In this document: positions 1 through 60,443 of the stretch, piece after piece
Layout of the letters: each line of letters starts with the position of its first letter
Position numbering within the stretch: position 1 is the stretch's first letter
Origin: an uncultured Gemmatimonadota bacterium
GTDB taxonomy: Bacteria > Gemmatimonadota > Gemmatimonadetes > Palauibacterales > KS3-K002
DNA length: 60,443 bases
Reading direction: 5' to 3'
Assembly (NCBI GenBank): GCA_964347815.1
Contig: CAYGAJ010000001.1
Location: 1 to 60,443 of the forward strand
Translations under genes and position numbers: made by a program
The notes under the pieces: generated by a model
What the model was told of the DNA's origin: nothing
Database searches by the model: none
What the model saw: the letters and a program-made list of their open reading frames with translations, nothing else

Positions 1-59
1 ACGAGACGTTCCGGCTCTACATCTCGCCGCTCGACCTCGAGCGCCACATGGAGCTTTAG
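1..59 (+). CDS. 3' end of an upstream CDS (partial, ...ETFRLYISPLDLERHMEL*), product unknown
   Basis: Open frame runs off the left edge and ends at TAG 57-59. That is only 6 nt before the ATG at 66, so it is probably co-transcribed with the two 2TM genes. Confidence 0.3.
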   Translation, partial: ETFRLYISPLDLERHMEL

Positions 60-65
60 GCGCCG

Positions 66-524
66 ATGGCGGCGCTCGAGACTAGCGCGGCGGAGCGCCA
101 CCCATCGCTGCGGGCGGAGATCGAGACGGCGGATCGCATCCTGGTGCCGGCGTTCGAGGATGCGGATCGGAAAGCGCTCGAGTACCAGCGCAAGTTTCGC
201 CGTGCCGAGCTGGCGGTGATCTACGGCAGCGTTCTCGCGGTCGCCTTGGGGCTGGCGGCGAGCGTGACGGGAGCGAACGCCTACAGCTTCGTCGAGCTGG
301 TCCTCACCGCCGGTCTCGGTTCCGTCGCCTTTGTCTCCAAGGGTCTCAAGTGGCAACGTCGCTGGCTACGCAGTCGCTGGCTGGCGGAGACGCTTCGCGG
401 CGAACGCCTGATGTTCATCGGCCAGTTGGGCGACTACGGCAATGCGGAAGACCCCGAGGTCGCGCTGCGGCGCCGTCTGGTCGATATCGAACGGGCGGCC
501 CGGGAGGGACAGAGCGATGGCTGA
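66..524 (+). CDS. SLATT/DUF4231-like two-transmembrane protein (152 aa)
   Basis: Soluble helical N-terminus (KALEYQRKFRR) followed by a hairpin of two hydrophobic helices (AELAVIYGSVLAVALGLAASVTG and FVELVLTAGLGSVAFVSKGL). Then a W/R-rich helix (WQRRWLRSRWLAETLRGE). Architecture recalled as typical of DUF4231/SLATT. Confidence 0.6.
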   Translation: MAALETSAAERHPSLRAEIETADRILVPAFEDADRKALEYQRKFRRAELAVIYGSVLAVALGLAASVTGANAYSFVELVLTAGLGSVAFVSKGLKWQRRWLRSRWLAETLRGERLMFIGQLGDYGNAEDPEVALRRRLVDIERAAREGQSDG

Positions 525-1011
525 GCGCGACCGCGACTTCCTGCGCTTCTACGAACAGGAGCGCGTCGAGGACCAGCTGAAGTACTATCGGCGCCAGGCC
601 GGCTGGCACGGCCGCCGTGACGACACGCTCCTCCTCATCAGCGGGATCCTGATGTTCGTCGCCGCTGTCGCCTCGGGCGTCTCGGCGTCGAACTGGGAGG
701 GGGTGGGGCCAGCGGTTCTCTGGAGCTCGGTGGCGGCGCTGGTGCCGGCGCTCGCCGCCGCCGTCGCCGCGACCCGGGCCCTGTACGAGCACGAGCGCAA
801 CCACCAGCGATTCGAGAACACGTTCCACGATCTCGAATATCTCAGGGCTTACAAGGCGCCGTCGGCGAAGCTGGCCGAGGCGGAGTACCGCACCGCGCTG
901 GAGGAGTACGTGGGCGAGGTCGAGGGCTTGCTCTCGCGCGAGCACCGGCAGTGGGTCGAGGTGATGACCCAGGTGCAGGCCGCCCAGGCGCCGGAGCCGC
1001 CCGGCGGCTAG
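517..1011 (+). CDS. Second SLATT/DUF4231-like two-transmembrane protein (164 aa from ATG 517)
   Basis: Internal ATG at 517 overlaps the upstream stop (ATGGCTGA). QLKYYRRQA helix, then two TM helices (TLLLISGILMFVAAVASGVSA and AVLWSSVAALVPALAAAVAAT), then a helical tail. The 442 start in the ORF track is rejected because its leader is Arg-rich. Confidence 0.6.
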   Translation: MAERDRDFLRFYEQERVEDQLKYYRRQAGWHGRRDDTLLLISGILMFVAAVASGVSASNWEGVGPAVLWSSVAALVPALAAAVAATRALYEHERNHQRFENTFHDLEYLRAYKAPSAKLAEAEYRTALEEYVGEVEGLLSREHRQWVEVMTQVQAAQAPEPPGG

Positions 1012-1023
1012 CCCGGGCGTGGC

Positions 1024-3243
1024 TCAGGACAAGAACCCGCCCAGCACGTCGCGCAGATTCGGGCCCGACCCCCGCAAGCTGTACGGCTGGACCCGCAGTT
1101 TGGCCAGGGCAGGGAACAGCCGGTCCACGGTGTCCTCCTGCCCGACGATCAACGTGTCACGACCCAGGCAGTGGGCGATCCCCAGCTCCAGCGCCACGTT
1201 CGCGTTGAAGCCCGTCAGGTCCACGACCACACGTGATGCCCGGCAAAGCTCGTCCCAGATCGAGCGGATGATCCGCGGATTCTTCACGGCGTCACCGCGG
1301 ACGTAATCGACGCCAGCCGCCTCACAGGCTTTGCGGGTGAGATCCATAACCTCGTCCGACCAGTCCATCCCGAATGGCATCACGTGAAAGCACCGGCGCG
1401 CGCCGGGCTCTGGGTAGCTTCCCGGCCAGGCGGGTCGCAGCGGCGCCGGTGCCTCGGGCCCGGAGAAGCCCAGCAGGTTGTCGATGAGATAGCGGACCTT
1501 GAGTGGATCGTCCGCCGCCTCACCGAGCAAGCCGATCGTGTGCTTGGCCTCCCAGCTCGCCTCGTCACCGCCCAGAACGCGCCGGGCATAGGCGATCGTC
1601 TCTGCGATCGACGAGTCGCCGCCGCCTCTCTGCTGCCCGTACAGCGCCTCGTCGAGCGCGTCGCTCAGACGCCGGACATCTTCACCGTCGCCGGCGAGGC
1701 GAACCGGCACGACATCGACGTCGAAGGGAAGGCGGCCCTGGCCAGGCGCGACGATCACGATGGAACGTCCAAGCGCGAGCCCGATACCAAGCTCGTAGCA
1801 TACGGCGGCTAATTCGGTCGCCTCGGCAGAAGTGAAATCGAAAACCGCGACGTTGCACCGGCGCAGTCCGTCCCACCGTTCCTGTGCGTAGTTCCGCTTC
1901 GTGCCGCCCGAAACCAGCTCGAGGCTACGGGCGCCGCACACCTCGGCCGCGAGCCGCTGCACGTCCGTCCCACCCGAGAAAAAGATCGCGTTGGCGTCTT
2001 GTGAGACCGGCGGCGCCGGCCAGATGGGATTGGCCAGGGTGAGGTGATGGCGCATGGCATAGTCGCGCGCGTCGAGGGCGAGCTTGCGAAGCGACTCGCG
2101 CTCGAGCGCGATGACCGCGTCGTCGTCGGCGCCGGCCTGGCGCAGGCTCGTTCCGGCTTGGGCCACGCGGACGAACAGGTTCTCCACGGTCTTGTGCTCG
2201 TCCTCCGCCTTGTGCGCGCGTCCCCCCTCGATGAATAGGAAGCGCTTGACGCCGGCCAAGAGCCGATCGACCCGCTCGGCCCGCGAGCCGCCCGGTGGCG
2301 CTTCACCCTCGTACGTCGGCCGGTCCACCGCGGTCGTCATGCGGCCCATCAGCTCCCGCACGCGCGCGACTCTGCTCATCATATCAGAGAGGTCGTCGGG
2401 TTTCTCCTTCATGACCTCTCCCAACTCCTCGAGGATCGGCTCCAGCGCCTCCTTGCGCTCCGGCGTGAACTCCCCGGCCCGGACCTTCTCGTTGAACAGC
2501 TTGAGCAACATCTCGTAGCCGGCCGTCAGCTCGTTCGATTCGGTCGGGGGAGCGGTGTCCTCGATCTCCATCGATTCCGGTCGCAGGATATCCGATTCGG
2601 CGGTCGTCTCTTCTTCGTCCGGCTCTGATATGCCCAGGCCCGTCGACCCTTCGAGCAGCTCGCGCACGGCCTCGCTGTCCCAATCGCCGGCGGTCACCGG
2701 CAGTGTTTTCGCGTAGCTCGTCAGGCCTCGAAAGGCGCGCTGGACGCTGGCCCGCTCCAGCGTCGCGTCGATGGCCGCGTCGAGCTGGCTGGCCTGGGGC
2801 TCCCCGATAAGTTGGCGGATGACGGCGTTTGCGGGGCCCAGGTCCAGCGGCAAGAGCGGGCGGCCCGTCCAGAGCCGGTAGGAATCCGAGATCGATTGCA
2901 GAAGCCGTTGCGCGAAATACGCATCGTCCATCAGGCCGATCAGCCCGAAGTGATCGAAGATGATATCGAGCGGCGAGACGAAGTACTGCTGGGCCGCCTC
3001 GAGAATCGGCATCGCGTAATGCGAGATACCGACCTGGTTGGCGGCGACGGCGCACGCGTCGAGCAGGTCGGGAACGTTCTCGATGTAGTCGCGGATAAAC
3101 CCGACGGTGCCGGCGATCTCCGATGGCGGCGGCCGATGCCCGTGTTGAGCGGCGGCCTGTCGGAGCATCTGCGCGGCGCTGCCCGAGAACTGTTCGTGCG
3201 CGATGGCCCGGGCGATCTGTTGACGGAGTACTTGCGTTTGCAT
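1024..3243 (-). CDS. Multidomain protein (739 aa): N-terminal DUF1232-like module, acidic helical linker, two tandem nucleoside-2-deoxyribosyltransferase/TIR-like domains
   Basis: ATG at 3243. The N-terminal ~170 aa align with the N-terminus of the neighbouring 3259-5235 product. YFVSPLDIIFDHFGLIGLMDDAYF resembles the DUF1232/YkvA signature. Two repeats are present: AIFFSGG...ELAAVCYELGIGLALGRSIVIV (aa ~418-520) and CFHVMPFG...FNANVALELGIAHCLGRDTLIV (aa ~617-725). Confidence 0.75.
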   Translation of the reverse strand: MQTQVLRQQIARAIAHEQFSGSAAQMLRQAAAQHGHRPPPSEIAGTVGFIRDYIENVPDLLDACAVAANQVGISHYAMPILEAAQQYFVSPLDIIFDHFGLIGLMDDAYFAQRLLQSISDSYRLWTGRPLLPLDLGPANAVIRQLIGEPQASQLDAAIDATLERASVQRAFRGLTSYAKTLPVTAGDWDSEAVRELLEGSTGLGISEPDEEETTAESDILRPESMEIEDTAPPTESNELTAGYEMLLKLFNEKVRAGEFTPERKEALEPILEELGEVMKEKPDDLSDMMSRVARVRELMGRMTTAVDRPTYEGEAPPGGSRAERVDRLLAGVKRFLFIEGGRAHKAEDEHKTVENLFVRVAQAGTSLRQAGADDDAVIALERESLRKLALDARDYAMRHHLTLANPIWPAPPVSQDANAIFFSGGTDVQRLAAEVCGARSLELVSGGTKRNYAQERWDGLRRCNVAVFDFTSAEATELAAVCYELGIGLALGRSIVIVAPGQGRLPFDVDVVPVRLAGDGEDVRRLSDALDEALYGQQRGGGDSSIAETIAYARRVLGGDEASWEAKHTIGLLGEAADDPLKVRYLIDNLLGFSGPEAPAPLRPAWPGSYPEPGARRCFHVMPFGMDWSDEVMDLTRKACEAAGVDYVRGDAVKNPRIIRSIWDELCRASRVVVDLTGFNANVALELGIAHCLGRDTLIVGQEDTVDRLFPALAKLRVQPYSLRGSGPNLRDVLGGFLS

Positions 3244-3258
3244 TGTGGGTTGCCGTCT

Positions 3259-5235
3259 CTAGGCTGGCGGTGCCGCCTCGATCAGCTCGAGCTCGGCTCC
3301 GCACGTGAGATGCCGCCTGCCGTTCCAGGTCTCGCCGTGTGTGGCGAATCGCTTGCCGCATTGAGGACAGCGGAGCCACCCATCGGGTCCGACCTCGACT
3401 TTGAGCCGCGGCATCAGATAAACGATCGTGTCGCTGAATTGCAGATCGGCGAGCTGCTCCGGTGGCGGCGGCGCCGGAGGCCCCTCGATGATCACCGGCA
3501 AGATCTCGGGTGGGTTTTCCTCATGGCCGTTCTTCCTCGTGACCGCATAGTCGATCTCGCGCCCAATCCACTCCGAATCACGTGCCGCGCTGGACCAGAA
3601 CAGAAAGAAGACGTCGGAGCGGTCGATGGCGCGATACAGCTCACGCTCCCAACGGTCACCGGGAGCCAGACTCAAGATGTCCTGGAAGAACTCGTATTTG
3701 AGTAGCTTCAACATCTGCACCCGCTTGAGGACCTCGGCTCGATCCTGCGATGCGTAAGAGACAAAGGCGTAGCGAAAGCGCTTTGCGGTTCCGGTTGGCG
3801 TAACCGATGAGTCCTCTGTGACCGCTGCGGGCTTCACCTCGATCTTGAAGTTGATCTTCCCGATGGGATCGCCGTCCTGCGAGATCAAGAGCTTGCCAAT
3901 CAGGGTCAGATTCGGTTCGGACGGTGCCCGGACCCCGAAACTCACCGACGCCGTCCGCCCCCGCCAGCGCAGGTCCTGGACGGTGTCATCGATCGTGGCC
4001 TCGGGAAGCTTCAGCTCGAAGCTGAGAAACGAGCCGCGGCGGATCTCGGTCCACAGCAGGGTGGTGCCGCGCCGACTCGCTTCGGCGTCGAATTCCGCGG
4101 CCATCTCGGCCGCCTCGGCGGCACCTTCGGGCAGGTGCGCGTAGGCCTGTATCAGAAATCGCTGGCTTGGACTTACCTGCGCCGGGGCGAACACGCTGAC
4201 GTCGACTTCGTCAGCCGGAGTGGATCCTCCGGCACCCGGGCCACCGCCGCTGTCTGAGTCGCCGGCGTCCAGCTCGCCGGCGGAGTGGAAAGCGTCGCCT
4301 GCATTCGACAGCGGGAAGAACAGAGCGCCAAGACAGCCGCTTCGGCTCGCGTGTGGCGGCGTCGCTTCCGGTTCTGTTGCGACGGGAGGAAGAGGCTCGC
4401 GTGAGCGCAGCAGGTCGCGCTCAGGCGGCGGCGCTTCCCGACGCAGTCGATCCAGCTCCAGCCGCCGCTGACGCTCGCGCTCGACGGATTCGTCGCTTGC
4501 CGGCGATGGCGCCGCGGCCGCCGGCGGTTCCGCAGCCTCGAGCGGGGGCGGCGCCGCCGAAGTCCGCTCGCCGCTGAGTGTCTCGAACAGGCGGACCGGC
4601 GCCAGACGCGCCTCGCGGTGGCCTCGGATATCGTCCACGCTCCAGACCGGGCCGGTGAGCGCGAGGAGCGCGGGTGGCGGGGCAATGTATTCCAGCTCGG
4701 CGTAGGCGGCGCATATCGTATCGCAGGCCTGCTGCAGCGCCGGCGCCTCCAGCGTGGTCTCGACCGCGGCTTCGATCGACGCCGCCAGCTCGGGTCCAAA
4801 AAGCTCTCGCGCGACAGCGTTCGCCGGGCCGAGGTCCAGCGAGATGAGTCGGCGACCGGTTCGCGCCGCGACGGCGTCGGATAGACGCTGCAGCAGACGA
4901 TAGGCAAAAAACGCCTCGTCGATCAGCTGAAGCAGCGGCTGCTCTTCGACCGCCGTGCCCGGTGGGGCGAAGTTCCGCTCGATCGTCGCCAGGATGGCCG
5001 CGACCTGATCCTCGATCCCGGCCGCTGCGGCCGCCCGCTGGCAGGAGTGCAGCAGAACCGGAATGTGCTGCACGTACGACCGGATGAAGGCAACCGTGCG
5101 CTGGATCTCGGCGTCGCTCAGCCCGAGACCTACGGCACGCGCTCTCTCGGACAAATGCGCGGCGGTCTCGCCCGTACGCTCGTCATGGGCGAGCCCCGCT
5201 TCGATCAGAGCCGCGGTTCTAGCGATCGCAGACAC
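3259..5235 (-). CDS. TIR-domain protein (658 aa): shared N-terminal module, Pro/Ala-rich linker, beta-rich domain, TIR domain, CxxC...C tail
   Basis: GTG start at 5235. TIR signature YAFVSYASQDRAEV...DVFFLFWSSAARDSEWIGREIDYA (aa ~486-605). C-terminal WLRCPQCGKRF...HLTCG looks like a Zn ribbon. It lies 15 nt upstream of the next gene and 30 nt downstream of the previous one. Confidence 0.8.
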   Translation of the reverse strand: MSAIARTAALIEAGLAHDERTGETAAHLSERARAVGLGLSDAEIQRTVAFIRSYVQHIPVLLHSCQRAAAAAGIEDQVAAILATIERNFAPPGTAVEEQPLLQLIDEAFFAYRLLQRLSDAVAARTGRRLISLDLGPANAVARELFGPELAASIEAAVETTLEAPALQQACDTICAAYAELEYIAPPPALLALTGPVWSVDDIRGHREARLAPVRLFETLSGERTSAAPPPLEAAEPPAAAAPSPASDESVERERQRRLELDRLRREAPPPERDLLRSREPLPPVATEPEATPPHASRSGCLGALFFPLSNAGDAFHSAGELDAGDSDSGGGPGAGGSTPADEVDVSVFAPAQVSPSQRFLIQAYAHLPEGAAEAAEMAAEFDAEASRRGTTLLWTEIRRGSFLSFELKLPEATIDDTVQDLRWRGRTASVSFGVRAPSEPNLTLIGKLLISQDGDPIGKINFKIEVKPAAVTEDSSVTPTGTAKRFRYAFVSYASQDRAEVLKRVQMLKLLKYEFFQDILSLAPGDRWERELYRAIDRSDVFFLFWSSAARDSEWIGREIDYAVTRKNGHEENPPEILPVIIEGPPAPPPPEQLADLQFSDTIVYLMPRLKVEVGPDGWLRCPQCGKRFATHGETWNGRRHLTCGAELELIEAAPPA

Positions 5236-5265
5236 GTCAGTGTTCCAGGCGATTCCGTGAGGGGC

Positions 5266-6660
5266 CTAGTCGGCTGCAGAACCGCGCAGATCGCGCTCGA
5301 TGTCGTCCGCCCAGTCCACGGTTTCACCTCGTTTCTGGCGGGCGTTGCGAATCAACTCCAGGTTACCGGCGGTCGATTTCATCTGCCAGCCGTGAGGCGA
5401 CTCCGCGAGTGCTTTGTCTGTCGCCTTTTCGGCGGCCTCACGGTCGTTCGCCAGGACCGCCAGTTCGAGAAGCGTCGCGTAATCCCAGTAGTCTGGTTCG
5501 CCGGTGGCCACGCGTCGCTCCGTGCTGTAAGCGACGACAGGGAGAATCTTTTCGCGCCGGGGGTCTGGCGGGTCTCGAATCTCCATCAGCGTGACCGCGT
5601 TGATGCCGGGATAGGCGTCGCGCCAATCCGCCTCGAAGCCGCGAACATAGGCGTCGATCGCCTTGTCCAGGAAGCCGCGGGCGAGACGCCCCTCGCCCGC
5701 CTCCAGCGCCGCCTTCCACCGGTCCTTGTAGACGCGACCGAGCAGACCGTAAGTTTCGCTGCTGGGCCCGCGCCGCTCGAGTAGCTTCAGCAGCACGCGC
5801 TCGGCTTCCTCGCCACGGCCGGCGCGATTGAGCGCGAAGGCCAGCTGCTCCTGAACCATCACGGTCTCCGCCAGCGGCGCGGACATCTCGTCGACGAGGG
5901 CGATCATCTCCTCCCAACCCTCGACGTCGCGATATGAGAGAAACAGATCGATCACGACGCCGGCCTCCGTGTCGCTGATCGTCCCCAGCGTCTTTTGGAC
6001 GGCCTGTAGCTCCTTGGGGCCCGACAGCTCCTTCCTCTTTTCCTCGTTGATCTCCTTTTTCTCCCGATCGAGCGTCTCCTTGTCTTTCTTCTTGGCCACG
6101 GCCAGCCGCTCCTTCGCTTCGCTCGAGTAGCGAACGCGATCGCGGAACACGTCGGTCCTGAGACGCGCGATGTCCGGCGGCTTCAGACCGTCAAGCAGCT
6201 GGAACAGCGGGCTGTCGGTTACCGCCTGTCGCGCATCACGCAGCTTTCCGGCCAAGGCCTTGCGAGTCTCGTCCACGTCGGCCGGCGTGCCGGTGGCGGT
6301 GAGCCGGTAGGGAAGGGCGCGCAGAGGCGCCACGTCGAACGGCAGCCGCGTGTTCTCCGAGAAGATGAGCACCGTGCTCCAGGGGCGGGCGGTGTGGCGA
6401 ACCCCCAGCTCGTAGAAGACGTTGGCGTTCGCCGTCGTCAAATCCGCCACCGCGTACTCGCACAGCAACAGCCGCTCGAACATCGCCTGATGGATGACGC
6501 CGCCGACAATCTCTTCGTCGGCGCGTACCGCCTCCAGATCGGCGTCCTCAATGGCCAGCCGGATCAAATCGCGATAAACGGCATCGAAGTCGATGAGCGA
6601 GCCGGCGGGATCAGGCTTCTTGCCGAACGGCATGAGGACGAAGCAGAGCGGGCGGGTCAC
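5266..6660 (-). CDS. Deoxyribosyltransferase/TIR-like N-terminal domain fused to a DUF4071 (TRAFs-binding-type) TPR-like domain (464 aa)
   Basis: GTG at 6660 lies 7 nt after GAGG and yields MTRPLCFVLMPFGKK...TTANANVFYELGVRHTARPWSTVLIF. A Lys/Glu-rich coil follows (KKKDKETLDREKKEINEEKRKE). The C-terminus YGLLGRVYKDRW...DAYPGINAVTL is recalled as DUF4071-like. The 742-aa ORF-track version is rejected because its 5' part is low-complexity and overlaps the TetR gene. Confidence 0.75.
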   Translation of the reverse strand: MTRPLCFVLMPFGKKPDPAGSLIDFDAVYRDLIRLAIEDADLEAVRADEEIVGGVIHQAMFERLLLCEYAVADLTTANANVFYELGVRHTARPWSTVLIFSENTRLPFDVAPLRALPYRLTATGTPADVDETRKALAGKLRDARQAVTDSPLFQLLDGLKPPDIARLRTDVFRDRVRYSSEAKERLAVAKKKDKETLDREKKEINEEKRKELSGPKELQAVQKTLGTISDTEAGVVIDLFLSYRDVEGWEEMIALVDEMSAPLAETVMVQEQLAFALNRAGRGEEAERVLLKLLERRGPSSETYGLLGRVYKDRWKAALEAGEGRLARGFLDKAIDAYVRGFEADWRDAYPGINAVTLMEIRDPPDPRREKILPVVAYSTERRVATGEPDYWDYATLLELAVLANDREAAEKATDKALAESPHGWQMKSTAGNLELIRNARQKRGETVDWADDIERDLRGSAAD

Positions 6661-6752
6661 GGGGTCACCTCGGCGCAAAGGTCGCTGCTGAGAAAGGCAC
6701 GAAGCCGTCGCGCGAAAGATAGGATAGCGCGGGTGGCGGCGGCAAAGGGACA

Positions 6753-6806
6753 GGGCCGGGCGGGTCGGGTAATTGAGAGGGAGGTTTGGGGAGTGGGAGG
6801 GGTGGG
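6753..6806 (+). other. Two adjacent G-quadruplex-type G-run motifs in the divergent intergenic region
   Basis: 6753-6769 reads GGGccGGGcGGGtcGGG. 6779-6806 reads GGGaggtttGGGGagtGGGaGGGGtGGG. Both were read directly from the + strand. Confidence 0.5.
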
Positions 6807-6818
6807 CGGAAGAGAGGA

Positions 6819-6846
6819 TTGACGGACAGTTTGAAGGGGGTATACT
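6819..6846 (+). promoter_or_regulatory. Sigma70-type promoter candidate for the TetR/efflux operon
   Basis: TTGACG (6819-6824), 16-nt spacer, TATACT (6841-6846). The annotated GTG start at 6853 is only 7 nt downstream, which implies a very short or absent leader. Confidence 0.4.
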
Positions 6847-6852
6847 AGGGGC

Positions 6853-7488
6853 GTGGGAATCAAACATACGTATGAAGAAACGCCCCCTACCGCGGCCGCT
6901 CTCACCGCCGCCGCACTCGAGCTTTTCGCCCGACACGGCTACGACGGCGCCTCCGTACGCGCCATCACCGCCCGCGCCGGCGCCAACCTGGGCGCCATCA
7001 CCTACCACTTCGGCTCCAAGCAGGCGCTCTACGAGGCCGTGTTCGCCCAGGCGGCCGGCCCGTCCAACCAGCGGCTGGCCGAGGCGGCGGCCCAACCGGG
7101 ACCGGCGCTCGCGCGGATCGAGGCCGTGGTGCGCGCCTTCTTCGGTTACCTGGAAGAGAACCCCGCCCTGCCGCAGCTGATGATGCAGCAGCTCGCCAGC
7201 TCGCGTCCGATGCCCGATTCCGCGCTCCGCACGATTCGAGGGAACCTCGAGATCTTGAGCTCGCTCATCCGCGAGGGTCAGGAGGAGGGGTCGATCCGAG
7301 CGGGTGACCCGCGGCTGATGGCGCTCAGCGTCGGAGCGCAGCCGATCTGGCTCACCATGGCGCGGCGAGCGCTGCACGCGGGCGCCGCGATCGACCAGAC
7401 GGATCCGGAGACGCGATCCCGTTTGGTGGAGAGCGTCGTGAGCTTCGTGCGGGCCGGTCTGGCGCGGCATGAGGAGCAACAGGAATGA
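6853..7488 (+). CDS. TetR/AcrR-family transcriptional regulator
   Basis: N-terminal HTH LELFARHGYDGASVRAITARAGANLGAITYHFGSKQALY. The stop overlaps the next start (ATGA). Confidence 0.9.
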   Translation: MGIKHTYEETPPTAAALTAAALELFARHGYDGASVRAITARAGANLGAITYHFGSKQALYEAVFAQAAGPSNQRLAEAAAQPGPALARIEAVVRAFFGYLEENPALPQLMMQQLASSRPMPDSALRTIRGNLEILSSLIREGQEEGSIRAGDPRLMALSVGAQPIWLTMARRALHAGAAIDQTDPETRSRLVESVVSFVRAGLARHEEQQE

Positions 7489-8867
7489 GATCACGAGTTC
7501 TTTTGACGAAGATCGTCAACGTCGGCGTGCTGGCCGCATTCGGCATGATGGGCGCGGCGCGATCGCTCGAGGCGCAAGATGACTTGGCAGGTCGCCGCCT
7601 TACCCTCGCCGAAGCCATCGCCCGGGCGCAGGAGACGTATCCCAGCCTTCTTTCGGCCCGGGCCGGTGAGGAGGCGGCGGCCGCCGCGGTGGGGGAGGCG
7701 ACGGCGGTCCGCTGGCCGAGCCTCAGCACGGGCGTATCGCTGACGAGATTCGAGGAGCCGATGCTCGTGGCGCCGTTGCACCGCTTCGACATCACTCAAC
7801 GTCCGGAGTTCGATGAGACGCTGATCCGCGGGGACGTGACGCTTGCCTGGACGCTGTTCGATGGCGGCGCGCGGGGCGCCCGAATCGGCGGTGCCCGGGC
7901 CGAGGCCGCCGGCTCGGTCGCGGGCCGGCGGAGCGCCGAGATGGATCTCATCGCTCGGGTCACCCGGGCGTACCTGGAGGTGCTCACGGCGCGCGGTGTT
8001 CTGGCGGCGCAGGATCGGCGCATCGTGGCGTTGGCAGCCGAGCGCCGGCGCGTCGAGGACCTTCTTGCCCAGGGGCGTGCTGCCCGGGTGGAGCTGTTGC
8101 GCGTAGACGCCGCGCTCGCGGTCGCCGAGGCGGAGCGGGTCGAGACCGGGGCGCGTCTGGATCTAGCGGAGCGCGATCTGGCGCGTCTGATCGGAGTGTC
8201 GCTCGAAGAAGCCCAGAGCTTCGCGCTGCTGCCCTTGCGCTTGGTGGACCCGGACGCGGAAACAGAGCGAGAAGCGCTGCTCGCCCGAGGCCGGACGGCC
8301 AGCCCCGAGCTGGAACGGGCGCGGCAGCTGGTGCTGGCCGCCGAGGCGGGGAGCCGTCTGGCCCGGGCCGGCTGGCTGCCGCGGTTGGATCTCGTCGGCT
8401 CCTATCTCGGGTTCGGCAGCACGGCGGGAGGTGGCGGTGCGATGGAGTGGCAAGCCGGGGTCAGCCTCTCGTATCCGCTGTTCACGGGCGGTGCGCGGCT
8501 CAGCGCCGTTGGCGCGGCGCGGGCTCGAGAGCGGCGGGCCGACGAAGAGTTACGGCTCGCGCAGCTGAGAGTCGAGGAGGCGGTCGACGTGGCGTTGAAC
8601 GCGGAGCGCGAAGCGCGCGCGCTGGTCGAGGCGGTGTCGCGGGCGGTCGAGCACCAGGCGGAGGTCGTGCGGATCGAGAACCTGTTGCTGGAAGCTGGGG
8701 CCGGGACGCAGACGGACTATCTCAGTTCGGAGGCGGAGCTATTGCGGGTGAGGTCGGCGCTGATCGAAGCACGGCACCGGCATATCGCCGCCCGGGTCGA
8801 GCTGGTCCGCGTCGTCGGTGTGCTCGATACGGCCTGGCTCACTGAGAACCTGGAGATCGCGCGATGA
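7485..8867 (+). CDS. TolC-family outer-membrane efflux protein
   Basis: Signal-like N-terminus and two long coiled-coil/beta repeats typical of outer-membrane factor proteins (LTLAEAIARAQETYPSLLSARA...). Translationally coupled on both sides. Confidence 0.85.
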   Translation: MRSRVLLTKIVNVGVLAAFGMMGAARSLEAQDDLAGRRLTLAEAIARAQETYPSLLSARAGEEAAAAAVGEATAVRWPSLSTGVSLTRFEEPMLVAPLHRFDITQRPEFDETLIRGDVTLAWTLFDGGARGARIGGARAEAAGSVAGRRSAEMDLIARVTRAYLEVLTARGVLAAQDRRIVALAAERRRVEDLLAQGRAARVELLRVDAALAVAEAERVETGARLDLAERDLARLIGVSLEEAQSFALLPLRLVDPDAETEREALLARGRTASPELERARQLVLAAEAGSRLARAGWLPRLDLVGSYLGFGSTAGGGGAMEWQAGVSLSYPLFTGGARLSAVGAARARERRADEELRLAQLRVEEAVDVALNAEREARALVEAVSRAVEHQAEVVRIENLLLEAGAGTQTDYLSSEAELLRVRSALIEARHRHIAARVELVRVVGVLDTAWLTENLEIAR

Positions 8868-9868
8868 AGAACATCCGACGCGTCGCCATCATCATCGTCG
8901 TCGTCGTTGCCGTCGCCGGGACGGCGATCACGCTCGCGCTGCTGCGCTCCGACGGCGCGACGGCGATCGAAGCTTCAGGCACCGTCGAGGCGACCGAAGC
9001 CGACCTCGGGTTTCAGGTGCCGGGTCGCATAGAGAAGATCGCCGTTCGCGAAGGCGACAGGGTGGAGAGCGGGGCCGAGCTGGCCTGGCTCGATCGCGCC
9101 GAGCTGCTCGCCCGGCGCCGGGCCGCCCAGGCGCAGGTGGACGCCGCTCGTGCTTTGTTGGCTGAGCTAGAACGGGGCTTCCGGCCGGAGGAAGTGGCTC
9201 AGGGACGCGCAGCGCTCCGTGCCGCCGAGCAACGTCTGAGCGACGCGCGGCGCGACGTCGAGCGGACGAGGAGCCTGTTCGATGGGGGTGCGGTGAGCCG
9301 CGAGCTTCTGGACAAGCACGAGACGGCGCTCGAGGTCGCCATGGCCGAGTACCAGCGTGCCGAGGAGGCGTTGCAGATCCTGCGGACCGGACCGCGGCAG
9401 GAGCGGATCGCGGCTCAACGCGCAGCCCTGGCCCAGGCCGAGGCGACGGAGGCGCAGATCGAGGCCGCCCTCACCTACGCGGTCGTCCGGGCGCCCTTCG
9501 TCGGCGTCGTCAGCCTGCGCCACCGCGAGCCCGGCGAGAGCGTTCAGGCGGGCGCGCCGGTCGTTACGGTGATGAACCCGGACGATCGCTGGATCCGCAT
9601 CTACGTCCGCGAGGATGAGGTGGGGAGGCTGACGCTCGGTCAGAGGGCGGAGATCACGGCGGACGCCGACCCCGAGCGCGTCTATGAAGGTCAGGTCGTC
9701 TTTATCGCCAGCGAGGCGGAGTTCACGCCGCGCAACGTCCAGACCACGGAGGAGCGGGTGAAGCTGGTGTACCGGGTGAAGGTGCAGATCACGGGCGACC
9801 CCGGTTTCGACTTGAAGCCGGGTCTGGCGGCCGACGTGCGGCTGAGCGTCGGGTCGCGCGACTCTTAG
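8864..9868 (+). CDS. HlyD-family membrane fusion protein (YbhG-like)
   Basis: N-terminal TM helix, lipoyl-like hairpin, coiled coil, and C-terminal TPRNVQTTEERVKLVYRVKV motif typical of YbhG/HlyD_D23 proteins. Confidence 0.9.
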   Translation: MKNIRRVAIIIVVVVAVAGTAITLALLRSDGATAIEASGTVEATEADLGFQVPGRIEKIAVREGDRVESGAELAWLDRAELLARRRAAQAQVDAARALLAELERGFRPEEVAQGRAALRAAEQRLSDARRDVERTRSLFDGGAVSRELLDKHETALEVAMAEYQRAEEALQILRTGPRQERIAAQRAALAQAEATEAQIEAALTYAVVRAPFVGVVSLRHREPGESVQAGAPVVTVMNPDDRWIRIYVREDEVGRLTLGQRAEITADADPERVYEGQVVFIASEAEFTPRNVQTTEERVKLVYRVKVQITGDPGFDLKPGLAADVRLSVGSRDS

Positions 9869-9886
9869 CGGTCCGGGGCCGCCGTC

Positions 9887-10849
9887 ATGACCGACGACAC
9901 CGTCAGGCTGGACGGGCTGACGCGCCGGTTCGACGATCGGGTCGCCGTCGATGGGCTGACATTATCGGTCGGCCGCGGCGAGCTGTTCGGCATCGTCGGT
10001 CCGGACGGTGCCGGCAAGACGACGACGCTCCGCATGCTCGGAGCCGTGCTTCGCCCGACGTCGGGCGATGCGGTCGTCGCGGGTGTGAGCGTCACACGCG
10101 ACCCGGAGGGCGTGAAACGCCACATCGCCTACATGTCGCAGCGCTTTGGCTTGTACACCGACCTGACGGTCCGCGAGAACATCGACTTCTACGCGGACCT
10201 TTATCGGGTCCCGCGGGGACAGAGGCCAGCCCGGCTCGAGCGGCTCTATTCGTTCTCGGGGCTCGGGCCGTTCGAAGGCCGGCTGGCGGGCCAGCTCTCG
10301 GGCGGGATGAAACAGAAGCTGTCTTTGTGTTGCGCGCTCATACACGAGCCCCGGGTGTTGCTGCTGGACGAGCCGACGTTCGGAGTCGACCCGATATCGC
10401 GGCGCGACCTCTGGCTGATCGTGCACGAGATGGTGGCCCGCGGTGTGACCGCGATCGTTTCGACGGCTTATCTGGACGAAGCGGAGCGCTGCGACCGGGT
10501 CGCCATGCTGCACCGGGGTCGCGAGGTGGTCGTCGACCGGCCCAGCGCGCTGCGGCAACGGCTGCAGGGGCAGGTTTTGGCGCTTCGCGCCGACCAACCA
10601 CGCAAGGCGCGAGACGTGCTGCGCGCGGAGGCAGCGGTGCGACAGGCGGTGCTGTTCGGCGAGTGGCTGCATGTCACGCTTGGGAAAGCGGGGGTGGGCG
10701 AAGAAGCGAACGCCCTGGAGAGTACTGCCTGGTCCTCGGCGCGGCAGCACCTGCGGGAAGCCGGTATCGAGTTGCTGGACCAGCGTGTCGTCGAGGCGTC
10801 TCTGGAAGACGTGTTCATCGATCTCGTCATCGATCAGGAGACCCGGTGA
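9887..10849 (+). CDS. ABC transporter ATP-binding protein (first half of a YbhF-like pair)
   Basis: Walker A GPDGAGKTT, signature LSGGMKQKL, Walker B LLLLDEPT. Confidence 0.9.
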   Translation: MTDDTVRLDGLTRRFDDRVAVDGLTLSVGRGELFGIVGPDGAGKTTTLRMLGAVLRPTSGDAVVAGVSVTRDPEGVKRHIAYMSQRFGLYTDLTVRENIDFYADLYRVPRGQRPARLERLYSFSGLGPFEGRLAGQLSGGMKQKLSLCCALIHEPRVLLLDEPTFGVDPISRRDLWLIVHEMVARGVTAIVSTAYLDEAERCDRVAMLHRGREVVVDRPSALRQRLQGQVLALRADQPRKARDVLRAEAAVRQAVLFGEWLHVTLGKAGVGEEANALESTAWSSARQHLREAGIELLDQRVVEASLEDVFIDLVIDQETR

Positions 10850-11787
10850 TGGGCGCGGCCGTGGAGGTCAGCTCGCTCACACGCAAGTTCGGTGCGTTCA
10901 CGGCGGTGGATCAGGTGAGCTTCGAGGTGGCCGAGGGCGAGATCTTCGGTTTTCTGGGCCCTAACGGGGCGGGGAAGACCACGACGATCAAAATGCTCAA
11001 CGGGCTGCTGCGGCCGACCTCCGGCGCGGCGCGCGTGGCGGGCTATGACGTGGTGACCGAGGTGGAGCGGGTGAAGTCGCGCATCGGCTACATGTCACAG
11101 CTCTTTTCGCTCTACCCTGACCTCACGGTGCTGGAGAACATCCAGCTGTTCGCGGGCCTCTACGGAGTCGGCGGCACGCGGCTGGCCCAACGCCGCGACT
11201 TCGTGCTGGAGATGGCCGGGTTGGCGGATCGGCAGGGGCGGCTGACCGGCGAGCTGCCGCTGGGCTTCAAGCAGCGGTTGGCGCTGGGGTGCGCGGTGCT
11301 ACACGAGCCGCCGATCCTGTTTCTCGATGAGCCGACGTCGGGTGTCGATCCGATCGCGCGGCGCAGTTTCTGGGATCTGATCTACGGGTTCGCTGCGGCC
11401 AGGACGACGGTTTTCGTCAGCACGCATTACATGGAAGAGGCGGAGTACTGCGGCCGGCTGGCGGTGATGAACCGGGGCCGGCTCGTGGCGCTCGATCGGC
11501 CGTCGGCGCTGAAGGCGGCGATCCGCGAGCCGATCCTCGAGGTGCTGGCCGACGACGTGCCGCGGGCGGTCGAGGTGGTGAGGGGTGCGCCGGGCGTTCT
11601 CGAGGTGACGATGTTCGGTCGGGCGATGCACGTGATGGTCGAAGACGTCGCGGCCGCTCAGCGCGACGTTCCGAAGCGGCTCCAGGGCGCGGGCCACACG
11701 GTCGAGTCTCTTCACCCCATCGCGCCCTCGCTCGAGGATGTGTTCGTCGCCCTGGTCCACCGTTCGGGAGGGGCGGCGGCGGAATGA
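10849..11787 (+). CDS. ABC transporter ATP-binding protein (second half of a YbhF-like pair)
   Basis: ATG at 10849 overlaps the upstream TGA (TGATG). Walker A GPNGAGKTT and Walker B ILFLDEPT. The 10327 start in the ORF track is rejected because its leader is Arg-rich. Confidence 0.9.
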   Translation: MGAAVEVSSLTRKFGAFTAVDQVSFEVAEGEIFGFLGPNGAGKTTTIKMLNGLLRPTSGAARVAGYDVVTEVERVKSRIGYMSQLFSLYPDLTVLENIQLFAGLYGVGGTRLAQRRDFVLEMAGLADRQGRLTGELPLGFKQRLALGCAVLHEPPILFLDEPTSGVDPIARRSFWDLIYGFAAARTTVFVSTHYMEEAEYCGRLAVMNRGRLVALDRPSALKAAIREPILEVLADDVPRAVEVVRGAPGVLEVTMFGRAMHVMVEDVAAAQRDVPKRLQGAGHTVESLHPIAPSLEDVFVALVHRSGGAAAE

Positions 11788-12899
11788 ACCTGGCGCGATT
11801 CTGGGCGATGAGCCGCAAAGAGGCGGTTCAGCTTCGCCGTGACCCCCGCAGCTTGACCTTGGCGTTCCTCTTGCCCCTGGCGCTCCTGCTGTTCTTTGGC
11901 TACGCGATCAGCTTCGACATCAAGAACATCGAGATGGCCGTTCTGGATCAAAGCGGCAGCGAGGAGAGCCGCGCGCTCGTCGATGCCTTCCTCAGTTCGG
12001 GCTATTTCGACCTGCGCGCTCACCTCTCGCGCTACGGCGACATCGAGAACCTGCTCGATGCCGGCAAGGTGAAGCTGGTGCTGGTGATCCCGCCGGATTT
12101 CGCCGCCGACTTGGCGGCGATGCGGCCGGCGCCGGTGCAGGTCTTGCTCGACGGGTCCGACGCGAACACAGCGACCATCGCGCAGAACTACGCCGAAGCC
12201 ATCGTCGCCCGCTTCTCGGCGGAGGCGGTCGTGCCGGGCCGCGACTTTCGGCTTCCGGTCGAGGCGGAGACGCGTATCTGGTTCAACGAGACCCTCGAGA
12301 GCCGGAACATGATCGTCCCCGGCCTGGTGGCGGTGATCATGTCGATCATCGCGGCCATGCTGACCGCGCTGACCATCGCCCGGGAGTGGGAGCGCGGCAC
12401 GATGGAGCAGCTGGCCGCGACCCCGGTGCATCGGCTCGAGGTCGTGCTGGGCAAGCTGTTTCCTTATGTCGTGATCGGCCTGTTCGACGTGGCGCTCGCC
12501 CTCGCTGCCGGCTTCTTCATCTTCGGCGTCCCTTTTCGCGGCAACCTGTTGCTGCTGGCGGGCCTCACATTTCTGTTTCTGCTGGGTGCGCTCAGCCTGG
12601 GCATGTTCATCTCGGCCGCAATCAAGTCGCAGGTTCTGGCCACCCAGGTCGCCATCCTGGCCACTTACCTGCCAGCCCTGCTGTTGTCGGATTTCATCTT
12701 CTCGATCGATACGATGCCCACGCCGTTGAAGGCGATCACCTACGCCGTGCCGGCGCGCTACTACATCACCGTGACTCGTGGCATCATTCTCAAGGGCGTC
12801 GGCCCGGCCGTGCTTTGGGTCGAGGGGCTGGCGATGATCATCTTCGCGGTGACCGGCCTGGCGCTGGCGATCCGGGCGTTCAGGAAGGAGCTGGGTTAG
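11784..12899 (+). CDS. ABC-2 type permease (YbhS/YbhR-like)
   Basis: N-terminal RKEAVQLRRDPRSL motif, large periplasmic loop and multiple C-terminal TM helices. ATGA overlap with the ATPase gene. Confidence 0.9.
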   Translation: MNLARFWAMSRKEAVQLRRDPRSLTLAFLLPLALLLFFGYAISFDIKNIEMAVLDQSGSEESRALVDAFLSSGYFDLRAHLSRYGDIENLLDAGKVKLVLVIPPDFAADLAAMRPAPVQVLLDGSDANTATIAQNYAEAIVARFSAEAVVPGRDFRLPVEAETRIWFNETLESRNMIVPGLVAVIMSIIAAMLTALTIAREWERGTMEQLAATPVHRLEVVLGKLFPYVVIGLFDVALALAAGFFIFGVPFRGNLLLLAGLTFLFLLGALSLGMFISAAIKSQVLATQVAILATYLPALLLSDFIFSIDTMPTPLKAITYAVPARYYITVTRGIILKGVGPAVLWVEGLAMIIFAVTGLALAIRAFRKELG

Positions 12900-12904
12900 C
12901 GACC

Positions 12905-14020
12905 GTGTCGTTGCTACGCGTCCGCGAGATGCTGAAGAAGGAGTTGCGGCAGATCTTCCGCGATCCTCGCATGAAGCGCATCGTCTTCATCTCGCCGCTC
13001 ATCCAGCTGGTCGTGTTTGGTTATGCCGTCAACACCGACATACGGAACACGGCGACGATCGTCGTGGACCGCGACGGATCCGCCCCGGCTCGCGAGATGA
13101 TCGATGCCTTCCGTTCCACCGGCTACTTCAGGATCGAAGAGACGACGGACAGGCCCGCCGACCTCGTACGGGCGCTCGATCACGGAGACGCGCTGTTGGG
13201 GATCGACGTTCCGGTGGGGTTCGCGCGTGACGTGGCGGCGGGGCGTGGGGTGGTGCAGGTGGTGGTGGACGGGACGAACTCGAACAGCGGCACGGTGGCG
13301 CAGGGATACGCTCAGCGCATCATCCGCCGCTTCGCCCTCGATCGGGCGCGTGGCGCGGGCGCGTTTGTCGAGGGCGGTATCGATCTCCGGGCCCGCGCCT
13401 GGTTCAACCCCGAGCTGGAGAGCCGGGTCTACAACGTGCCGGCTGTGATCGGCATCCTGATTCTGCTTATGTCACTGTTGCTGACGGCGCTGGCGGTGGT
13501 GCGGGAGCGGGAGATGGGCACGCTCGACCAGCTCAACGTGAGCCCGCTGTCGGCGACCGAGCTGATGCTGGGCAAGACGCTGCCGGTCACTCTGATCGGG
13601 CTCGTCGACCTGGCCCTGATCACGGCCGTCGCGATCCTCTGGTTCGGTATCCCAATGCGCGGGTCGTTCTTTGCGCTGTTGCCGGCAGCCTTGCTCTATA
13701 TCGTATCGGGGCTCTCGTTCGGTCTTCTCATCTCGACGATGTCGCGAACGCAGCAGGAAGCCATCATGACCATGTTCCTGTTTCTGCTGCCGGCGATCAT
13801 CCTTTCCGGCTTCTTCTATCCGATCAGCAGCATGCCAGAAGTCTTTCAGTGGCTCACGGTCCTGAACCCGGTTCGACATTTCTTAGAGATCGTGCGAGCC
13901 ATATTTCTCAAAGGCACGGGCCTGGCCCAACTCTGGCCTCAGTACGCCGCGCTCACCGCGATCGCCGCGGGCGTGCTCTCGCTCGCCATCGCCCGGTTCC
14001 GCGGGGCGGTGACGGCCTAG
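12905..14020 (+). CDS. ABC-2 type permease (YbhS/YbhR-like, second copy)
   Basis: GTG at 12905 (alternative ATG at 12929) gives LLRVREMLKKELRQIFRDPR, which aligns with the N-terminus of the preceding permease. The 12386 start is rejected. Confidence 0.85.
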   Translation: MSLLRVREMLKKELRQIFRDPRMKRIVFISPLIQLVVFGYAVNTDIRNTATIVVDRDGSAPAREMIDAFRSTGYFRIEETTDRPADLVRALDHGDALLGIDVPVGFARDVAAGRGVVQVVVDGTNSNSGTVAQGYAQRIIRRFALDRARGAGAFVEGGIDLRARAWFNPELESRVYNVPAVIGILILLMSLLLTALAVVREREMGTLDQLNVSPLSATELMLGKTLPVTLIGLVDLALITAVAILWFGIPMRGSFFALLPAALLYIVSGLSFGLLISTMSRTQQEAIMTMFLFLLPAIILSGFFYPISSMPEVFQWLTVLNPVRHFLEIVRAIFLKGTGLAQLWPQYAALTAIAAGVLSLAIARFRGAVTA

Positions 14021-14024
14021 GCGC

Positions 14025-14579
14025 ATGTCTCGCATCTTCACGATCGGCCACTCGACCCGGCCGTGGGCCGAGTTCCTCGAGCTGCTGCGCGAGCACGGCG
14101 TCGAGCATCTGGTCGACGTCCGCCGGTTCCCCGGATCGCGGCGACATCCACAGTTCGCTCAGGAGGCGCTCTCGCGTGCCCTGCTCGAGTCCGAGATAGA
14201 GTACAGCCACGAGCCCGACATGGGCGGCTTCCGCAAACCGCGACCCGAGTCACAACACACAGCCTGGCGATCCGTAGGTTTTCGGGCTTACGCCGACCAC
14301 ATGGATTCTCCCGAGTTCCGGGAGGCCCTGAGCCGGCTGATCGGACTGGCGTCAGAGCGCACCGTGGCTATCATGTGCGCCGAGGCGACGCCATGGCGCT
14401 GCCACCGCCAGCTGATCTCGGACGCGCTGGTGGCGCGTGGCCATGAGGTGGTTCATGTGCTTGGGCCGACGAGATCGGATGTTCACACGTTGAACGAGAG
14501 CGCGCGGGTGCTCGATGACTTCCGGCTCGTCTATTCCGATGCCACAAACGAGCAGCCCGGTCTCTTCAATGAAAGTTGA
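14025..14579 (+). CDS. DUF488-domain protein
   Basis: IFTIGHSTRP...LVDVRRFPGSRRHPQF...MCAEATPWRCHRQLI matches the DUF488 pattern as I recall it. It starts 4 nt after the permease stop. Confidence 0.8.
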   Translation: MSRIFTIGHSTRPWAEFLELLREHGVEHLVDVRRFPGSRRHPQFAQEALSRALLESEIEYSHEPDMGGFRKPRPESQHTAWRSVGFRAYADHMDSPEFREALSRLIGLASERTVAIMCAEATPWRCHRQLISDALVARGHEVVHVLGPTRSDVHTLNESARVLDDFRLVYSDATNEQPGLFNES

Positions 14580-14628
14580 ATGGGCTCGGCCGTCGTCATG
14601 ATGTGCACCGTCGGTTAGCGAGACGTTC

Positions 14629-15846
14629 TTGAACTCTACGCGCTTGAGGCGAGTCTTATCGTGGGTGGCCCCCGGCGGCTTGGTCATCCTGGCCGCCGTC
14701 GCCGTGCTTCGCCTAGCCGGCGATACGGGTTTGATCCCCGCGATGACAACGGGTTACCCGTACGTCATCTTCGCTGCGGCGATTCTGCTTGCCTGGCGGT
14801 TCCACCGCAGTCGCGTCGTCGCGGCGATCCTGGCGATCGGGCTGGTCGAGCGCGCGCTCCAGATCGCAGGAGCTGCCGAGGTTCTTCCCGTACATGCCGC
14901 GGCCGCCTTCCTGCTTCCGCTGGTGATGGCCATGCTGGCTCTGGCTCGTGATCGCGGCGTTTTCACGTTGCGCGGTCTGGCTCATGTCGGCGGCGTGGTG
15001 CTGGTGGCCGGCGCGACGGCGTACCTTCTCGCCACCCGCGAGCCGCTCGTCACCGGCCTTGTTAGGCGTGTGCTCTTGGATGTCGGTTTCCTGGGCGCGG
15101 CCGGCGTGCCGCAGCCCGTGGTGATCGCCACACTCGTCGGATTGGCGGGGTGCGTTGTCGCGGGGATCCGGCGGGCCAAAGTGGTGGAGCGGAGCTTCGG
15201 TTGGGCGACGCTCGCGACCTTCCTGGCCGTTCGGGCCCAACCGGGGAGCGCCGAGTCGAGTCTCTTCTTCATGGCCGCCGGCCTGATCCTGGTGCTCTCG
15301 GTCGTCGAGAGCTCGTACAGCATGGCGTATTACGACGACCTGACCGCCTTGCCGGCGCGCCGCGCGATGCGAGACGCACTGGGGGCTCTGCGCGAGAGTT
15401 ACGCCATAGCCATGGTGGACATCGATCACTTCAAGCGCTTCAACGACCGTCACGGCCACGACGTGGGCGATCAGGTGCTTCGCATGGTCGCGAGCCGGTT
15501 GAAGGCGATCTCGGGTGGGGGTCGGGCGTTCCGCTACGGCGGCGAGGAGTTCGCGGTACTTTTCCCGGGGAAGAACCGTGACGAAGCGGAACCGCACCTC
15601 GAGCAGCTTCGCGAAGCGATCGAGAAGCACGCGTTCACGTTGAGACGCGGCGGCCGCCGCAAGAGCAAGTCCGAGGGCAAGAACAAGAGGCGGTCACGCG
15701 GTGGTGGCAAGCGGCTGGCGGTGACCGTGAGCATCGGTGTGGCGGAGCGGAGCGGCCGGTTCCCGACGGTCGAAAAAGTGCTCGAGGCGGCGGATCGCGC
15801 GCTCTATCGGGCCAAGCGGACAGGCCGCAACCGGGTGAGTCGCTGA
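14629..15846 (+). CDS. Membrane-anchored diguanylate cyclase (GGDEF domain)
   Basis: About 6 hydrophobic helices at the N-terminus. DIDHFKRFNDRHGHDVGDQVL and RYGGEEFAVLF motifs. TTG start in the ORF track, so the exact start is uncertain. Confidence 0.85.
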   Translation: MNSTRLRRVLSWVAPGGLVILAAVAVLRLAGDTGLIPAMTTGYPYVIFAAAILLAWRFHRSRVVAAILAIGLVERALQIAGAAEVLPVHAAAAFLLPLVMAMLALARDRGVFTLRGLAHVGGVVLVAGATAYLLATREPLVTGLVRRVLLDVGFLGAAGVPQPVVIATLVGLAGCVVAGIRRAKVVERSFGWATLATFLAVRAQPGSAESSLFFMAAGLILVLSVVESSYSMAYYDDLTALPARRAMRDALGALRESYAIAMVDIDHFKRFNDRHGHDVGDQVLRMVASRLKAISGGGRAFRYGGEEFAVLFPGKNRDEAEPHLEQLREAIEKHAFTLRRGGRRKSKSEGKNKRRSRGGGKRLAVTVSIGVAERSGRFPTVEKVLEAADRALYRAKRTGRNRVSR

Positions 15847-15927
15847 GCGCGATGTGAGAAGCTGGGTCTCGAGCGTGCGAGGTCGATACGGAGAAACAGG
15901 CTGGCTGGCGGTGCGCTGCCGAGGCGC

Positions 15928-17163
15928 TCAGGGGCTCCAGACCGGATCCCGGTCGTTTGCAGGATGGTTGGTGAGGTTGAGCAGGCCCGTGCCGTCGGCG
16001 TTCATGACGTAGATCTCGAAGTTCCCGTCCCGATCGGTCTCAAACGCGATCCTCCTCCCGTCGGCCGACCAGGCCGGAGCTCGATCCGCTCCCGGGTGGT
16101 CGGTCAATCGGACGAGGTTCGTGCCGTCGATGTCAATCAAGTAGATCTCGAAGTTACCGTCTCGATCGCTGGCGAAGGCGATCTTGCTTCCGTCGGGTGA
16201 CCAGGCGGGATCGTCGTCAGTGGCCGCGTTCGAGGTGAGGCGAGTGTAGCGATCGGTGACGCTTGAAGCTTCGAGATCGTACAGCCAGACATCCAGATTG
16301 GAGTAGAAATCGTCCGCTACCGCGATCTTCGTCCCCCCGGGTGACCAGCTGGGAGACTTGGTTAGAAAACCCAGGCTGATGATCTGTCGCGTTACGATTA
16401 CTCTGGAGCTTTGTGAGGTGCCCTCCTGGTACGCTAGGCTATCTTCGAGCGATAAGGCGGGAGCCTGCTCGGAGGTCGTCCTCACGGTGTATCGTGTCTT
16501 CCCCGTGCCATTCGCATTCATGTAATAGATGTCGAAGTTGCCAGCCCGGTCCGAAGCGTAAGCCACTTGGGTGCCGTCGTGTGATACTGCCGGAGTGATG
16601 TCGCTAGCGCCGGGATCCCTCGAGAGGTTGAACAGACCGGACCCATCGAAGTCCATGGCATAGATCTCGGGCCTGCCGCCATCTCGGTCGGTGCTGAATA
16701 CGATCTTGCCTTTGAGGGGAGCTGAAAGAAAGCAGGTGAACTGGAATTCTGTCGTCGTCGTATCCCCGGCGGCAACGGACACGTCTCGCAACCTCGGGCC
16801 GGCGAGCTCACAGTTTTGCGCGACATCTGACAACTCGACGATGTAGTCGCCCGGTTGCTCCCGAGTAAAGACGGCGCGATCCGTCACGCTCAGAACTCGG
16901 CTTTCGATGGTGGGACCACCACCCGGGTCGGCGCTGAAGACGCTCACGACGTAGCCATCGGGGTCGAGCTCGACGCCGTCCGTCGACGTCACGACCTCGA
17001 TCCAGCCGGTCGAGGGCACCGGCGGCGGACCGGCAGGCTCTTTCCCGTTGCAGCTGGCGATGCAGCCCAGGCAGGAGAGCAGGATTACGGCGATGGAACG
17101 CGACCGTGGGGGCCGAGTCGGAGGGCTCGATTCGGGCTTGGGCCGAGTTCCAACTGGAGACAT
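15928..17163 (-). CDS. TolB-like beta-propeller lipoprotein (PD40/WD40-like repeats)
   Basis: Repeated DGxxIAFxSDRDGNFEIYxxxxDGT units. The N-terminal hydrophobic segment ends in the lipobox-like IASC. Confidence 0.8.
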   Translation of the reverse strand: MSPVGTRPKPESSPPTRPPRSRSIAVILLSCLGCIASCNGKEPAGPPPVPSTGWIEVVTSTDGVELDPDGYVVSVFSADPGGGPTIESRVLSVTDRAVFTREQPGDYIVELSDVAQNCELAGPRLRDVSVAAGDTTTTEFQFTCFLSAPLKGKIVFSTDRDGGRPEIYAMDFDGSGLFNLSRDPGASDITPAVSHDGTQVAYASDRAGNFDIYYMNANGTGKTRYTVRTTSEQAPALSLEDSLAYQEGTSQSSRVIVTRQIISLGFLTKSPSWSPGGTKIAVADDFYSNLDVWLYDLEASSVTDRYTRLTSNAATDDDPAWSPDGSKIAFASDRDGNFEIYLIDIDGTNLVRLTDHPGADRAPAWSADGRRIAFETDRDGNFEIYVMNADGTGLLNLTNHPANDRDPVWSP

Positions 17164-17193
17164 GGCGGATCAACCGTCGTGGCGTTTGCCGCT

Positions 17194-18183
17194 TTAACGG
17201 GTATGCAGCTCTACAATGTCGCCGTCCACGAGCACGTGATCCTCGCCCACGCGCTGACCCTGGAACCTGCCCGAGGCGCCCCAGACTCTTCCGAATCGGA
17301 AGTTGGCAAGGATCTCCTTGTGGATCTTGGCGGCCAGGTCGCGCACCGTGCTGCCGGTCGGTAGGACGAACGGTTCGCCCAGATCGGGTTCTTTGCCGGG
17401 CTGCTTGGTGAAGACACGGCTGATGCGCATGACGTCGTAGACTGCGCGCTTGAAGTCGTCGATGCCGCGGCCGCTCTCAGCGGAGATCGCACAGATCGGG
17501 AAGCGGCCGGCGAAGCGCTGCTTTAGCCGCTCCAGCGTCGCCTCCACACCGGGCGCGTCCAGCTTGTTTCCGGCCAACAGCGTCGGGACGCAGACCTCGA
17601 AACCCTGGCGTTCGTCGGGCACCGTGCCGATGAGCACGACATCGCGCTCCTCCATCGCCTTGAGGATGAAATCGATCGCGTCCGGCGCATTCGGGTCGGA
17701 GAGGTCGGCGACCAGAACGCAGGCATCGGCGCGTCGAGCCAGCTCGGGGATCCACCCGACATCGAAGTCCTCGGACCAGGCGGGCGTATCGATGAGCTGA
17801 ATCTGAATGTTCTCGAACGGCATCATCGCCGGTATCGGCGACTGCGTGGCAAAAGGATAATCCGCGACGCGCACATCCGCGTGGGTGACGTGGGCGATGA
17901 GCGCCGACTTGCCGGCGTTGGGCGGGCCGATCACCGGGACCTGTCCGGCCCCGACCTTCTCGATGACCCATTGTGGCACCTGCCGCGCGGCCGGTGCCTT
18001 CTTGGCCTGGTCCTTGAGCTGAGCGATACGCCGCTTGATGTCCGCCTGCAGCTTGTCGGTGCCCTTGTGTTTGGGCATGACGGCGAGCATTTCACGGAGC
18101 GCTTCGATCTTCTCCTCGGCCGTATTGGCCTGGCGAAATCGCTTCTCGGCGGCGTGGTAGATCGGTGGCAGGTTCGCGGGCAT
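17194..18183 (-). CDS. DRG-type OBG-family GTPase with C-terminal TGS domain (329 aa)
   Basis: ATG at 18183 (MPANLPP). N-terminal KHKGTDKLQADIKRRIAQLK helix, G1 GPPNAGKS, G3 DTPA, G4 GNKLD. TGS-like tail VRDLAAKIHKEILANFRFGRVWG...GDIVEL. Confidence 0.85.
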   Translation of the reverse strand: MPANLPPIYHAAEKRFRQANTAEEKIEALREMLAVMPKHKGTDKLQADIKRRIAQLKDQAKKAPAARQVPQWVIEKVGAGQVPVIGPPNAGKSALIAHVTHADVRVADYPFATQSPIPAMMPFENIQIQLIDTPAWSEDFDVGWIPELARRADACVLVADLSDPNAPDAIDFILKAMEERDVVLIGTVPDERQGFEVCVPTLLAGNKLDAPGVEATLERLKQRFAGRFPICAISAESGRGIDDFKRAVYDVMRISRVFTKQPGKEPDLGEPFVLPTGSTVRDLAAKIHKEILANFRFGRVWGASGRFQGQRVGEDHVLVDGDIVELHTR

Positions 18184-18379
18184 AACGGTTCTGGCGTCAA
18201 TCCTTCGGGTGCGTGCCGGCTCGTTAGGAAAAGCTGCCGGATCAACGGCCGGGTGGCAACGGGTTCGTGCGCCGCCGGGCGCCGTGGGGCCGTCCACCGC
18301 TCACGAAGATAAGTTGCCTGCGGCCGAGCCGCCTCCTATCATGAGGATGGCACCCGTCACCCGCGCAAAGAGGCGCCCC

Positions 18380-18868
18380 ATGGAAGGTGAGTCGTCACGA
18401 CGCTTTCGACTGGAGCTGGGGGGCAAGACCTACAGTCTGAGCGAGGCGGAGTTTTTCGGTGTCCTGTTCAACCTGGTCACCGCGCTGGTTTTCGAGAAGC
18501 GGGCCGACCGCGCCACCTACATCTTCACGGTCGGCGACTCAGAGCTTTCAGGCTCGGGCAGCTCGCACTTCGACCCTATCTGCGTCAGCTTGTACCGGCA
18601 TCTAAAGGAAGAGCCTTGCCCGGGTCCCGCTTATCCGGATCTGACCGGCAAGGCCCGGTCTTTCCGAGTCCATTCGCTGGTGGATGCGCTGGAAGCCGTG
18701 GCCTTCTTCCTCAAGGCCGGTGAATGGGTTCCGCACTTCTTTCTGGGTTTGGCGGACCGCGATGTGCTGATCGTACACGAGCGAGGCACCCGCACGCGCG
18801 TGCTGCTGGACGATCCCGGGCTGGTGAAGAAGTTGTGCGGGTCGTTGCCTGATTTCTCTGCGGCTTGA
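18380..18868 (+). CDS. Hypothetical protein (162 aa)
   Basis: High G/C at third codon positions in this frame. AGAGG lies 7 nt before ATG 18380 (alternative ATG at 18341). No domain recognised. Confidence 0.5.
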   Translation: MEGESSRRFRLELGGKTYSLSEAEFFGVLFNLVTALVFEKRADRATYIFTVGDSELSGSGSSHFDPICVSLYRHLKEEPCPGPAYPDLTGKARSFRVHSLVDALEAVAFFLKAGEWVPHFFLGLADRDVLIVHERGTRTRVLLDDPGLVKKLCGSLPDFSAA

Positions 18869-18920
18869 GAGAGGGGGGGCTAAAGCGACCTACCGCCCAC
18901 CGCCTACCGACCACCGGTCC

Positions 18921-19769
18921 CTACGGTCGAGCGGCGACCACGGTCAGCCAGTTCCGGGGCCAGGCGGAGACCTTGAGCTCGTCGAAGGTCTCGCTAAGTG
19001 ACGCGACCAGCACATCGCTGGCCGTTTTCAGCGGCACACCGGGCAACGCCCCGGCGATGAAATCGGAAAAGCGGCTCAGGTCCACCCAGCCTTGTTGGGT
19101 GATTTCGCTCGGAACGATCTCTTGAGTCTTCACCTCGAACCCGGCCCCCTCGAGCAGTTCGCGGTACTGGTCGGGCGTCAGCTGGTTTCGCGACTCCACC
19201 CTGTCGCGCGAGGGGCGCAGGTTGTATTCGGTCTTGAGCTGCCGCAGCGCCTTCATCATCCAGCGCCGGTAGTAGGCGATCGTTTCCGGCGGTAAGGCGC
19301 CTTCGAAGAAGCCGGTGTTGAAGGCGAAGATCCCACCCGGCCGAAGCGTGCGGTGAATCTCCTTCACCAGGCCGGTCTTGTCCTCTATATAGTGTATGCC
19401 GTTGCAGAAGACGACGGCGTCCGCAGCGCGCTTGATCGACTGGGAGAGATCCTCTGCCCGGGCCTGAACGAACTCGATGACGGCATCATAGACGCCGGCA
19501 ACCTTCTGCCGGGCGTCTCGAAGCGCCGTTGCGGACATGTCGACGCCGATGACCATCGCGTCACGCGCGCCACGGATCTTCTCGAGGATTAGCTCGGTGA
19601 CGGCCCCGCTGCCGCAGGCCACGTCGACCACCGTCCAGCCGCGCTTGAGCTGAGCGCGATCCACCAGACATTCGTTCACCTTTCGGTAAAACGCATGCTC
19701 GCTGAACGCCTTGAAGGAGTATTCCTCGACGCCCATCTGCGGCTCCTCGGTCATGTCGTGTGTTTCCAT
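18921..19769 (-). CDS. Class I SAM-dependent methyltransferase
   Basis: Motif I VVDVACGSGAVTELIL, with post-I and motif II/III spacing typical of Methyltransf_11/25 proteins. Confidence 0.85.
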   Translation of the reverse strand: METHDMTEEPQMGVEEYSFKAFSEHAFYRKVNECLVDRAQLKRGWTVVDVACGSGAVTELILEKIRGARDAMVIGVDMSATALRDARQKVAGVYDAVIEFVQARAEDLSQSIKRAADAVVFCNGIHYIEDKTGLVKEIHRTLRPGGIFAFNTGFFEGALPPETIAYYRRWMMKALRQLKTEYNLRPSRDRVESRNQLTPDQYRELLEGAGFEVKTQEIVPSEITQQGWVDLSRFSDFIAGALPGVPLKTASDVLVASLSETFDELKVSAWPRNWLTVVAARP

Positions 19770-19932
19770 TGGACACTAATCTATGAAGAAGCCCCGCTCG
19801 CCGCGAGTCCTTGCCACGGCGGGCCCGCCGGCCCTACCCTTAGGCGGCACTCCAGCCCGGACACCCCAGACATCCGTGCAGCTTATGGACGGCACGCCGC
19901 CGTGCGGCCGGCGTGCATCCAGGGAGGGGAAG

Positions 19933-20979
19933 ATGGATGCGCTGGTGCTGCTGCTACTCTCGGCGTTGTTACTGGGCGCGATCTGGCTCGCGTGGCGGCT
20001 GTCTCGCGCGCAGAAGGAGCTCGAGAGGTTGGCGGAGACGCCGCCCGCGTCGCTGCACCTCTTGCAGCGAGAAGTTCAGGCGCTTCGGTCGGGTGTCGAC
20101 GAACGGCTGCGTGAGAACTTCCAGCAAGCTCAGGAACTGAGCCAGCGGATCGGGCGGCTGCAGCAGGCCACCCGACAAGTCGAGAGGCTAAGTGTGGGGC
20201 TCGACGAGCTGCAGAAGATCTTGCAGCCGCCGCAGCTGCGTGGAGCGTTCGCGGAACGGCTGCTCGAGGAGGCTCTGGCCGATCTGCTACCGCGGGAACG
20301 CTTCGCGCTGCAGTACACCTTCCCGACGAGTGGCGTGCGTGTGGATGCCGCCGTTTTTCTCGGAGAGGGACGTCTGCTTGCGCTCGATGCCAAGTTCCCG
20401 CTCGACAATTTCCGTCGTTACCTCGACCAGCGTCAGAATTCGGAGTCCGGCGGTGAGGCGGCGCGACGCGCGTTCGCCCGTGATGTTCGGCGTCATGTCG
20501 ACGAGGTCGCCGCGAAGTACCTGTCACCGGACGACGGGTCTATCGACGTGGCACTCATGTATATCCCGTCGGAGTCGATCTTTCACGAGATGTCGCTGGA
20601 CGGCTTCGAGCTGGATGGGGAGCCACTCATGCGCTACGCGCTGTCGAAGCGCGTCGTGCCGGTTTCGCCGAACACGCTCTACGCTTATCTGACGGTCGTG
20701 CGGTTGGGTATGTCGGGGTTTCGGCTGCAAGAGAGTGCCCGCGAGCTGCTGGCACACCTCGGTCACCTGCAGTCCGATTTGACCGAACTGGGCTCCGAGC
20801 TGGCCAGGGCCGTGCGGCAGGCGCGCCACTCGCTCACCAACATGACCCGCGCCGAGCGGGTTCTGAACCGGGTGCAGATGCGCCTGAACGGGCTGGGCGA
20901 AGGGGTGCAGCCGGCTCCGCCTACTTTCGAAGGCGGCGGTGGAGGTCTTCGAGGAAACTCCCCAGTTGCTCCGGGCTGA
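19933..20979 (+). CDS. rmuC: DNA recombination protein RmuC
   Basis: ATG at 19933 follows GGGAGGGGAAG. N-terminal TM helix, coiled coil, then LRGAFAERLLEEAL...VDAAVFL...LALDAKFPLDNF...ALMYIPSESIF, which is typical of RmuC. Confidence 0.85.
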   Translation: MDALVLLLLSALLLGAIWLAWRLSRAQKELERLAETPPASLHLLQREVQALRSGVDERLRENFQQAQELSQRIGRLQQATRQVERLSVGLDELQKILQPPQLRGAFAERLLEEALADLLPRERFALQYTFPTSGVRVDAAVFLGEGRLLALDAKFPLDNFRRYLDQRQNSESGGEAARRAFARDVRRHVDEVAAKYLSPDDGSIDVALMYIPSESIFHEMSLDGFELDGEPLMRYALSKRVVPVSPNTLYAYLTVVRLGMSGFRLQESARELLAHLGHLQSDLTELGSELARAVRQARHSLTNMTRAERVLNRVQMRLNGLGEGVQPAPPTFEGGGGGLRGNSPVAPG

Positions 20980-21412
20980 CCAGCAGGCGCTGAGCCCGCA
21001 CGTAATAGACCCGCGGGATGACCGGAAGTCGGAGAGGCCGCCAGAATGAGAGCTCCGCTACCGGTCCGATCTTCGTCACGACCGCGATCATGTCCCTAAG
21101 GTTCGTGCGGACGCCGAGCCCGCCCAAGATACTCCACTGGGTCTCCCTCACCTTCGCCACTTCGCTCAGCGGGATCGTCTCGTCGAAGAAGACGCCCAGC
21201 TTGACCCGCAGCTCGTTTTCGCCGATGTCGACGAAGGCGTCGCCCAGGCTGCGCCCCAGCCACATCAAGCCGCCGCCGACGGCGAGTGGAACCGCCAGCG
21301 GCCCCACCGCTCGCTTGGCGGCAGCCTTGGCCAGACCGAGGGCACCGGCAAACAGGCCGCCCCCGGTTGTCAAGGCGGCCAGCGTTTCCCTTCCAGCGAG
21401 CGGATAGCGCAT
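20921..21412 (-). CDS. Hypothetical membrane protein, possible bacterial PH-like domain (163 aa)
   Basis: ATG at 21412 (MRYPLAG), two hydrophobic segments, then a beta-rich C-terminus. The 3' end overlaps the rmuC 3' end by 59 nt (convergent). Confidence 0.45.
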   Translation of the reverse strand: MRYPLAGRETLAALTTGGGLFAGALGLAKAAAKRAVGPLAVPLAVGGGLMWLGRSLGDAFVDIGENELRVKLGVFFDETIPLSEVAKVRETQWSILGGLGVRTNLRDMIAVVTKIGPVAELSFWRPLRLPVIPRVYYVRAQRLLVSPEQLGSFLEDLHRRLRK

Positions 21413-21600
21413 TATCTTTCCCCGTCCTTGGCACAAGCGTTGGTCAAAGGCAGACCGGTGGCCGGCCCGGATGCGCCACATTGGGCAATCTACGTTCTTC
21501 GAGCAAACCCTGGAATAACCGCTGCGCTCGTTGTGTGCGGGCATGATCGGTCAGGCGGATCGGTACATCGGCGCCGGGTGTTGCCCGGTCGGGAGGATCG

Positions 21601-22956
21601 TTGGCGCTGGCAGGTAATGTGAGTGGTCCTTCAGGGGGGTGGAGCGATAGCCGGATCGCGCGGGCGCTCCGCTCGTCGACCGCAAGGCGGGTCTACGCTG
21701 TCCTGCTCGTACTGCTGGTCGCTTTTCTCTGGTACAACATGGTGCGCCGGGCGGTCAACGGTCACGGCTCGCAGTACGACGATTTCATACGTTTCAGCCG
21801 GGACCTGGTGTACGCCAAGCTCAACGTGTACAGGGAGTACCCGGCCGATTACACGATCACCAAGTATCCGCCTTTCTTCGGCCTGCTGTTCGCGCCGCTG
21901 GTCCCGCTGCCCACGATCATCGGGGCGTCGCTCTGGTTCTGGCTGAGCCTGGGGTTGGCCGTGGGCGCGGCTTACCTGTGCGCCGTCACCGTCGGCGGAC
22001 CGGAAAATGCGCGTCGGGACAAAGTCTTGATCGTCCTGCCGCTGGTGCTGACCGCCGGGATCATCGGGAGCAATCTCGAGACGGCTCAGGTCAACACGGT
22101 CACCCTGGTGGTCGTTTGTCTCGCTCTTTACGCCGTTCGAAAACGCGCCGATCTCGCCGCGGGCGGCCTGCTGGGACTCGCCACAGCGCTCAAGCTGACG
22201 CCCGGGCTATTCGTTCTCTACTTCTTATACAAGCGGGCCTACCGCGTCGTGCTGGGCGCCGGCCTGGCCGTCATCGTTTGCTGGTTCCTGATTCCGCCGC
22301 TGGTGTTCGGCCCTGCCAACTTCGTTGAGATCATGGTGGGGTGGTACGACATAGTCAGCGGCTTCATTGCGGAGGGCACGCTCGCCGAAGGTCTGCAGGG
22401 GTTCAGGGACACTAACCAGTCGCTGGCCGCCGCCTTTCACCGTTACTTCACTGAGGTTCCCGCGCGTTGGGACCGCGGCGGCGTGGGCAGCTTCTACGTG
22501 AACCTCTTCTCAATGAGCCTGGGCACGGCGGATCGCCTGATCAAAGCGATGGTCCTGGCGATCCTCATCTTCCTGGCCGCGGTCTGCCGGACCCCGCTGG
22601 GCCATCGGGACCGGCCTGTCCTCGCGCTCGAGTACTCGCTCATTTGGATCGCCACGTTGTTCGTGTCGCCGATCTCGTGGATCAACCATTACGTCTTCTT
22701 GCTCTTCCCTTACGCCGCGGCGGTGTATTACGTGCGCACGAATCAAGGGGACGCCGGCACACGACGTTTGCTGCTCTATACCGGCCTGGTCTCGTTCGTC
22801 CTGGTCTCGTCCTCGGCCTGGAGGTTGATGCAGGCGTTCTCGCTGCCGGTGCTGGGCGCCATCGTGCTGGCCGCCGGCCTGTCCGTGGCGCTGGTGCGTG
22901 AAGGCCGAGTGGGGTCGGGGCTTTCCGGTCTCGCGCCCGATCGGACGGTGGCCTAA
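21601..22956 (+). CDS. Polytopic membrane glycosyltransferase, GT87/DUF2029-like
   Basis: ITKYPPFFGLLFAPL motif near the first loop and about 10 or more TM helices. Non-ATG start (TTG 21601 or GTG 21619), so the start is uncertain. Confidence 0.7.
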   Translation: MALAGNVSGPSGGWSDSRIARALRSSTARRVYAVLLVLLVAFLWYNMVRRAVNGHGSQYDDFIRFSRDLVYAKLNVYREYPADYTITKYPPFFGLLFAPLVPLPTIIGASLWFWLSLGLAVGAAYLCAVTVGGPENARRDKVLIVLPLVLTAGIIGSNLETAQVNTVTLVVVCLALYAVRKRADLAAGGLLGLATALKLTPGLFVLYFLYKRAYRVVLGAGLAVIVCWFLIPPLVFGPANFVEIMVGWYDIVSGFIAEGTLAEGLQGFRDTNQSLAAAFHRYFTEVPARWDRGGVGSFYVNLFSMSLGTADRLIKAMVLAILIFLAAVCRTPLGHRDRPVLALEYSLIWIATLFVSPISWINHYVFLLFPYAAAVYYVRTNQGDAGTRRLLLYTGLVSFVLVSSSAWRLMQAFSLPVLGAIVLAAGLSVALVREGRVGSGLSGLAPDRTVA

Positions 22957-22979
22957 CCCGACGCACCGCCCGTTCGGCG

Positions 22980-23900
22980 TCAGGCCGTGCGCGAAGCCGC
23001 TCCGTCCGCTAGACGAACATCGATCACCGGAGTCTGCACGATCTCGAAGGTGGCCGAAGCGAGGGCGACGCGGCCGCCGGTCTCATCGACCTTCTCGAGG
23101 ACGCGCTGCCACAGCTCGTCTTTGGTCGTGCGCCGTTTCTTGTAATCGACGACGTATCGGAGCGTGAACTCCAGCCAGTTGTCGTTGGCGATCAGCGTCA
23201 CCATCGGATCGATCCGCGCATCTTCGATCCGGTAGCGGTTGACGATCTGTTTCCAACCTTCTCTCGCGGTCGCCGCGTAGCCACCGACGGTCTCATTGGC
23301 GACCTGGACGAGCAGCTCGCGTGCCAGGCGTGTGTCACTGCCGTACCGCACCGGAACGACGATCTCGTCCCATAAGAACGGGAAGTCGCCGGAATAGTTG
23401 AACACCGGATCCTTGAAAACGAAGCTGTTGGCGACCCGGACGATGCGGCCATTGTACTGATCGGCGTTGATCCATTGGCCGCACTCCATCAGCGTCGTCC
23501 GCAGTATCCCGATGTCGATCACGTCGCCCTTGATGCCGCCGAGCTGGACGCGATCGCCGACGCGGTAGAAGGTGGCGAAGTTGACGGCGACCCAGCCGGC
23601 CACGCTGGCGATGACCTCCTGAAGGGCGAAAGCCACGCCCGCACCGGCGACCCCGAAGGCGACGGTGAGGCGACCCAGCCGGTCGCTGAACACCGCGGCG
23701 AGCAGGAGCAGGCCCGCGGCGTAGCCGATGAAGGTGACGAACTTCCGCGTGCGGTACCGCGCGTCCGAGTCTTTGATGTGCGGCGCGATCGCACGCTGTG
23801 CGATACGCACGACCACATGAATCACTAGCAACCCGAGGACGGCGGCGAGCAACTTGCCCACGGTCGGGTCGAACAACCAGCGCTGCACAAAATCCTCCAT
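22980..23900 (-). CDS. Mechanosensitive ion channel family protein (MscS-like)
   Basis: GGAGGAACCC precedes the ATG at 23900. Three TM helices, then the beta-domain motif RVGDRVQLGGIKGDVIDIGILRTTL. Confidence 0.85.
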   Translation of the reverse strand: MEDFVQRWLFDPTVGKLLAAVLGLLVIHVVVRIAQRAIAPHIKDSDARYRTRKFVTFIGYAAGLLLLAAVFSDRLGRLTVAFGVAGAGVAFALQEVIASVAGWVAVNFATFYRVGDRVQLGGIKGDVIDIGILRTTLMECGQWINADQYNGRIVRVANSFVFKDPVFNYSGDFPFLWDEIVVPVRYGSDTRLARELLVQVANETVGGYAATAREGWKQIVNRYRIEDARIDPMVTLIANDNWLEFTLRYVVDYKKRRTTKDELWQRVLEKVDETGGRVALASATFEIVQTPVIDVRLADGAASRTA

Positions 23901-23984
23901 GGGTTCCTCCGTTAGCCGAGGCGTCTCGTTTCGCCGGTTCGGACCCTCCGCTCCGGCGCCGCGCCCGGTGACGCCCGCGCTGGC

Positions 23985-25697
23985 TCAGCTCTTCGGTACA
24001 AGGTTTTGCAGCGGGTTGAGTCGGAACGCCGGCGCGGCGTAGTCCTTCGGCAGATAGTCCTGCGGGATGTTGATCTGGTGCCCATCCCTCACGGCCGAGA
24101 AGTGCGGCGACATGATCTCGACACCCGCCTCGTTGAACTTGTCCTGGATGTTCTGGTGCAGCTCCGAGTAGATCTTGGCCATCATCTGAGGCTTATCGGT
24201 GTAAGCGTTCAGCTCGTAGCTCACGTAGAAGTCGTCGAGGCTCGTCTGTAGAACGAACGGTGCGGGTTCCTCCTCGACGTTTTCCGTATCACGCGCCGCC
24301 GCCAAGAGCAACTCGTGCACTTGCTTCCACGGTACATCGTAGCCGATGGTGACGCCGGTATGCAGGATGAGGCCGGTCCGCGCCGACGTGCTGTAATTGA
24401 TGATGTGGCTGCCCAGTACCATGGCGTTGGGCACGGTGATGTCGACGTTCTTGGTCGTACGCACGTATGTGGCGAGCAGCGTTCGCTCTGTGACGTCGCC
24501 GACGGTATCGGAGATCTTGACGCGATCCCCGATGTCGAACGCACGCGTATAAGTGAGGACGACGCCGGCGACGATGTTTGCGATCGCACCCGTCGATCCT
24601 AGAGAAAAGAGGACACCGAGAAACAGCGAGACGCCTTTGAACGCGTCGGAACCGGCGCCGGGCAGGTACGGGAAGATCGCTATGGCCGTGAACGCAATGA
24701 TCAAGAACCGGACGATCTTGAAGGTCGGCCTTGCCCAGCCCTTGTAGAAGCCGGGGAGTGCTATCGTTCCCTTGCCGATCTCGTTAAAGATGAGCTTCGT
24801 GAACTTTATCAAGTAATAGGTGACGAGTATGATGACGGCGATAAAAAAGAGGTTGGGCAGGTAGGCGACGAAGCCGCGTGCCACCGCGCCGAGAGGTGTG
24901 CCGATGAAGCGGTAAATGATGGCGGCATAGCCTCGGGTCCAGGGGAAAAACCCCAGTATCAGGGGAAGACTGAAGTAGAGTACCACTATCGTAGCCGCGA
25001 CTCGGGCCGCCTTTGCCAACCAGATGAGCAGGTCGGTGAGTCGAGACGAAGTTGCGAGCGTCAGTCGTTGAATTTTCAGCGACGGAATCCGCGTGTCTCG
25101 CCAGGAGTCCAGCTTGGCATAGAGCTTCGGAAAGAGCTTGCCGAAGATGAAGAAGATCAGCGCCAGTGCGATGAGCGTCAGCGCCGTATAGCCCGCACCC
25201 AGCAACAAGCTGGTCAAGCTGTACTGTCGGTGAAGCTCTTGTAAGGTAGTGTCGATCAGCGTCGCCAGCTCCGTCGCCAGCTCCTGACGCGGGCGCCCTG
25301 CGGCCCGCGCGTCGCGGTCCGTGACGCTCATGACGATCCGGTCCCCGATGAGGAGGTCGGACGAGGTCTCTCCCTCCTCGATGCTCACCGGCTCGACGCT
25401 GGAGAGCGGATCCTTATAGATCCTCTCCAGCCGTTCGGCGATGGTTCGGGCGCGGTCCTCGGGTGTGAAAGAGAGCACGCGTTCCTGCACATAGAAGAGC
25501 GTGCGGCCGCGCAGGACCACCGGCGCTCGCTCGGGCCCCGGTTGCGCCGCCGGCTCCTGCTGAGCGCCGGGCTCCTGCGCAGCAGGTCGTTGCGCCTGTA
25601 CCGTGTCGACTTGGGCACGCCCGGGCGTTGGCACGGCCAGCGCCAGAGCCAGCGCAGTGGCCGACAGCGTAGCCCGCGTATAGCGCCATTTCTTCAT
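23985..25697 (-). CDS. Mechanosensitive ion channel family protein with N-terminal signal peptide and periplasmic extension
   Basis: ATG at 25697 follows GGAGGTAACG (MKKWRYTRATLSATALALALAVPTPGRAQ). MscS core FDIGDRVKISDTVGDVTERTLLATYVRT. Confidence 0.85.
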   Translation of the reverse strand: MKKWRYTRATLSATALALALAVPTPGRAQVDTVQAQRPAAQEPGAQQEPAAQPGPERAPVVLRGRTLFYVQERVLSFTPEDRARTIAERLERIYKDPLSSVEPVSIEEGETSSDLLIGDRIVMSVTDRDARAAGRPRQELATELATLIDTTLQELHRQYSLTSLLLGAGYTALTLIALALIFFIFGKLFPKLYAKLDSWRDTRIPSLKIQRLTLATSSRLTDLLIWLAKAARVAATIVVLYFSLPLILGFFPWTRGYAAIIYRFIGTPLGAVARGFVAYLPNLFFIAVIILVTYYLIKFTKLIFNEIGKGTIALPGFYKGWARPTFKIVRFLIIAFTAIAIFPYLPGAGSDAFKGVSLFLGVLFSLGSTGAIANIVAGVVLTYTRAFDIGDRVKISDTVGDVTERTLLATYVRTTKNVDITVPNAMVLGSHIINYSTSARTGLILHTGVTIGYDVPWKQVHELLLAAARDTENVEEEPAPFVLQTSLDDFYVSYELNAYTDKPQMMAKIYSELHQNIQDKFNEAGVEIMSPHFSAVRDGHQINIPQDYLPKDYAAPAFRLNPLQNLVPKS

Positions 25698-25828
25698 CGT
25701 TACCTCCATCTTTGGGTGCATCTCGCCGAGACGGCGGTCCGGCAACGGGCCGCCATACACGCCGTTTTTTTTGTGCGAAGTGGACTGAGAAGGGTCTGAA
25801 GGTAAGCCGTTCCGCGCAAACAATCCAG

Positions 25829-27310
25829 CTAAGGCTTTCGTATGTAGGTCTCGAAGAACCCCGGTCCGCGAGCGGAAACGGGCCGCGATCCGAGCCGGCC
25901 CGCTAGCGTCATCGTTCCTTGCATCTGCGCGAAGAAGACATCCGCGTCGGCGCCGAGCGCCAGGCGCGAGAGGCCGATACGTCGCAGGTCGATCACCGCG
26001 GTCAGCGAGTCGTCTCCACGGCGTGCGGTCCAGGTCACCCTCTCCGGGGCGGGCACGCTCTCGCCGCCGAAGACGACAGCCCGAGAACCGGAGTATTCGA
26101 GCCGATCGGGCTCAAGTACAGCGGTCACGCCCAAGGAGTCGACCGCGTAAACGAGGAAGCGGGCTCCACGTTGGCGCGCTTCATCGACCCCTGACCCGTG
26201 AACGCCCCCGTAGAGCACATCTACGTCGCTGGTGTGAGCGATGCCCCAGTCCCAGAGCACTCCGCCCCACGTTCCCCAGTTGTGATCGTGATAGGCGAGG
26301 GTCTGGTCGACGTCCCAACAGCGCCTGTCCCAGCAGATCGTCCCTTGCGCCCGCGCCCGCAGTGCCGGCACTACATAGCCGCTGACGAAAGAGCCGGAAG
26401 AGGCGAGCTCGGCCGGGGGAAAGTAGCGGTGCGGGGCCGGCTCCATCTCCAGGTCGACCCGGAGCCGCGAACGTCCTTCGAGGCTTGGAAGAACCGCCTG
26501 CACTCGATAACGAACCGGTTCGTCGAGCAGCTCGACCGTGTGAGAACCGAAGCGCAGGTCAGGAGAGGTTGTGGAAAACTCGATCGCGCTGGCCCGTAGC
26601 GTGTCGGCGAAGGAGCGGTGGCGCCCATCGGGCGTCCGCAGCCGTGCCAGCACCAGGCCTCCCCAGCGCTCGCTCGAGAGATCGCCGCCCAGGATATAGG
26701 AGAGGTACAGCCAGCGCTCCTCGCCGGGCCAGAGCAAGTTGAAGTAGTGCCATTCGGCCCAGGTCGAATCGCCCCGGACGCTCTGGGGCGGCAGATGGAA
26801 GCGGTCGATCTCGGAGTACAGCTCGTACGGGGTCGGGCGGAGCCAAAGGTGGTCGGCCTCGCTGTCGAGCCACTCACCGCTCGTGACCTCGGGCGCCGCG
26901 CCCAACGTTTGCGCCGTTGACGGGATCTGACCGCTGGCCCGGACGGCGAGTGCCGCGTCCGACCCGGAGCGCCGGACGTAGACGGCGCGACCGTCGATCC
27001 AGGGCGCGACGGCATCGACCGCGTCCGCCAGCCGGGGTCCGTCGAGTATCGAGCGGGCGACGAACCGGGCCTGCTCGAGACCGAAGAAGACGGCGCCGCC
27101 TGTCCTCAGCGTCTCGAGATCGACGCCGGCGGGCAGCACCGACACGTCGCCTCCACCCACCCACTTCTCGTCGCGTGACTGCGCGACCATCACCTCGCCG
27201 ATCGAGAGCAAGGCGAGCATGACCGCGACGCCCGACGCGTAGGCGCCCAGGAAGACGATCGAGCGGATCGGGTGCAGCGCGATATGACGAAGGACCAGGC
27301 GGCCGATCAT
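25829..27310 (-). CDS. Membrane-anchored periplasmic protein with CrtC/AttH-like (lipocalin-type) C-terminal region
   Basis: The N-terminus LRHIALHPIRSIVFLGAYASGVAVMLALLSIGE resembles TM1 of FtsX/MacB permeases, but no C-terminal FtsX helices follow. YHDHNWGTWGG is recalled as the CrtC/AttH DHxWG motif. ATGA-type overlap with the upstream ATPase gene. Confidence 0.55.
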   Translation of the reverse strand: MIGRLVLRHIALHPIRSIVFLGAYASGVAVMLALLSIGEVMVAQSRDEKWVGGGDVSVLPAGVDLETLRTGGAVFFGLEQARFVARSILDGPRLADAVDAVAPWIDGRAVYVRRSGSDAALAVRASGQIPSTAQTLGAAPEVTSGEWLDSEADHLWLRPTPYELYSEIDRFHLPPQSVRGDSTWAEWHYFNLLWPGEERWLYLSYILGGDLSSERWGGLVLARLRTPDGRHRSFADTLRASAIEFSTTSPDLRFGSHTVELLDEPVRYRVQAVLPSLEGRSRLRVDLEMEPAPHRYFPPAELASSGSFVSGYVVPALRARAQGTICWDRRCWDVDQTLAYHDHNWGTWGGVLWDWGIAHTSDVDVLYGGVHGSGVDEARQRGARFLVYAVDSLGVTAVLEPDRLEYSGSRAVVFGGESVPAPERVTWTARRGDDSLTAVIDLRRIGLSRLALGADADVFFAQMQGTMTLAGRLGSRPVSARGPGFFETYIRKP

Positions 27311-27993
27311 AGCGGATCCGAATTGGTGAGCCGGCCGTCGCGCATCTCTCGAACCACCGTCGCCGCTTTGGCCAGAGCGGTGTCGTGAGTGACGATCACC
27401 AGGGTCGTCCCGTCCTGGTTGAGTCGCTTGAACAACTCGGCGATCTCCGCCCCCGTGTCCCGGTCCAGTTCGCCGGTCGGCTCGTCCGCCAGGATGATGG
27501 CCGGCTCGTTGGCGAGCGCCCTCGCGATGGCGACCCTCTGCATCTCGCCCCCCGACAGCTGCCCCGGTCGATGGTCGACGCGGTGGCCGAGACCCACGTA
27601 CTCGAGCAGCTTACGCGCCCGGGCGCGGCGGTGCGGGCGCGGAGCACCGGCCTCGGCCATCGGCAGCTCGACGTTCTCGGCGGCGCTGAGCGCCGGAAGC
27701 AGATGAAAACGCTGAAACACGAATCCGACCCGTTCCAGGCGAAGCCGGGTCAGGCGCCGGTCGCTGAGCCCGCGGGTATCGTGTCCGAGAAGTTGCACGC
27801 TGCCGGATGTGGGGATGTCGATTCCGCCCAGCAAGTTGAGCAGCGTAGACTTTCCCGACCCGCTGGGGCCGACCACGACAACGTAGTCGGCGGCGCGAAT
27901 CGAGAGGTCGATGCCGCGTACGGCATGCACGCGCGTCGCCCCTCGCTGGTAGGCGCGGTGTAGGTCGTGTGCTTCGGCAACGATTTCGTTCAT
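27307..27993 (-). CDS. ABC transporter ATP-binding protein (MacB/LolD/AttE type)
   Basis: ATG at 27993 (MNEIVAEAHDL). Walker A GPSGSGKST, signature LSGGEMQRV, Walker B ILADEPTGELD. The longer 422-aa ORF is rejected. Confidence 0.9.
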   Translation of the reverse strand: MNEIVAEAHDLHRAYQRGATRVHAVRGIDLSIRAADYVVVVGPSGSGKSTLLNLLGGIDIPTSGSVQLLGHDTRGLSDRRLTRLRLERVGFVFQRFHLLPALSAAENVELPMAEAGAPRPHRRARARKLLEYVGLGHRVDHRPGQLSGGEMQRVAIARALANEPAIILADEPTGELDRDTGAEIAELFKRLNQDGTTLVIVTHDTALAKAATVVREMRDGRLTNSDPL

Positions 27994-29186
27994 TCGATCT
28001 CTTGCCTCAACACCAACGCGATGTTCACGCTCGCCGCCCGCCAGGCCGGATAGAGTCCGGCGAGCAGGCCGGTCGCCAGCAGCAGAGCCACTGAGAGGCC
28101 GGCGTCGAACGGTTCCAGGATGAAGAAAGACACGTCGAGCGGCAGTCCGGGGAACCGGGTCAGGATGCCGTCCAGGTAGCGAGCGACGATCAGGCCCACC
28201 CCGATACCCGCGGCGGTTCCCGACGTGGAGATGATCAATCCCTGCCAGGCGACCTGGGCCAGCATCCGGCCCCGTGTGACGCCCAGGGCGCGAAGCGCGG
28301 CGATCTCGCCCCAGCGCTCGTTCACCGAGAGGGTCAGCAGGGTGGCGACCAGCAAGAAGGCGACGCCCAGGCTGACCGTGCCCAGCACCAATGAGAGCTG
28401 CTGGAAGTAGGTCAGGCGGTCGCCCGCCGCCTCGATGATCTCGGGGATCGCGTACACATCGACGTAGCCCAGACGGTCCCGGTAGTCGCGGGCCACGGCG
28501 TAGGCGTCCGCGTCGCGGGCCACGCGCAAGGCGATCATCGCGGCCGGGCGCGAGAGGGTTCCGGCGAGGTTCCACAGATCTTCGAGCGTCAGGCCGATGG
28601 TGGCCGAGCCCTCGGCGGCGAACATGAACTCGGCCACCCCCACGACGCGGGCGCTGCGCTGGCGCCGCATCGCTCCCAGGGCGGCGTCCGGCTCGAGACC
28701 GATCTCGAGCGTGCTGCCGGGGCTCAACCCGAGATCGCTGGCCAGACGCGCATCGACGATCACCTCGCCGGCCGCTGCCGCCGGTCGACCCTCGAGTAGC
28801 CGCAGGGCCGGGGTCGTCCCCGCCGGCAGGCCGTAGCAGAAGGTTGCCTCCGGGCGACTCACCTCCTCGGGCGGCGCGACGTACACCGTGCGGGCCCAGA
28901 TCGGCGTTGCCTCGTCAATCCTGGGGTCGGCGCGCAGCAGCTCGGCCAGCGAATCGGAGCTGAGCAGTGCCGCCTCGGTCTCGAACGGCAGCACGCCTTT
29001 TGGAAGCACGCGAACCTGATAGCCGGTGGCTTCGAGCAGATCGGTCAGGCTGCGCTGCAGGCCCGCGGCGAGCATCACCATGTCGATGAGGACGGCGGCG
29101 GCCACCGTGACGGCGGCGATGAACAGGGCGAGTCGGCCGTGACGGCGAACCAGCGTGCGCCAGCCGATGACGAGGGCGTTGATCAT
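27990..29186 (-). CDS. FtsX-family ABC permease
   Basis: ATG at 29186 (MINALVIGWRTLVRRHGRLALFIAAV). Periplasmic domain followed by three C-terminal TM helices. 4-nt overlaps with both flanking genes. Confidence 0.85.
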   Translation of the reverse strand: MINALVIGWRTLVRRHGRLALFIAAVTVAAAVLIDMVMLAAGLQRSLTDLLEATGYQVRVLPKGVLPFETEAALLSSDSLAELLRADPRIDEATPIWARTVYVAPPEEVSRPEATFCYGLPAGTTPALRLLEGRPAAAAGEVIVDARLASDLGLSPGSTLEIGLEPDAALGAMRRQRSARVVGVAEFMFAAEGSATIGLTLEDLWNLAGTLSRPAAMIALRVARDADAYAVARDYRDRLGYVDVYAIPEIIEAAGDRLTYFQQLSLVLGTVSLGVAFLLVATLLTLSVNERWGEIAALRALGVTRGRMLAQVAWQGLIISTSGTAAGIGVGLIVARYLDGILTRFPGLPLDVSFFILEPFDAGLSVALLLATGLLAGLYPAWRAASVNIALVLRQEIE

Positions 29187-30157
29187 ATCTCGCGCAGGCG
29201 AGCCGAGCGGGTCCGCACCAACCCGAGCCCGGCCAGGACGCCGACGGCGACGCCTGTGGCGAGTCCGATGACGCTGACGAGCAGGACCAGGTCCGGCGTG
29301 ACCTTGGCGAAGGCGAGCGAGGTGTCGTAATGCTCGCGGAAATAAGCGTTGATCACGGCGGAGCCGAGCCACCCGAGTGCCAAGCCGAGCGCCGTGCCGA
29401 TCGCGGCCATGGCCAGCGTCTCGGCGAACATCCAGAGGAAGAGCGTGCGGCGTGAGATACCGACGTCGCGCATCGATGCTCCCTCGAGTCGCCGCTCCTC
29501 GATCTTGAGGACCACCAGGCACAACAGGAAGACGGCACTGCCGGTGATGGTGATTCCGGCCAGGGCGCGGTGGAATCGCGAGACGACGCGGAATGTCTCG
29601 GACGTCGCGTTGGCGACCATCTCGCTCGGTAAAGCATCGGCCCCGAACGCCAGGCGATCGATCTGGGCGATGACCGTCTGGCGATCGACACCCGGGCGCA
29701 GCCTGACGCTGAAGCGATCTACCCGGTCACCCGCCCCAAGAAGCTCCTGCAGGTCGGGGAGGTGGAAGATCGCGCGGTAGTCGCGCACCGTCACCGTCGC
29801 CGGGTCGGCCGGGCGTCGATAGGTGCCCACCACCACGAAGCCGCGCTCGCTGGTGTCGAGGCCCGAGACCCAGACCGTGTCCCCGATCTCCACCTGCAGA
29901 TCGCGGGCGGTACGGTTCTCGAGCAGCACCTCGGGCAGCGAAGCCTTAAGTGCGGGGCGCACCGGGCCGGCGGCGGCGAGCAGCAAGGAGAGCACGATGG
30001 CGGTGTGCACGCTCAAGGCTATCCGTCCACCTCGTGGGTGTAAAGGGACCGATCGCACCGGAACGGCGTTCGTGTCGGGCCGCCGGAGCGCTCGCGGTCG
30101 ACCGAATGAAAGGCCGTGCGGCTGGCTGTGAGCGCGCGCCGGCTTATCTTCGGGCAT
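29183..30157 (-). CDS. FtsX-family ABC permease (short; start uncertain)
   Basis: C-terminal FtsX helices (ITITGSAVFLLCLVVL...MFAETLAMAAIGTALGLALGWL...LVLLVSVIGLATGVAVGVLAG). The ATG at 30157 would overlap the divergent ATG at 30156. Alternative starts are GTG 30058, TTG 30016 and GTG 30010, the last two following AGGTGGA. Confidence 0.7.
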   Translation of the reverse strand: MPEDKPARAHSQPHGLSFGRPRALRRPDTNAVPVRSVPLHPRGGRIALSVHTAIVLSLLLAAAGPVRPALKASLPEVLLENRTARDLQVEIGDTVWVSGLDTSERGFVVVGTYRRPADPATVTVRDYRAIFHLPDLQELLGAGDRVDRFSVRLRPGVDRQTVIAQIDRLAFGADALPSEMVANATSETFRVVSRFHRALAGITITGSAVFLLCLVVLKIEERRLEGASMRDVGISRRTLFLWMFAETLAMAAIGTALGLALGWLGSAVINAYFREHYDTSLAFAKVTPDLVLLVSVIGLATGVAVGVLAGLGLVRTRSARLREI

Positions 30158-30842
30158 GGCCCCCCCCAAACTCTCGACCCTGATTCTCGCCGGCGTCGCC
30201 ACGCTGTTCGTTGCGCTCGTGGTCGGCCTGGTCGCCCGTAGCCTCATCCGCCCCGAGCTTGAGGTGTTCCTGCCAAGCCCGGCCGCCCCGGAAGAGGTGG
30301 GAGAGGGCGTGGTCGGGCCGCGGCTCTACACCGTGGACGCGCGCTCGCACGACGAGTGGGTCTATTTCGACTTCTCTCGTGGCTCGGTTGTGCCGGTCGA
30401 CTCGCGGCGGTCCCTCGACTGGGACATCGCCTTCCAGCGCCACCGGATGATCACGAACGGGGGCGCCACGAATCCGCTGGGTCGTGCGGGTGTGTCTCCC
30501 TTGGGTTCGGCCGTCATCGAGTCGGCGCTCGGGCTGCCGGAGGCGGGCTACGTGGCCGATGAGCGCCGTGGCGACACGCCCCGCAACCGGGTGCTCGAGG
30601 ACTGGTACGACTACAGCTGGACCTCGCACGTTTTGCAGCCGGCCGACCGCGCCTTCGCCGTCCGCACGGCGGACGGCAAGTATGCCGTCGTGCGCTTTCA
30701 GGGCTACTACTGTCCGGGGGGACGGCCCGGCTGCGTAGCTTTCCGATATCGCTACCGCGGCGACGGCGGACGAACCTTCCCGGAGCTACGGCCCCGTTCG
30801 GCGGGATCGTCAGAGTCGGAGGACGCTAGGGAGAGCCGCTGA
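30156..30842 (+). CDS. HmuY-like membrane-anchored protein
   Basis: N-terminal TM anchor. WVYFDFSRG...SLDWDIAFQRHRMITNGG and YAVVRFQGYY are recalled as HmuY-family features. Confidence 0.5.
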   Translation: MAPPKLSTLILAGVATLFVALVVGLVARSLIRPELEVFLPSPAAPEEVGEGVVGPRLYTVDARSHDEWVYFDFSRGSVVPVDSRRSLDWDIAFQRHRMITNGGATNPLGRAGVSPLGSAVIESALGLPEAGYVADERRGDTPRNRVLEDWYDYSWTSHVLQPADRAFAVRTADGKYAVVRFQGYYCPGGRPGCVAFRYRYRGDGGRTFPELRPRSAGSSESEDARESR

Positions 30843-33759
30843 TCGTTGGGGTCAGTGCCATCTCATCGAGGAAGAGGCTCCCTCCCGACTCGCGGCCGTG
30901 GCGCCGGACCGTGCGGGTGAGGACCAGGCGGTCCTTCGCGCGCGTCATCCCTACGTAGAGCAGGCGGCGCGACTCGTCGATCTCATCTCGGCGGTTGTCG
31001 ACGACGGCGTAGTAGCCGGGGATCTGCATGTCTTCCACGCCGACGAGATAGACGCGTGAGAACTCGAGACCCTTGGTCGAGTGTAGGGTCAACAGGTTCA
31101 CGCGGTGCGGGTCGGCCTCGACGCCCTCCGAGGTCGAGAGTGCCACACGCTCGAGCAGCCGGCGAACGGACTCGCCCAGCTCCTCCGCCCGGCTGGCTTC
31201 GATGAGGGTCCGAAGACGGGCCACCGCGGCCGGATAACGCTCGGCGGGTCGGCGCTCGGTCCTGATCTTCTCCATCAGCTGACGGCCGCCGAGCCGGGCG
31301 ATCAGCTCTTCCAGATCCGGGGCCGGGCCGGGGGTTCGATCCCGCTCCCCCCCATAGAACTCGAGGCAGTCGCTGTAGCGTCCCAGAGCGAAGGAGACGG
31401 CCAGTTCCAGCAGTAGCTGGTCCTCGGCCTGCAGACGGCCCGGCGGTTCCAGCGCCAGCCCGATAGCCAGATGGTCGAGGAGGTTGATGAGAGCCGCCTT
31501 GCGGGCGCGGGCGCGCTTGTGTTGGCCGAGGACCTGGAACACGTGAGCGAGGGTCACGGCATCGTCCAGGGCGTGATGGGCGACGCCGGCGTCGATGTGG
31601 AAACGCGTCGCCAAGTCTTCCAGGCGGGCGCTCTCGTGAAAGAGCGAGCGGGCTAGGGGCAGGGTATCGTAAAAGATCATGTCGTCGACGTTCGCGAAGC
31701 GCTCGACGTTGCGCCGAAGCACGGGCACGTCGAAGCCGTGGCCGTTGTGGGCGACCATGACGTGGCCGTCGACGAACTCGAAAAAGCGCGGCCACACCTC
31801 TTCGAGGCTCGGGGCTCCCTGCAGGTCCTGCTGTGTATAGCCGTGTTTTTCTGTCGCCTTGAGCGAGATCGGCTTGTGGCAGCTCACGAACGAACGGAAC
31901 GTGTCCACCACCACCCCGCCGCTCACTTTGGCGGCGCCGAGTTCGATGATCTCGCAGCTGCCGGGGTCCAGGTCGGTGGTCTCGATGTCGAAGGTCACGT
32001 AGTCCTGCAGCACGTCACGAAAGCTGCGGGCCTGAATGAGCTGGAGCGCTTTGAACAGGGTGGTGGCCAGCGGTCGTCCGGTTTGCGAATCGGTGCCGAG
32101 GACCAGGTCCCCGGGGCGCGGCTCGACCGCGGTCGTCAGGTATTCGCAGGCCGCCGGCAATTCCACGGCCTGGAGCATCCCACGGGCCGCGACCTCGATC
32201 CCGCCCAGCGGCGCGAGATACACCGACCCTCCGTTCGCCACCACCGCGGTCAGACGATCGGCAAGCTGGCGGGCTGCCGGAGCCACCTCGGGGTCTTCCA
32301 GCTCGTCGTGCCGTTCCTCGAGGCGGTTCTCATAACGCTTGATGCGTTGCGAGAGCAGCTCGTCGATGAGGCCGGTCAGGGTGGAGTGCGACTCGTAGAC
32401 GGCCCGCAAGTTCTCGACGTGATACACGAAGCGCCAGGCTTTCTTGCTGTCCGGGTGTCCTTTCGGGTGCCGCCGGGCGTAGGCGCGCATCGCGCCCAGC
32501 AGGTCGCCGCCGCGGCCGGCGGCTATCGTCCGAACCTCGGCCATCAACTCGCGCGGCAATAACCGCTCGGCGAATGCCTCCAACGCCAGCGGTTCGTCGG
32601 GCGTCGTCATCACGCGCAAGGAGGCGACGACGTAGGCGATCACCGGGTCGTCGAGCAGTGCGCGGCCGCGCGCCAGGCGGCAGGGGACGCCGGCCGCGAC
32701 GAAGCGTTTTTCCAGCTCGCGTCCGATCTGGTGCTTTCGGTACAGGACGGCGTAGTCGCCCCAGCCGCAGCCGCTGGACTCACGATCGGCGACGATGCTC
32801 TCGAGCAGCCAGTCCGCTTCGGCGGTCTCGTCGTCGAAGTTGTAGCACTCGACCTTGAACTCCGATTCGCGCTCCGCCTCGATCTTCTTGACGAACAGCT
32901 CGGGGTTCTCCCGCATCAGTCGCCGGGCCACCTCGAAGATCTGGCGGCTGCAGCGGCAGTTGCGGTCGAGGATGATGGGATCCTCCACTTCAAAGTCCGT
33001 CCGATACTGCCAGAGGATGCGCGGGTCCGAGCCGCGCCAGGAGAAGATCGACTGTTCGTCGTCGCCCACCGCGAAGATGTTCCGGTGTTCTTGTACTAGA
33101 CGCTTGAGGATTCGGTACTGTGCGGCGTCCAGGTCCTGTGCCTCGTCCACCAGCAGGTAGCCCCAGCGTGCGGCCACCGCCTCCGCTATCGGAGGGTGAT
33201 CGCGGAACAGCCGGTCGGTGAGCGCGATGATGTCGTCGAAGTCCACCAGGTTCTTCTGGCGTAGCATCGACAGGTAGCTGTCGAGAAGCGCATCGTCGCC
33301 CTCGGTGAGCCTATAGCCCTGCAGCCGGTTACGGCCGAAGAGGGTGAGCAGGGGGCCGTGTCGCTTGGCCGGCCGCACGCCCAGACGCCGCAAGATCAGG
33401 CGCTGGTATTGCTCGTCGGCCACCCCGAATCCGCGACGCAGACCGACCGGCTCCGGGTGCTCGCGTAGGATGTTCAGGCAAAGCGAGTGCAGCGTCCCGC
33501 GGGTCACGCGGTCGGCGCGATCGCCCAGCCGGCGGTGCAGTCGGGCCGTGACCTCTTCCGCCGCCTTGTTGGTGAAGGTGACCGCGCAGATGCGCTCGGG
33601 CGCGAAGCCTTTCTCCTCGATCAGGTACTCGACGCGGCGGATCAGGCAGAACGTCTTGCCGGCGCCGGGGCCGGCGAGGACGAGCGTCGGTCCCAGCGGC
33701 GCTTCGATGGCGGCCCGCTGCTGGGGGAACGGTGTCAGCGCTTCCGGGCTTGACGTCAT
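30826..33759 (-). CDS. UvrD/Rep/PcrA-family helicase with an inserted DEDDh (DnaQ-like) 3'-5' exonuclease domain (977 aa)
   Basis: Helicase motifs AGPGAGKT (I), TFTNKAA (Ia), LLVDEAQD (II), VGDDEQSIFSWRG (III), LHSTKGLEF (V), LYVGMTRAKDRL (VI). The exonuclease lies between motifs IV and V: FDIETTDL (Exo I), VAHNGHGFDVPVL (Exo II), HHALDDA (Exo III). Confidence 0.9.
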   Translation of the reverse strand: MTSSPEALTPFPQQRAAIEAPLGPTLVLAGPGAGKTFCLIRRVEYLIEEKGFAPERICAVTFTNKAAEEVTARLHRRLGDRADRVTRGTLHSLCLNILREHPEPVGLRRGFGVADEQYQRLILRRLGVRPAKRHGPLLTLFGRNRLQGYRLTEGDDALLDSYLSMLRQKNLVDFDDIIALTDRLFRDHPPIAEAVAARWGYLLVDEAQDLDAAQYRILKRLVQEHRNIFAVGDDEQSIFSWRGSDPRILWQYRTDFEVEDPIILDRNCRCSRQIFEVARRLMRENPELFVKKIEAERESEFKVECYNFDDETAEADWLLESIVADRESSGCGWGDYAVLYRKHQIGRELEKRFVAAGVPCRLARGRALLDDPVIAYVVASLRVMTTPDEPLALEAFAERLLPRELMAEVRTIAAGRGGDLLGAMRAYARRHPKGHPDSKKAWRFVYHVENLRAVYESHSTLTGLIDELLSQRIKRYENRLEERHDELEDPEVAPAARQLADRLTAVVANGGSVYLAPLGGIEVAARGMLQAVELPAACEYLTTAVEPRPGDLVLGTDSQTGRPLATTLFKALQLIQARSFRDVLQDYVTFDIETTDLDPGSCEIIELGAAKVSGGVVVDTFRSFVSCHKPISLKATEKHGYTQQDLQGAPSLEEVWPRFFEFVDGHVMVAHNGHGFDVPVLRRNVERFANVDDMIFYDTLPLARSLFHESARLEDLATRFHIDAGVAHHALDDAVTLAHVFQVLGQHKRARARKAALINLLDHLAIGLALEPPGRLQAEDQLLLELAVSFALGRYSDCLEFYGGERDRTPGPAPDLEELIARLGGRQLMEKIRTERRPAERYPAAVARLRTLIEASRAEELGESVRRLLERVALSTSEGVEADPHRVNLLTLHSTKGLEFSRVYLVGVEDMQIPGYYAVVDNRRDEIDESRRLLYVGMTRAKDRLVLTRTVRRHGRESGGSLFLDEMALTPTISGSP

Positions 33760-33831
33760 GACGGGCTTCGGGCCACACTCAGCGCGAGTTCACATTTGGT
33801 GACTTCAGCGGCCCTGGACAGGAGAGCCACC

Positions 33832-34104
33832 ATGGCGACGATCAAGGTTTACACCACCCCGACTTGACCCTACTGCAAGATGGTCAAGGATTGGCTATCA
33901 GAACACGGTTGCGAGTTCGACGAAGCCGACATCAGCAAAGACGTATTCGAACTGCGGGAGTGGCGCAAGCTGACCGGCGGTGTGGGGGTGCCGGTCGTTG
34001 CCCATGGCAACGACTTCATCATCGGATTCAACCCCGAGCGCCTCGAGATGCTCCTCGACTGCTGCAAGCACACGAGCCCCGTCGAGCTTCCCGAGGGTGG
34101 CTAG
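33832..34104 (+). CDS. Glutaredoxin-like protein (YruB/NrdH-type fold) with in-frame TGA at the first active-site Cys; putative selenoprotein (90 aa)
   Basis: GGAGAG lies 5 nt before ATG 33832. Translation reads MATIKVYTTPT-TGA(33865-33867)-PYCKMVKDWLSEHGCEFDEADISKD...GVGVPVVAHGNDFIIGFNPERLEMLL. The TGA sits exactly where CPYC has its first Cys. The ORF track reports only the truncated 33880-34104 piece. Confidence 0.65.
33879..33899 (+). promoter_or_regulatory. SECIS-like hairpin downstream of the in-frame TGA
   Basis: GAUGGUC (33879-33885) pairs with GGCUAUC (33893-33899): 7 bp including two G-U pairs. The loop is AAGGAUU. The stem starts 11 nt after the UGA. Confidence 0.45.
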
Positions 34105-34287
34105 CCGGCCGCGTGCTGGCGCGCCGGGCGGGCCGGCAGCCGCAGCGATCGTTCGCCGCCGGCTGTCGCAATGCGTATCATCCAGGGGCAGGTGGTTTCC
34201 CACGCCGCTGAGCACAGGCCCGGCGCATGACGTCGGGGCGATGACCTGGCGCTCATCCACGCCGGACGGCCGGAGAAGGAGTCGGTC

Positions 34288-36525
34288 ATGAGCACGTCGC
34301 AGATCGAGGGGCCGAGACAACGGACCCTGACTACGCTGCCGGGGGACGATGTCCGTCAGATCATGTGGCGGTTCAGAGCCCGCGCTGATCTGCAGCGGTT
34401 CATCCAGGCGGTGAGGTCGGTGGCCCGTGGGCCGGTGGCGCGATTGGTTGCCGCCGGTGGCCGCAACACTCACGAATGGACGCCCGAAAAGGCGGCACTG
34501 CTCGAGGCCTTCGACGCCGCGGGAATCAGCTCCGCGGTGCTCGATCCGGAGTACGGCGGCCTCCTGGACGGATCAACGAATCTGGCGCTGGCGCTGGCGG
34601 CGCTGGAGCTGGCCTGGGTGGATGCTGGGGCCGCCATCGGGGCCATGGCCGGCCATCTGAGCCTGGCGCCGATACGCGAGAAGGGGACGCCGGAGCAGCG
34701 AGAGTATTACATGAGTCGGGCGGCACCTCCCGAGCCGGGCGAGAAGCGCGAGGTCTGGCGGGGCGCGTTCGCGTTGACCGAACCGATCCCCTACGTGGGG
34801 GTCGACACCGGCGTGCTGGGCGGCCGGGTGACCGTGAAAGAGTGGAGCGACGGAGAAGAGCCGATCCTGCACGTCGAAAAGCGTGGCCGCTTCATCACCA
34901 ACATGGCCTTTGCCAACTTCGTGGCGGCAGCGGTGGACACGGCCGACGAACGCATCAAAACAAGCTGCATCATCGTTCTGGAAGAGACCGACCCGGGCAC
35001 GTTCGAGCGCGGTACACCCACCCGGAAGCTGGCCCATCAGCTGTCTTCGAATAGCGACCCGGTCTTCAGCCTCGATGTTCCGGCGAGCCGGATCGTCGGC
35101 GGCTATACGGTGGCCGACGGCGTGATCGTGCCGAACTTCACGCACTCGGAGGTGATCGAGGCGGTCTTCAAGCGCACCCGCGTGACCGTCGGTTTGATGA
35201 CATCGGCCAAGCTTCTCTCCGCGGTGGAGCCGATCATCCGCTACCAGCGCGGGCGCTTCCGTGATGGTACTGCGGCCGTCTCCCGCAGCCCGCGTCACGA
35301 ACTGGGCCTGCAAATGAAGGAGGACGCGCTGCACCGGCTGGTCGATGTGTGGGCCACCGGCGAAGCGAGCGCCTCGCTCGGCTTCGCGGCGGCACGTCTG
35401 TTCGACGAGTTCGATCCGTTGAGTCAGCGACGCGCTGAGATCTTCGCCGAGTACGAAATCCCGGAAGGGCGGCGGCGGGCGGCGCGCGCCCTGGCTGGCT
35501 GGACGGATCAGGCCGTCCAGTACCTGCGGCTGGAGGCAAAGCCCAGTTCGGAGCGCGATCACAATCGCTTCGAGGAGCTGAAACGGAACGAATTGGTTGC
35601 GTACCTGGTCAAGGACGCACTGGCCAGCGTGCTTTCTCCGGCGGTGAAGCTTTGGAACACCGGGCATGGCGCGAACATGATGCGGGAGGCGGTCAGCCTG
35701 ATGGGGGGCTACGGCATCACCGAGGACTGTCCCGGCTTCCTGCCGCAGAAATGGATGGACGCGCAACTCGAGGCGACCTACGAGGGGCCGGAAGCGGTCC
35801 AGCGTCGTCAGCTGAGCGTGACGATGACAGATCCGATCTTTCTGGCCGCGTTCGAGGGGTGGATCCGCGAGATGCGGCGCATCGCCGCGCGCCGCCCCGG
35901 CTCAGGCGCCTGCGCGCTGGCCTCGGCCATGGATCTTTGGGTCTGGACGCTTCGGCACCTGCTCGAGTCGCAGGACGCCGACGGCCAGCCGCTCTACAAA
36001 GGGCACCGACAGGGTGTCACCTTCGCCATGGCGGACGCTCTTTGCTGGCTGCTCGCCTCACGCTATCAGATCCTCGATTTGATCGAGCTGGAGACGGAGG
36101 GCGCGAAAAATCCGAGACTGGCGGAAGCACTTCCGGGGCTGGTTCTTTTCTTCACCGACCTCTCTCACGTGCAAGCGGCGGGGGCCGCGGGCGAGGTGGC
36201 GCGTCTTTGTTCGGGCCTGGTGTTCGGGTACAACCGCCACCCCTCGTGGAGCGAGCGAGGCGAGCGCGTCTACAGTCCGCGCGAGCTGACGGTGCTCGAG
36301 AGCGTGATGCCGGGCCTCTGCTCCTGCGCCGTCGACGCGCTCGACGAGGACGGCGAACTGCCGTCCAAGCGCGGCCCCTGCGTGCGCTTCGACGGGTACG
36401 AGCCCTTCAACCTGCGGCGCAACAAGCTGGACGGCTGCCTGACCGGCTACCGTCTGGCCAAGGACCGGGCGGCGCAGGCCCTGACCACGGTGATGATCCC
36501 CGAGGCCCTCGACTATCCGGCCTGA
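34288..36525 (+). CDS. Large acyl-CoA dehydrogenase-family protein (745 aa)
   Basis: GAAGGAG precedes the ATG. GAFALTEPIPYVGVD... and ...MGGYGITEDCPGFLPQKWMDAQLEATYEGPEAVQRRQL are typical of ACAD middle and C-terminal domains. Confidence 0.8.
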   Translation: MSTSQIEGPRQRTLTTLPGDDVRQIMWRFRARADLQRFIQAVRSVARGPVARLVAAGGRNTHEWTPEKAALLEAFDAAGISSAVLDPEYGGLLDGSTNLALALAALELAWVDAGAAIGAMAGHLSLAPIREKGTPEQREYYMSRAAPPEPGEKREVWRGAFALTEPIPYVGVDTGVLGGRVTVKEWSDGEEPILHVEKRGRFITNMAFANFVAAAVDTADERIKTSCIIVLEETDPGTFERGTPTRKLAHQLSSNSDPVFSLDVPASRIVGGYTVADGVIVPNFTHSEVIEAVFKRTRVTVGLMTSAKLLSAVEPIIRYQRGRFRDGTAAVSRSPRHELGLQMKEDALHRLVDVWATGEASASLGFAAARLFDEFDPLSQRRAEIFAEYEIPEGRRRAARALAGWTDQAVQYLRLEAKPSSERDHNRFEELKRNELVAYLVKDALASVLSPAVKLWNTGHGANMMREAVSLMGGYGITEDCPGFLPQKWMDAQLEATYEGPEAVQRRQLSVTMTDPIFLAAFEGWIREMRRIAARRPGSGACALASAMDLWVWTLRHLLESQDADGQPLYKGHRQGVTFAMADALCWLLASRYQILDLIELETEGAKNPRLAEALPGLVLFFTDLSHVQAAGAAGEVARLCSGLVFGYNRHPSWSERGERVYSPRELTVLESVMPGLCSCAVDALDEDGELPSKRGPCVRFDGYEPFNLRRNKLDGCLTGYRLAKDRAAQALTTVMIPEALDYPA

Positions 36526-36610
36526 CCCGCGACGGCTTTGCGCAGCCGAGGTGGCCACGCGAAATTAGTCGCCGTCGAAACGCTTGTCGCGCGCGATCAA
36601 GGAGATGACC

Positions 36611-36901
36611 ATGCAGGGCCCACCAATATTGCCGATCGATGTCACCGGTGTCGTTGCCGTGTTCATGGGGACGCTGATTGTTCTAATTCCCGTCGCGGGG
36701 ATAACGGTCCGCTTCGCCCTCAAGCCGATCGCCGAGGCGATCGCCAGGATCAAGGAGTCGCAGGGGGCCAGCCAGGAGATGTCGATCATGGCGCAGCGGC
36801 TCGACCTGTTGGAGCGCCAACTGTCGGGCGTCGAATCCGAGCTGCATCGCCTGCGCGAGGTGCAGGAGTTCCATGCTCAGCTGAAGGCGCCGAAGCAATG
36901 A
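36611..36901 (+). CDS. Small membrane protein with C-terminal coiled coil
   Basis: ATG 36611 lies 6 nt after GGAG (the ORF track uses TTG 36584). One TM helix (VTGVVAVFMGTLIVLIPVAGI), then a helical heptad region. The stop overlaps the next start (ATGA). Confidence 0.5.
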   Translation: MQGPPILPIDVTGVVAVFMGTLIVLIPVAGITVRFALKPIAEAIARIKESQGASQEMSIMAQRLDLLERQLSGVESELHRLREVQEFHAQLKAPKQ

Positions 36902-37200
36902 TCGTCGTTCAGAATCGGGTGCCGGTGGCGGAGGGCCAGGAGGAAGCGTTTCTGGACCGCTTCCGCACGCGCCGCGGGCTGGTGGATCAGCAGCCCGGCT
37001 TCATACGCAACATGGTGCTCCGGCCGATCAAGGGACGCACGTTCATCGTCCTCACGTTTTGGGAGAGCGACGAGCACTTCCGTGCCTGGACGCAGAGCGA
37101 GGCTTTCAAGGAGGCGCACAGCCGCGTTCCACCGAAGGAGATGTTCAAGGGTCACGCCGAACTCGAGATCCACGAGGTGACGCTCGACACCGGCAGCTGA
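36898..37200 (+). CDS. Antibiotic-biosynthesis-monooxygenase (ABM) domain protein
   Basis: MIVVQNRVPVAEGQEEAFLDRF...FIVLTFWESDEHFRAWTQSEAFKEAH is a ferredoxin-like ABM pattern. Confidence 0.8.
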   Translation: MIVVQNRVPVAEGQEEAFLDRFRTRRGLVDQQPGFIRNMVLRPIKGRTFIVLTFWESDEHFRAWTQSEAFKEAHSRVPPKEMFKGHAELEIHEVTLDTGS

Positions 37201-37238
37201 CCTGGGCGCGCTCTGACGCGGAGGTGCCGGCTGTAAGA

Positions 37239-37270
37239 AAGAGGGCGGCTGTTTCGTCAGCCGCCCTCTT
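37239..37270. terminator. Bidirectional intrinsic-terminator-like hairpin between convergent genes
   Basis: Perfect 13-bp stem AAGAGGGCGGCTG/CAGCCGCCCTCTT with loop TTTCGT. On the minus-strand transcript it is followed by UCUUAC. The + strand tail is not U-rich. Confidence 0.6.
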
Positions 37271-37289
37271 CGCTTGGCGGGCGATCGCC

Positions 37290-39629
37290 TCAACCGCGGA
37301 AGAGATACTGAAACTTCGCGAAGAACTGCCGGGACTGTTGAGCGAAATCGTCCGGGCGGTCGTAGTCTTGGAAGCCGTGAGTCGAGCCGATGTAGAAGAG
37401 CGTGAACGGGTTGATCTTGTAGGTCAGAAGTGGCTCGATCGACAACCCTTCCGAGAACTTGTTGTACTGGACGATCAGCCGGAGAAACAGTTCGCGGTTG
37501 AACTGAAAGGCGGTTCGCGTCCGCAGGATGAACCCCTCGAACAGTTCGTTTCCGGCCGGGTCGCTGAGTTGCGAGTATTGCAGCGATGGCTCAACGACCA
37601 GCCGGGTCTGCGGTTTCAGCGTGAGCCAGGCCTCGGCGTTCGTCCCTTTGCCCCTGACCGGTGGATCGTTGAAACGCGCGACTTGCCAGCCGTGAGAGAC
37701 CCAGAAGCCGGGCCGGATGAACTCGAGGGCGTTGGTCCTCGCGAATAGGAACACGCTGTACAGATCGGTGAACTCGATTCCGGCGAAGCGCTCGCGCTCC
37801 CACTGATACTCGATGTCAATGTAGGAGTCGCCCTTGAGGCTGAACTCGAGCGAGGGTGCGATGAAGTCGTTCTTGCGAACGCCGTCGAAGTTCCAGCTCC
37901 GCTGCATGTAGATGTTCGGGAGTATGCGGTCGAGCAGCTTGGTGTCCATATAGAAGAACAGCCCCTGCCACATCGAGACACGCCGGTAATCGTTTCGGAA
38001 TTCGAACCCGTTATCGGCGCGGAACGTGGGGCTTGAGGCCCAGTAGTCGAAGTCGAAGCCCCAGACACGGGCGTTCCGCTCGAGGCTCGCGTACATTGCG
38101 TGCCCCCAGAACGACTCGCCGTCGAAGGCGGCCGTGTGCTTGCCGCGGTCGAAGGTCAGTCCGTTCACACCCTCCGTCAGGCGCGGGTCGTCCGGCTCCT
38201 GCGTGTGGCTGGCCAGCGCCTGGAACTCGATGCTGTACTTTTCGAGGAAGCGGAGACGCCCGTCGATGCCGGCGGTCGATCCTGAGCCGCCGCTGTGCTG
38301 CATACGCCGGTCGGTCGCGATCGCGCCCACGTACGACTGGCGGAGGAACGTCTTCCTGACACGCGCGACGTTGGTGATGCTCGTGCCCGCCTGACCCACG
38401 AAGCTCTGCTCCTCGAACGGCAGGATCAGCGGTGAGTTCTCATCCACCGCTCCCAGATAGGCGAAGCTGGCTCGCCCGAGACGCCCGATGAACTTGCCGG
38501 CCACCTGCGGGTCGTTGATCTGTCGCGTGTACAGGATGTTGAAGTAGCTATCGAACAGGTCGCTGCCTTCGAGGAAGAATGGCCGCCGTTCGGGAAAGAA
38601 GAGCGCGAAGGTCGTGTTGACGTCGATCTGGGCCACGTCCGACTCCACCTGGCTGAAGTCGGGGTTCAGCGTCGCCTCGGCCGTCAGACCCGACGAGAAC
38701 GGATAGCGTACGCTGAGCGCCACCTCGCCGTCGAGACCGCTGTTATGCAGCCCGGAAGTGGGATCTTCGTTGTCTCGCAGTTCAGCCGATTGATTGGCGA
38801 TGACGGCGGGAAGCAGCTCCAAAGCCCCGCCGGGCTTCACGTCGCGGATGCCCGTGAGCGTACCGAATTGGCAGAGGAAGCAGGGATCGTCCCGGTTCAT
38901 CGCGGCCCAAGTGTGCTGGGCCCGACTGGCTCGCGGACGGGTGCGCCAGAACGTCGCACGCCAGGACTGAGTGTCGCGGTTCGGGAAGCGCAAGCTCTTG
39001 AACGGGATGGCCATCTCGATCTGATAACCGTGATCGGTAATCTTGGCCTCAGCAAAGAAGACGATATCGAAGCCGTCATCCTCGCCGCCTATGCTCGAGA
39101 AGCGCGAGTCACCCTGGACACCCAGCGGGTTGGCGAACAAGAAATAAGCCCACGACGCGTCACCGTAGGTATCGAGCAGGATGCCGAAGTAGTCGTCGCT
39201 CCACATCTCGTCCCGGTCGCGGAGCGATGCGCGGATGGTCTTGGGATCGTCGTACGCAATGAACGCGAGGTAAAGGCTCTCGTGGTCGTAAGTGACCCAC
39301 ACCTCGCTCTCCACGGCCGGCCGGGCTTTCTCACGCGGCCAGTTTTCCGAGAAGTTATCGGCGCGGGCGGCGCCGACCCACCCGGGATCGTCGAGCTCGC
39401 CGTCCAGCTCGATCGGTCCGGGTGCGCGACTCACAACGAGCGTCGGTTTCTCGTTCGGTCGAAACTCTTCTTCGCTGCTCTCTGGGGTCTGCGGGCGCGG
39501 GGTCTGAGCCAGAAGGCGGTCCGTCTCGGCAGCGGCGGCGAGAATCGTTTGCGTTATGAAGAGCAGGGCAGGGAGCGACCATCTTATGGCGGTGCGATGA
39601 GGCCGCCAAATGGAAGGCGCGTACCGCAT
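37290..39629 (-). CDS. Outer-membrane/secreted protein, CBM9-like N-terminal domain plus DUF5916-like beta-rich region (779 aa)
   Basis: Signal peptide (LPALLFITQTILAAAAE). IELDGELDDPGWVGAARADNF is recalled as CBM9/DOMON-like. Long alternating beta-strand-type C-terminus. Confidence 0.7.
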   Translation of the reverse strand: MRYAPSIWRPHRTAIRWSLPALLFITQTILAAAAETDRLLAQTPRPQTPESSEEEFRPNEKPTLVVSRAPGPIELDGELDDPGWVGAARADNFSENWPREKARPAVESEVWVTYDHESLYLAFIAYDDPKTIRASLRDRDEMWSDDYFGILLDTYGDASWAYFLFANPLGVQGDSRFSSIGGEDDGFDIVFFAEAKITDHGYQIEMAIPFKSLRFPNRDTQSWRATFWRTRPRASRAQHTWAAMNRDDPCFLCQFGTLTGIRDVKPGGALELLPAVIANQSAELRDNEDPTSGLHNSGLDGEVALSVRYPFSSGLTAEATLNPDFSQVESDVAQIDVNTTFALFFPERRPFFLEGSDLFDSYFNILYTRQINDPQVAGKFIGRLGRASFAYLGAVDENSPLILPFEEQSFVGQAGTSITNVARVRKTFLRQSYVGAIATDRRMQHSGGSGSTAGIDGRLRFLEKYSIEFQALASHTQEPDDPRLTEGVNGLTFDRGKHTAAFDGESFWGHAMYASLERNARVWGFDFDYWASSPTFRADNGFEFRNDYRRVSMWQGLFFYMDTKLLDRILPNIYMQRSWNFDGVRKNDFIAPSLEFSLKGDSYIDIEYQWERERFAGIEFTDLYSVFLFARTNALEFIRPGFWVSHGWQVARFNDPPVRGKGTNAEAWLTLKPQTRLVVEPSLQYSQLSDPAGNELFEGFILRTRTAFQFNRELFLRLIVQYNKFSEGLSIEPLLTYKINPFTLFYIGSTHGFQDYDRPDDFAQQSRQFFAKFQYLFRG

Positions 39630-39895
39630 GCGGTTTCTCCTGGGGCTGAGACTGAGGTCCGTCGCTTCAGCCCTTTAGATCGCCTCGCCCGGTATAAGGT
39701 TGCGCCCAAACCTTTATATCGGGTCACGTCTCTGATCTTCCGTACGCGAAGCCGACAGCGCGAGGTTTCAAATGGCGGTGTGAAGCAGGCGGTTCAGAGG
39801 GTTGGGGTGCCGGGCGACGGGTGAGGTTGGCTGGTGGTGTGGGCGTCGTGCGGCCCGAAGACGGGTTGACGCGCCGGCGGCGGCCGGCTGTGATC

Positions 39896-40237
39896 TCAGC
39901 GCAGGGAAGGCTCGACCGGCGGCTTCAGAACGACAGCCTTACGCCGTACCAATAGACCGCAGGCCTCCAGAAGACTCAGCCGCAGCGACGGATCGGCTTG
40001 ATCGAGGTTGTCGGAGGCCGCCAGGATCGCGTTCACCAGGTCGGGAGCGAGGTGCAAGCCTTCCGTCTTCGGCGCGGAAGCCGAAGCGCTCGTGCGGTGC
40101 GCCCGTGCTGCCTCTCGCGCGACGGCCGAAAGCGGACAGTCGGGGTCGGAGACCGTCCCGCGGCGTATTCTCCCCGACGCCAAACGCCAATCCCGCGGCG
40201 TACGTGTCAACAGCTCCAGAAACTCTTCTCGGCTCAT
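39896..40237 (-). CDS. Hypothetical protein (113 aa)
   Basis: ORF only; no recognisable domain. Confidence 0.3.
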   Translation of the reverse strand: MSREEFLELLTRTPRDWRLASGRIRRGTVSDPDCPLSAVAREAARAHRTSASASAPKTEGLHLAPDLVNAILAASDNLDQADPSLRLSLLEACGLLVRRKAVVLKPPVEPSLR

Positions 40238-40262
40238 CGTTACGACGGCGGTTAATGAGCGG

Positions 40263-40457
40263 TTAATGATAGGCGGAGTTCTGGGCCGTCGGCCGCTCGG
40301 CGCCGTCGTCCCGCAGCAGATAGCGTGTCTCCACCTCCGTCCAGCGCACCCGGCGCTGACAGTGGTGACACAGCACCCAGTCCTTTCCGAAGCCGGGCCA
40401 CACGCAGTCGCTCACCTCGTGGCAGTGCGGACAGAACATCAGTCGATCTTGGGTCAT
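40263..40457 (-). CDS. Small zinc-ribbon-like protein (64 aa)
   Basis: ATG at 40457. CPHC...CHHC arrangement (MTQDRLMFCPHCHEVSDCVWPGFGKDWVLCHHCQRR). Confidence 0.4.
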   Translation of the reverse strand: MTQDRLMFCPHCHEVSDCVWPGFGKDWVLCHHCQRRVRWTEVETRYLLRDDGAERPTAQNSAYH

Positions 40458-40626
40458 CGTCGCTCTCACAAGCAGCGGACCGGGGGGGTGCCGACTGCGG
40501 TGGGGTAGATGTGCACAGGCCGTACCAGGCCGGCACCGCTGACATCGAGAGCGGTAATCTGTTGTGGATGCTTGACTTATGAAGCTAAGCCCCGACCGGC
40601 TCCGCCGCGCCCGATCCACCGGGATG

Positions 40627-41292
40627 TTACGATACGGTAACGGAGCCGGGAACGTTACGGCTGAACGTAGCCCCCACGGGCGTTTCGCGGACCTGCGCTG
40701 GCGGAGGCGAGGGTGCAGGGAGGGACAACGAGTCGGTCAAGATGGCCGAATGGCGTGATCGTGCGCCTTCCACCCTTAGAACCGTGGCGTCCTCGCCGAA
40801 CCGCTGGCCGGCGGCCCGAAGGAACGACTCGATAGTGGCGTAGTGACCGAAAACGAATCGAGCCATGAACCGAAAGAACGCGTTGTGGACCACGCCGTCC
40901 TCGGTGAGGGTGAGGGTCGAGCCGCCGGCGGACTCGGAGATCTCGAACGTCCAGGTACCACCGAAGGGGAGGTCCTCGTCGGCGATCCGGGTGACGAGCC
41001 GGCGCGGAGGCTGCGACTCCACGACTTCGATCGGCATGGTTTGCCCGCGCCGATCCCGCTGATTCCACGTTTCGCGGTCGCCGACGTCGGCGCGCTCCAC
41101 GGCTTCGATCTCGTCCCACCAGTCGGCAGAGCCGCCCCGGTCGCGGATGACGTTCCATACCGAGTCCGCAGGCTGGCCGAGGGCGATCGATGCGCTGGCC
41201 TTGTGGTTCTGAGGAAGCAGGGCGCCGACGAGCACGACGAAGAGGACAAGCCCGACCAGCACGCCGAGAACGGCGAGGATCCACTTCGGCAT
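40627..41292 (-). CDS. SRPBCC-superfamily (START/polyketide-cyclase-like) protein with N-terminal TM anchor
   Basis: TM helix ILAVLGVLVGLVLFVVLVGAL, then ...VWNVIRD...WW...RRLVTRI....GGTWTFEI...GGSTLTLTEDG, typical of SRPBCC. Confidence 0.75.
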   Translation of the reverse strand: MPKWILAVLGVLVGLVLFVVLVGALLPQNHKASASIALGQPADSVWNVIRDRGGSADWWDEIEAVERADVGDRETWNQRDRRGQTMPIEVVESQPPRRLVTRIADEDLPFGGTWTFEISESAGGSTLTLTEDGVVHNAFFRFMARFVFGHYATIESFLRAAGQRFGEDATVLRVEGARSRHSAILTDSLSLPAPSPPPAQVRETPVGATFSRNVPGSVTVS

Positions 41293-41311
41293 GCCTCCTC
41301 CTTTTCTCGTC

Positions 41312-42244
41312 TCAACCGCGCACGAGATTTCGGACGAGGAACATCACGTTGGCGGGCCGCTCCGCGAGCCGCCGCATGAACCAGGGAAACCAGGACTGGC
41401 CGTAGCTGATCAGAACACGCATCGCATACCCGTCTTCGGCGAGGCGAAGCTGAGCCTCTCGCCGAATGCCGTAGAGCATCTGGAACTCGTAAGCCTCTCT
41501 GGGCAGCCCGATCGCTTCGGCACGACGGCAAACGGCTGCGATCATCCGAGGGTCGTGGGTTCCGAAGATGGCCCGCGTTCCGTTGGCCCGGGAAGCTTGC
41601 TCGATCAAGACATCGGCGAGGCGGAGGAAGCTGGCATCCACATCCTTCTTTCGCCGGTAGGCCACGTTGTGCGGCTCGTTGTATGCGCCTTTGACCAGCC
41701 GGATGACAGGTGCGAGTTGCAAAAGCGTGGCGAGGTCGGCAGCCGTCCGGTGCAGATAGGCCTGGAGACAGAGCGCCACATTGTCGTGATCGGCTCTCAG
41801 GCGCCTGTAAAGCTCGATCGTTCGGTCGACATAGGAGCTATCCTCCATATCGATGGCGACAAACCGGCCGAGCCCTGCGGCGCGGGAGATGATCGTTTGA
41901 TAACGGCAAAGGGTTTGGTCGAAGTCGAGATCAAGGCCGAGCTGTGTGGGCTTGATCGAGATGTCGGTGTCGAGCGACAGCTCGCTTACGCGGTTGAGCA
42001 CGTCCAGGTAATGCTGGGTCACGCTATCGGCCTCTGCGCTGTGCGTGATGTTTTCGCCCAGCAGGGTCAGGATCGTGCCGATCCCTTTGGGCCGCAGCGA
42101 CTCGCTCGCGTCGATGGCAGACGCCGCGTCCTCGCCCGGCATGAACCGCTCGACTGCGTGGCGCGTGAACCGACGACGCGTGAGCTGGCTGGCAAGCCAC
42201 TCGCTCCGCGATCCTCGCAGCAGGATCTCCCGGGCGATCCCCAT
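41312..42244 (-). CDS. Proline dehydrogenase (monofunctional PRODH family)
   Basis: FMPGEDAASAI...GIGTILTLLGEN...ISIKPTQLGL...VAIDMEDS...LVKGAY..., a TIM-barrel PRODH pattern. Confidence 0.85.
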   Translation of the reverse strand: MGIAREILLRGSRSEWLASQLTRRRFTRHAVERFMPGEDAASAIDASESLRPKGIGTILTLLGENITHSAEADSVTQHYLDVLNRVSELSLDTDISIKPTQLGLDLDFDQTLCRYQTIISRAAGLGRFVAIDMEDSSYVDRTIELYRRLRADHDNVALCLQAYLHRTAADLATLLQLAPVIRLVKGAYNEPHNVAYRRKKDVDASFLRLADVLIEQASRANGTRAIFGTHDPRMIAAVCRRAEAIGLPREAYEFQMLYGIRREAQLRLAEDGYAMRVLISYGQSWFPWFMRRLAERPANVMFLVRNLVRG

Positions 42245-42387
42245 GCGATGCCTCCCGCTCTATCCGATGATCAGTGTTTTACGTGGCCGCGTCGCGCCGG
42301 CGGTCGTGTCGGAAAGATCGCCAGCGCTGTGCCGGACGTCGTGAAGCTAGCGGCCGAGGCCGTCGCCAGCCAGCGCCGTGAGCCGGT

Positions 42388-43818
42388 TCAGCCACGTTCG
42401 ATCGGATGACCCTCGATCACCCATGAGCGGATTCCGCCCTTGAGATTGGCCACGCGTTCGTAGCCGTGTGCCTTGAGCAGGCTCGCTCCGATGGCGGAGC
42501 GCCAACCGGTCTGGCAGTGGAGTACGACGTCTCGGTCCCTCGGGATCTGGTCCAGGCGGTCGGTGAGATACCCGAGCGGCACGTTGGGCACGTCGGGAAG
42601 GTGGGCGGCTTCCCACTCCGGCAGGCTGCGGACATCCACCACCGCCACCCGGCCGTTCTCCAGCATCTTGGCCAGCTGCTGGGACGTGATCTCGCTGGTG
42701 GTCGCCAGTCGCCGGCCGGCCTCGGCCCAGGCGTTGACGGCGCCGCCACCGAAGTACCCGGCGATGCGGTCGAGCCCGATCACCCGCAGGTCACCCGCCG
42801 CCTCGTCGATCATGTGGGGGTCCGTGTCTTCGTCGACGATCAGATAGAAATCGCGGTCGAACGGTATGAGCCAACCGGCCCAGGTCGGGAACGTCCGGTC
42901 CAGCGGGATGTTGATTGTGCCGGGCACGTGACCTTCGGCATAGTCGCCGATGTGACGCGTGTCGACGACGAACGCACCGTCCGCGAGAAGATCGGGAAGC
43001 CGCGACTCCGGCAATCGCTCCGGTCGCCTAAAGCCCGCGATCACCGGTGGGCCCGCTTTGTTGATGCGCTTCATCTCAGCGAAGTACTTGGGCGGATCGG
43101 GTTGGCCGGCGAGCACCGCCTCGACGAAGTCGTCCGCGTTCGCGGCCCTGAAAGCCCAGTTGAACATCCGCTCGTAGCCGAGGGTGGACTGAGGAACCGC
43201 GCCCAGCGCCTTGCCGCACGCCGAGCCCGCTCCGTGCCCCGGCCAGAGCTGCAGGTAGTCGGGCATATCCTTGAAGCGCTGGATCGACTCGTAAAGCTGC
43301 CGCGCCGCTTCCTCCATCGTTCCCTCGATCCGCGCGGCTCGCTCCAGCAGGTCGGGGCGGCCGACGTCGCCGACAAACACAAAGTCGCCCGTAAACACTC
43401 CCATCGGACGGTCGGCGGCGGCGGTGTCGGTGATCACGAAGCAGATGTGCTCTGGCGTGTGTCCCGGCGTGTGCAGGATCTCGACCCGCACGTTGCCGAC
43501 CATGAAGGCATCACCGTCATGGAGCAGGGTGGCCCCTTCCTCGGCAGCGAACTCGTATTTCCAGTCAGCGCTTCCGTCGTCGGACAGGAGAAGCCGCCCG
43601 CCACTGCAGCGAGCCAGCTCCCGGGCGCCGGAAACGAAGTCGGCGTGGATGTGCGTCTCGGTGATGTGAGTGATTCGCAGCCCCTCCTGCTCCGCCGCTC
43701 TCACGTAGGCGTCCACCCGGCGATTGGGATCGACCACCATCGCTTCGCCTGTGGCGGAGCAGCCGACCAGGTAAGACGCTTGAGCCAGCTTGTCGTCGTA
43801 AAACCGCCTGAGCAGCAT
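42388..43818 (-). CDS. MBL-fold hydrolase (persulfide-dioxygenase-like) fused to two rhodanese domains
   Basis: ITETHIHADFVSG metal motif at the N-terminus. C-terminal rhodanese active-site loop HCQTGWRS. Confidence 0.9.
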   Translation of the reverse strand: MLLRRFYDDKLAQASYLVGCSATGEAMVVDPNRRVDAYVRAAEQEGLRITHITETHIHADFVSGARELARCSGGRLLLSDDGSADWKYEFAAEEGATLLHDGDAFMVGNVRVEILHTPGHTPEHICFVITDTAAADRPMGVFTGDFVFVGDVGRPDLLERAARIEGTMEEAARQLYESIQRFKDMPDYLQLWPGHGAGSACGKALGAVPQSTLGYERMFNWAFRAANADDFVEAVLAGQPDPPKYFAEMKRINKAGPPVIAGFRRPERLPESRLPDLLADGAFVVDTRHIGDYAEGHVPGTINIPLDRTFPTWAGWLIPFDRDFYLIVDEDTDPHMIDEAAGDLRVIGLDRIAGYFGGGAVNAWAEAGRRLATTSEITSQQLAKMLENGRVAVVDVRSLPEWEAAHLPDVPNVPLGYLTDRLDQIPRDRDVVLHCQTGWRSAIGASLLKAHGYERVANLKGGIRSWVIEGHPIERG

Positions 43819-44049
43819 CGTCGCCTCCCAAACAAGCGCTAGCTTCGCTGTTCGTCACGCGAACTGTTCGGCGAGCCGGGCGACCGCGCCCAGGGCGGGC
43901 CGCCAAATTCCGGATTGAGTCTAATCGGACGCGTTATCGCCGCCACTCCAAGATAACACGTGGGCTTCGGGCCGGCGCTGGGCGCTTTGCGCTGCCGCCG
44001 ATCGCTCGACGGGACCATGGGGCCGAGGCGAGGACGGAGCTGTTGAGGC

Positions 44050-44079
44050 TTGACGGCTGTCGTGCGTTTGTGCTACACT
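44050..44079 (+). promoter_or_regulatory. Sigma70-type promoter candidate for the first CarH/LitR-like gene
   Basis: TTGACG (44050-44055), 18-nt spacer, TACACT (44074-44079). The ATG at 44092 is 12 nt downstream, giving a very short leader. Confidence 0.4.
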
Positions 44080-44091
44080 TCGGTTCGACAA

Positions 44092-45039
44092 ATGGCCACA
44101 GACAAGTTCGATAGCACCCGTAAACGCCATCCAATCCAGGTGGTCGCCCGCCGGACTGGGCTCAGCGCGGACGTCCTGAGGGCGTGGGAGAAACGGTATT
44201 CGGTCGTCGAGCCGGGTCGCTCGGAGGGCGGGCGGCGTCTGTACTCCGACGATGACATCGAGCGCCTGCGCTTGCTGCGGCGGGCGAGTCGTGCCGGCCG
44301 GCGCATCAGCCAGATCGCCGCCCTGGACGCCAAGGAGTTGGCGGCGCTCGTGCACGAGGATGAGCGCGAAGAGGCCGTGGCGGGACCGGAGGTTCTGGGG
44401 GACGATTTTGCGGCGGCCGAGGTCCACCTCAAGGCGGCGTTGGCTGCGGCGGAGCGCCTGGACGGCCGGGAGCTGGAGAGGGTGCTGAACCGAGCGACGG
44501 CCGTGCTTAGCGCCCCGGTTCTGATCGAGCACGTGGCGGCTCCACTGATGCGGACGTTGGGTGCGCGGTGGAGCGAAGGGGGTGTGCGCCCGTCGCACGA
44601 GCATCTGTCGTCGGCAGTGCTGCTTCGTGTCTTGGGGAAGGTGTTCGAGGCGACCGAGCCGCCGAGCGTCGCACCGAATCTGGTGGTGGCCACACCCGCG
44701 AATCACGGGCACGAGTTCGGCGCGCTCTTCGCCGCTGTGATCGCGGCGGCCGAGGGGTGGCGAGTCACTTATCTGGGCCCCGACCTGCCCGCCGATGATC
44801 TCGCCGCCACCGTACGGGACACGGGGGCCGAAGCGCTGGCGCTCAGCCTTGTCTATCCGGAGGCGGACGCCGATCTCGAGAACGAGCTGCGCGAATTGCG
44901 GCTCAAGCTCCCGCCGGCGGTACCGATCCTCGTGGGTGGCGCGGCCACCTCCAGCTACCGCAAGGTTTTGGACGAGATCGAAGCGATCGAACTCACCGAC
45001 ATGGGTGAGTTGCGGGCCGCCCTCTCCAAGCTGAAGTAG
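44092..45039 (+). CDS. MerR-family regulator with C-terminal cobalamin-binding domain (CarH/LitR type)
   Basis: HTH IQVVARRTGLSADVLRAWEKRY...GGRRLYSDDDIERL. W-x9-E-H motif (W160...E170 H171). B12 loop GHEFGA and GWRVTYLGPDLP. ATG 44092 is preferred over TTG 44050, which coincides with the -35 box. Confidence 0.85.
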   Translation: MATDKFDSTRKRHPIQVVARRTGLSADVLRAWEKRYSVVEPGRSEGGRRLYSDDDIERLRLLRRASRAGRRISQIAALDAKELAALVHEDEREEAVAGPEVLGDDFAAAEVHLKAALAAAERLDGRELERVLNRATAVLSAPVLIEHVAAPLMRTLGARWSEGGVRPSHEHLSSAVLLRVLGKVFEATEPPSVAPNLVVATPANHGHEFGALFAAVIAAAEGWRVTYLGPDLPADDLAATVRDTGAEALALSLVYPEADADLENELRELRLKLPPAVPILVGGAATSSYRKVLDEIEAIELTDMGELRAALSKLK

Positions 45040-45098
45040 GGTGCGGGAGGCGGCCGTAGAGTTCAGGTCCTGCTCGCAAACCCGCCCGGACCCGCGGT

Positions 45099-46067
45099 CT
45101 AGAGCTCTCTCCCCTTACCGGAATCGCTGACGCTCATCAGAGCTTCCGGGTAGGGCTCGAAAAACGTCTGCGGCTTCAGGTAGTCCTGATCGAAGCGGAC
45201 GATCCAGGCCCGGAGGATGGAGGTTACGGCGCTCACCGGCGTTCGCCCGTTTCGGTACCGCTCCAGAGAGCTTTGAAACAGCCGCTTTTCGCTGGATTTA
45301 AGCTGGTCGGAAAAGTAGCCCGAGGCATGTTGCAGAACGTTGATGACCGACGTGTAGCGGGGCGTGCGCGCCAGCGCCGCCTGAAAGTGCCGTTCGTACG
45401 CATCGATCAGCTGGGCGAAGGGGCGCTTCTCGTGATTCGCCACGATCCGCCCCAGCGTGCGCATCTCCTTCTGGTTGTAAGCCATCAGCAGGAACTTGTT
45501 CACCGAATGGAAGCGAACCAGATCGCCCAGCGATCCCGAGCCCTTGAGCGCCCGGAAACGGGCCAGGCTGAAGAGCTTTGTGAGGAAGTGCTCGCGGATC
45601 CGGTAGTTGCGTAGCCGCCCCTCGTCTTCGATCGCCAATCCGCCGTACAGGTCCAGCACCCGCCCGCCGAACAGACCGGGACCCCGGGTGGACGACGCCG
45701 ATTTGTCGAGACCTTGATAGTGCTTGACGTCCGAGATGCCGCAGGACGGCGATCGGTTCTTGAGGATGAAGCCGTCCACGGCGCCAAGGGAGGTCAAGAA
45801 CCGATCGGAGAAGTCCTGCATGTCCGCGGTGACGTCGCGGTCCGTCGCCGGCTGCAGCAGCCGCGCCTCCCCACCCACGGCGACGATCCGGACGGGCTCG
45901 CGCGGGACCCCCAAGCCGATCTCCAGCTCGGGACACACGGGGACGAAGGTCACCCAAGGCTCCAGCTCACGCACGAAGTCGTAGGGGATTACCTGGGCGT
46001 TGTAACGAACCGGTTCAAGCTCCAGGCAGCGGCTCAGTACGACGACCGGCCTAACCTGCTCATCCAT
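45099..46067 (-). CDS. YbgA-family protein (DUF523 + DUF1722)
   Basis: VVVLSRCLELEPVRYNAQ (DUF523-type) and a C-terminal helical DUF1722-like part. In E. coli, ybgA precedes the photolyase gene. Confidence 0.8.
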   Translation of the reverse strand: MDEQVRPVVVLSRCLELEPVRYNAQVIPYDFVRELEPWVTFVPVCPELEIGLGVPREPVRIVAVGGEARLLQPATDRDVTADMQDFSDRFLTSLGAVDGFILKNRSPSCGISDVKHYQGLDKSASSTRGPGLFGGRVLDLYGGLAIEDEGRLRNYRIREHFLTKLFSLARFRALKGSGSLGDLVRFHSVNKFLLMAYNQKEMRTLGRIVANHEKRPFAQLIDAYERHFQAALARTPRYTSVINVLQHASGYFSDQLKSSEKRLFQSSLERYRNGRTPVSAVTSILRAWIVRFDQDYLKPQTFFEPYPEALMSVSDSGKGREL

Positions 46068-46198
46068 TCAACCGCACCTCCTGCGTCATCGACATGTCAC
46101 AAAGACTGGCCGGATCGGCCGCCGGCGACCTGGGGGGCGCGAGCGGGTGCCGGGGTCATTGTGTTTAGATAATATCAATATAATAACTGTATAACGCC

Positions 46199-46227
46199 TT
46201 GACAATACTTATTGTCTAGGTTATGTT
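46199..46227 (+). promoter_or_regulatory. Sigma70-type promoter with overlapping inverted repeat (candidate CarH/LitR operator)
   Basis: TTGACA (46199-46204), 17-nt spacer, TATGTT (46222-46227). Perfect inverted repeat GACAATA-ct-TATTGTC at 46201-46216. It lies in an AT-rich island within GC-rich DNA. Confidence 0.5.
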
Positions 46228-46315
46228 GCTGACGAAAATGTGGCAGCGCAATAGCGGCGCCCGTGCTCACTCTAAATCGCAGCCAGATTTGCCAACAGCC
46301 TGAGCTTGCCCGGGT

Positions 46316-47908
46316 ATGAGCGATCGACGACACACCCCCAGCCAGTACGCGGACCAGCGCGCAAAGCGGCAGCCGTCCGGCCCGCGGGAAGCCGCCGAGC
46401 AGGCGAAGGCGGAGCTTGCGCCGGTCGCCGGCCAGCCGCCGCTCGTCTTGCTGACCGGGGCGACAGGCTACGTCGGGGGACGTCTCATGCGGGCGCTGAA
46501 TCGGCGCGGCGTGCGCCTCCGCTGCTTAGCACGGAGGCCCGAGTACCTGGAGCCGAAAGTCGTCACGGGAACGGAGGTCGTCAAAGGCGATGCAGACGAT
46601 CTGCCGTCGCTGCGGCGGGCACTGACCGGGGTGGATGTCGCCTATTATCTGATCCACTCCATGGGTTCCTCGGAGGACTTCGAGCAAAAAGATCGGCGCG
46701 CTGCGGAGAACTTCGCGCGAGCGGCGGAAGCCGCGGGGGTTCGGCGAATCATCTACCTGGGTGGACTGGGTCGAGAGCCCGGTCTGTCACAGCACCTGCG
46801 GAGCCGGCAGGAGGTCGGGCGTATCCTTCGCGGATCGGGAGTGCCGACGCTCGAATTCCGCGCTTCGATCATCATCGGGTCGGGCAGTCTGTCGTTCGAG
46901 ATGATCCGCTCACTGGTGGAGAAGCTGCCGGTGATGGTGACGCCCCGCTGGGTGCGGGTGCCTGCTCAGCCGCTCGCCGTGGAAGATCTGATCGACTACC
47001 TGGTAGAGGCGCTGGAGGTCGCGGTCGAGGGCGACGCCGTCTTCGAGATCGGTGGCGCGGACCCGGTCTCCTATATGGACATCATGAGGGAGTACGCGCG
47101 CCAGCGTGGACTGCGGCGATTGATGATTCCGGTTCCTGTCCTCTCGCCAAAGCTGTCGAGTCTGTGGCTGGGGCTCGTTACCCCCGTCTACGCTCGGGTG
47201 GGAAGAGATCTCATCGACAGTGTTCGCAATCCGACGGTGGTGGAGGATGATGCGGCCTTGCGGGCTTTCGACGTACGTCCCCGTGGGGTGAAAGAGGCGA
47301 TCAGGCGCGCGCTGATCAATGAAGACCAAGAGTTTGCGGAGACGCGCTGGTCCGACGCGCTCTCATCCGGCGACCGTCAGAGTTGGGGGGGCAAGAAGTT
47401 CGGCTCCCGCATCGTGGACTCGCGGTCGGTTTGGGTTCCTTACGAGCCCCGGCAGGCGTTCCGGCCAATTCGGAGGCTAGGTGGAGAAGTTGGTTGGTAC
47501 TTCGCCGACTGGTTGTGGCGCCTCCGGGGCTTTATCGACCTCTGGTTCGGTGGCGTGGGCTCGCGTCGCGGGCGTCGCGACGCGGAGCAGCTCGCGCCCG
47601 GCGAAACCGTGGACTTCTGGCGGGTGGAGCAGTTCACGCCCGACGAACTGCTGCGCCTGTCGGCGGAGATGAAGCTGCCGGGACGCGCCTGGCTTCAGTT
47701 CGAGGTGACGCGCCAGGGCGATGGAAGCGTCGTGCGTCAGACCGCGATCTTCGACCCGGTCGGCCTGTTCGGCCACCTGTACTGGTACACTCTCTACCCG
47801 CTTCACCAGCTCGTTTTCGCCGGGATGCTGCGTGGGATGGTCAAGGCGATGAACGCGAATGGTGGGGAACGCCCCATCGGCGCGCTGCAGGCCGGTGCAG
47901 CGGCTTAG
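46316..47908 (+). CDS. NAD(P)H-binding SDR-like protein with C-terminal DUF2867-like domain (530 aa)
   Basis: Rossmann motif VLLTGATGYVGGRL. C-terminal ...WRVEQFTPDELLRLSAEMKLPGRAWLQFEV is recalled as DUF2867-like. Confidence 0.75.
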   Translation: MSDRRHTPSQYADQRAKRQPSGPREAAEQAKAELAPVAGQPPLVLLTGATGYVGGRLMRALNRRGVRLRCLARRPEYLEPKVVTGTEVVKGDADDLPSLRRALTGVDVAYYLIHSMGSSEDFEQKDRRAAENFARAAEAAGVRRIIYLGGLGREPGLSQHLRSRQEVGRILRGSGVPTLEFRASIIIGSGSLSFEMIRSLVEKLPVMVTPRWVRVPAQPLAVEDLIDYLVEALEVAVEGDAVFEIGGADPVSYMDIMREYARQRGLRRLMIPVPVLSPKLSSLWLGLVTPVYARVGRDLIDSVRNPTVVEDDAALRAFDVRPRGVKEAIRRALINEDQEFAETRWSDALSSGDRQSWGGKKFGSRIVDSRSVWVPYEPRQAFRPIRRLGGEVGWYFADWLWRLRGFIDLWFGGVGSRRGRRDAEQLAPGETVDFWRVEQFTPDELLRLSAEMKLPGRAWLQFEVTRQGDGSVVRQTAIFDPVGLFGHLYWYTLYPLHQLVFAGMLRGMVKAMNANGGERPIGALQAGAAA

Positions 47909-47970
47909 CTCAGGGTCGGAGAGTCAAGTCTCATCAGAAAGAGGTCGGCCCCACGGAGAGAAAACAAATT

Positions 47971-48780
47971 CTATGACTTCGCCAAACTGTTCTGACAGCT
48001 TACGCAGAAATACGTCGTCCTTCGAAGCTCACCCTGGCGCACCATCTCAATCATCGAGTTGCAACGAAAGCACGGAAGGCCCCGTCGGCGGTACGTCCAG
48101 TAGCGTTCTCCGCCCCGCCGGAGGCTAGGGTGCAGGGTGACCACCGGACCGGAACGGCGCGCGTTCTCGAGCATGGCGGGAATCAGGCGGTCCCAGAGTC
48201 GCTCGACCTGAGTTCGCTGCAGCGACTTCACAGTCGCCCGTGGATCGAGTCCCGCCAGAAACAATCCCTCTGATTTGAAGATGTTGCCGATGCCCGCGAC
48301 GATCCGTTGATCGAGCACGGCGTCGCCGAGCGCTCGGTCGTCGGCGCGGCGTAGGCGCTCCCAAGCCTGATCTCGATCGAAACCGGGCTGGAGGATGTCG
48401 GGGCCGAGCGAGGTGATTCGCTTGTGCGTCCGCAGCTCTTCCGAGGTCAACAGTTCAACGACAGGGCCGTTGAAGAAGACCGCCTCGTGCGTTGCGGTGC
48501 GAAGCCGCAATCGGACGTGCTTCTCGGGCTTACGCAGCTTCAGCGGCGGCCTGCCGAACTGCCATGAACCGTAGATCATGGCGTGACAATGGAGCGTGAA
48601 GCCCTCTGAAAGATGCAACAGCAGGTGTTTTCCGTGGGTCTGGATCTCGCTTAGCTGTTGACCGGACAAACCAGCGCCTCGTTCGGCCCACCGCTTCGGC
48701 AGGTCGACCTGCACCAGCGGCTGCCCGACGAGAGGCCGCAGCGATCGCGCCCAGCGCAGGATGCTATGTCCCTCCGCCAT
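47971..48780 (-). CDS. nei: Fpg/Nei-family DNA glycosylase (Nei-like), N-terminus MAEGH rather than MPEGH
   Basis: THGKHLL lysine motif, H2TH DQRIVAGIGNIFKSEGLFLAGLDP, zinc finger CFRC-x16-CVSC. The start overlaps the upstream gene by 17 nt. Confidence 0.85.
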   Translation of the reverse strand: MAEGHSILRWARSLRPLVGQPLVQVDLPKRWAERGAGLSGQQLSEIQTHGKHLLLHLSEGFTLHCHAMIYGSWQFGRPPLKLRKPEKHVRLRLRTATHEAVFFNGPVVELLTSEELRTHKRITSLGPDILQPGFDRDQAWERLRRADDRALGDAVLDQRIVAGIGNIFKSEGLFLAGLDPRATVKSLQRTQVERLWDRLIPAMLENARRSGPVVTLHPSLRRGGERYWTYRRRGLPCFRCNSMIEMVRQGELRRTTYFCVSCQNSLAKS

Positions 48781-50173
48781 CGCTTTCGTCCGGATCCATT
48801 ATGCCAAGCTCGTGCCGTAGAGCGCTCTCCAGCGTCGGGTAGAGGTAACGGAATCCCGCGGAGCGCTGGAGGCGGCGCGGCTCGACCCGGGCTCCGTCGA
48901 GGAACAGTGCCTGCCCCATCTCTCCGAAAGCCGTCCTCAGGACGAAGGCCGGAACGGGTAGGAACGTCGGGCGGCGGAGCACCGCTCCGAGGGTGTGTGT
49001 GAAGGCCCGGTTGCTGAGCGGCTGTGGGGAAACGACGTTGACCGGGCCTTCCAGGTCATCGGCGTAGGCGAGGTAGAGGATGGCGCCGAGGAGGTCGTCG
49101 AGGGCGATCCAGCTCATGTACTGCCGCCCGCTGCCCAGCACACCGCCTAGGCCCAGACGGAAGGGAAGCAGCAGGCGCGGCAGGACGCCGCCTGCGGCCG
49201 TGATGACCAGACCCACCCGCAGGTTGACGACCCGGATTCCCGCCGCCCGAGCCGGCTCCGTCGCGGCCTCCCACTCGCGGCACAACTCGGCGAGGAAGCC
49301 AACGCCCGGGGGGTTGTCTTCATGGACCGCCTCGTCGCCTCGATCCCCGTAATAACCGACCGCCGAGGTGGTGATCAGGGTGTGGGGCGGTCGATCGAGA
49401 CGGGCGAGCGATTCAGCGAGGAAGCGGGTGACCTTGACGCGGCTGTCCCAGATCTCGCGTTTTAGCGAGTCCGTCCAGCGCCAGGCAGAGACGCTTCGCC
49501 CTGACAGGTGCACCACGACGTCCGTGCCTTCGAGACCGCTGGGATCGATGTGCCCGGCGTAAGGGTTCCAACCAACCTCCCGACTGGCAGGTCGCGGAGT
49601 GCGGCGAACCAGCGTCGTCACCTTGTGGCCTCCCGTCGTGAGGAACGCCGCCAGGTTGCGCCCGATGAGACCGGAGGCTCCGCTGATGGTCACATGAAGG
49701 CGCTGCCGGCCCCCGTGCGCGCGGTGACGGCCCAGATCGTCGGCGGTGCGTCGGTGGCGAAAGCTGAACGTACGGTGAAGGTCGCTACGGACTTTCGATC
49801 CGGCTAGCAGTTCACCGAGCATGCCGCCCGGAAGACGATAGGTGATCTCGTCTTCCAGATACGACGTGTCGCCGTTCGCGGCATCGATCCGGTGCGCGTG
49901 GTGCCAGACCGCGAAGGGTCCACTCACTTGCTCATCGACGAAACGTCGTCCGGGCTCGAGGTCGCTGTGAACGGCGACCCAGTGCAGCTTGAACGGACCT
50001 TTCTTGAGCTGAATGACCGTGCGTGCGCCTTCTTGAATTCCACCCGTCCGCTCCAACACGCGGATGCTTTCCCATGGCGGTATGAGGCGCTCGAGCGCGC
50101 CCTCCCGCGCGTGCCAGTCGAAGACCTCCGCCGCTGGTGCATTGAGCAGAACGCGTCGTTTGAAAACCGGCAT
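48764..50173 (-). CDS. SRPBCC domain fused to a YfcH/TIGR01777-type NAD-dependent epimerase-family domain
   Basis: N-terminal VLLNAPAAEVFDWHAREGALERLIPPW (SRPBCC). ISGASGLIGRNL Rossmann motif and a DUF1731-like C-terminus. Confidence 0.8.
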   Translation of the reverse strand: MPVFKRRVLLNAPAAEVFDWHAREGALERLIPPWESIRVLERTGGIQEGARTVIQLKKGPFKLHWVAVHSDLEPGRRFVDEQVSGPFAVWHHAHRIDAANGDTSYLEDEITYRLPGGMLGELLAGSKVRSDLHRTFSFRHRRTADDLGRHRAHGGRQRLHVTISGASGLIGRNLAAFLTTGGHKVTTLVRRTPRPASREVGWNPYAGHIDPSGLEGTDVVVHLSGRSVSAWRWTDSLKREIWDSRVKVTRFLAESLARLDRPPHTLITTSAVGYYGDRGDEAVHEDNPPGVGFLAELCREWEAATEPARAAGIRVVNLRVGLVITAAGGVLPRLLLPFRLGLGGVLGSGRQYMSWIALDDLLGAILYLAYADDLEGPVNVVSPQPLSNRAFTHTLGAVLRRPTFLPVPAFVLRTAFGEMGQALFLDGARVEPRRLQRSAGFRYLYPTLESALRHELGIMDPDESDGGGT

Positions 50174-50177
50174 CGGA

Positions 50178-51850
50178 TCAATCGGGTTCGCTGGGCGCGT
50201 CCGCCGGGCTCAAAGTCTCGGCATCGTTCAGCGTGTCGCGAACCCAGCGGAAAACCTCAGCGTCGTGGCGTCGACGCTTCTTATCGCGGCGGCTCAGGTT
50301 GGCGAGCGGCAGGCGAAGGCGTGGGTTGTCGTCGAGCTGCTTCTTGTGACGCGCCAGAAAGGCCCAGTAAAGATTCGTGATGGGGCAGTCGGTCTTGGGA
50401 TCGAACTCACAGCCGGCACAATAATCGCTCATCCGATTGATGTAGGCTGCGCCCGACACGTACGGCTTTGTCGTCATCAGCTCGCCCAGCGCGAAGCTGC
50501 CCATCCCCAGAACGTTCGGCTCGACCACCCAGTCGTAGGCGTCGGCGTACGCGGCCCAGAACCAGTCCGTCAGCTCCCGCGGCGATGTGTCGATCAACGT
50601 CGCGATGTTGGACAGGACCATGAGGCGTGTGATGTGATGCCCGTAGCCGCTGGCCCAGACGTCGGCGACCACGTGATCGAGGCAGCGCAGGCCAGAGGTC
50701 TCGCCCCAAAACGCTGCCGGTAAAGGCTGGCGGCTCTCCAGTGCCGACGGTTCCGCGCCTCCGTCGAGATGGTCCACCTGCTCGCTCGCCGGCCACCGCT
50801 CACCCGACCAGCGCTCGTAGCCGCCGTCGCCGGGCGTTTCGCCAACCGGCATCTCACCGTCCGGGAGTTGTCGAAACCCGTCGGTGGCCCGATGGACGTG
50901 GCGGACGAACTCGCGCCAGCCGAGGACCTGACGGACAAACCCCTCCTTGCTGGGAAGTGGGATGTCCAACGCGAGGACCTCATCGACAATCCGGGCTGGG
51001 AGTAGACGGTGCAGGTTCAGCAGAGCCGACACGCGCGTGTGAAAGAGGCCGCTCGAGCGCACTGACATCGCGTCTTCGTACGGACCGAAGCTAGCCAGGC
51101 AATGCTGCTTCGCCCATTCCCACAGCTGTTCCGCGTCCTTCGCGGTGGCCGGTAGCGAGTCGAGTTCGAGCGTGCCGGGATGATGATCGAAGCGGCTACG
51201 GATGAGATCTGCCACTTCCTCTTTGATCTCGTCGACCGGGAAGGTCGGCGCCTCGGGTGCCGGCGGATCGCCGTCCCAGCGCTCCCGGTTTTCGGCGTCG
51301 AAGCTGTACTTTCCACCCACCGGCTTTCCGTCCTCCATCAGAATGCCGGTTTCTTGGCGCAGGTGTCGGTAGAAGGCGTCCATCCGCCAGGGCGGACCAC
51401 TCTTCTGACTGGCCTCGAATTGCTCGGTCGTGGTGAGCCAACCCTCATGGTCCAGCTGCTCGAGAACCCCGTCGTCGACCAGGCGTTGGAGATCGACGCG
51501 CAGTTCTCGCTCCGCCGGCTCCATCATTCGCAGGGAGCCCAGCTCCCCGGCGACGCGCTCGAGCGCTTCCGGATAGGGCCGATCGGTTGTCTGGTATCGG
51601 ACGGCGACGCCCCGTTTCGCCTGCTCCAGGGCGAAGTGGCGCTGGTTGGCGAGGATCAAGCCCAGCTTCTGCTTGTGATACGGTCGCCGCTCGCCTTTCC
51701 AGTTGCTTTCGATCAGGACGATGCCGACGTCGCCCGGCTGCTCTTGCGCCAGGGGACCGATCCGGTCCGAGAGCTGGTCGTACGGGACGTAGATCCAGCG
51801 CCGGCCCCGGGCTTTCGCGTTGAGTTGGTCGAGGCGCGCGCGGAAGCTGT

Positions 51851-51854
<4 letters not shown>
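50178..51854 (-). CDS. Cryptochrome/photolyase-family protein of the FeS-BCP (PhrB/CryB, (6-4)-photolyase-like) type (558 aa)
   Basis: ATG at 51854 (MNSFRARLDQL) overlaps the upstream stop (ATGA). GYGHHITRLMVL and the Cys cluster YCAGCEFDPKTDCPITNLYWAFL. The longer 694-aa ORF is rejected. Confidence 0.85.
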
Positions 51855-53413
<1,559 letters not shown>

Positions 53414-54392
53414 CGGTCAGCTTCATTGCACCGATGTCATCAAGTGAATCGAGATAGCTCCCCACCACCTGACCTCCTACCAAAATGGGCACCCTGGCCG
53501 GAAGCAGGCGACGCAGCTCGCGCAGCTCCTCGGCCACTTTCGGATCGCTCGGCGGGTAGATGAGGCTCAGCGCCACGGCCTGGGCCCCGGTTATCTCCAC
53601 GGCCGTGGCGATGGACGCCGCCGGCAAATCCGCTCCCAGGTATGTGACGTGCCAGCCGTCGGCCGCGGCGGCGGCGGCCGCCAGCATGGCTCCAATCTCG
53701 TGATGCTGTCCCGACGGCGTGGCCACCACCAGGGACGGTCCCGCATCGCCCTGCGCGTTGGCCCGGATGGCATCCAGCGTTCGTCGCACCACGGTGGTCG
53801 CCAGCCGTTCGTGGCCCGGGGTCAGCTGGTCGTGCCACCAGAGGTCACCGATCCGGGTCATCAGCGGGGCGACAAGGTCGTCGATCAGCTCGGCCGCCTC
53901 GAGCGCCAGGGCGGCCCGGCCCAGGATCGACTCCAGGCGGCGCGCATTCATGTCTTGCACGGCCTCGAGCGCCTCTTCCAGGAAGCTCTGCGCTCGCCCC
54001 TGCCAAGTACCTCGGCCGTTCCGTTCCGTCTCCGCTCGCTGGTCTTTGCGGACCAGGCGCTCCAGCTCGTCGGTCGTGAGACGGGCGACTTGTCCAATTC
54101 GCCGGCCCGCTTCGAGAGCGCGGTTGATCAGGTGCAGGCGCTCGATGTCGGTGTCCGAATAGTACCTCTGGCCACCCGGGCTGCGTTCGGGCTGCACCGC
54201 CCCGTACCGGTGTTCCCAGGCGCGCAGGACGTCCCGGGAGAGGCCGGTCCGCCGCGAGACGACTCCAATAGGGTGTTCTTTCTTACCATTCATGCCGGGC
54301 TCGCACCGAGTCGGAAGCCACGATTCTGTACAGTACGCAGGGGAGTGTACTATGCTGTACATATCGTGTCTATAGATATCCTTGATATAATC

Positions 54393-54421
54393 TTGACAGA
54401 CTTATCCCGTCTATTTATATT
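54393..54421 (+). promoter_or_regulatory. Sigma70-type promoter in an AT-rich divergent region upstream of the DUF378/fasciclin genes
   Basis: TTGACA (54393-54398), 17-nt spacer, TATATT (54416-54421). The spacer contains ACTTAT and GTCTA, as does the promoter at 46199. Confidence 0.5.
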
Positions 54422-54500
54422 GTCGGACAACAACTGAACAACAGTGATCGCGGGCCTCTCAGGCGCCGCGATAGGTAAAACAAAAAGGAGACAGCAAGCA

Positions 54501-54722
54501 ATGAAGAGTCTGGATGTCATCGCCGCCGTGTTGTTGGTGATCGGCGGAGCGAACTGGGGGCTCGTCGGGCTGCTTGGCTTCGACCTCGTCGCCAGCCTCT
54601 TCGGCGACATGAGCCTTCTCAGCCGGCTGGTCTACTGCCTCGTGGGTCTGGGCGCTCTGTATCAGGCCGTAACGTGGCGGGCGATCCAGCGGCGTTGGGC
54701 CCTCGCCTGGGCCCGCGGTTAG
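54501..54722 (+). CDS. DUF378-domain small membrane protein (73 aa)
   Basis: AAAGGAG lies 10 nt before ATG 54501. IAAVLLVIGGANWGLVGLLGFDLVASLFG is the DUF378 pattern. Confidence 0.8.
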   Translation: MKSLDVIAAVLLVIGGANWGLVGLLGFDLVASLFGDMSLLSRLVYCLVGLGALYQAVTWRAIQRRWALAWARG

Positions 54723-54777
54723 TAGAGTTCTCAGCGAGCAGTGTGAAGTTTCACTACACCATCAAAGGAGGTAACCG

Positions 54778-55290
54778 ATGTTGAAGCGCACCATGACTTC
54801 TCTCGTGGCCCTGGCGGCCGTCTTCACTTTCGTCGGCACCGGCCTGGCTCAGCATAGCTATGAGTCGAAGAAGAGCGAGAAGGACATCGTCGACATCGCC
54901 GCGTCGGCCGGCTCGTTCGAGACGCTAGTTGCGGCCGTGAAGGCCGCGGGCCTCGTCGAGACGCTGAAGGGCGACGGTCCGTTCACGGTCTTCGCGCCGA
55001 CCGACGACGCGTTTGCGAAGCTGCCTGCGGGCACGGTGGAGGAGCTGCTGAAGCCGGAGAACCGCAGCAAGCTGCAGGCCGTACTCACGTATCACGTGGT
55101 GCCGGGTAAGGTTCTGGCCCAGGATGTGGTGAAGTTGGAGTCGGCGAAGACGGCCCAGGGCTCGAGCGTCAAGATTTCGTTGAAAGACGGTCAGCCCATG
55201 GTCGACAATGCTCGCATCGTCAAGACGGACATCATGGCGAGCAATGGCGTGATTCACGTGATCGACAGCGTGATTCTGCCGAAACTGTAA
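54778..55290 (+). CDS. Fasciclin (FAS1) domain protein with signal peptide
   Basis: [17 protein letters not shown]...[10 protein letters not shown]...[13 protein letters not shown]. Confidence 0.9.
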
Positions 55291-55340
55291 GGGAGTTTCT
55301 CCGACGTGGCGGGTGAATCCGCCACTCAAGCAGCGTCGAT

Positions 55341-55370
55341 GCGGGGAGAAGGGTATCACCCTCTCCCCGC
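55341..55370 (+). terminator. Strong GC hairpin downstream of the fasciclin gene (terminator-like, no U tract)
   Basis: GCGGGGAGaAGGGT-atc-ACCCTCTCCCCGC forms 13 bp with one bulged A. A second 7-bp hairpin (GTGGCGG/CCGCCAC) lies at 55306-55325. Confidence 0.35.
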
Positions 55371-55424
55371 TCAGACAATCTACAGGTAGACGCGCCGATC
55401 CGGCGCGACTTGGAGGAGAGATCG

Positions 55425-56195
55425 ATGAACGAGATCGACCCGCTCGAGCCCGCACCCGGCGCCGTTTACGTCGTGCTCGGCGCGACGGGTGGGATCGGCA
55501 CGGCGCTGGCCCACCGGCTCGCCGCGGGTGGAGCTCGCTTGGTCGTCGCGGCCCGCGACCCGGACAAGCTGGAGGAGCTGGCGGGCGCGATCGACGCGAC
55601 GCCGCACGTCCTCGACGCGACCCGATTTGAGGAGGTTGAGCGCGGGGTGCAGCAAGCGGTGGAGCGGTACGGCCGTGTCGATGGCGTGGCGAACTGCGTC
55701 GGCTCGGTGCTGCTGAAGCCAGCTCATCTGACCAGCGAGGAGGAGTGGCAGCAGACGCTCGACTTGAACCTGGGCTCTGCCTTTGCCGTGGTTCGGGCAG
55801 GGGCCCGAGCCATGATGAAATCCGGCGGATCGCTGGTGCTGATCTCGTCGGCCGCCGCCCGCGTAGGTCTGGTGAACCACGAGGCCATCGCGGCGGCGAA
55901 GGCGGGCGTCGAAGGGCTCGTTCGGGCCGCGGCCGCATCGTACGCCCGGTATGGCGTCCGGGTGAACGCGGTTGCCCCTGGCCTGGTTCGTACGCCTCTG
56001 ACCGAGATGATTACAACCAACGAGGCGGCCGAGCGGGCATCGATCGCCATGCACGCGATCGGCCGGTTGGGGTTGCCCCGGGACATCGCCTCGGTGGCGG
56101 CCTGGCTCCTCAACCCAAGAAACGATTGGGTCACGGGTCAGATCTTGGGAATCGACGGCGGTCTGTCCACCGTGCGCACACGGGTGAGCGCTTAG
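55425..56195 (+). CDS. Short-chain dehydrogenase/reductase (SDR)
   Basis: GGAGGAGAG precedes ATG 55425. VLGATGGIGTALA Rossmann motif and YAxxK-type catalytic region (ASYARYGVRVNAVAPG). Confidence 0.85.
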   Translation: MNEIDPLEPAPGAVYVVLGATGGIGTALAHRLAAGGARLVVAARDPDKLEELAGAIDATPHVLDATRFEEVERGVQQAVERYGRVDGVANCVGSVLLKPAHLTSEEEWQQTLDLNLGSAFAVVRAGARAMMKSGGSLVLISSAAARVGLVNHEAIAAAKAGVEGLVRAAAASYARYGVRVNAVAPGLVRTPLTEMITTNEAAERASIAMHAIGRLGLPRDIASVAAWLLNPRNDWVTGQILGIDGGLSTVRTRVSA

Positions 56196-56224
56196 TCGCG
56201 GACGAGCGGCAGGAGGTCAACGTC

Positions 56225-57472
56225 TTGAGTTACGACGCGATCGTCGTTGGAGCCGGGCTCTCAGGTCTTGCCTGCGCCACGCGCCTGGAAGAAGGAGGAG
56301 CGCGAGTGGCGTTGCTCGAGGCCTCTGATGGCGTCGGGGGCCGGGCGCGTACCGACAATCTGGACGGGTTCCTCCTGGACCGGGGCTTTCAGGTGTTACT
56401 GACGGCGTATCCGCAAGCGCGCCGCATCTTCGACTTCGAGGCGCTAGATCTGCGCACCTTCATTCCCGGTGCGCTGGTCAGGACCGAAGGAGCCTTTCAC
56501 CGCGTCGCCGATCCGATGCGGCGCCTGACAGCGTTGCCCCAGACCCTCAAGGCACCGGTCGGTTCCTTGGCGGACAAGCTGCGAATCGGCCGCCTTCGAG
56601 CCTCGGTCCAGAGGGCCGACGCCGGGGAGCTATTCCGGCGACCGGAACGCTCGACTCTGGCTGCGCTCCGGGCTCGAGGCTTTTCGGAGTCGATGATCGC
56701 GCGGTTTCTGCGACCGTTTCTGAGTGGGATCTTCCTCGAGAACGACCTCGACACTTCGAGCCGCTTCTTCGAGTTCGTCTTCGGAATGTTTGCCCGGGGC
56801 GACGCAGCCTTGCCGACTCGCGGCATGGGGGCGCTGGGCGAACAGCTCGCGAGCCGGCTCAGCGAGGGCGTGCTGCACCTCAGAACTGTAATCGGAGCCA
56901 TCGAGCCCGGGGCGGCGGTACACCGTGACGGGACGCGGATCCAGGCGCGGGCCGTCGTCGTCGCAACCGATGGGGTCGCGGCGGCGCGCCTGCTACCCGA
57001 GCTCGCGGAGCCCGCCTTCAACGCGACGGCCTGTCTCTATTTCGCAGCGGACGAACCGCCGATCGACGAGCCGATCCTCGTGCTCAACGGCGAGGGAAGA
57101 GGGTGGGTCAACAACCTCTGTGTGCCGAGTCAAGTATCGCCCTCGTACGCCCCACCCGGTGCCGCGCTGATCTCGGCGTCGATCGTCGGAAACCCGAAGG
57201 TGGATGATGCGACGCTGGAGCGACTCGTACGCGACCAGTTGAAAGAGTGGTTCGGTGCCCGCGTCGATAGCTGGCGCCACCTGCGAACTTACCGCATCGC
57301 GTCGGCGCTGCCTGCGCAGCGCCCGCCCGCCTTCGAGGCGGAGCGGCTACAGGTTCGGGTAAGACCCGGGTTGTACGTTTGCGGCGACCATCGGGACACC
57401 GCATCGATCGAGGGGAGCTTGGTCTCTGGCCTCCGGGCGGCGGAGGCAGTGCTCGTGGACCTGCGCGCATAG
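56225..57472 (+). CDS. NAD(P)/FAD-dependent oxidoreductase (amine-oxidase/phytoene-desaturase-like fold)
   Basis: TTG 56225 lies 8 nt after AGGAGG. Dinucleotide motif YDAIVVGAGLSGLACATRLEEGGARVALLEASDGVGGR. The 55745 start is rejected. Confidence 0.8.
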   Translation: MSYDAIVVGAGLSGLACATRLEEGGARVALLEASDGVGGRARTDNLDGFLLDRGFQVLLTAYPQARRIFDFEALDLRTFIPGALVRTEGAFHRVADPMRRLTALPQTLKAPVGSLADKLRIGRLRASVQRADAGELFRRPERSTLAALRARGFSESMIARFLRPFLSGIFLENDLDTSSRFFEFVFGMFARGDAALPTRGMGALGEQLASRLSEGVLHLRTVIGAIEPGAAVHRDGTRIQARAVVVATDGVAAARLLPELAEPAFNATACLYFAADEPPIDEPILVLNGEGRGWVNNLCVPSQVSPSYAPPGAALISASIVGNPKVDDATLERLVRDQLKEWFGARVDSWRHLRTYRIASALPAQRPPAFEAERLQVRVRPGLYVCGDHRDTASIEGSLVSGLRAAEAVLVDLRA

Positions 57473-57974
57473 CCCCGCGGGACGCACGAGCCGGCCAGCG
57501 CGGCCGCGCACATGTTTGAGAGGCTGCTGCAAAGCTCCAGTCCGCTGAACAGACGATCGCACCCGGGAGGTGGATTTCCGTGTTGATGCTTCGTGACATA
57601 CTCCTAACGGCATGGTTGGCGTGGCTCTACGCTACACCGCAGACCCGAGGGCGGCTACGACCCCGCCGCTCACCGCGACCTCGACCGCGCGAATTGGCAC
57701 CGGAGCGCCGCGTCGTCGGTGCGGACCCCACTGGTCCTGTGGATCGCCGCTTCGATCTCGAGAATCGGGGGCGACGGCGTGGGCGATGTCGTCTCGCATT
57801 TGACCGAGAACGCCGTTGTCCCGAACTTGTTCTTGTTGGCGGCCCCGCTCGGTCCCGCGACGGTTCAGGCGCTGACCTGCCGGGACAGTCCGCCGCCAGG
57901 CAGTCGAGGAGGTTGAGCGGCCCGAGACGTCCCCGGGGTCAGCTCGGCGGCGCCGTCCGAATAGAGGCAGCTCC

Positions 57975-59834
57975 GTGAGCCTGATTCTCGTACTATCCAT
58001 CCTGATCCGTCTCGCCGCGCTCGGCTGGGCGGTCGCCCTCTTGCGCCAGCTTCGCGACTGGCGGATGGCGCTGCTGTGCGTGATGGTGGGGCTGATGGCC
58101 CTGCGTCAGATCCTCACCCTTCTGGCGACGGATCCGACCTGGTCGATCTCTCTCGTTGGCAACCCCGAAGAGCTGCCCGGCTTGCTAGTGAGCGCCTTCG
58201 CTCTCGCCGCCGTGTTCGGTCTGGAGCGGATCATCTCGGAACAGCGGGACGCGACAAACAGCTTACGGCGGTCACAGCGGATCATGAAGCTGGTGATGGA
58301 CACGATTCCGCAGCGACTCTTCTGGAAGGACAGGGCCTATCGCTATATCGGCTGCAACAAGGTGTTCGCCCGGGACGCAGGTCTTGAGTCGCCGGAACAG
58401 ATCATCGGAATGAACGATTTTGAACTGGCATGGAAGGCGTCGGCGCACCTCTACCGCGCGGATGATATCGCGGTCATCGAACGGGGCGTATCGAAGATCA
58501 ACTACGAGGAGCCCCAGGTGCGAGTCGACGGCACTGAACTCTGGCTGCGCACGACCAAGCTACCTCTTCGTGATGAGAGTGGTGAGGTGATCGGCGTCTT
58601 TGGATCCTACGAAGACATCACCGAGCACAAGCGGGCGGAACAACAGCGGCAGGAACTTGCCGAGCAGCTCCGTCAGGCGCAGAAGATGGAGGTTGTAGGT
58701 CAACTCGCCGGCGGTGTCGCGCACGATTTCAACAATCTGCTCACTTCGATTCTGGGCCACGGGGAGATCCTCCTACGTAACGCCACACTCGCCGAATCGG
58801 TGCGGCGCGATGTCGAGGAGATCAGGGTGGCGGCGGAGCGGGGAGCGGCGCTCACTCGACAGCTCCTCGCCTTCAGCCGCCGGCAGGTGCTGGTGCCGAG
58901 GACGCTGAATCTGAATGAGGTCGTCGTGGGCCTCGAGGGCATGCTGCGTCGACTGATCGGAGAGGACATCGAGCTTGCGATCGATCCCGATCGCGACCTG
59001 GGACTCGTTCGTGCCGACCCGGTGCAGTTGGAGCAGGTGATCCTCAATCTGGCCATCAACGCCAGGGACGCGATGCCGGGCGGCGGAAGGCTGGTGCTCC
59101 AGACACGGAACATCGAGCTGGATGAGGCCTTCGCCGACTCGCACGTCGGCTTCGTGCCGGGAGCGTACGTCCTGCTTTCGGTTCAGGATAACGGCTGCGG
59201 CATGGACGCCGAGACGCGCCGCCAGGCGTTCGAGCCTTTTTTCACGACGAAAGAAGCGGGGCGCGGCACCGGTCTGGGTCTGTCGATGGTCTACGGGATC
59301 GTTCAGCAGAGCGGCGGCCAGGTTTGGCTGGACAGCGAAACCGGCAAGGGCACGGTCTGCCGCGTCTATCTGCCGCGCGTCGCGGCAACGGCCGAACGCG
59401 TGAAGGTGAAGCCGGCTCAGGCCCGTTCGCAGCGCGGGTCCGAGACGGTGTTGCTCGTGGAGGACGAGCAAATGGTCCGAGCGCTCGCGCGGCGTATCCT
59501 CGAGGATCACGGCTACACCGTGCTGTCAGCCTCCGATCCCAAGGAGGCCTTGAAACTGATGGACCGACACGGCGAGTCGGTCTCGCTTCTGCTGGCTGAC
59601 GTGGTCCTGCCCCATATGAGCGGTCGCGACCTGGCCGAACGGTTACGGGAAACGTGGCCGGCCACTCGGGTGTTGTATATGTCGGGCTACATGCACGACA
59701 CGGTGCATGGAAGAGGGATGCTCGAGAGCGGGGTCGCCTTCCTGCAGAAGCCGTTTGGCGTGGAATCACTGCTCCGAAAGGTGAGGGAGGTGCTGGACGA
59801 GCCGTCCGAAGCCGGATCGGGTCATGAACTGTGA
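57975..59834 (+). CDS. Hybrid sensor histidine kinase/response regulator (TM, PAS, HisKA, HATPase, REC)
   Basis: GTG start. H-box VAHDFNNLL, N/G boxes (LNLAINARDAM, GTGLGLSMV), receiver LLVEDE...LLLADVVLPHMSG. Confidence 0.9.
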   Translation: MSLILVLSILIRLAALGWAVALLRQLRDWRMALLCVMVGLMALRQILTLLATDPTWSISLVGNPEELPGLLVSAFALAAVFGLERIISEQRDATNSLRRSQRIMKLVMDTIPQRLFWKDRAYRYIGCNKVFARDAGLESPEQIIGMNDFELAWKASAHLYRADDIAVIERGVSKINYEEPQVRVDGTELWLRTTKLPLRDESGEVIGVFGSYEDITEHKRAEQQRQELAEQLRQAQKMEVVGQLAGGVAHDFNNLLTSILGHGEILLRNATLAESVRRDVEEIRVAAERGAALTRQLLAFSRRQVLVPRTLNLNEVVVGLEGMLRRLIGEDIELAIDPDRDLGLVRADPVQLEQVILNLAINARDAMPGGGRLVLQTRNIELDEAFADSHVGFVPGAYVLLSVQDNGCGMDAETRRQAFEPFFTTKEAGRGTGLGLSMVYGIVQQSGGQVWLDSETGKGTVCRVYLPRVAATAERVKVKPAQARSQRGSETVLLVEDEQMVRALARRILEDHGYTVLSASDPKEALKLMDRHGESVSLLLADVVLPHMSGRDLAERLRETWPATRVLYMSGYMHDTVHGRGMLESGVAFLQKPFGVESLLRKVREVLDEPSEAGSGHEL

Positions 59835-59852
59835 AGTCGAGGGAGGAGTTAG

Positions 59853-60137
59853 ATGGCTAAAGCGACGTGGAACGGGGCTGTCCTGGCTGAGAGCGATGCG
59901 TACGAGGTCGTGGAGAACAACGTCTACTTTCCACCCGACTCGATCGATCGCCGTTATATCCGTGAGAGCGACCACACGTCGGTTTGCCCCTGGAAGGGTA
60001 CCGCGAGCTATTACGATATCGTCGTCGAGGGCAACACCAATCGCAACGCCGCCTGGTACTACCCCGACCCCTCGGACGCGGCAAAGAACATCAAGGACCA
60101 CGTGGCCTTCTGGAAGGGCGTAAAAGTCGAGTCCTGA
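59853..60137 (+). CDS. DUF427-domain protein
   Basis: ATWNGAVLAESD...NVYFPPDSI...CPWKGTASYYDIVV...AWYYPDP...FW matches DUF427 as I recall it. Confidence 0.85.
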   Translation: MAKATWNGAVLAESDAYEVVENNVYFPPDSIDRRYIRESDHTSVCPWKGTASYYDIVVEGNTNRNAAWYYPDPSDAAKNIKDHVAFWKGVKVES

Positions 60138-60259
60138 TCGCTGCTTTCCGGCCAGGGTGTCTATGGCGGCGACTCGACTCCAGGGTCCTCGCTCCGCCGC
60201 AAATTGCGGGATATATTCGCGGGTCTTAACTGGTCTAAACCCGTGAACGCCATCAGGCT

Positions 60260-60443
60260 ATGACCCGCTGGGTTTCAAGGCTCATCTACGCCAACGCGGC
60301 TGTCTTCGTGCTGACGCAGCTGCAGCCAGGCCTTTTTCCCGCCTTGTGGCTGGTTCCAGCGCTGATCCCTGTGCGGCCGTGGACGCCCGTCACCTACATG
60401 TTTCTTCACGGTGGCCTGTGGCACCTGGCGTTCAACATGATCG
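60260..60443 (+). CDS. Rhomboid-family intramembrane protease (5' partial, runs off the right edge)
   Basis: ANAAVFVLTQL...RPWTPVTYMFLHGGLWHLAFNMI is the rhomboid TM2 HxxxN motif region. Confidence 0.7.
   Translation, partial: MTRWVSRLIYANAAVFVLTQLQPGLFPALWLVPALIPVRPWTPVTYMFLHGGLWHLAFNMI

Follow-up and report, generated by a model that had tools for sequence, protein, structure and literature searches.

The five genes at the start of the window (the whole stretch of 60,443 nucleotides analysed, from an uncultured Gemmatimonadota bacterium), here called A to E, appear to form a chromosomal Thoeris-like anti-phage system that would act through an NAD+-derived nucleotide signal and bring together the genes of Thoeris type VII and type VIII. 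We put the probability of this reading at about 55%. The domain identities, the conservation of catalytic positions and the linkage of the genes across genomes were observed directly, and they supported the earlier view of a conflict-type locus working with a nucleotide signal. We counted in favor of the Thoeris-like reading the tight spacing of the TIR, DRHyd + TPR-S and SLATT genes within 6.6 kb, and against it the position of the SLATT pair outside the TIR operon, on which the pair converges from behind glnA.

Gene layout and domain content

The positions of the genes and domains are given in Table 1; the gene coordinates bore out the five genes and the spacing claimed in the earlier note. 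The reading frames of A and B share an 8-nt overlap (ATGGCTGA), through which B is translationally coupled to A. The stops of the convergent genes B (1009-1011) and C (1024-1026) are 12 nt apart, and E, D and C are separated by 30 nt (E/D) and 15 nt (D/C). The locus had been described as cut by the window edge, which is true of glnA only, as all five genes are complete. We identified the upstream gene as glnA because of synteny, with Gln-synt Pfam matches at the corresponding place in L001, L007 and L094, and because its C-terminal peptide ETFRLYISPLDLERHMEL, followed by the stop, matches the end of glnA exactly in L094 and almost exactly in L001. On the other side, a TetR gene (6853-7488, + strand) is divergent from E. 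The sole sigma-70-like site in the intergenic region (6819-6846, + strand) points at TetR, and a consensus scan of this region found no promoter for E. The GC content of the locus is that of its flanks. Outside the locus, the contig is ordinary chromosome in which we found neither mobile-element marks nor other defence genes, and for the locus PADLOC (2023 models) returned isolated domain matches only. We counted both results against the Thoeris-like reading.

Table 1. Features of the locus, in window coordinates
Feature	Residues	Position	Strand	Remarks
glnA 3' end		1..59	+	stop 57-59; context only
Gene A	152 aa	66-524	+	starts 6 nt past glnA stop
Gene B	164 aa	517-1011	+	stop 1009-1011
Gene C	739 aa	1024-3243	-	
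C N-terminal module	aa 1-180	2704..3243	-	helical; DUF1232 motif SPLDIIFDHFGLIGLMDDAYF
C DRHyd domain 1	aa 402-535	1639..2040	-	FFSGG first strand; YELG motif, Glu484
C DRHyd domain 2	aa 600-739	1024..1446	-	FHVMPFG first strand; DLTGFNANVALELG, Glu686
Gene D	658 aa	3259-5235	-	
D N-terminal module	aa 1-177	4705..5235	-	paralogous to that of C
D beta-rich domain	aa 341-480	3796..4215	-	from conservation and a low-confidence model
D TIR domain	aa 486-605	3421..3780	-	catalytic-position Glu560 in SEWIGREIDYA
D putative zinc-ribbon tail	aa 619-651	3283..3381	-	CPQC...H..C; weak Pfam matches only (Zn_ribbon_LysW 0.034, Zn_ribbon_recom 0.088)
Gene E	464 aa	5266-6660	-	GTG start, AGGTGA upstream
E DRHyd domain	aa 1-140	6241-6660	-	Glu84 in NANVFYELG
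E TPR-S / MAP3K_TRAF_bd sensor region	aa ~81-446		-	Pfam
E/TetR divergent intergenic region		6661..6852		likely E-D-C operon promoter region, from layout only

Nearly all earlier domain assignments were confirmed by Pfam, NCBIfam, BLASTP and Foldseek, among them the SLATT identity of the two 2TM genes. A matched DUF4231 (3.4e-9) and SLATT_3 (6.2e-7), both above the Pfam cut-offs, with NCBIfam SLATT matches under the family cut-offs, and B matched SLATT_1 in Pfam (1.3e-14) and, over the cut-off, in NCBIfam (1.8e-20). Each protein has two hydrophobic TM segments (aa 49-67 and 72-90 in A, aa 37-55 and 66-84 in B). BLASTP of A against B found no similarity, and therefore they represent two different SLATT families. 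A is predicted to be a membrane effector subunit.

The partner described earlier as a DUF4071-type TPR was recovered in E as MAP3K_TRAF_bd (PF13281, ex-DUF4071; 2.3e-52), together with TPR-S (1.3e-28), and the TPR region matched the ASK1 structures 5ULM and 8QGY at 2e-10. The family of E is very large and strongly conserved, with at least 7990 members across phyla (55-67% identity), and the catalytic-position Glu84 is kept among homologues. C is a soluble protein in which two DNPH1/NDT-like domains, here named DRHyd, accompany the N-terminal module and a helical region. In its model (m55052295e5d4, pLDDT ~90 over aa 320-739), the modules matched DNPH1/Rcl and nucleoside 2'-deoxyribosyltransferase structures in Foldseek with probability 1.0 and TM 0.6-0.7. 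DRHyd domains 1 and 2 aligned with the N-terminus of E at 6e-7 and 1e-11, respectively; aa 447-501 gave a weak Pfam match to Nuc_deoxyrib_tr (24.6 bits, below the 28.8-bit cut-off), and the PADLOC TIR-effector model PDLC00733 matched domain 2 at 7e-7. The DRHyd-module profile matched Rcl/DNPH1 at 1e-4, the YELG glutamate falling on the YELG of the enzyme; this residue serves as the nucleophile of DNPH1. An alignment of 61 C-core sequences, C among them, has E at the Glu484 position in 59 and D in two, and Glu686 is kept in all. The alignments with E, the Foldseek results and the Rcl/DNPH1 profile match indicated, therefore, that the three non-TIR modules belong to a sister superfamily of TIR and not to TIR proper. 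Of the three TIR-superfamily proteins proposed in the earlier note, D (TIR_2) stood, whereas the modules of C and E are DRHyd, with the DNPH1/NDT fold. Its multi-TIR sensor/signal module was too strong a description, as D is the sole TIR protein and E is most simply read as a ThsI-type effector, not as a source of the signal.

D is composed of the N-terminal module, a Pro/Ala/Glu-rich linker, the beta-rich domain, the TIR domain (Pfam TIR_2, 1e-18, aa 491-602) and a Cys/His tail. W556 and E560 are invariant in eight homologues, and in the examined part of Table S1 Glu560 aligned with the W/K-E-I/L glutamate of type VII and VIII ThsB TIRs. With the ThsB TIRs validated for types VII and VIII, similarity in that part was marginal (BLAST E 0.004-0.13), and no D-like sequence was found there; D could therefore be an NAD+-depleting effector and not a signal generator, which weighs against the Thoeris-like reading. 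Strands were predicted at aa 344-467 with low confidence, and the AF2 model was poor (pLDDT 43). In P0142-P0144, Ser/Thr kinases are joined to the half of D containing the beta-rich and TIR domains (46-52% identity over 41% of D), which is also present in L082, adjoining an E homologue; the two domains travel as one cassette. The full-length family is rare, with five members, all at least 76% identical to D, two of them on Gemmatimonadota-type loci with unchanged gene order (L094 and L095).

The presence of a paralogous N-terminal module in two of the proteins, noticed earlier, was verified by BLASTP of C against D (40% identity over 161 aa, E 4e-28; a further comparison gave 39% over the aligned module), and a DNA-level repeat (2804-2868 and 4796-4860) reflects this paralogy. 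In C, the module matched DUF1232 (Pfam 7.8e-7, aa 87-109). A profile of the module (~175 aa) recovered 566 representative proteins, mostly standalone and of ~210 aa. Elsewhere it is fused to TIR (P0209, P0227, P0204), to the C core (P0184) and also to DRHyd and hydrolase domains, and its gene sometimes adjoins the C core. The module is undescribed.

Gene linkage across genomes and alternative readings

L094 and L095 have all five genes in the same arrangement: on checking synteny, as the earlier note had proposed, we found the set kept within a narrow Gemmatimonadota clade, and only there. Most related loci that still hold E and/or the SLATT pair are without D, which we counted against the Thoeris-like reading: D is absent and C kept in L005 and L006, and both D and E are absent and C kept in L001 and L007. 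Among genome loci of E homologues, 32 of 80 had at least one TIR ORF within 8 kb, and small TIRs directly beside E homologues (L046, L048, L058, L068, L023) matched the validated Yersinia type VIII TIR domain at 2e-17. Support for the claimed functional link between the SLATT pair and the minus-strand genes came from four actinobacterial loci (L055, L057, L064, L079), in which a DUF4231/SLATT_3 + SLATT_1 pair immediately precedes an E homologue in one operon; in L028, a D-type TIR and a SLATT pair adjoin an E homologue. Within 8 kb of the SLATT-SLATT-E operons of L057 and L064 there is no TIR, thus TIR is not obligatory for these modules, at least locally; this, too, we counted against the Thoeris-like reading.

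The full-length C family is rare (16 clusters), and the C core is present in at least 79 metagenomic loci, often adjoining E-like or TIR genes. The locus census never placed it beside SLATT outside Gemmatimonadota, a further point against the Thoeris-like reading, as are the solitary C cores described below. Neighbour clustering put an E-like gene next to the C core in 14 metagenome loci (11 of 78 by a stricter HMM census), and E and C overlap or abut in L006 and L005. This direct adjacency is one reason to ask whether C, and not D, could be the primary signal generator of a Thoeris-type system independent of TIR. The tandem DNPH1-like domains would then turn NAD+ into a messenger for TPR-S effectors (E, and TPR-S-patatin in relatives) and the SLATT pair, with D as a second, optional generator bearing the same N-terminal regulatory module. 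C is constant in the Gemmatimonadota locus while D is confined to the subclade of the window, and L006 (E, C, a TPR-S-patatin protein and a SLATT operon) and L005 (E and C) have no TIR. Both glutamate positions of C are strongly conserved, a module common to C and the TIR protein would be expected of paralogous sensor-generators, and ADP-ribosyl cyclases, the canonical cADPR makers, have been assigned to the DRHyd superfamily (PMC9503650). However, the domains of C are closest to the effector-type domain of E and to DNPH1/NDT, which are N-glycoside hydrolases, and not to ADP-ribosyl cyclases. C is also often without a TPR-S or SLATT partner (L004, L092; the C core is solitary in 15 of 27 loci with at least 6 kb of flank), and three of the four long-flank loci with the C core and E-like genes hold TIR genes too. 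We consider C an unlikely primary generator.

The solitary C cores are also what would be expected of a small defence hot-spot of independent modules, and relatives differ by whole modules (C alone, C + SLATT, E + C, or E + C + TPR-S-patatin). In that case D, as a sensor-TIR NADase, and C, as a sensor-nucleotidase/NADase, would each work on its own, much as the single-gene DUF4062 system Swarozyc does. E would belong with the SLATT pair to a module apart from them, whose signal comes from elsewhere in the genome. The kinase fusions of the beta-rich + TIR cassette in single proteins and the SLATT-SLATT-E operons without C or D fit such an arrangement, for which an autonomous TIR/NDT-like NADase with a catalytic Glu, acting in defence, offers a precedent (10.64898/2026.05.01.722283). 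Independence of the modules seems doubtful to us: the short E-D-C gaps and the E/C overlap in L006 argue for co-transcription, the module common to C and D, fused or adjacent to TIR and C-core genes elsewhere, argues for coupling, and E-like genes are far commoner beside the C core than unrelated neighbours would be.

A role outside immunity, as a housekeeping NAD+/nucleotide-signalling or stress module of this Gemmatimonadota lineage, is very improbable. Such a module might be connected with nitrogen status, given its place behind glnA, or with the TetR-controlled efflux operon next to it. A role of this kind would agree with the stable place of C, flanked by glnA and the TetR-OEP-ABC operon across 47-82% protein divergence, with the start of the SLATT pair so close to glnA, and with the unremarkable GC content and the lack of mobile-element marks noted above. 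All recognisable domains (TIR, SLATT, TPR-S, and patatin in relatives) are, however, characteristic of conflict systems, the set of genes at the site changes fast among close relatives, and homologous architectures are phage-protective in experiments (10.64898/2025.12.03.692087).

Proposed mechanism

In the Thoeris-like system that we favor, phage defence and a response to canonical cADPR would follow by analogy with published homologous architectures (TIR + SLATT and TIR + CMP-hydrolase-TPR). D would be ThsB-like, and we infer that upon infection its TIR domain (Glu560) may turn NAD+ into a cyclic-ADP-ribose-type messenger, with sensing or regulation assumed for its N-terminal module and beta-rich domain. 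The messenger would be read by two kinds of effectors, E and A/B. In E, of ThsI type, TPR-S would bind the signal, and the DNPH1-like domain (Glu84) would then cleave the N-glycosidic bond of a nucleotide or NAD+. The ThsH-like A/B heteromeric 2TM pair would oligomerise and permeabilise the membrane. Abortive infection or growth arrest would be the outcome of the whole system. C could be an additional nucleotide- or NAD+-cleaving component, with its two DNPH1-like domains forming an intramolecular pseudo-dimer, and may be tied to D via the common N-terminal module, either by the same input or by module-module interaction.

Comparison with Thoeris systems

The earlier note held that the locus matches no named system. 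This no longer applies, as a December 2025 bioRxiv preprint (10.64898/2025.12.03.692087) describes TIR with the SLATT effector ThsH as Thoeris type VII and TIR with the 'CMP hydrolase-TPR' effector ThsI as type VIII. According to the same work, both types are validated in phage defence and triggered by canonical cADPR, rare operons contain both ThsH- and ThsI-type effectors, and the earlier prediction that this TPR acts in TIR signalling is credited to Aravind and colleagues. The DRHyd + TPR-S architecture of E is that of ThsI, and the A/B pair (SLATT_3 + SLATT_1) resembles ThsH. The really unnamed part is gene C with the N-terminal module common to C and D; the locus has the gene content of both Thoeris types, and differs from them by the extra protein C.

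Gene layout and chromosomal setting

The ORF map and the raw sequence bore out the gene layout described in the earlier note, which had proposed an unnamed conflict locus of several TIR-superfamily proteins and SLATT proteins at positions 1-6660. Genes C, D and E encode a protein with two DRHyd domains (the DNPH1/nucleoside 2'-deoxyribosyltransferase, NDT, fold; 739 aa), a TIR protein (658 aa) and a DRHyd plus TPR-S protein (464 aa). They lie on the minus strand with inter-gene gaps of 15 nt (C/D) and 30 nt (D/E), D following E in the direction of transcription. A and B are two SLATT genes at a syntenic position, but on the strand opposite to the TIR operon and in a separate transcription unit; 12 nt separate the stop of B from that of C.

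Genes of the locus and the adjoining exporter operon (window coordinates)
Feature	Position	Strand	Basis and remarks
Gene A	66-524	+	ORF map; starts 6 nt past the stop of the truncated upstream gene
Gene B	517-1011	+	ORF map; 8-nt overlap with A
Gene C	1024-3243	-	ORF map
Gene D	3259-5235	-	ORF map
Gene E	5266-6660	-	ORF map; GTG start
Exporter operon	6853-14020	+	TetR, outer-membrane factor, HlyD-like adaptor, two ABC ATPases, two ABC2 permeases

The last 18 residues encoded by the truncated gene upstream of A are identical to the glnA C-terminus of related contigs. The distance from the glnA stop to the SLATT pair is 6 nt both in the window (57-68) and in the related locus L094 (8561-8568), and 254 nt in L001, which suggests read-through transcription from glnA into the SLATT pair in the window's subclade. 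On the other side, past E, a divergent intergenic region of 192 nt is followed by the TetR gene leading the OEP-HlyD-ABC-ABC2 exporter operon. The GC content is even over the locus and its flanks, the remaining contig is ordinary chromosome, and scans around the locus for Rfam families, tRNAs, repeats and promoters/terminators gave no sign of a mobile element or regulatory RNA. Gene C adjoins the exporter operon, at either end, in eleven inspected Gemmatimonadota-type loci with C (window counted); no part of this operon is present on the short contigs of L005 and L095. Elsewhere in the window, a 977-aa UvrD-type helicase (30826-33759, minus strand) has an RNase_T/DnaQ-like exonuclease domain as an insertion that separates its N-terminal from its C-terminal helicase part.

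Domain assignments of the five proteins

In Pfam, A scored 37.5 bits for DUF4231 (cut-off 24.7; 3e-9) and 30.2 bits for SLATT_3 (cut-off 26.3; 6e-7), and B scored 54.8 bits for SLATT_1 (cut-off 26.3; 1e-14). With scores exceeding the curated cut-offs and two TM segments in each protein, the SLATT 2TM identity of A and B was upheld. C, D and E are soluble.

Protein D matched TIR_2 with 68.4 bits (cut-off 28; 1e-18). Its W556 and E560 are invariant in eight homologues, the glutamate following the W-x3 motif, and Glu560 aligns with the catalytic glutamate of the TIR proteins (ThsB) of two recently described Thoeris types, VII (TIR plus the SLATT effector ThsH) and VIII (TIR plus a 'CMP hydrolase and TPR' effector, ThsI) (Yirmiya et al., bioRxiv 10.64898/2025.12.03.692087, December 2025). 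Similarity of the D TIR to the type VII/VIII TIR domains of Table S1 was marginal in BLASTP (E 0.004-0.13), the domain fell outside the cADPR-producing ThsB clade, and motif searches found no D-like TIR among the Table S1 entries listed. Five full-length relatives of D were found. The AF2 model of D had a pLDDT of 43, too poor for a fold search of the beta-rich domain. Three proteins of ~620-1016 aa from other metagenomes (P0142-P0144) combine the beta-rich and TIR cassette of D with Ser/Thr protein kinase domains.

The three remaining modules, two in C and one at the N-terminus of E, had also been counted to the TIR superfamily in the earlier note. The first 130 residues of E align to both C-terminal modules of C (1e-11 and 6e-7). 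For C, an AlphaFold model based on 15 homologues reached a pLDDT of ~90 for aa 320-739 and below 50 for the N-terminal module, and in a Foldseek search with this model the alpha/beta modules matched structures of DNPH1/Rcl and nucleoside 2'-deoxyribosyltransferases (probability 1.0, TM 0.6-0.7). A profile built from E-family N-terminal domains and C domain 2 found Rcl/DNPH1 at 1e-4, with the glutamate aligned on the YELG of Rcl, and PycTIR just marginally (0.038). In DNPH1 this YELG carries the nucleophile Glu of the enzyme, and the window's domains thus have both the fold and a glutamate at the nucleophile position of the DRHyd superfamily. Because of these matches, only D retains the status of a true TIR protein, whereas the two modules of C and that of E fall into the sister DRHyd (NDT/DNPH1) fold and were ruled out as true TIR domains. 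They are members of the wider fold superfamily outside the family PF05014 (Nuc_deoxyrib_tr) proper: C reached 24.6 bits, under the cut-off of 28.8, and E did not match this Pfam family. The NCBIfam scan returned no family for C or E.

The TPR region of E matched MAP3K_TRAF_bd (PF13281, formerly DUF4071; 2e-52) and TPR-S (1e-28) in Pfam, and is homologous at 2e-10 to the central regulatory region of ASK1 (PDB 5ULM and 8QGY).

The N-terminal module of ~175 aa is common to C and D (40% identity, E 4e-28), and in C it contains a DUF1232 motif (8e-7 in Pfam). Its profile recovered 566 representative proteins (clusters) among 1.84 billion. Almost all of them stand alone, with a length of 205-215 aa and the conserved tail PDPIWGNASIDDIVNARMGAMGIV; one such gene that was looked up lies on a short contig beside proB/proA. 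The module is also fused to the C core (P0184), to TIR domains (P0209, P0227), to beta-rich and TIR domains in a D-like protein of a different lineage (P0204) and to an alpha/beta-hydrolase (P0243). Such a distribution is what one would expect for an adaptor domain, or for a common sensor or regulator. No connection between DUF1232 and defence was found in the literature searched.

Neighbourhoods of the E and C families and variation of the site

The E family is very large: at least 7990 proteins, from Acidobacteriota, Nitrospirota, Proteobacteria, Actinomycetota and others, were found with 55-67% identity. Its N-terminal DRHyd domain (PLCFVLMPFG...GGIIHKPMFERLILCEYAVADLTTANANVFYELG) shows an unusual degree of conservation between phyla, the protein as a whole being 55-67% identical, and this is unexpected for a defence effector. 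We called ORFs in 80 genome loci of E homologues and searched them with iterated HMMs (TIR, SLATT, TPR-S, DRHyd, N-terminal module). Of the 80 loci, 32 have one or more TIR ORFs within 8 kb. The supplements of the preprint list TIR domains only, without ThsI or ThsH sequences; whether E is homologous to ThsI was hence judged indirectly, from the TIRs that adjoin E relatives. In five loci (L046, L048, L058, L068 and L023) small ThsB-type TIRs stand beside or just upstream of E, with matches of up to 2e-17 to the validated Yersinia type VIII TIR domain (Table S1), and the E relatives directly beside such Yersinia-type small TIRs are 55-60% identical to E.

SLATT genes occurred in 11/80 loci. In four actinobacterial loci (L055, L057, L064 from Blastococcus deserti, and L079) a DUF4231/SLATT_3 and SLATT_1 pair immediately precedes E within one operon; the link of E with this pair is conserved across phyla. 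By architecture as well as context, E is therefore regarded as a ThsI-type protein. A second TPR-S protein, usually a patatin fusion, was found in ~27 of the 80 loci. The commonest E-family neighbour is a protein of ~870 aa in which a TPR-S region at the N-terminus is joined to a patatin phospholipase (e.g. L006:12261-14894); it is not in the window and looks like another TPR-S effector.

Searches with C gave 16 full-length relatives among 5.8 billion proteins, and the two with a source name, as well as those of the inspected contigs with an organism title, were Gemmatimonadota MAGs. A metagenome scan with the C alignment extended this to at least 79 loci. What recurs is a core (aa ~240-739) made of a helical bundle and the two DRHyd domains, at 32-45% identity and with varied N-termini. 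Among 61 aligned core sequences (C and 60 others) Glu686 is conserved in all, the Glu484 position is Glu in 59 and Asp in 2, and the motifs around both residues are essentially invariant.

In the neighbour analysis of the C-core loci, 14 loci have an E-like gene next to the core, in most cases immediately behind it. Other recurrent neighbours are a standalone N-terminal-module protein of ~208 aa (12 loci), TIR or DUF4062-NTPase proteins (nine loci) and two unannotated families, a TM protein of ~117 aa (11 loci; e.g. L131:5814-6176) and a Cys-rich protein of ~380 aa (11 loci; e.g. L127:7360-8502). The Cys-rich family has repeated CxxC...CxxC units and is encoded upstream of the C core on the same strand. 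In this census no SLATT gene was found next to the C core outside Gemmatimonadota, and 15 of the 27 C-core loci with at least 6 kb of flank lacked both a TIR and an E-like gene.

Between glnA and the TetR-ABC operon, relatives differ by the presence or absence of whole modules. L094 and L095 have all five genes of the window at ~83% nucleotide identity. L005 has E and C, and no D; L006 adds to E and C the TPR-S-patatin gene and a SLATT operon of four genes (for SLATT_3, SLATT_1, a lipoprotein and a helical protein of 87 aa). In L001 (complete genome CP070722.1) and L007, C is joined by this four-gene operon, while D and E are both absent. A SLATT remnant accompanies C in L002, and C stands alone in L004 and L092. 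C is the constant element of the site, since it is kept in all variants, and D is limited to the window's subclade. As a set, the five genes which had been joined into one locus in the earlier note are not broadly syntenic, and this in part counts against that note by one of its own criteria; the pairwise links (E-SLATT, E-TIR, E-C and C-module), however, are kept much more widely.

In the relatives (L001:12341-13381, L006:14930-15970, L007:8302-9340), two extra genes stand behind the SLATT_3-SLATT_1 pair within its operon. The first encodes a helical lipoprotein of ~252-253 aa with a signal peptide and Cys, and the second the 87-aa helical protein, whose sole match was weak (EAD2, 0.007). Family searches with both gave no clear family, and neither has a counterpart in the window or L094.

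Such exchange of whole modules may also be read as a hot-spot of independent modules. Swarozyc, a single-gene defence formed by a DUF4062 TIR/NDT-like NADase (bioRxiv 10.64898/2026.05.01.722283), offers a precedent for this reading, which we consider rather unlikely.

Proposed pathway and comparison with known systems

The best-supported reading is a Thoeris-like pathway, to which we assign a probability of roughly 0.55. Upon infection the TIR domain of D would make an NAD+-derived messenger. E would sense this messenger through its TPR-S region, which would switch on its DNPH1-like hydrolase, and the SLATT pair A/B would sense it as well and breach the membrane. C would be a further NAD+/nucleotide-cleaving enzyme, coupled to D via the common N-terminal module. 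The weak points of this reading are that D is optional in relatives, that its TIR, of another clade, is just marginally similar to the ThsB TIRs, and that the SLATT pair is a separate transcription unit behind glnA.

Alternatively, C and not D could be the signal generator of a Thoeris without a TIR. In favour of this, C persists at sites that have TPR-S and SLATT genes but no TIR, and ADP-ribosyl cyclases have been placed in the DRHyd fold (PMC9503650); on balance we consider it rather unlikely. A broader proposal, which we think less likely than not, is that tandem-DRHyd proteins of the C type and the DUF1232 module of ~175-210 aa form an undescribed and widespread NAD+/nucleotide branch of immune signalling. 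C would then make or amplify a messenger for TPR-S and SLATT effectors where no TIR is present, and the module would be a new adaptor or sensor coupling TIR, DRHyd and hydrolase proteins.

If the Thoeris-like pathway holds, cADPR-type Thoeris would be extended into Gemmatimonadota, and Thoeris would gain a large multidomain TIR sensor and a heteromeric SLATT pair. Gene C and the module it has in common with the TIR protein are the more useful lead: ThsI-like and TIR genes repeatedly stand next to C, both C and the module are widespread and strongly conserved, and neither the C core nor the module was found described in the accessible literature. The role of C, as signal generator, second effector or autonomous NADase, bears on whether DNPH1-fold enzymes can replace TIR domains in bacterial immune signalling, and work on C would also reveal the function of the DUF1232-type module.

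Scans of Pfam, PADLOC and NCBIfam detected no SIR2, SLOG or Macro match of the kind that marks Thoeris types I/II. With respect to CBASS and Pycsar, no cyclase or nucleotidyltransferase match was found in the five proteins or the flanking genes (glnA and the TetR-OEP-ABC operon). PADLOC (2023) and NCBIfam gave isolated domain matches only and no system-level name.

DNPH1/Rcl and the NDTs have in common with both C domains and the E N-terminus the fold and the YELG motif. The position of Asp69 of DNPH1 is, however, not conserved in the window's domains, and Pfam Nuc_deoxyrib_tr stays under its cut-off. The known DNPH1/NDT enzymes are homodimers, and C instead has two such domains fused in tandem. 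The context of the locus is also one of conflict and not of nucleotide salvage; a non-immune physiological role of the locus seems to us highly improbable. Swarozyc combines a TIR/NDT-like domain with a catalytic Glu and an auxiliary sensing domain, depletes NAD+ autonomously, and could serve as a model for C acting alone; C differs in having no DUF4062 match, two DRHyd domains and another N-terminal region. In one locus (L088) a DUF4062 gene adjoins a divergent C homologue.

The predicted systems of the TPR-S/ASK-signalosome type resemble the window in the homology of the E TPR region to the central regulatory region of animal ASK1, of which it is a bacterial counterpart. Burroughs & Aravind reportedly predicted in 2020 that the TPR-S scaffold senses NAD+-derived signals from TIR or related domains.

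The closest known systems are Thoeris types VII and VIII. Both protect against phage; upon infection their TIR makes canonical cADPR, added cADPR is toxic to cells with either system, and Aravind and colleagues are credited with the earlier prediction that this TPR acts in TIR signalling (10.64898/2025.12.03.692087). Type VIII is reported to be especially abundant in Pseudomonadota, and rare operons contain both ThsH and ThsI (Fig. 5I of 10.64898/2025.12.03.692087). The content of the window (TIR, DRHyd-TPR-S and SLATT) is that of a type VII+VIII hybrid, and the statement of the earlier note that the locus matches no named system therefore fails.

As in type VIII, the window has a TIR gene in an operon directly beside a gene for a protein with an N-terminal NDT/CMP-hydrolase-like domain and TPR, exactly the architecture of E. 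Unlike type VIII, its TIR belongs to another clade (TIR_2) and lies inside a 658-aa multidomain protein, C and the SLATT pair are additional components, and the host is a Gemmatimonadota bacterium. As in type VII and the VII+VIII hybrids, genes for putative SLATT membrane effectors lie near a TIR gene, and SLATT and ThsI-type effectors meet at one locus. The window differs from type VII in its two different SLATT proteins (DUF4231/SLATT_3 and SLATT_1), encoded by an overlapping pair that sits on the opposite strand directly behind glnA and converges on the TIR operon; its relatives add the genes for the ~252-aa lipoprotein and the 87-aa helical protein after this pair. The framework of TIR, ThsI-type effector and SLATT effector is a known one, and the multidomain TIR_2 sensor, the heteromeric SLATT pair, the extra tandem-DRHyd protein and the common N-terminal module appear to be what is new in this locus.

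Follow-up and report, generated by a model that had tools for sequence, protein, structure and literature searches.

The stretch of DNA analyzed here, referred to below as the window, comprises the first 60,443 nucleotides of contig CAYGAJ010000001.1 of an uncultured Gemmatimonadota bacterium (assembly GCA_964347815.1). The source genome is 81% complete and is divided into 347 contigs, and the window begins at a contig end. Two short genes of the plus strand, denominated A and B, lie close to this end, between the remnant of a housekeeping gene and three genes of the minus strand, which are followed, in turn, by a TetR-efflux operon. The features of this region are as follows:

1–59, plus strand: 3' end of glnA, the housekeeping gene for glutamine synthetase, separated from A by 6 nt and lying outside the system
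66–524, plus strand: SLATT subunit A, 152 aa, of the DUF4231/SLATT_3 type
502–509, plus strand: Shine-Dalgarno-like sequence GGGAGGGA, within the 3' end of A and 7 nt upstream of the ATG of B
517–524: overlap of A and B, 8 nt, with the ATG of B at 517–519 and the TGA of A at 522–524
517–1011, plus strand: SLATT subunit B, 164 aa, of the SLATT_1 type
1024–3243, minus strand: protein of 739 aa composed of a DUF1232-like head and two NDT/TIR-like modules; 12 nt separate its stop from that of B
3259–5235, minus strand: TIR_2 protein of 658 aa with a C-terminal Zn-ribbon-like tail (Pfam TIR_2, 68.4 bits)
5266–6660, minus strand: TPR-S protein of approximately 464 aa with an NDT/TIR-like N-module (MAP3K_TRAF_bd, 178.9 bits; TPR-S, 99.8 bits)

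The original prediction had placed two tandem, overlapping reading frames at positions 66–1011, and both frames and the 8-nt overlap are present there, together with the two basic patches that it had quoted, EYQRKFRR (residues 39–46 of A) and QLKYYRRQA (residues 20–28 of B). The overlap of the start and stop codons, ATGGCTGA, has the geometry of translational coupling, and a search around the A/B pair recovered neither promoter-like nor terminator-like sites. A sensor or enzyme gene located upstream, off the contig, was considered and ruled out, given that the gene cut by the contig end is glnA. The C-terminus of this gene, ...ETFRLYISPLDLERHMEL and stop (...FRLYISPLDLERHMEL and stop), matches the 449-aa Gln-synt protein encoded upstream of the pair in locus L003, as well as a 59-aa fragment in locus L008.

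The 2TM hairpins of the SLATT proteins are predicted nucleotide-responsive pore formers, and are linked to SLOG, SMODS, TIR, and RT genes. The superfamily, which includes Pfam SLATT_1–6 and DUF4231, was reportedly defined by Burroughs et al. in 2015. The assignment of both products to SLATT/DUF4231, as proposed initially, is borne out by scores that exceed the curated cut-offs, that is, 37.5 bits for Pfam DUF4231 (cut-off 24.7) and 30.2 bits for SLATT_3 (cut-off 26.3) in the case of A, and 54.8 bits for Pfam SLATT_1 (cut-off 26.3) and 73.3 bits for NCBIfam SLATT_1 (cut-off 41) in the case of B. Both genes are conserved in relatives, with identities of 43–92% for A and 50–87% for B, so the pair is more than a product of chance. 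The two proteins had been described as barely similar to one another, and this is indeed the case, with a BLASTP E-value of 8.8 and an hhalign probability of 7.6% between the A-family and B-family alignments. Neither method thus recovered a remote homology between A and B, the kinship of which is visible only in the Pfam/NCBIfam cross-matches.

The expected 2TM hairpin plan is predicted in both products by hydropathy and, in the case of A, by AlphaFold2 as well. The apolar segments span approximately residues 49–70 (TM1) and 72–92 (TM2) of A, and residues 37–58 (TM1) and 62–86 (TM2) of B. In both proteins, the hairpin loops are short and devoid of K/R, and the flanks are K/R-rich, for which reason an N-in/C-in topology is predicted for A and B alike. 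The AlphaFold2 model of A, which is based on a 40-sequence alignment (pLDDT 86.9, pTM 0.71), has helices at residues 13–68, 72–118, and 130–150. A long cytoplasmic helix continues into TM1 and is followed by a turn of three residues, by a second long helix that comprises TM2 and a conserved juxtamembrane stretch rich in W and R, and by a C-terminal helix. The conserved juxtamembrane helix of A is LKWQRRWLRSRWLAETLRGER, and residues Q41, R104, and E108 are invariant in the 40 sequences. The N-helix of B carries the motif RVEDQLxYY, and its C-terminal helices end in the conserved YVxEVExLLSREHRQW. To our knowledge, no structure of a SLATT protein is available, and no PDB matches to the sequence profiles were found.

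The pairing of A and B is not a peculiarity of the window. The diversity of an alignment of 50 stand-alone B proteins was too great for a profile scan, which was run instead with the B subgroup that shares the motif EQ[GA]QWGQL, and the 36 loci recovered thus represent a single SLATT_1 subfamily. These loci are distributed over six phyla: Acidobacteriota, Chloroflexota, Verrucomicrobiota, Actinomycetota, Bacillota, and Gemmatimonadota. An A-type reading frame (A-family HMM, 42–120 bits) abuts B in 35 of the 36, and A is fused to B in the remaining one; the order is A then B in every case, whether split or fused. Of the 35 split pairs, 23 overlap by 4 nt and three by 8 nt, with the junctions of the others ranging from −29 to +21 nt. 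In the close and mid-range Gemmatimonadota relatives, A and B likewise remain adjacent, with an overlap equal to that in the window.

The two modules are also found within single chains. The 338-aa fusion of locus L029 (Pyrinomonadaceae) matches DUF4231 at 45.9 bits and SLATT_1 at 88.6 bits, and the protein of L026 unites a SLOG-like head, SLATT_3, and SLATT_1, an arrangement found in fusions of about 500 aa in Opitutia and Gemmatimonadaceae. More generally, PF14015 and PF18181 occur together in at least 65 protein clusters. Among 148 SLATT_1 representatives, 80 are of stand-alone size and 39 have 291–400 aa; in those of 291–400 aa that are among the best 150 matches, B is matched in the C-terminal half, and the N-terminal half is of the A type in at least 20, as judged by a narrow A-family HMM. 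The AlphaFold2 model of the fused Pyrinomonadaceae homologue (pLDDT 86.4, pTM 0.81) predicts the placement of the two modules relative to one another with confidence, and Foldseek recovered no PDB structures resembling this model below an E-value of 0.1.

The two genes also diverge together. The p-distances of A and B are correlated over 42 pairs (r = 0.90), a value that was not attained in any of 2000 permutations, in a test of a kind that the presence of related sequences inflates, and the mean divergence rates of A and B are equal, a pattern that fits their co-inheritance as a single unit. The obligate linkage, the fusions, the co-divergence, and the fused model represent a Rosetta-stone case for one four-helix A/B unit. 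Together with the recurrent overlap, they lend comparative support to the co-production and heteromeric complex that had been envisaged from the window, in which A and B would be synthesized in a 1:1 ratio and assemble into a heteromer.

The company kept by the pair was surveyed by comparing the two genes on each side in the 36 loci, a total of 137 proteins, with Pfam. The most frequent families were LSDAT_prok SLOG (8), TIR_2 (7), TPR-S (6), and MAP3K_TRAF_bd (4), while all others were found at most three times, except for LSDAT_euk and generic TPR, which presumably lie on these same proteins. Ten loci have a SLOG gene, which mostly lies immediately upstream of the pair and on the same strand, and TIR genes adjoin either the pair itself (L041, L049, L053, L054, L062, and L069) or the SLOG-A-B fusions (L026, L032, L034, and L035). 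At the level of the family, then, the association of these SLATT-type genes with nucleotide-signal genes is found both in the tally of neighbors and in the SLOG fusions.

Two Gemmatimonadota relatives located outside the syntenic site of the window are instructive with regard to gene order. In L025, a TIR_2 gene (549 aa), a 50-nt gap, A, and B follow one another on the same strand. In L024, the order is TIR-TonB_C, TIR_2, TIR_2-TPR-S, patatin, SLOG-like, PG-binding protein, A, and B, and the SLOG-like gene is a stand-alone homologue of the head of the fusion proteins (28% identity, E-value 5e-6). In Actinomycetota, homologues of the TPR-S protein of the window (58% identity, 507–523 bits) follow A/B at a distance of 8 nt, namely in Geodermatophilus, Blastococcus deserti, and a Thermoleophilia MAG; this MAG also has a convergent TIR_2 gene. 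In these loci (L063, L068, and L069), the TPR-S homologue lies directly downstream of A/B pairs that are merely 22–31% identical to those of the window, and the presence of the same partner family on such diverged A/B lineages is not explained by the shared descent of one locus.

At the site of the window, the genes between glnA and TetR form an island of variable composition. The 739-aa protein scores 29.2 bits for Pfam DUF1232, 24.6 bits for Nuc_deoxyrib_tr, which is below the cut-off, and 26 bits for the PADLOC profile "Effector/TIR". Its gene, encoding 739 or 740 aa, is convergent with the pair in L002, L003, L005, L006, and L009, either as the next gene or with variable genes in between, and its position in L008 is occupied by two adjacent minus-strand reading frames (184 and 565 aa) with no Pfam matches. 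The islands of L003, L005, and L006 contain only the pair, two reading frames without assignment (252 and 87 aa), and the 740-aa protein, with neither TIR_2 nor TPR-S being found. The L002 island additionally contains a TPR-S-patatin protein and a TPR-S protein, and that of L009, an M1 peptidase and a TPR-S effector, with no TIR_2 in either.

Within this island, TIR_2 is present only in the window and in L008. The 658-aa TIR_2 protein of the window, encoded on the opposite strand in a convergent position 2.2 kb from the pair, is a candidate signal producer that belongs to the variable cargo. The product of 5266–6660 may act as a second effector or as a sensor. Its N-module, which has no Pfam match, resembles the modules of the 739-aa protein, which are themselves below the cut-off on Nuc_deoxyrib_tr, and matches the PADLOC profile "Effector/TIR" weakly (31 bits). 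No LSDAT_prok SLOG was found in the source genome, at its 81% completeness. The A/B pair itself has a strong match in only one of 301 sampled genomes of the phylum, a rarity that fits an accessory element, rather than a housekeeping one.

The observation made from the window is accurate in all its details, and neither of the two conditions stated with it as refuting it applies. The TIR-type context that had been read from the window is likewise supported, with three reservations. It is reflected in the prevalence of SLOG, TIR_2, and TPR-S among the neighbors, and in the TIR genes that precede the pair in the same direction in L024 and L025, but the TIR genes of the window are convergent with the pair, glnA is the gene upstream, and in 22 of the 36 loci, neither SLOG nor TIR nor TPR-S is encoded at a distance of up to three genes. 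The neighbors in these 22 loci appear unrelated (such as ProRS, MFS, MacB, and oxidoreductases), as would be expected if A and B were a membrane module of two genes, complete in itself and receiving no signaling input, found near TIR genes through the clustering of defense islands or variable regions. One subunit of such a module might restrain the other, in the manner of a holin and antiholin or a toxin and antitoxin, or the pair might serve membrane homeostasis. The fixed position of the pair after glnA in this lineage points in the same direction, given that the genes from there to TetR vary (M1 peptidase, patatin, the pair of 252 and 87 aa, and TIR_2). Even so, SLOG, TIR_2, and TPR-S are the commonest neighbor families by a wide margin, many proteins fuse SLOG to A-B, and the sporadic occurrence of the pair, in one of the 301 genomes, is unlike that of housekeeping genes, while the fused A-B chains argue against an antagonist pair, which would need separate regulation. 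This explanation is thus considered unlikely.

The constancy of the 739-aa gene in L002, L003, L005, L006, and L009, with TIR_2 found only in the window and L008, raises a second alternative, in which the pair would work exclusively with this protein, with its DUF1232 and two NDT-like modules, and the TIR_2 and TPR-S genes would represent a separate Thoeris system, similar to type VIII. However, the glnA-to-TetR synteny is common to all these loci, and the linkage may reflect vertical inheritance. Beyond this lineage, no full-length 739-aa protein was found, with the scan of the phylum recovering the N-terminal module only, and the pairs of other phyla are accompanied by TIR, SLOG, and TPR-S, including the homologues of the TPR-S protein of the window, all of which makes this alternative quite improbable. 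That the split itself arose by misassembly or a frameshift in what is really one fused 4TM gene, as the fused A-B genes common elsewhere might suggest, is extremely improbable, since the genes are divided in the same manner, with an ATGA-type overlap and a separate ribosome-binding site, in independent assemblies (L002, L003, L005, L006, and L008), of which L003 is a complete chromosome, and there are 35 further split loci in other phyla.

The pair most likely forms the membrane-damaging output, composed of two subunits, of an anti-phage system similar to Thoeris. A and B would be different subunits of a single SLATT membrane module with four helices, produced in roughly equal amounts from one mRNA through the overlapping stop and start codons. 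Each would be inserted as an N-in/C-in helical hairpin, and A would pack on B, as it would in the A-B fusions that occur naturally as single chains. The activating input would be received at the cytoplasmic helices, where all the conserved polar residues sit, either as a TIR-made, NAD-derived nucleotide that is bound directly, as proposed for the ThsH of type VII, or as a signal relayed by a sensor, which would be SLOG in many loci and may, in the window, be the NDT-like/TPR-S proteins. Once activated, the A/B units would oligomerize and breach or depolarize the inner membrane, halting phage production by abortive infection.

The heteromeric nature of the A/B effector can be proposed with reasonable confidence, and its exact input, with less. 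As a whole, a four-helix heteromeric module acting as the nucleotide-gated membrane effector of a defense system is probable, with the gating by a ligand, the formation of a pore, and the role in defense being inferred. As the 739-aa protein is the sole constant partner of the pair in the Gemmatimonadota island, a further reading arises, in which the A/B pore and, where present, the TPR-S effectors would be driven by a nucleotide signal from NDT-like glycosidase modules, with no canonical TIR. This is unlikely, but if true, the locus would represent a signaling system that lacks TIR and has a SLATT output for which both subunits are obligate.

A number of known systems resemble the one proposed here. 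The association of SLATT proteins with TIR-type effectors is on record (Kaur et al. 2020), and the combination of TIR and SLATT has been validated as type VII Thoeris, in which the signal is canonical cADPR and ThsH has been modeled as a homo-hexamer (bioRxiv 10.64898/2025.12.03.692087). The window shares with this system a SLATT membrane protein near a TIR_2 gene, as does the co-directional TIR_2-A-B arrangement of L025, and the predicted logic is the same, with a TIR-made nucleotide activating a SLATT assembly that breaches the membrane. It differs in the effector, which is encoded by one gene in type VII, and here by two diverged SLATT genes, always paired or fused, so that A/B is not a single homo-oligomeric SLATT effector, a distinction that is drawn from the published description of ThsH. 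In type VII, the TIR gene would be expected to share an operon with the effector; the TIR_2 gene of the window is on the opposite strand and convergent with the pair, and that of L025 is 50 nt upstream on the same strand. An attempt to type the TIR of the window against the Thoeris TIRs of Table S1 returned only weak, uninformative matches, and it is close to no typed TIR.

Putative "SLOG and 4TM" effectors have been tested, with no defense being observed in E. coli (10.64898/2025.12.03.692087, Tables S1/S2). The 4TM part of these proteins corresponds to A plus B, the SLOG-headed fusions of the L026 type have TIR genes alongside, and a homologue of the SLOG head shares an operon with A and B in L024. 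In the window, by contrast, A/B has no SLOG domain, and the four helices are distributed over two chains.

In type VIII Thoeris, which has been validated, TIR is combined with "CMP hydrolase and TPR" (ThsI), and rare operons hold both ThsH and ThsI (bioRxiv 10.64898/2025.12.03.692087), with BcTpr (bioRxiv 10.1101/2023.05.26.542521) being another effector of the same kind as ThsI. The product of 5266–6660, as a neighbor of the pair, has the TPR (TPR-S) sensor that characterizes type VIII, in the form of a TPR-S/MAP3K_TRAF_bd repeat behind an NDT/TIR-like head, and A/B is combined with a TPR-S protein in the window, L063, L068, and L069. The head of this product differs in having no Pfam match, and its identity as a "CMP hydrolase" is putative. 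The defense provided by DRT10 requires a SLATT_5 protein (bioRxiv 10.64898/2026.04.29.721553). Both the DRT10/UG17 RT with SLATT_5 and the 2TM effectors of CBASS have a single SLATT gene, as opposed to the heterotypic pair found here. The novelty of the present case is a SLATT output in the form of an obligate pair of diverged genes, that is, the split form of "4TM" without the SLOG head, although the pairing of SLATT_3/DUF4231 with SLATT_1 may already have been noted in Burroughs et al. 2015.

It is becoming apparent that membrane effectors of the SLATT type are common in bacterial nucleotide-signaling immunity, as in Thoeris VII, DRT10, and CBASS. If this large branch of the SLATT proteins is an obligate A/B heteromer, split or fused, this would explain the possible failure of single-gene tests, and cloning would need to include both genes, while the natural single-chain versions would serve structural work. 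The occurrence of 58%-identical TPR-S proteins on A/B pairs with an identity of just 22–25% suggests a shared signal that may link the SLATT and TPR-S effectors. An obligate pairing of A and B would also provide a simple rule for the annotation of numerous gene pairs now labeled "DUF4231" and "SLATT domain".

The segment between the overlapping SLATT gene pair (A/B) and the TetR-efflux operon, window positions 1024-6660, is a site of variable cargo, as seen by comparison with five syntenic Gemmatimonadota loci (L002, L003, L005, L006 and L009).

Cargo between the A/B pair and the TetR-efflux operon
Window, 1024-6660: a TIR_2 protein and a TPR-S protein
L002: a TPR-S-patatin-TM protein of 877 aa
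L009: an M1 peptidase
L003, L005 and L006: unknown ORFs of 252 aa and 87 aa (plus 385 aa)

On the other side of the pair, the stop codon of glnA is separated from the start of A/B by 6 nt in the window (1-65) and in L008 (1-186), another of the syntenic loci, and by approximately 250 nt in L003 (9274-9529), L005 and L006. In both the window and L008, the assembly breaks within glnA, immediately 5' of A/B, and the L002 assembly also terminates immediately 5' of the pair.

In L024, a Gemmatimonadota relative outside this syntenic site, the first gene of a TIR/patatin/SLOG-like/A/B operon (893-2245) encodes a 450-aa fusion of an N-terminal TIR_2 domain (72.8 bits) with a TonB C-terminal domain (58.7 bits). 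The ~500-aa SLOG-SLATT_3-SLATT_1 fusions begin with a SLOG-like head, and L024 has a stand-alone homologue of this head (28% identity, E 5e-6), a 186-aa protein (5683-6243) with no match in Pfam. In the source genome itself, three more TIR_2-domain ORFs are found beyond the window, as open frames of 402-556 aa on contigs C179, C124 and C148 (L074-L076).

Other neighbours and fusions include a 666-aa protein of a Verrucomicrobiales locus (L033, 7482-9482), in which a SLATT_1-like region and a C-terminal alpha/beta-hydrolase-like domain are apparently joined, all the Pfam matches being weak. In a Pyrinomonadaceae MAG (L029), a SpoVR-like gene (1948-4578) lies immediately 5' of a fused DUF4231+SLATT_1 gene and is split by a LAGLIDADG-containing intein. 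In two Verrucomicrobiota loci, Mut7-C RNase proteins that also carry a Ub-Mut7C domain are encoded at most three genes from A/B (L044, 8744-9523; L050, 6804-7577).

The TPR-S protein of the window (5266-6660, minus strand), from a Gemmatimonadota MAG, is 58% identical to that of the actinomycetote Blastococcus deserti (L068, 6476-7855), whereas the A/B proteins adjoining these genes are merely 22-25% identical between the two. This disparity in sequence identity suggests that the TPR-S and A/B modules were exchanged separately.

Follow-up and report, generated by a model that had tools for sequence, protein, structure and literature searches.

The window, i.e. the whole 60,443-nucleotide stretch of DNA analysed here, comes from an uncultured Gemmatimonadota bacterium and contains an operon in which two adjacent genes encode proteins with related N-terminal domains, referred to below as heads. 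The two genes, their head-coding regions and their immediate neighbours are arranged as follows.

66..524, plus strand: SLATT_3/DUF4231 2TM protein (Pfam match), convergent with the 739-aa gene
517..1011, plus strand: SLATT_1 2TM protein (Pfam and NCBIfam match)
1024..3243, minus strand: 739-aa gene, encoding a head, an acidic linker (176-243), a helical middle (244-410), NDT-like module 1 (~411-530) and NDT/TIR-like module 2 (~611-739)
2710..3243, minus strand: head of the 739-aa protein (aa 1-~178), an eight-helix soluble DUF1232-like domain (BLASTP with the paralogue, profile matches, AF2)
2917..2985, minus strand: DUF1232 motif of the 739-aa protein (aa 87-109), YFVSPLDIIFDHFGLIGLMDDAY (Pfam PF06803, six-frame match)
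3259..5235, minus strand: 658-aa gene, encoding a degenerate head, a Pro/Ala-rich linker, a middle domain (~336-480), TIR_2 (491-602) and a Cys-rich C-terminal tail
4711..5235, minus strand: head of the 658-aa protein (aa 1-~175), paralogous, rapidly evolving and in part degenerate
4906..4971, minus strand: region of the 658-aa protein (aa 89-110) that corresponds to the DUF1232 loop but is degenerate, FAPPGTAVEEQPLLQLIDEAFF (no PF06803 match)
5266..6660, minus strand: first gene of the operon (464 aa), encoding an NDT/TIR-like N-terminal module and TPR-S (Pfam MAP3K_TRAF_bd)

The 464-aa protein, whose GTG start at 6660 was placed by comparison with the orthologue in locus L003, matches the Pfam families MAP3K_TRAF_bd (179 bits) and TPR-S (100 bits), and its N-terminus matches the PADLOC TIR-effector. 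On the other side of the operon, the product of the first SLATT gene is recognised in Pfam as DUF4231 (37.5 bits) and SLATT_3 (30.2 bits), with NCBIfam scores below the cut-offs for both SLATT_1 (37.9 bits, cut-off 41) and SLATT_3 (32.6 bits, cut-off 45). The SLATT_1 gene (54 bits in Pfam, 72.6 bits in NCBIfam) overlaps, at its start, the stop of the SLATT gene before it; 12 nt separate its end from the stop of the 739-aa gene. The pair is kept beside 739-type genes in L004, L125 and L126, and the SLATT_1 gene also in L003 and L049.

According to the original prediction, the 739-aa and 658-aa proteins can be aligned almost without gaps over their first ~170 residues, after which their domains differ completely, and both statements hold. 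BLASTP aligns residues 10-170 of the former with 11-170 of the latter at 40% identity (64/161) with one gap, a highly significant match (E=5e-28), and detects no further significant similarity outside the heads. Downstream, the 739-aa protein has two NDT-like modules. At residues 447-501 its Nuc_deoxyrib_tr match (24.6 bits) lies below the GA of 28.8, a threshold that 739-type orthologues do pass (e.g. 33.1 and 35.5 bits), and residues 651-705 of the second, NDT/TIR-like module match the PADLOC TIR-effector PDLC00733 (E=7e-7). The 658-aa protein instead carries TIR_2 (68.4 bits in Pfam) together with a weak Zn-ribbon match; its middle domain has no Pfam match and no PDB sequence match. Among 739-type orthologues the head is the best-conserved region, and the linkers are poorly conserved.

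A DUF1232-like motif had been noticed in the 739-aa copy and described as degenerate in the 658-aa copy. The former scores 29.2 bits against PF06803 (GA 23), and a six-frame search returned identical coordinates at 33.8 bits; the latter has no Pfam DUF1232 match even at E<=1. Therefore, only one of the two head copies qualifies as DUF1232. Flanking transmembrane helices of the YkvA type are absent from both heads, as had also been proposed for the 739-aa copy: the maximum Kyte-Doolittle 19-residue mean is only ~1.0-1.3, and AF2 produces a compact soluble bundle. The model of the 739-aa head (pLDDT 88.4, pTM 0.84) consists of eight helices, from H3-20 to H150-178, with the DUF1232 motif forming the loop between helices 5 and 6 (pLDDT 58 for block 91-100). 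This all-helical fold has no counterpart in PDB or BFVD, and the possibility of a common housekeeping fold, raised at the outset, was not borne out.

The relationship with DUF1232/YkvA extends beyond this single protein. Many members of the head family, like the 739-aa head itself, pass GA over the P-x-D-x-I-P-D...G-x-x-G-x-x-D-D helix-loop-helix, NCBI annotation labels orthologues of the 739 type 'DUF1232 domain-containing' or 'YkvA family protein', and L044 encodes a second DUF1232 protein, of a more typical kind, which hhalign matches to the head profile across 79 columns (E=2.8e-5, probability 74%). However, the Pfam model spans only ~23 of the ~175 head residues, and the head differs from DUF1232/YkvA in being soluble and in having additional helices and a second motif, LIGEPxAxxLD. 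Eight polar residues are invariant family-wide (Y53, D93, D97, D106, D107, R143, E148 and D155). The conserved residues are mostly acidic, and so is the domain as a whole (pI ~4.5-5.5). The invariant polar residues suggest a pocket for a ligand or metal more than they do a simple interface.

The 658-aa head retains 20 of the 39 family-conserved positions and departs from the family consensus in the loop (Y87N, D93T, P96E, G100P, G103Q), while being 78-87% conserved among its own orthologues (those of the 658-aa protein are P0013-P0016). In the phylogeny it clusters with the 739 heads (set support 95/84; for a single clade, AU test p=0.74), and its stem branch measures ~1.58 substitutions/site. 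These sequence comparisons identify the 658-aa head as a rapidly evolving duplicate specific to its lineage. The TIR-bearing 658 type occurs only beside the NDT-bearing 739 type (4/4 contexts, window included), and its gene is invariably flanked by the TPR-S and 739 genes. Genes of the 739 type are often found without one of the 658 type (L003-L005, L049, L051). Adjacent head pairs are present in the window and in L045, L125, L126 and L076.

The head family turned out to be large, with 851 clusters at 90% identity and at least 671 representatives at 50% identity. Nearly all members are standalone soluble proteins of ~205-260 aa, and whole subfamilies are single-copy genes in housekeeping contexts. 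The fusions that we catalogued join the head, at either terminus, to 2xNDT or TIR; CHAT and DUF900 hydrolase fusions also occur. These fusions are independent and come from different standalone clades. In our sample of loci, drawn with a sequence pattern biased to one subfamily and hence not suited to estimating population fractions, the majority of loci show one head gene beside a head-less effector. Homotypic head-head pairing therefore cannot be the general mode. In one branch, a standalone head is encoded within three genes of a TPR-CHAT protease (20 loci); in 12 loci the gene within the same distance encodes a 770-807-aa 2xNDT protein. Head and effector genes are usually co-directional, with gaps of 11-93 nt. 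The N-terminus of the NDT partners and the TPR region of the CHAT partners have no detectable module in common (hhalign probability 1.8%). One such locus is directly informative about the 739-aa protein (P0001): its residues 244-739 share 39% identity (E=3e-102) with a 773-aa protein of L101, encoded just after a standalone head and having no head at its own N-terminus. Since its 2xNDT body has a head-less homologue beside a standalone head, the 739-aa protein represents a Rosetta-stone fusion.

How does the head compare with known systems? Effector-associated domains (EADs) have been proposed to bring effectors together through homotypic contacts (Kaur, Burroughs, Iyer & Aravind 2020, PMC7159879), because they are small linker-fused helical domains on unrelated effectors, occur as adjacent copies and have same-locus paralogues that are mutually closest. 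The head resembles EAD1-11 and bacterial Death-like domains in all these respects, its flexible linkers and diverse unrelated fusion partners included. On the other hand, no EAD1-11 or Death-like Pfam model matches either protein at E<=1. Adjacent head copies reside on a second effector or stand alone, never on an NTPase/vWA core, and vWA-MoxR, GTPase or STAND cores are not among the partners. The prevalence of a single standalone head with a head-less effector and the housekeeping contexts of some members are further differences.

By domain make-up alone, the island matches Thoeris type VII/VIII. Type VII comprises a TIR protein and the SLATT effector ThsH, type VIII a TIR protein and the CMP-hydrolase-TPR effector ThsI, and rare operons with both effectors have been noted (bioRxiv 10.64898/2025.12.03.692087). 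The window likewise has a TIR gene in the operon, with the SLATT pair (SLATT_1, SLATT_3) as candidate ThsH counterparts and an NDT/CMP-hydrolase-like protein with TPR-S/MAP3K_TRAF_bd, the 464-aa protein, as a candidate ThsI counterpart; NCBIfam has no ThsH or ThsI model. Unlike the systems of the preprint, it has an extra 2xNDT protein, and the related loci L003-L005 lack any canonical TIR gene. The main text of the preprint does not mention DUF1232 or YkvA and hence describes no DUF1232-named head on ThsB or an effector. No PADLOC model matches the head either: only the TIR and TIR-like parts are matched, and the standalone head P0036 has no match.

Because members of the family recur next to cell-killing effector enzymes or as fusions with them, the head is probably a regulatory or docking module. 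The original prediction of a common sensing, docking or oligomerisation module, the three taken together, is supported to the extent that fusions, operons and TIR-NDT co-occurrence point to a modular, effector-associated role. The explanation that we favour, if tentatively, is that the head serves as a modular adaptor or regulatory domain for conflict-system effectors, with head-head docking in the window locus. In this scenario, the head, an eight-helix soluble domain within the DUF1232 (YkvA-like) assemblage, had as its ancestral form a standalone protein of ~210 aa, operonic with a large effector, either a TPR-CHAT protease or a 2xNDT-like enzyme. The standalone head may touch its partner through its conserved, intrinsically unstructured C-terminal tail. 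Several lineages turned the non-covalent partnership into a covalent fusion via a flexible linker, the 739-aa protein being one such case. In this Gemmatimonadota lineage, the head was then duplicated and joined to a TIR enzyme, giving rise to the 658-aa protein, whose copy evolved some ten times faster and lost the DUF1232 loop and the IGEP motif while keeping the scaffold. The TIR enzyme likely docks onto the 739-aa protein by head-head contact, and we infer that both enzymes could be jointly controlled inside the Thoeris type VII/VIII-like island with its TIR, TPR-S-NDT-like ThsI-like protein and SLATT pair.

The conserved residues also invite a different view, namely that the head functions in the manner of SAVED, CARF or SLOG, as a receptor that recognises a small molecule, a second messenger or a metal. 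A ligand bound at the DUF1232 loop and IGEP pocket would activate the attached or adjacent effector, and the 658-aa copy would be left as a ligand-blind scaffold. The fused effectors (TIR, CHAT, hydrolase, NDT) mirror those on known nucleotide-sensor domains, the invariant polar and aromatic residues are concentrated in two motifs, and the head is better conserved than the enzymes, as expected with a fixed ligand. The island also holds candidate signal-making enzymes, and cADPR TIR-to-SLATT and TIR-to-TPR signalling has been reported in Thoeris VII/VIII (bioRxiv 10.64898/2025.12.03.692087). However, we consider such a receptor rather unlikely: an acidic domain is poorly suited to phosphorylated nucleotides unless a metal bridges, TPR-S is already the predicted signal sensor of such islands, and the head shows no structural likeness to any solved ligand-binding fold. 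Moreover, no nucleotide cyclase, SMODS or TIR gene recurs among the 79 neighbours scanned around TPR-CHAT and head genes, where patatin, TPR-S and TPR are the only recurring types. Partner enzymes might instead act on the standalone head. In type III-E CRISPR, TPR-CHAT (Csx29) adjoins its substrate Csx30, and caspase-gasdermin pairs are comparable. The gene arrangement in the 20 loci, where a TPR-CHAT gene directly adjoins that of a small all-helical protein, is similar, and the conserved disordered tail could be a cleavage or recognition site. The head might thus be cleaved like Csx30 or gasdermin, or modified by NDT/TIR-like enzymes, with fused heads acting in cis. The likeness is limited to gene arrangement: there is no CRISPR context, non-protease partners (NDT, TIR, DUF900) are also found, fused heads lack the tail, and a Kyte-Doolittle scan of the heads revealed no hidden hydrophobic hairpin hinting at a latent pore-former. 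As a substrate role also leaves unexplained why two different effectors of one operon each have a head, we regard it as improbable.

It is quite improbable that the head senses invaders or guards the host, binding a phage protein or monitoring a conserved host component and then releasing the attached effector. An N-terminal position is typical for sensor domains of single-chain defence proteins, and the housekeeping paralogues point to a ubiquitous component of the cell as an ancestral interaction partner; yet the head is the most conserved rather than the most variable part of the protein, no relatives were found in viral contigs, and in such operons sensing is more usually the task of TPR-S and TPR modules. 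Peripheral membrane targeting, by which a soluble remnant of membrane-embedded YkvA/DUF1232 would bring enzymes near SLATT pores, is very improbable. It would fit the annotation of canonical DUF1232 proteins as membrane proteins and the conservation of the SLATT pair, but the heads are acidic and free of transmembrane or strongly hydrophobic segments, and TPR-CHAT and head operons feature no recurrent membrane effector.

A broader version of the adaptor reading is more speculative than the one favoured above, and we put it forward only as possible: the head may represent a kind of prokaryotic immune adaptor or switch that has not been recognised before, derived from a housekeeping protein, and may gate at least four unrelated chemistries (TIR, NDT-like, CHAT protease and DUF900 hydrolase) via homo- or heterotypic contacts or a conserved ligand at the acidic loop. 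On this view, 'head + TPR-CHAT' would be a two-gene system in its own right, widespread but uncatalogued. Should the head prove to be an adaptor or switch, bacteria would have one more counterpart of Death-fold/EAD logic, which would help explain the co-regulation of differently armed effectors. To our knowledge, the widespread DUF1232/YkvA family has no assigned function. A large soluble branch of it is now linked to conflict-system effectors via conserved operons and repeated fusions, as a component, uncatalogued so far, of both Thoeris-like TIR/NDT/SLATT islands and TPR-CHAT operons. Handles on DUF1232 function are thereby provided by the binding partners, the invariant acidic residues and the conserved C-terminal tail of standalone heads, in which W188 and G189 are invariant within a segment modelled at pLDDT 33-50.

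The neighbouring 739-aa and 658-aa proteins share a true N-terminal domain, a helical head of about 170-178 residues, and this head belongs to a large family in which many members stand next to effector enzymes or are fused with them. In BLASTP, residues 10-170 of the 739-aa protein align with residues 11-170 of the 658-aa protein at 40% identity with one gap (E=5e-28), and this is the only significant segment. The near-gapless common module of the original prediction is thus highly significant over about 160 residues. The blocks FIRxY, LLQxxSD and LDLGPANA are among those conserved in both heads. The downstream parts differ as proposed, two NDT/TIR-like modules versus TIR_2, and the remainders are mutually unrelated by BLASTP. 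The suspected DUF1232 motif of the 739-aa copy corresponds to a PF06803 match at residues 87-109 (29.2 bits against a gathering threshold of 23). Its degeneration in the other copy agrees with the lack of any PF06803 match to the 658-aa protein. Wherever it could be checked, the observation was correct. The island is laid out as follows.

66-524 and 517-1011, plus strand: two overlapping SLATT genes, convergent with the 739-aa gene
1024-3243, minus strand: 739-aa gene, head plus two NDT/TIR-like modules (Nuc_deoxyrib_tr at 447-501; PADLOC TIR-effector at 651-705)
3259-5235, minus strand: 658-aa gene, head, TIR_2 at 491-602 (68 bits) and a Cys-rich tail
5266-6660, minus strand: TPR-S gene, 464 aa, NDT/TIR-like module plus TPR-S (Pfam MAP3K_TRAF_bd 179 bits, TPR-S 100 bits)

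Spacers of 30 and 15 nt separate the genes of the co-directional trio (464, 658 and 739 aa). The middle domain of the 658-aa protein had no match in a PDB sequence search. Apart from the head, the island matches the recently described Thoeris types VII and VIII in domain make-up (TIR, TPR-S-NDT-like, SLATT). In these systems TIR-made cADPR turns on SLATT (ThsH) and CMP-hydrolase-TPR (ThsI) effectors, and operons with both are rare (bioRxiv 10.64898/2025.12.03.692087). Thoeris-like TIR/TPR-S/SLATT islands are not new in themselves.

The proposed search for other head-bearing proteins revealed a large family with fusions to NDT, TIR, CHAT and DUF900. A head profile retrieved 851 clusters at 90% identity when limited to proteins of similar length, and an exhaustive search gave 671 representatives at 50% identity, with E<1e-10 for 527. 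Nearly all members are standalone proteins of 205-260 aa, and close orthologues of the 739-aa and 658-aa proteins come from Gemmatimonadota MAGs only. Two motifs are conserved across the family, the DUF1232 helix-loop-helix (YF..P.D.IPD..GL.GL.DDAY) and LIGEPxAxxLD. The AF2 model of the head, built from a 123-sequence alignment, is a confident eight-helix bundle (pLDDT 88.4, pTM 0.84), where the DUF1232 motif is a loop of lower confidence that links helices 5 and 6. Foldseek comparison of this model with PDB and BFVD gave no match at E<=0.001 (TM<0.32), and phmmer against PDB sequences gave nothing (best E=1.3). No relatives were found in the viral contigs searched, and no PADLOC or NCBIfam model covers the head.

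There are at least three subfamilies: (a), of about 207-212 aa, whose C-terminal tail PDPIWG...LGAMGVV is conserved; (b), of 216-260 aa, with another tail, in housekeeping neighbourhoods of Cellvibrionales-type genomes; and (c), divergent, single-copy, standalone proteins of about 170-190 aa with the motif PVDLIPEMTQGMAGLLDD (L010-L036). Of 70 genomes sampled from one sister family, which belongs to the same class as the window's genome, 42 carry this last form, and in the other sampled families it is nearly lacking. Its behaviour is that of a lineage core gene, not of a defence gene. The window's own genome encodes two more DUF1232 proteins, of 120 aa and about 160-198 aa (C126:1899-2006, C22:12121-12213; L037, L039), neither of which seems to show a clear TM helix on visual inspection. 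DUF1232 forms that look soluble may be more widespread than the label 'membrane protein YkvA' implies. Several head ORFs carry 120-240 additional N-terminal residues (L082:1152-2501, L086:2502-3824, L084:136-1137, L073:734-1753), which may be genuine or may reflect ORFs called too long in GC-rich DNA.

What do standalone heads keep company with? We used the pattern GLxGLxDDAY to recover 80 metagenomic loci and clustered the neighbours of their head genes. Two partners, both confirmed by Pfam, stood out: in 20 loci a TPR-CHAT protein (770-870 aa), and in 12 a protein with NDT-like domains (770-807 aa). Both are mostly co-directional with the head gene, at spacers of 11-93 nt. Thirty-eight standalone-head loci had 2.5 kb or more of sequence flanking one side, and 20 of these contained one or the other partner; since the pattern biases the sample, this proportion is no population frequency. 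One gene set recurs over such loci: L101 encodes a head, 2xNDT, TPR-S-TIR-like, patatin and TPR-S-patatin, and L003 encodes TPR-S, head-2xNDT, TPR-S-patatin and SLATT. No signal-generating enzyme recurred among 79 neighbours scanned beside TPR-CHAT and head pairs. The idea that a TPR-like N-terminal module common to the NDT and CHAT partners docks the head's tail was unsupported (BLASTP not significant, hhalign probability 1.8%).

Effector enzymes are also found fused to the head. Among the multidomain matches, 2xNDT-like bodies (730-741 aa) carry it in several lineages, and an NDT-containing protein of 1021 aa has it at the C-terminus. TIR fusions have the head at the N-terminus (507 and 659 aa) or at the C-terminus (464 aa); it is also joined to CHAT (795-796 aa) and to a DUF900 alpha/beta hydrolase (562 aa). 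In the head-domain tree these fusions branch from different standalone subfamily (a) clades, and are thus independent events. The 773-aa protein of L101, whose N-terminal 270 residues do not form a head, matches residues 244-739 of the 739-aa protein (39% identity, E=3e-102). The window's 739-aa protein thus has its head-less counterpart in the NDT partner of the 12 loci, and is a Rosetta-stone fusion of genes that elsewhere are separate neighbours. A divergent head hidden in the head-less partner was rejected (hhalign probability 0.4%).

Taken together, these data suit a putative adaptor or regulatory module that would bind its partners: enzymes of four unrelated classes carry the head, irrespective of position and joined by flexible linkers, its standalone form neighbours the same enzymes, and a lineage-specific duplicate is found solely alongside its parent. 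The main alternative, a ligand or metal receptor, for which the invariant acidic residues of the head leave room, seems to us rather unlikely. Roles as a protease substrate or an invader sensor are less likely, as is that of a membrane tether; neither head has a TM-like segment, in line with the original prediction for the 739-aa copy. As to how an adaptor might work, W188 and G189 in the C-terminal tail of standalone heads are invariant, yet modeled with pLDDT of only 33-50, and the tail is missing from fused heads. A tail that is invariant but so poorly ordered in the model is typical of a linear motif folding on a partner, and covalent fusion would therefore have replaced the tail-mediated contact. 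Adaptor or regulatory domains are a known kind of component in conflict systems, of which the head would be a variant. Its logic resembles that of the effector-associated domains (EADs) of Kaur et al. 2020 (PMC7159879). However, it lies outside the EAD families and is not attached to an NTPase core, so we class it as EAD-like in its working rather than as a member.

The lineage-specific duplicate is the 658 head. In several Gemmatimonadota a syntenic site beside a TetR-efflux operon carries the 739-type gene, with a SLATT gene or gene pair beyond it and the TPR-S gene variably present (L003-L005, L049, L051). The 658-type gene occurs in contexts counted as four (the window, L045 and L126 on one contig, and L125), flanked in every one by TPR-S and 739-type genes. 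In the contexts examined it was never without a 739-type gene, and the latter was commonly without it. The 658 heads group together with 100/100 support on a stem of 1.58 substitutions per site, nested in a 95/84-supported set of mostly Gemmatimonadota 739 heads, and a single 658+739 clade was not rejected (AU test, p=0.74). They keep 20 of 39 family-conserved positions, with losses clustering in the DUF1232 loop (Y87N, D93T, P96E, G100P, G103Q) and the IGEP motif. Across its own orthologues the 658 head is 78-87% identical, similarly to the TIR domain; among 739 orthologues the head is the best-conserved region and the linker varies almost freely. For this locus we propose that the TIR enzyme is docked to the 739-aa protein through the degenerate 658 head; the two enzymes would then be controlled jointly inside a Thoeris VII/VIII-like island. 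In L125 an 87-aa ORF (5089-5352) separates the two genes, where the window has a 15-nt spacer. The 739-type gene of two relatives is broken into two ORFs, at L005:8001-10174 and L126:3467-5702 (388+340 aa and 565+184 aa), either by frameshift or pseudogenization or by assembly error.

The NCBI names of the orthologues already reflect the DUF1232 resemblance. In the literature and PADLOC we found no description of a soluble head family of about 175 aa that repeatedly accompanies TPR-CHAT and 2xNDT effectors, of independent head fusions to four effector classes, or of the degenerate-duplicate arrangement of the window; this coverage did not extend to Burroughs & Aravind 2020 (J Bacteriol), reportedly the paper that defined TPR-S. 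Literature searches on DUF1232 with TIR and on YkvA yielded nothing relevant, and that paper may give the head another name.

The head loci encode further proteins worth recording. A TPR-S-patatin-like phospholipase (877 and 943 aa) lies beside head/2xNDT genes on unrelated contigs (L003:10261-12894, L101:8564-11395), which suggests several TPR-S-gated effectors in each island. A CHASE2-TIR protein of 572 aa (L057:4056-5774) directly follows a standalone head and 2xNDT partner, and is itself followed by a 1202-aa protein matching TPR repeats and a TonB-dependent receptor beta-barrel. A protein matching both Peptidase_U49 (Lit family) and Peptidase_M48 (L067:2458-3768) and a 1227-aa WD40 protein (L073:3068-6751), each near a standalone head, may represent additional partner classes. 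Finally, a co-directional cluster of eleven genes on JGI metagenome contig Ga0568878_0005221 (L044:1313-14241) includes a 473-aa protein with a weak Peptidase_C25 match, TPR-CHAT (872 aa), a standalone head (207 aa), a giant TPR protein (1332 aa), a Peptidase_C14 caspase (268 aa), a transglutaminase core (236 aa), a second, more canonical DUF1232 protein (278 aa), a TPR protein (197 aa) and a PG_binding protein, and looks like an uncatalogued conflict system centred on proteases.

Follow-up and report, generated by a model that had tools for sequence, protein, structure and literature searches.

Positions 33832 to 34104 of the window, by which we mean the whole stretch of 60,443 nucleotides of Gemmatimonadota DNA that was analysed, are best explained as a gene for a glutaredoxin in which an in-frame UGA is decoded as selenocysteine (Sec), giving the predicted active site Thr-Sec-Pro-Tyr-Cys. 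We put the probability of this reading at roughly 90%. It is carried by the reading frame, the fold of the product, the alternation of TGA and Cys codons among relatives, purifying selection across the UGA, a conserved hairpin downstream of it, and the use of TGA as a stop elsewhere in the window. A Sec glutaredoxin had been proposed in the initial annotation of this DNA from the letters of the sequence; the alternation, the intact and conserved N-terminal extension, and the hairpin of SECIS type now back this proposal.

Reading frame and coordinates

The frame starts with the ATG at 33832-33834, which lies 5 nt after the end of the GGAGAG of a Shine-Dalgarno sequence. It reads MATIKVYTTPT, then TGA, then PYCKMVKDWL...PEGG (PYCKMVKDWLSEHGCEF...PEGG for the part after the TGA), and closes with a TAG stop at 34102-34104. 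Start codon, Shine-Dalgarno spacing, and translation up to the TGA are exactly as the initial annotation had given them. The TGA is the sole in-frame stop inside the 90-codon frame and falls at the first redox Cys of the motif T-C-P-Y-C; the predicted protein has one Sec, in a UxxC motif with 75 residues after it. In the program-made list of open reading frames, only a 74-aa piece with ATG 33880 as start is present, and this fragment, as had been pointed out, is devoid of strand β1 and of the redox motif. The features are collected in Table 1.

Table 1 Features of the putative selenoprotein glutaredoxin gene and its surroundings in the window
Feature	Position	Strand	Description or basis
Predicted full-length selenoprotein glutaredoxin gene	33832..34104	+	90 codons plus TAG stop, active site T-U-P-Y-C; translation, Pfam, Cys homologues
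Shine-Dalgarno sequence AGGAGAG of the 90-codon frame	33820..33826	+	read from the sequence
In-frame TGA, probable Sec codon	33865..33867	+	residue 12, N-terminal nucleophilic position of CxxC
TGC codon of Cys15, resolving cysteine of U-P-Y-C	33874..33876	+	invariant in 74/74 aligned family members
74-aa ORF from gene callers, annotation artefact	33880..34104	+	program-made ORF list
SECIS-like hairpin	33879..33899	+	9-bp stem: GAUGGUCAA (33879-33887) with UUGGCUAUC (33891-33899)
UvrD-helicase/RNase_T-exonuclease fusion, 977 aa	30826..33759	-	Pfam domains; divergent neighbour

Protein family and fold

With Cys in place of U, the protein of 90 aa matches the Pfam family PF00462 Glutaredoxin over the entire profile (1-60/60, E = 8.5e-15, 55.2 bits, cut-off 22.9). 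The best NCBIfam model is YruB (TIGR02196), which aligns residues 3-76 with profile positions 1-74/74 and scores 70.2 bits, below its cut-off of 88.55. NrdH (TIGR02194) aligns over its full length with 52.5 bits (cut-off 85.75). The UXX-star models NF041212, NF041211, NF041114, and NF047338 align weakly, over residues 4-67, with 57.4, 46.5, 27.7, and 37.8 bits, respectively, and thus fall short of the curated cut-offs (66, 100, 72, and 97 bits). No NCBIfam model reaches its cut-off, and curated membership can be assigned to none. The initial assignment to a YruB/NrdH-type glutaredoxin stands at the level of the fold, with YruB and then NrdH as the best models next to Pfam Glutaredoxin; as an NCBIfam assignment, it does not.

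For the fold, the 82% identical Cys homologue P0001 was modelled with AlphaFold2 in place of the window protein. The model (pLDDT 85) has the topology β1-α1-β2-α2-β3-β4-α3, with strands E4-8, E29-33, E55-58, and E61-64 and helices H13-24, H38-48, and H68-80, and the redox motif opens α1. In a Foldseek search with this model, the top matches were glutaredoxins and NrdH with a probability of 1.00, the best being Archaeoglobus fulgidus Grx-1 (3ic4), cGrx1 (7c10, ranked second), and several NrdH-redoxins. The hallmarks of a thioredoxin-type fold are present, namely a CxxC at the N-terminus of helix α1 and a cis-Pro loop before β3, and Pro54 is invariant.

The subfamily has a signature of its own, LREWRxL(T/S)GGxGVP, together with a C-terminal Cys/His motif. 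A conserved cluster is made up of Cys27, His80, and one or two Cys at positions 77/78, and the C-terminal motif reads D-C-C-x-H-T. This cluster is a feature of modest interest.

Alternation of TGA and Cys codons

In a search of 5.8 billion proteins, the close homologues fell into two classes. The first consists of full-length Cys forms of 86-101 aa, which match Glutaredoxin and share 64-82% identity with the window protein. The second consists of ORFs of 73-75 aa which start just past the TGA position and nearly all give no Pfam match. Public proteins of this short class without a Pfam match are P0005, P0016, P0021, P0023, P0027-P0030, and P0033 (73-75 aa); P0016 goes under the NCBI name "hypothetical protein." The DNA of the short-class ORFs contains the same in-frame TGA and, upstream of it, a conserved MAxIKVYTTPT with synonymous differences.

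For a survey at the species level, species-representative genomes were scanned once. This gave 58 loci, nearly all from Gemmatimonadota MAGs, and codon 12 was readable in 56. TGA occupies it in 47/56, TGT in 5/56, and TGC in 4/56, and the frame is intact to the conserved C-terminus in all. The Cys-form species are L038, L047, and L055-L061. Complete or near-complete Gemmatimonadota genomes with the TGA form include CP070722.1, CP070823.1, CP070815.1, CP070812.1, CP070666.1, OZ252244.1, OZ250165.1, and OZ252253.1. A Cys codon is also found at this position in L066, L069, L070, and L071. In the alignment of the window protein (first row, U written as C) with 20 Cys-form homologues, Cys12 is invariant in the latter. 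The TGA stands at the N-terminal redox Cys, and the Cys-containing homologues have TGC or TGT at exactly the codon where the initial annotation had expected them. In a rough neighbour-joining tree, the Cys forms are scattered among the Sec forms, which suggests that switches between Sec and Cys happened repeatedly. Elsewhere in the window, TGA is an ordinary terminator: it ends 20 of the 41 ORFs called, and hence the genetic code is standard.

A SECIS-like hairpin downstream of the UGA

The UGA is followed by a hairpin with the apical loop GGA (33888-33890), which widens to AGGAU when the closing A-U pair is open. Its folding energy is -9.2 kcal/mol (z = -3.46), and none of 200 shuffled sequences was as stable. 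This hairpin forms at an identical position in all 48 Sec forms, and their comparison shows an invariant stretch G(C/U)CAAGGAUUGGCU 16 nt past the UGA; within a folding window of 33 nt, only 30 of the 48 hairpins reach -7.5 kcal/mol.

The consensus model of the bacterial SECIS (bSECIS) has an apical loop of 3-9 nt with G in the first two loop positions, an upper stem of 4-16 bp, a spacing of 16-37 nt from the UGA, and an energy of at most -7.5 kcal/mol (PMC13188914). The window element complies with all of these constraints, as its loop has 3 nt (GGA) or 5 nt (AGGAU), its stem 9 bp, and its spacing is 20 nt at the energy given above. The stretch after the UGA, where the initial annotation had advised to look for a SECIS, hence contains a hairpin at the canonical distance.

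The core of 5 bp is invariant except for a C/U change that preserves a C-G or U-G pair. The outer stem shows compensatory changes, and a covariation score as high as the observed one came up in only 0-2 of 500 shuffles. As the register of the outer stem shifts between clades, RNAalifold retains only the invariant 5-bp core.

The strongest signal for the hairpin comes from synonymous sites that are frozen in the Sec forms. Asp20 is encoded by GAT in 45/45 cases, compared with 29% for Asp in the remainder of these genes (p = 7e-22), Ala18 by GCC in 37/37 compared with 36% (p = 3e-15), and Lys19 by AAG in 48/48 compared with 70% (p = 8e-7); these Fisher tests count related sequences as independent, so that the p-values overstate the support. 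The stem alone is a weaker argument than the frozen sites because the conserved Lys19 and Trp21 codons force part of the core stem.

In distant Cys forms, the core stem is broken in 5/8 and residue 20 varies. Among the very close Cys forms, the hairpin is present in L066, L069, and L070 and gone in L071. Judged from these sequences, the pattern in the Cys forms fits an RNA element specific to Sec, and the hairpins in L066, L069, and L070 are probably fossils of Sec use.

Searching the whole window with Rfam at gathering thresholds gave no SECIS, tRNA-Sec, or other family, bacterial SECIS elements being poorly covered in Rfam, and at E-values up to 10, the region 33800-34000 gave two chance-level matches only. 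The single-sequence fold of 33865-33930 was unremarkable (z = -1.25) and contained an alternative 3′ hairpin, which was discarded as it is not conserved. The conserved hairpin emerged only through the comparison of 48 sequences and not from the single-sequence fold.

Sec machinery, further candidates, and genomic context

The genes selA, selB, and selD and a tRNA-Sec were searched for in the 60-kb window and in 63 related Gemmatimonadota loci (~330 kb; ~0.4 Mb in total), and none was found. In tblastn searches, E. coli SelA, SelB, and SelD gave no match to the window or the 63 loci. By ARAGORN, the window is devoid of any tRNA gene and 60 related loci have ordinary tRNAs only. Among the papers searched, none dealt with Sec use in Gemmatimonadota, also under the names Gemmatimonadetes and Gemmatimonas.

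Two distant Gemmatimonadales MAGs (L042 and L046) have a second gene with an in-frame TGA directly downstream of the Sec glutaredoxin gene. It encodes an AhpC/TSA Prx-like protein with the TGA at the redox Cys, in the context FYRGHW-U-xFC (PFC in L042, AFC in L046). The two copies are 69% identical and have a hairpin with an AGUUG loop 16 nt past the UGA. By its sequence, this gene matches the "Prx-like thiol:disulfide oxidoreductase, UxxC," which is a known selenoprotein family (PMC13188914). A second gene with TGA and hairpin would be an independent, albeit indirect, indication that Gemmatimonadota decode Sec.

In the window itself, three crude scans (for TGA flanked by frames of high GC3, for TGA at the edges of called ORFs, and for hairpins with a G-rich loop after a TGA) gave no further selenoprotein gene besides the glutaredoxin. 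The TGA at 23985-23987 between two MscS-like genes was dismissed as a regular stop codon with a new start behind it. The ORFs that were called in the window and scanned include no selenium-related gene.

The divergent UvrD-exonuclease fusion gene is located 71-207 nt upstream of the glutaredoxin gene in 23 closely related species. Near more distant family members it is missing, and the neighbours there are heterogeneous. As a conserved functional partner it was therefore rejected, its presence being clade-specific, and the gene neighbourhoods gave no other such partner. The glutaredoxin gene stands alone, and the UvrD-exonuclease gene is context without evidence of a functional link.

Residue inserted at the UGA

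Recoding of the UGA could in principle lead to a residue other than Sec, either Cys delivered by SelB on a non-canonical tRNA-Cys(UCA) or Trp or Cys inserted by near-cognate read-through at a weak UGA-C. The evidence at hand does not discriminate which residue enters at the UGA, and the lack of Sec machinery in the window and the related loci scanned would fit such recoding. The base after the UGA is C in 48/48 Sec forms, and UGAC is a weak terminator according to work in E. coli. We nevertheless consider insertion of another residue very improbable. The UGA alternates with Cys codons only, which is the signature of Sec, and among characterised proteins, the closest relative is a genuine selenoprotein. 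The SECIS geometry of the hairpin and its invariant G-G loop imply a structure-specific factor rather than passive leakiness, and Trp in the place of the nucleophile would inactivate the enzyme.

Translation upstream of the UGA

The 11 codons ahead of the TGA are under purifying selection, as the 48 Sec forms show 3843 synonymous versus 884 non-synonymous pairwise codon differences in codons 5-11. They match strand β1 of the Cys homologues residue for residue, and the changes are mostly synonymous. In 50 of 55 family loci, the long start is preceded by a core of GGAG type at a distance of 5-20 nt.

These observations speak against the TGA being a true stop, in which case the product would be a protein of ~74 aa made from an internal Met and the 11 upstream codons would form a short leader ORF. 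Gene callers do report the 74-aa ORF, and the window has an ATG at 33880. However, this codon 17 is ATG in only 3/48 Sec forms, and about half of them have a codon there that cannot start translation (CTC, GAT, ACG, CAA, and others). A Shine-Dalgarno sequence precedes codon 17 in 0/55 loci, and the truncated protein, without strand β1 and without the whole redox motif, gives no Pfam match. Termination at the TGA is hence even less probable than insertion of a residue other than Sec.

Near-identical strains in five independent assemblies (L001-L003, L006, and L073) all show TGA at this codon. This rules out a base-call error at 33867, where the initial annotation had wanted the A confirmed. It had also named stops or frameshifts in the N-terminal extension of relatives as the mark of a pseudogene; the extension is open and conserved in the related strains and species. 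A pseudogene, or a sequencing or assembly error for TGC/TGT, is suggested by the single A-to-C or A-to-T change that would restore Cys and by the existence of close TGC relatives, but is effectively refuted by the TGA in the five assemblies and in 47 species, with no frameshift or second stop in the strains and species compared, and by purifying selection on both sides of the TGA.

Proposed mechanism

For decoding of the UGA as Sec, we propose the following course, in which we infer Sec as the inserted residue and SelB as the factor, as well as the substrates and the reductant. Translation would start at ATG 33832, and the ribosome would pass the UGA at 33865 without terminating. The hairpin at 33879-33899, which lies 12-33 nt past the UGA, would offer its G-G apical loop to SelB, and SelB would bring Sec-tRNA(Sec) to the UGA. 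As the loop is encoded by the codons AAG-GAU-UGG of Lys19-Asp20-Trp21, Sec use would fix the codon choice as well as residue 20.

The product would be a small dithiol glutaredoxin-like oxidoreductase with Sec12 as the attacking residue at the start of helix α1. Sec12 is predicted to attack disulfides or sulfenic/selenenic acids of partner proteins. Cys15 should then resolve the intermediate, leading to a Sec12-Cys15 selenenylsulfide, and a thiol system, for example a low-molecular-weight thiol or thioredoxin reductase, may re-reduce the enzyme.

Comparison with known relatives

The closest characterised protein is cGrx1 of Clostridium (Alkaliphilus) oremlandii OhILAs (PDB 7c10/7c12), which is likewise a small single-domain protein of glutaredoxin fold. 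It is a native selenoprotein with the active site U(C)PXC and was crystallised as a Cys variant (PMC7642778; see also Kim et al. 2011, cited in PMC13188914). As in the window protein, Sec comes first in T-U-P-x-C and the resolving Cys is three residues on. The entry 7c10 is the best PDB match by sequence (E = 4e-13), and Foldseek gives a TM of 0.74/0.91, an rmsd of 1.2 Å, and 38% identity. The two proteins differ in their hosts (Firmicutes and Gemmatimonadota, respectively) and in the motif, which is U-P-H-C in cGrx1 and U-P-Y-C in the window protein. Furthermore, cGrx1 has neither Cys27 nor the C-terminal D-C-C-x-H-T, both of which are features of the Gemmatimonadota protein. The proposed partner of cGrx1 is a selenoprotein MsrA, whereas the Gemmatimonadota gene has no conserved adjoining partner gene.

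Glutaredoxins with UxxC have been listed as a prokaryotic selenoprotein family since 2005 (PMC1088965, a survey of the Sargasso Sea; PMC13188914), which bears out the initial statement that Sec-containing glutaredoxin-like proteins are known in bacteria; the example in the review table is WP_010943784.1 (PMC13188914). Compared by description, this family and the Gemmatimonadota subfamily share PF00462, the UxxC motif, widespread Cys homologues, and a bSECIS that directly follows the UGA and has G in its apical loop. The Gemmatimonadota proteins are set apart by their own signature and Cys/His motif. Gemmatimonadota as a host of UxxC glutaredoxin selenoproteins appears in no source that we found.

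YruB and NrdH (PDB 4hs1, 4f2i, 4fiw, 1h75) resemble the window protein in their size of ~75-90 aa and their topology and give strong structural matches. The hallmarks of NrdH are C-V/M-Q-C and WSGFRP. Both are missing in the window protein, which has the classical C/U-P-Y-C of glutaredoxins instead. To our knowledge, the YruB and NrdH families are not known as selenoproteins.

The UXX-star proteins are likewise glutaredoxin-like selenoproteins and can be named by PGAP. In PMC13188914, this family is given two Sec residues and the motif UxxT, in contrast to the single Sec, in UxxC, of the window protein.

Significance

Sec-glutaredoxins were already known, and our understanding of Sec decoding or of glutaredoxins is unchanged by the finding. 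Since the closest structure is that of cGrx1, a native U-P-x-C selenoprotein, the window gene belongs to a known kind of selenoprotein. What is added here is a Gemmatimonadota-wide subfamily which scores below the curated NCBIfam cut-offs and is truncated in the public calls seen. A more far-reaching picture seems doubtful to us, namely that Sec use in Gemmatimonadota has gone unrecorded, that this glutaredoxin is the near-universal "signature" selenoprotein of the phylum, and that it differs mechanistically from known Sec-glutaredoxins in that Cys27, Cys77/78, and His80 serve as an extra site, for redox chemistry or for a metal, which is linked to the Sec-Cys centre.

At least 47 species-level genomes, nearly all of Gemmatimonadota, carry the gene, and the public calls seen are ORFs of 73-75 aa without the active site. 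These truncated annotations would all be fixed by a single family model that has U at position 12. With regard to evolution, the SECIS would be written in the conserved Lys-Asp-Trp codons, and switches between Sec and Cys would leave "fossil" hairpins in recent Cys converts. Provided that the inserted residue is Sec, thiol redox chemistry would depend on selenium in many members of a phylum that is widespread in soil and sediment.

Conserved residues and probable Sec-to-Cys conversion in the Grx family

Cys27: Cys27 of the Grx is retained in nearly all Sec forms, the family members with TGA at codon 12 (see the table).

Cys77/78 and His80: These residues belong to a D-C-C-x-H-T motif, which lies at the terminus of helix α3. 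The closest solved structure, the selenoprotein glutaredoxin cGrx1 of Clostridium oremlandii, lacks Cys27, Cys77/78, and His80 of the Gemmatimonadota family. Together, Cys27, Cys77/78, and His80 may make up a second site, for redox chemistry or for a metal.

Hairpin in Cys forms: Three Cys forms (L066, L069, and L070) encode proteins 77–82% identical to the window Grx. The sequence of the SECIS-type hairpin, G(U/C)CAAGGAUUGGCU, is still intact after their TGC codon. In L071, a slightly more distant Cys form, the hairpin is gone (GCG AAG GAC). The "fossil" hairpin at the first three loci points to a recent switch from Sec to Cys in these genes.

Features in the window and at homologous loci (L numbers, coordinates local to each locus)
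Feature	Location	Strand	Remark
SLATT_1 two-TM effector gene	window 442-1008	+	
DUF1232 protein gene	window 1027-3243	-	
TIR_2-domain protein gene	window 3262-5235	-	
MAP3K_TRAF_bd + TPR-S sensor protein gene	window 5269-7494	-	
Grx Cys27 codon	window 33910-33912	+	kept in 46/48 Sec forms
Grx residues 77/78 codons	window 34060-34065	+	at least one Cys in every aligned member
Grx His80 codon	window 34069-34071	+	kept in 43/48 Sec forms
Proline dehydrogenase gene	window 41315-42244		adjoins the fusion gene below
Metallo-beta-lactamase + rhodanese fusion	window 42391-43818	-	persulfide-dioxygenase-like
TudS-like 2-thiouracil desulfurase + DUF1722	window 45102-46067	-	
Fpg/Nei glycosylase	window 47974-48780	-	
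Photolyase-related DPRP protein	window 50181-52262	-	
CarH-like regulator	window 53346-54362	-	MerR + B12-binding
Cys-form Grx genes	L066:359-634; L069:1501-1776; L070:1501-1785		intact hairpin sequence
baeRF-like gene adjoining Sec-Grx	L043:1795-3021; L049:3308-4495; L050:3365-4603	-	baeRF family 3 match
Prx-like selenoprotein candidate	L042:3237-3755	+	in-frame TGA 3351-3353
Prx-like selenoprotein candidate	L046:3325-3843	+	in-frame TGA 3439-3441

Other genes of the window

The region 442-7494 is probably a conflict or anti-phage island. Its three minus-strand genes encode proteins of ~660–740 aa each and lie head to tail in one frame. Two MscS-type mechanosensitive channel genes (22983-25823, minus strand) share a common reading frame with one TGA (23985-23987) between them. 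This TGA was rejected as a recoding site. The junction residues have a non-coding look, and the gene downstream of the TGA opens with a start of its own 28 codons later, so the pair reads as two ordinary genes. A minus-strand cluster at 45102-54362 is related to light and DNA damage.

Genes adjoining the Sec-Grx in other genomes

In three related MAGs, the Sec-Grx lies beside a gene with a match to bacterial archaeo-eukaryotic release-factor-like families (baeRF family 3, E=9e-31), odd company for a UGA-recoded gene, though probably a coincidence. A Sec-Grx of typical Gemmatimonadota type, closest to that of locus L051, was found on L052 (CAXMUQ010000218.1), a contig assigned in binning to an "uncultured Acidimicrobiia bacterium"; its presence there is due either to mis-binning of the contig or to horizontal gene transfer.

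In two distant Gemmatimonadales MAGs (L042 and L046), the Sec-Grx is followed directly 3′ by a second selenoprotein candidate, an AhpC/TSA Prx-like protein in which the redox Cys codon is an in-frame TGA. The motif is FYRGHW-U-xFC (UxxC), with PFC in L042 and AFC in L046, and the two proteins are 69% identical. Both genes carry a hairpin with an AGUUG loop 16 nt past the UGA. The tandem gene order hints at a Grx-Prx redox pair in these two genomes.
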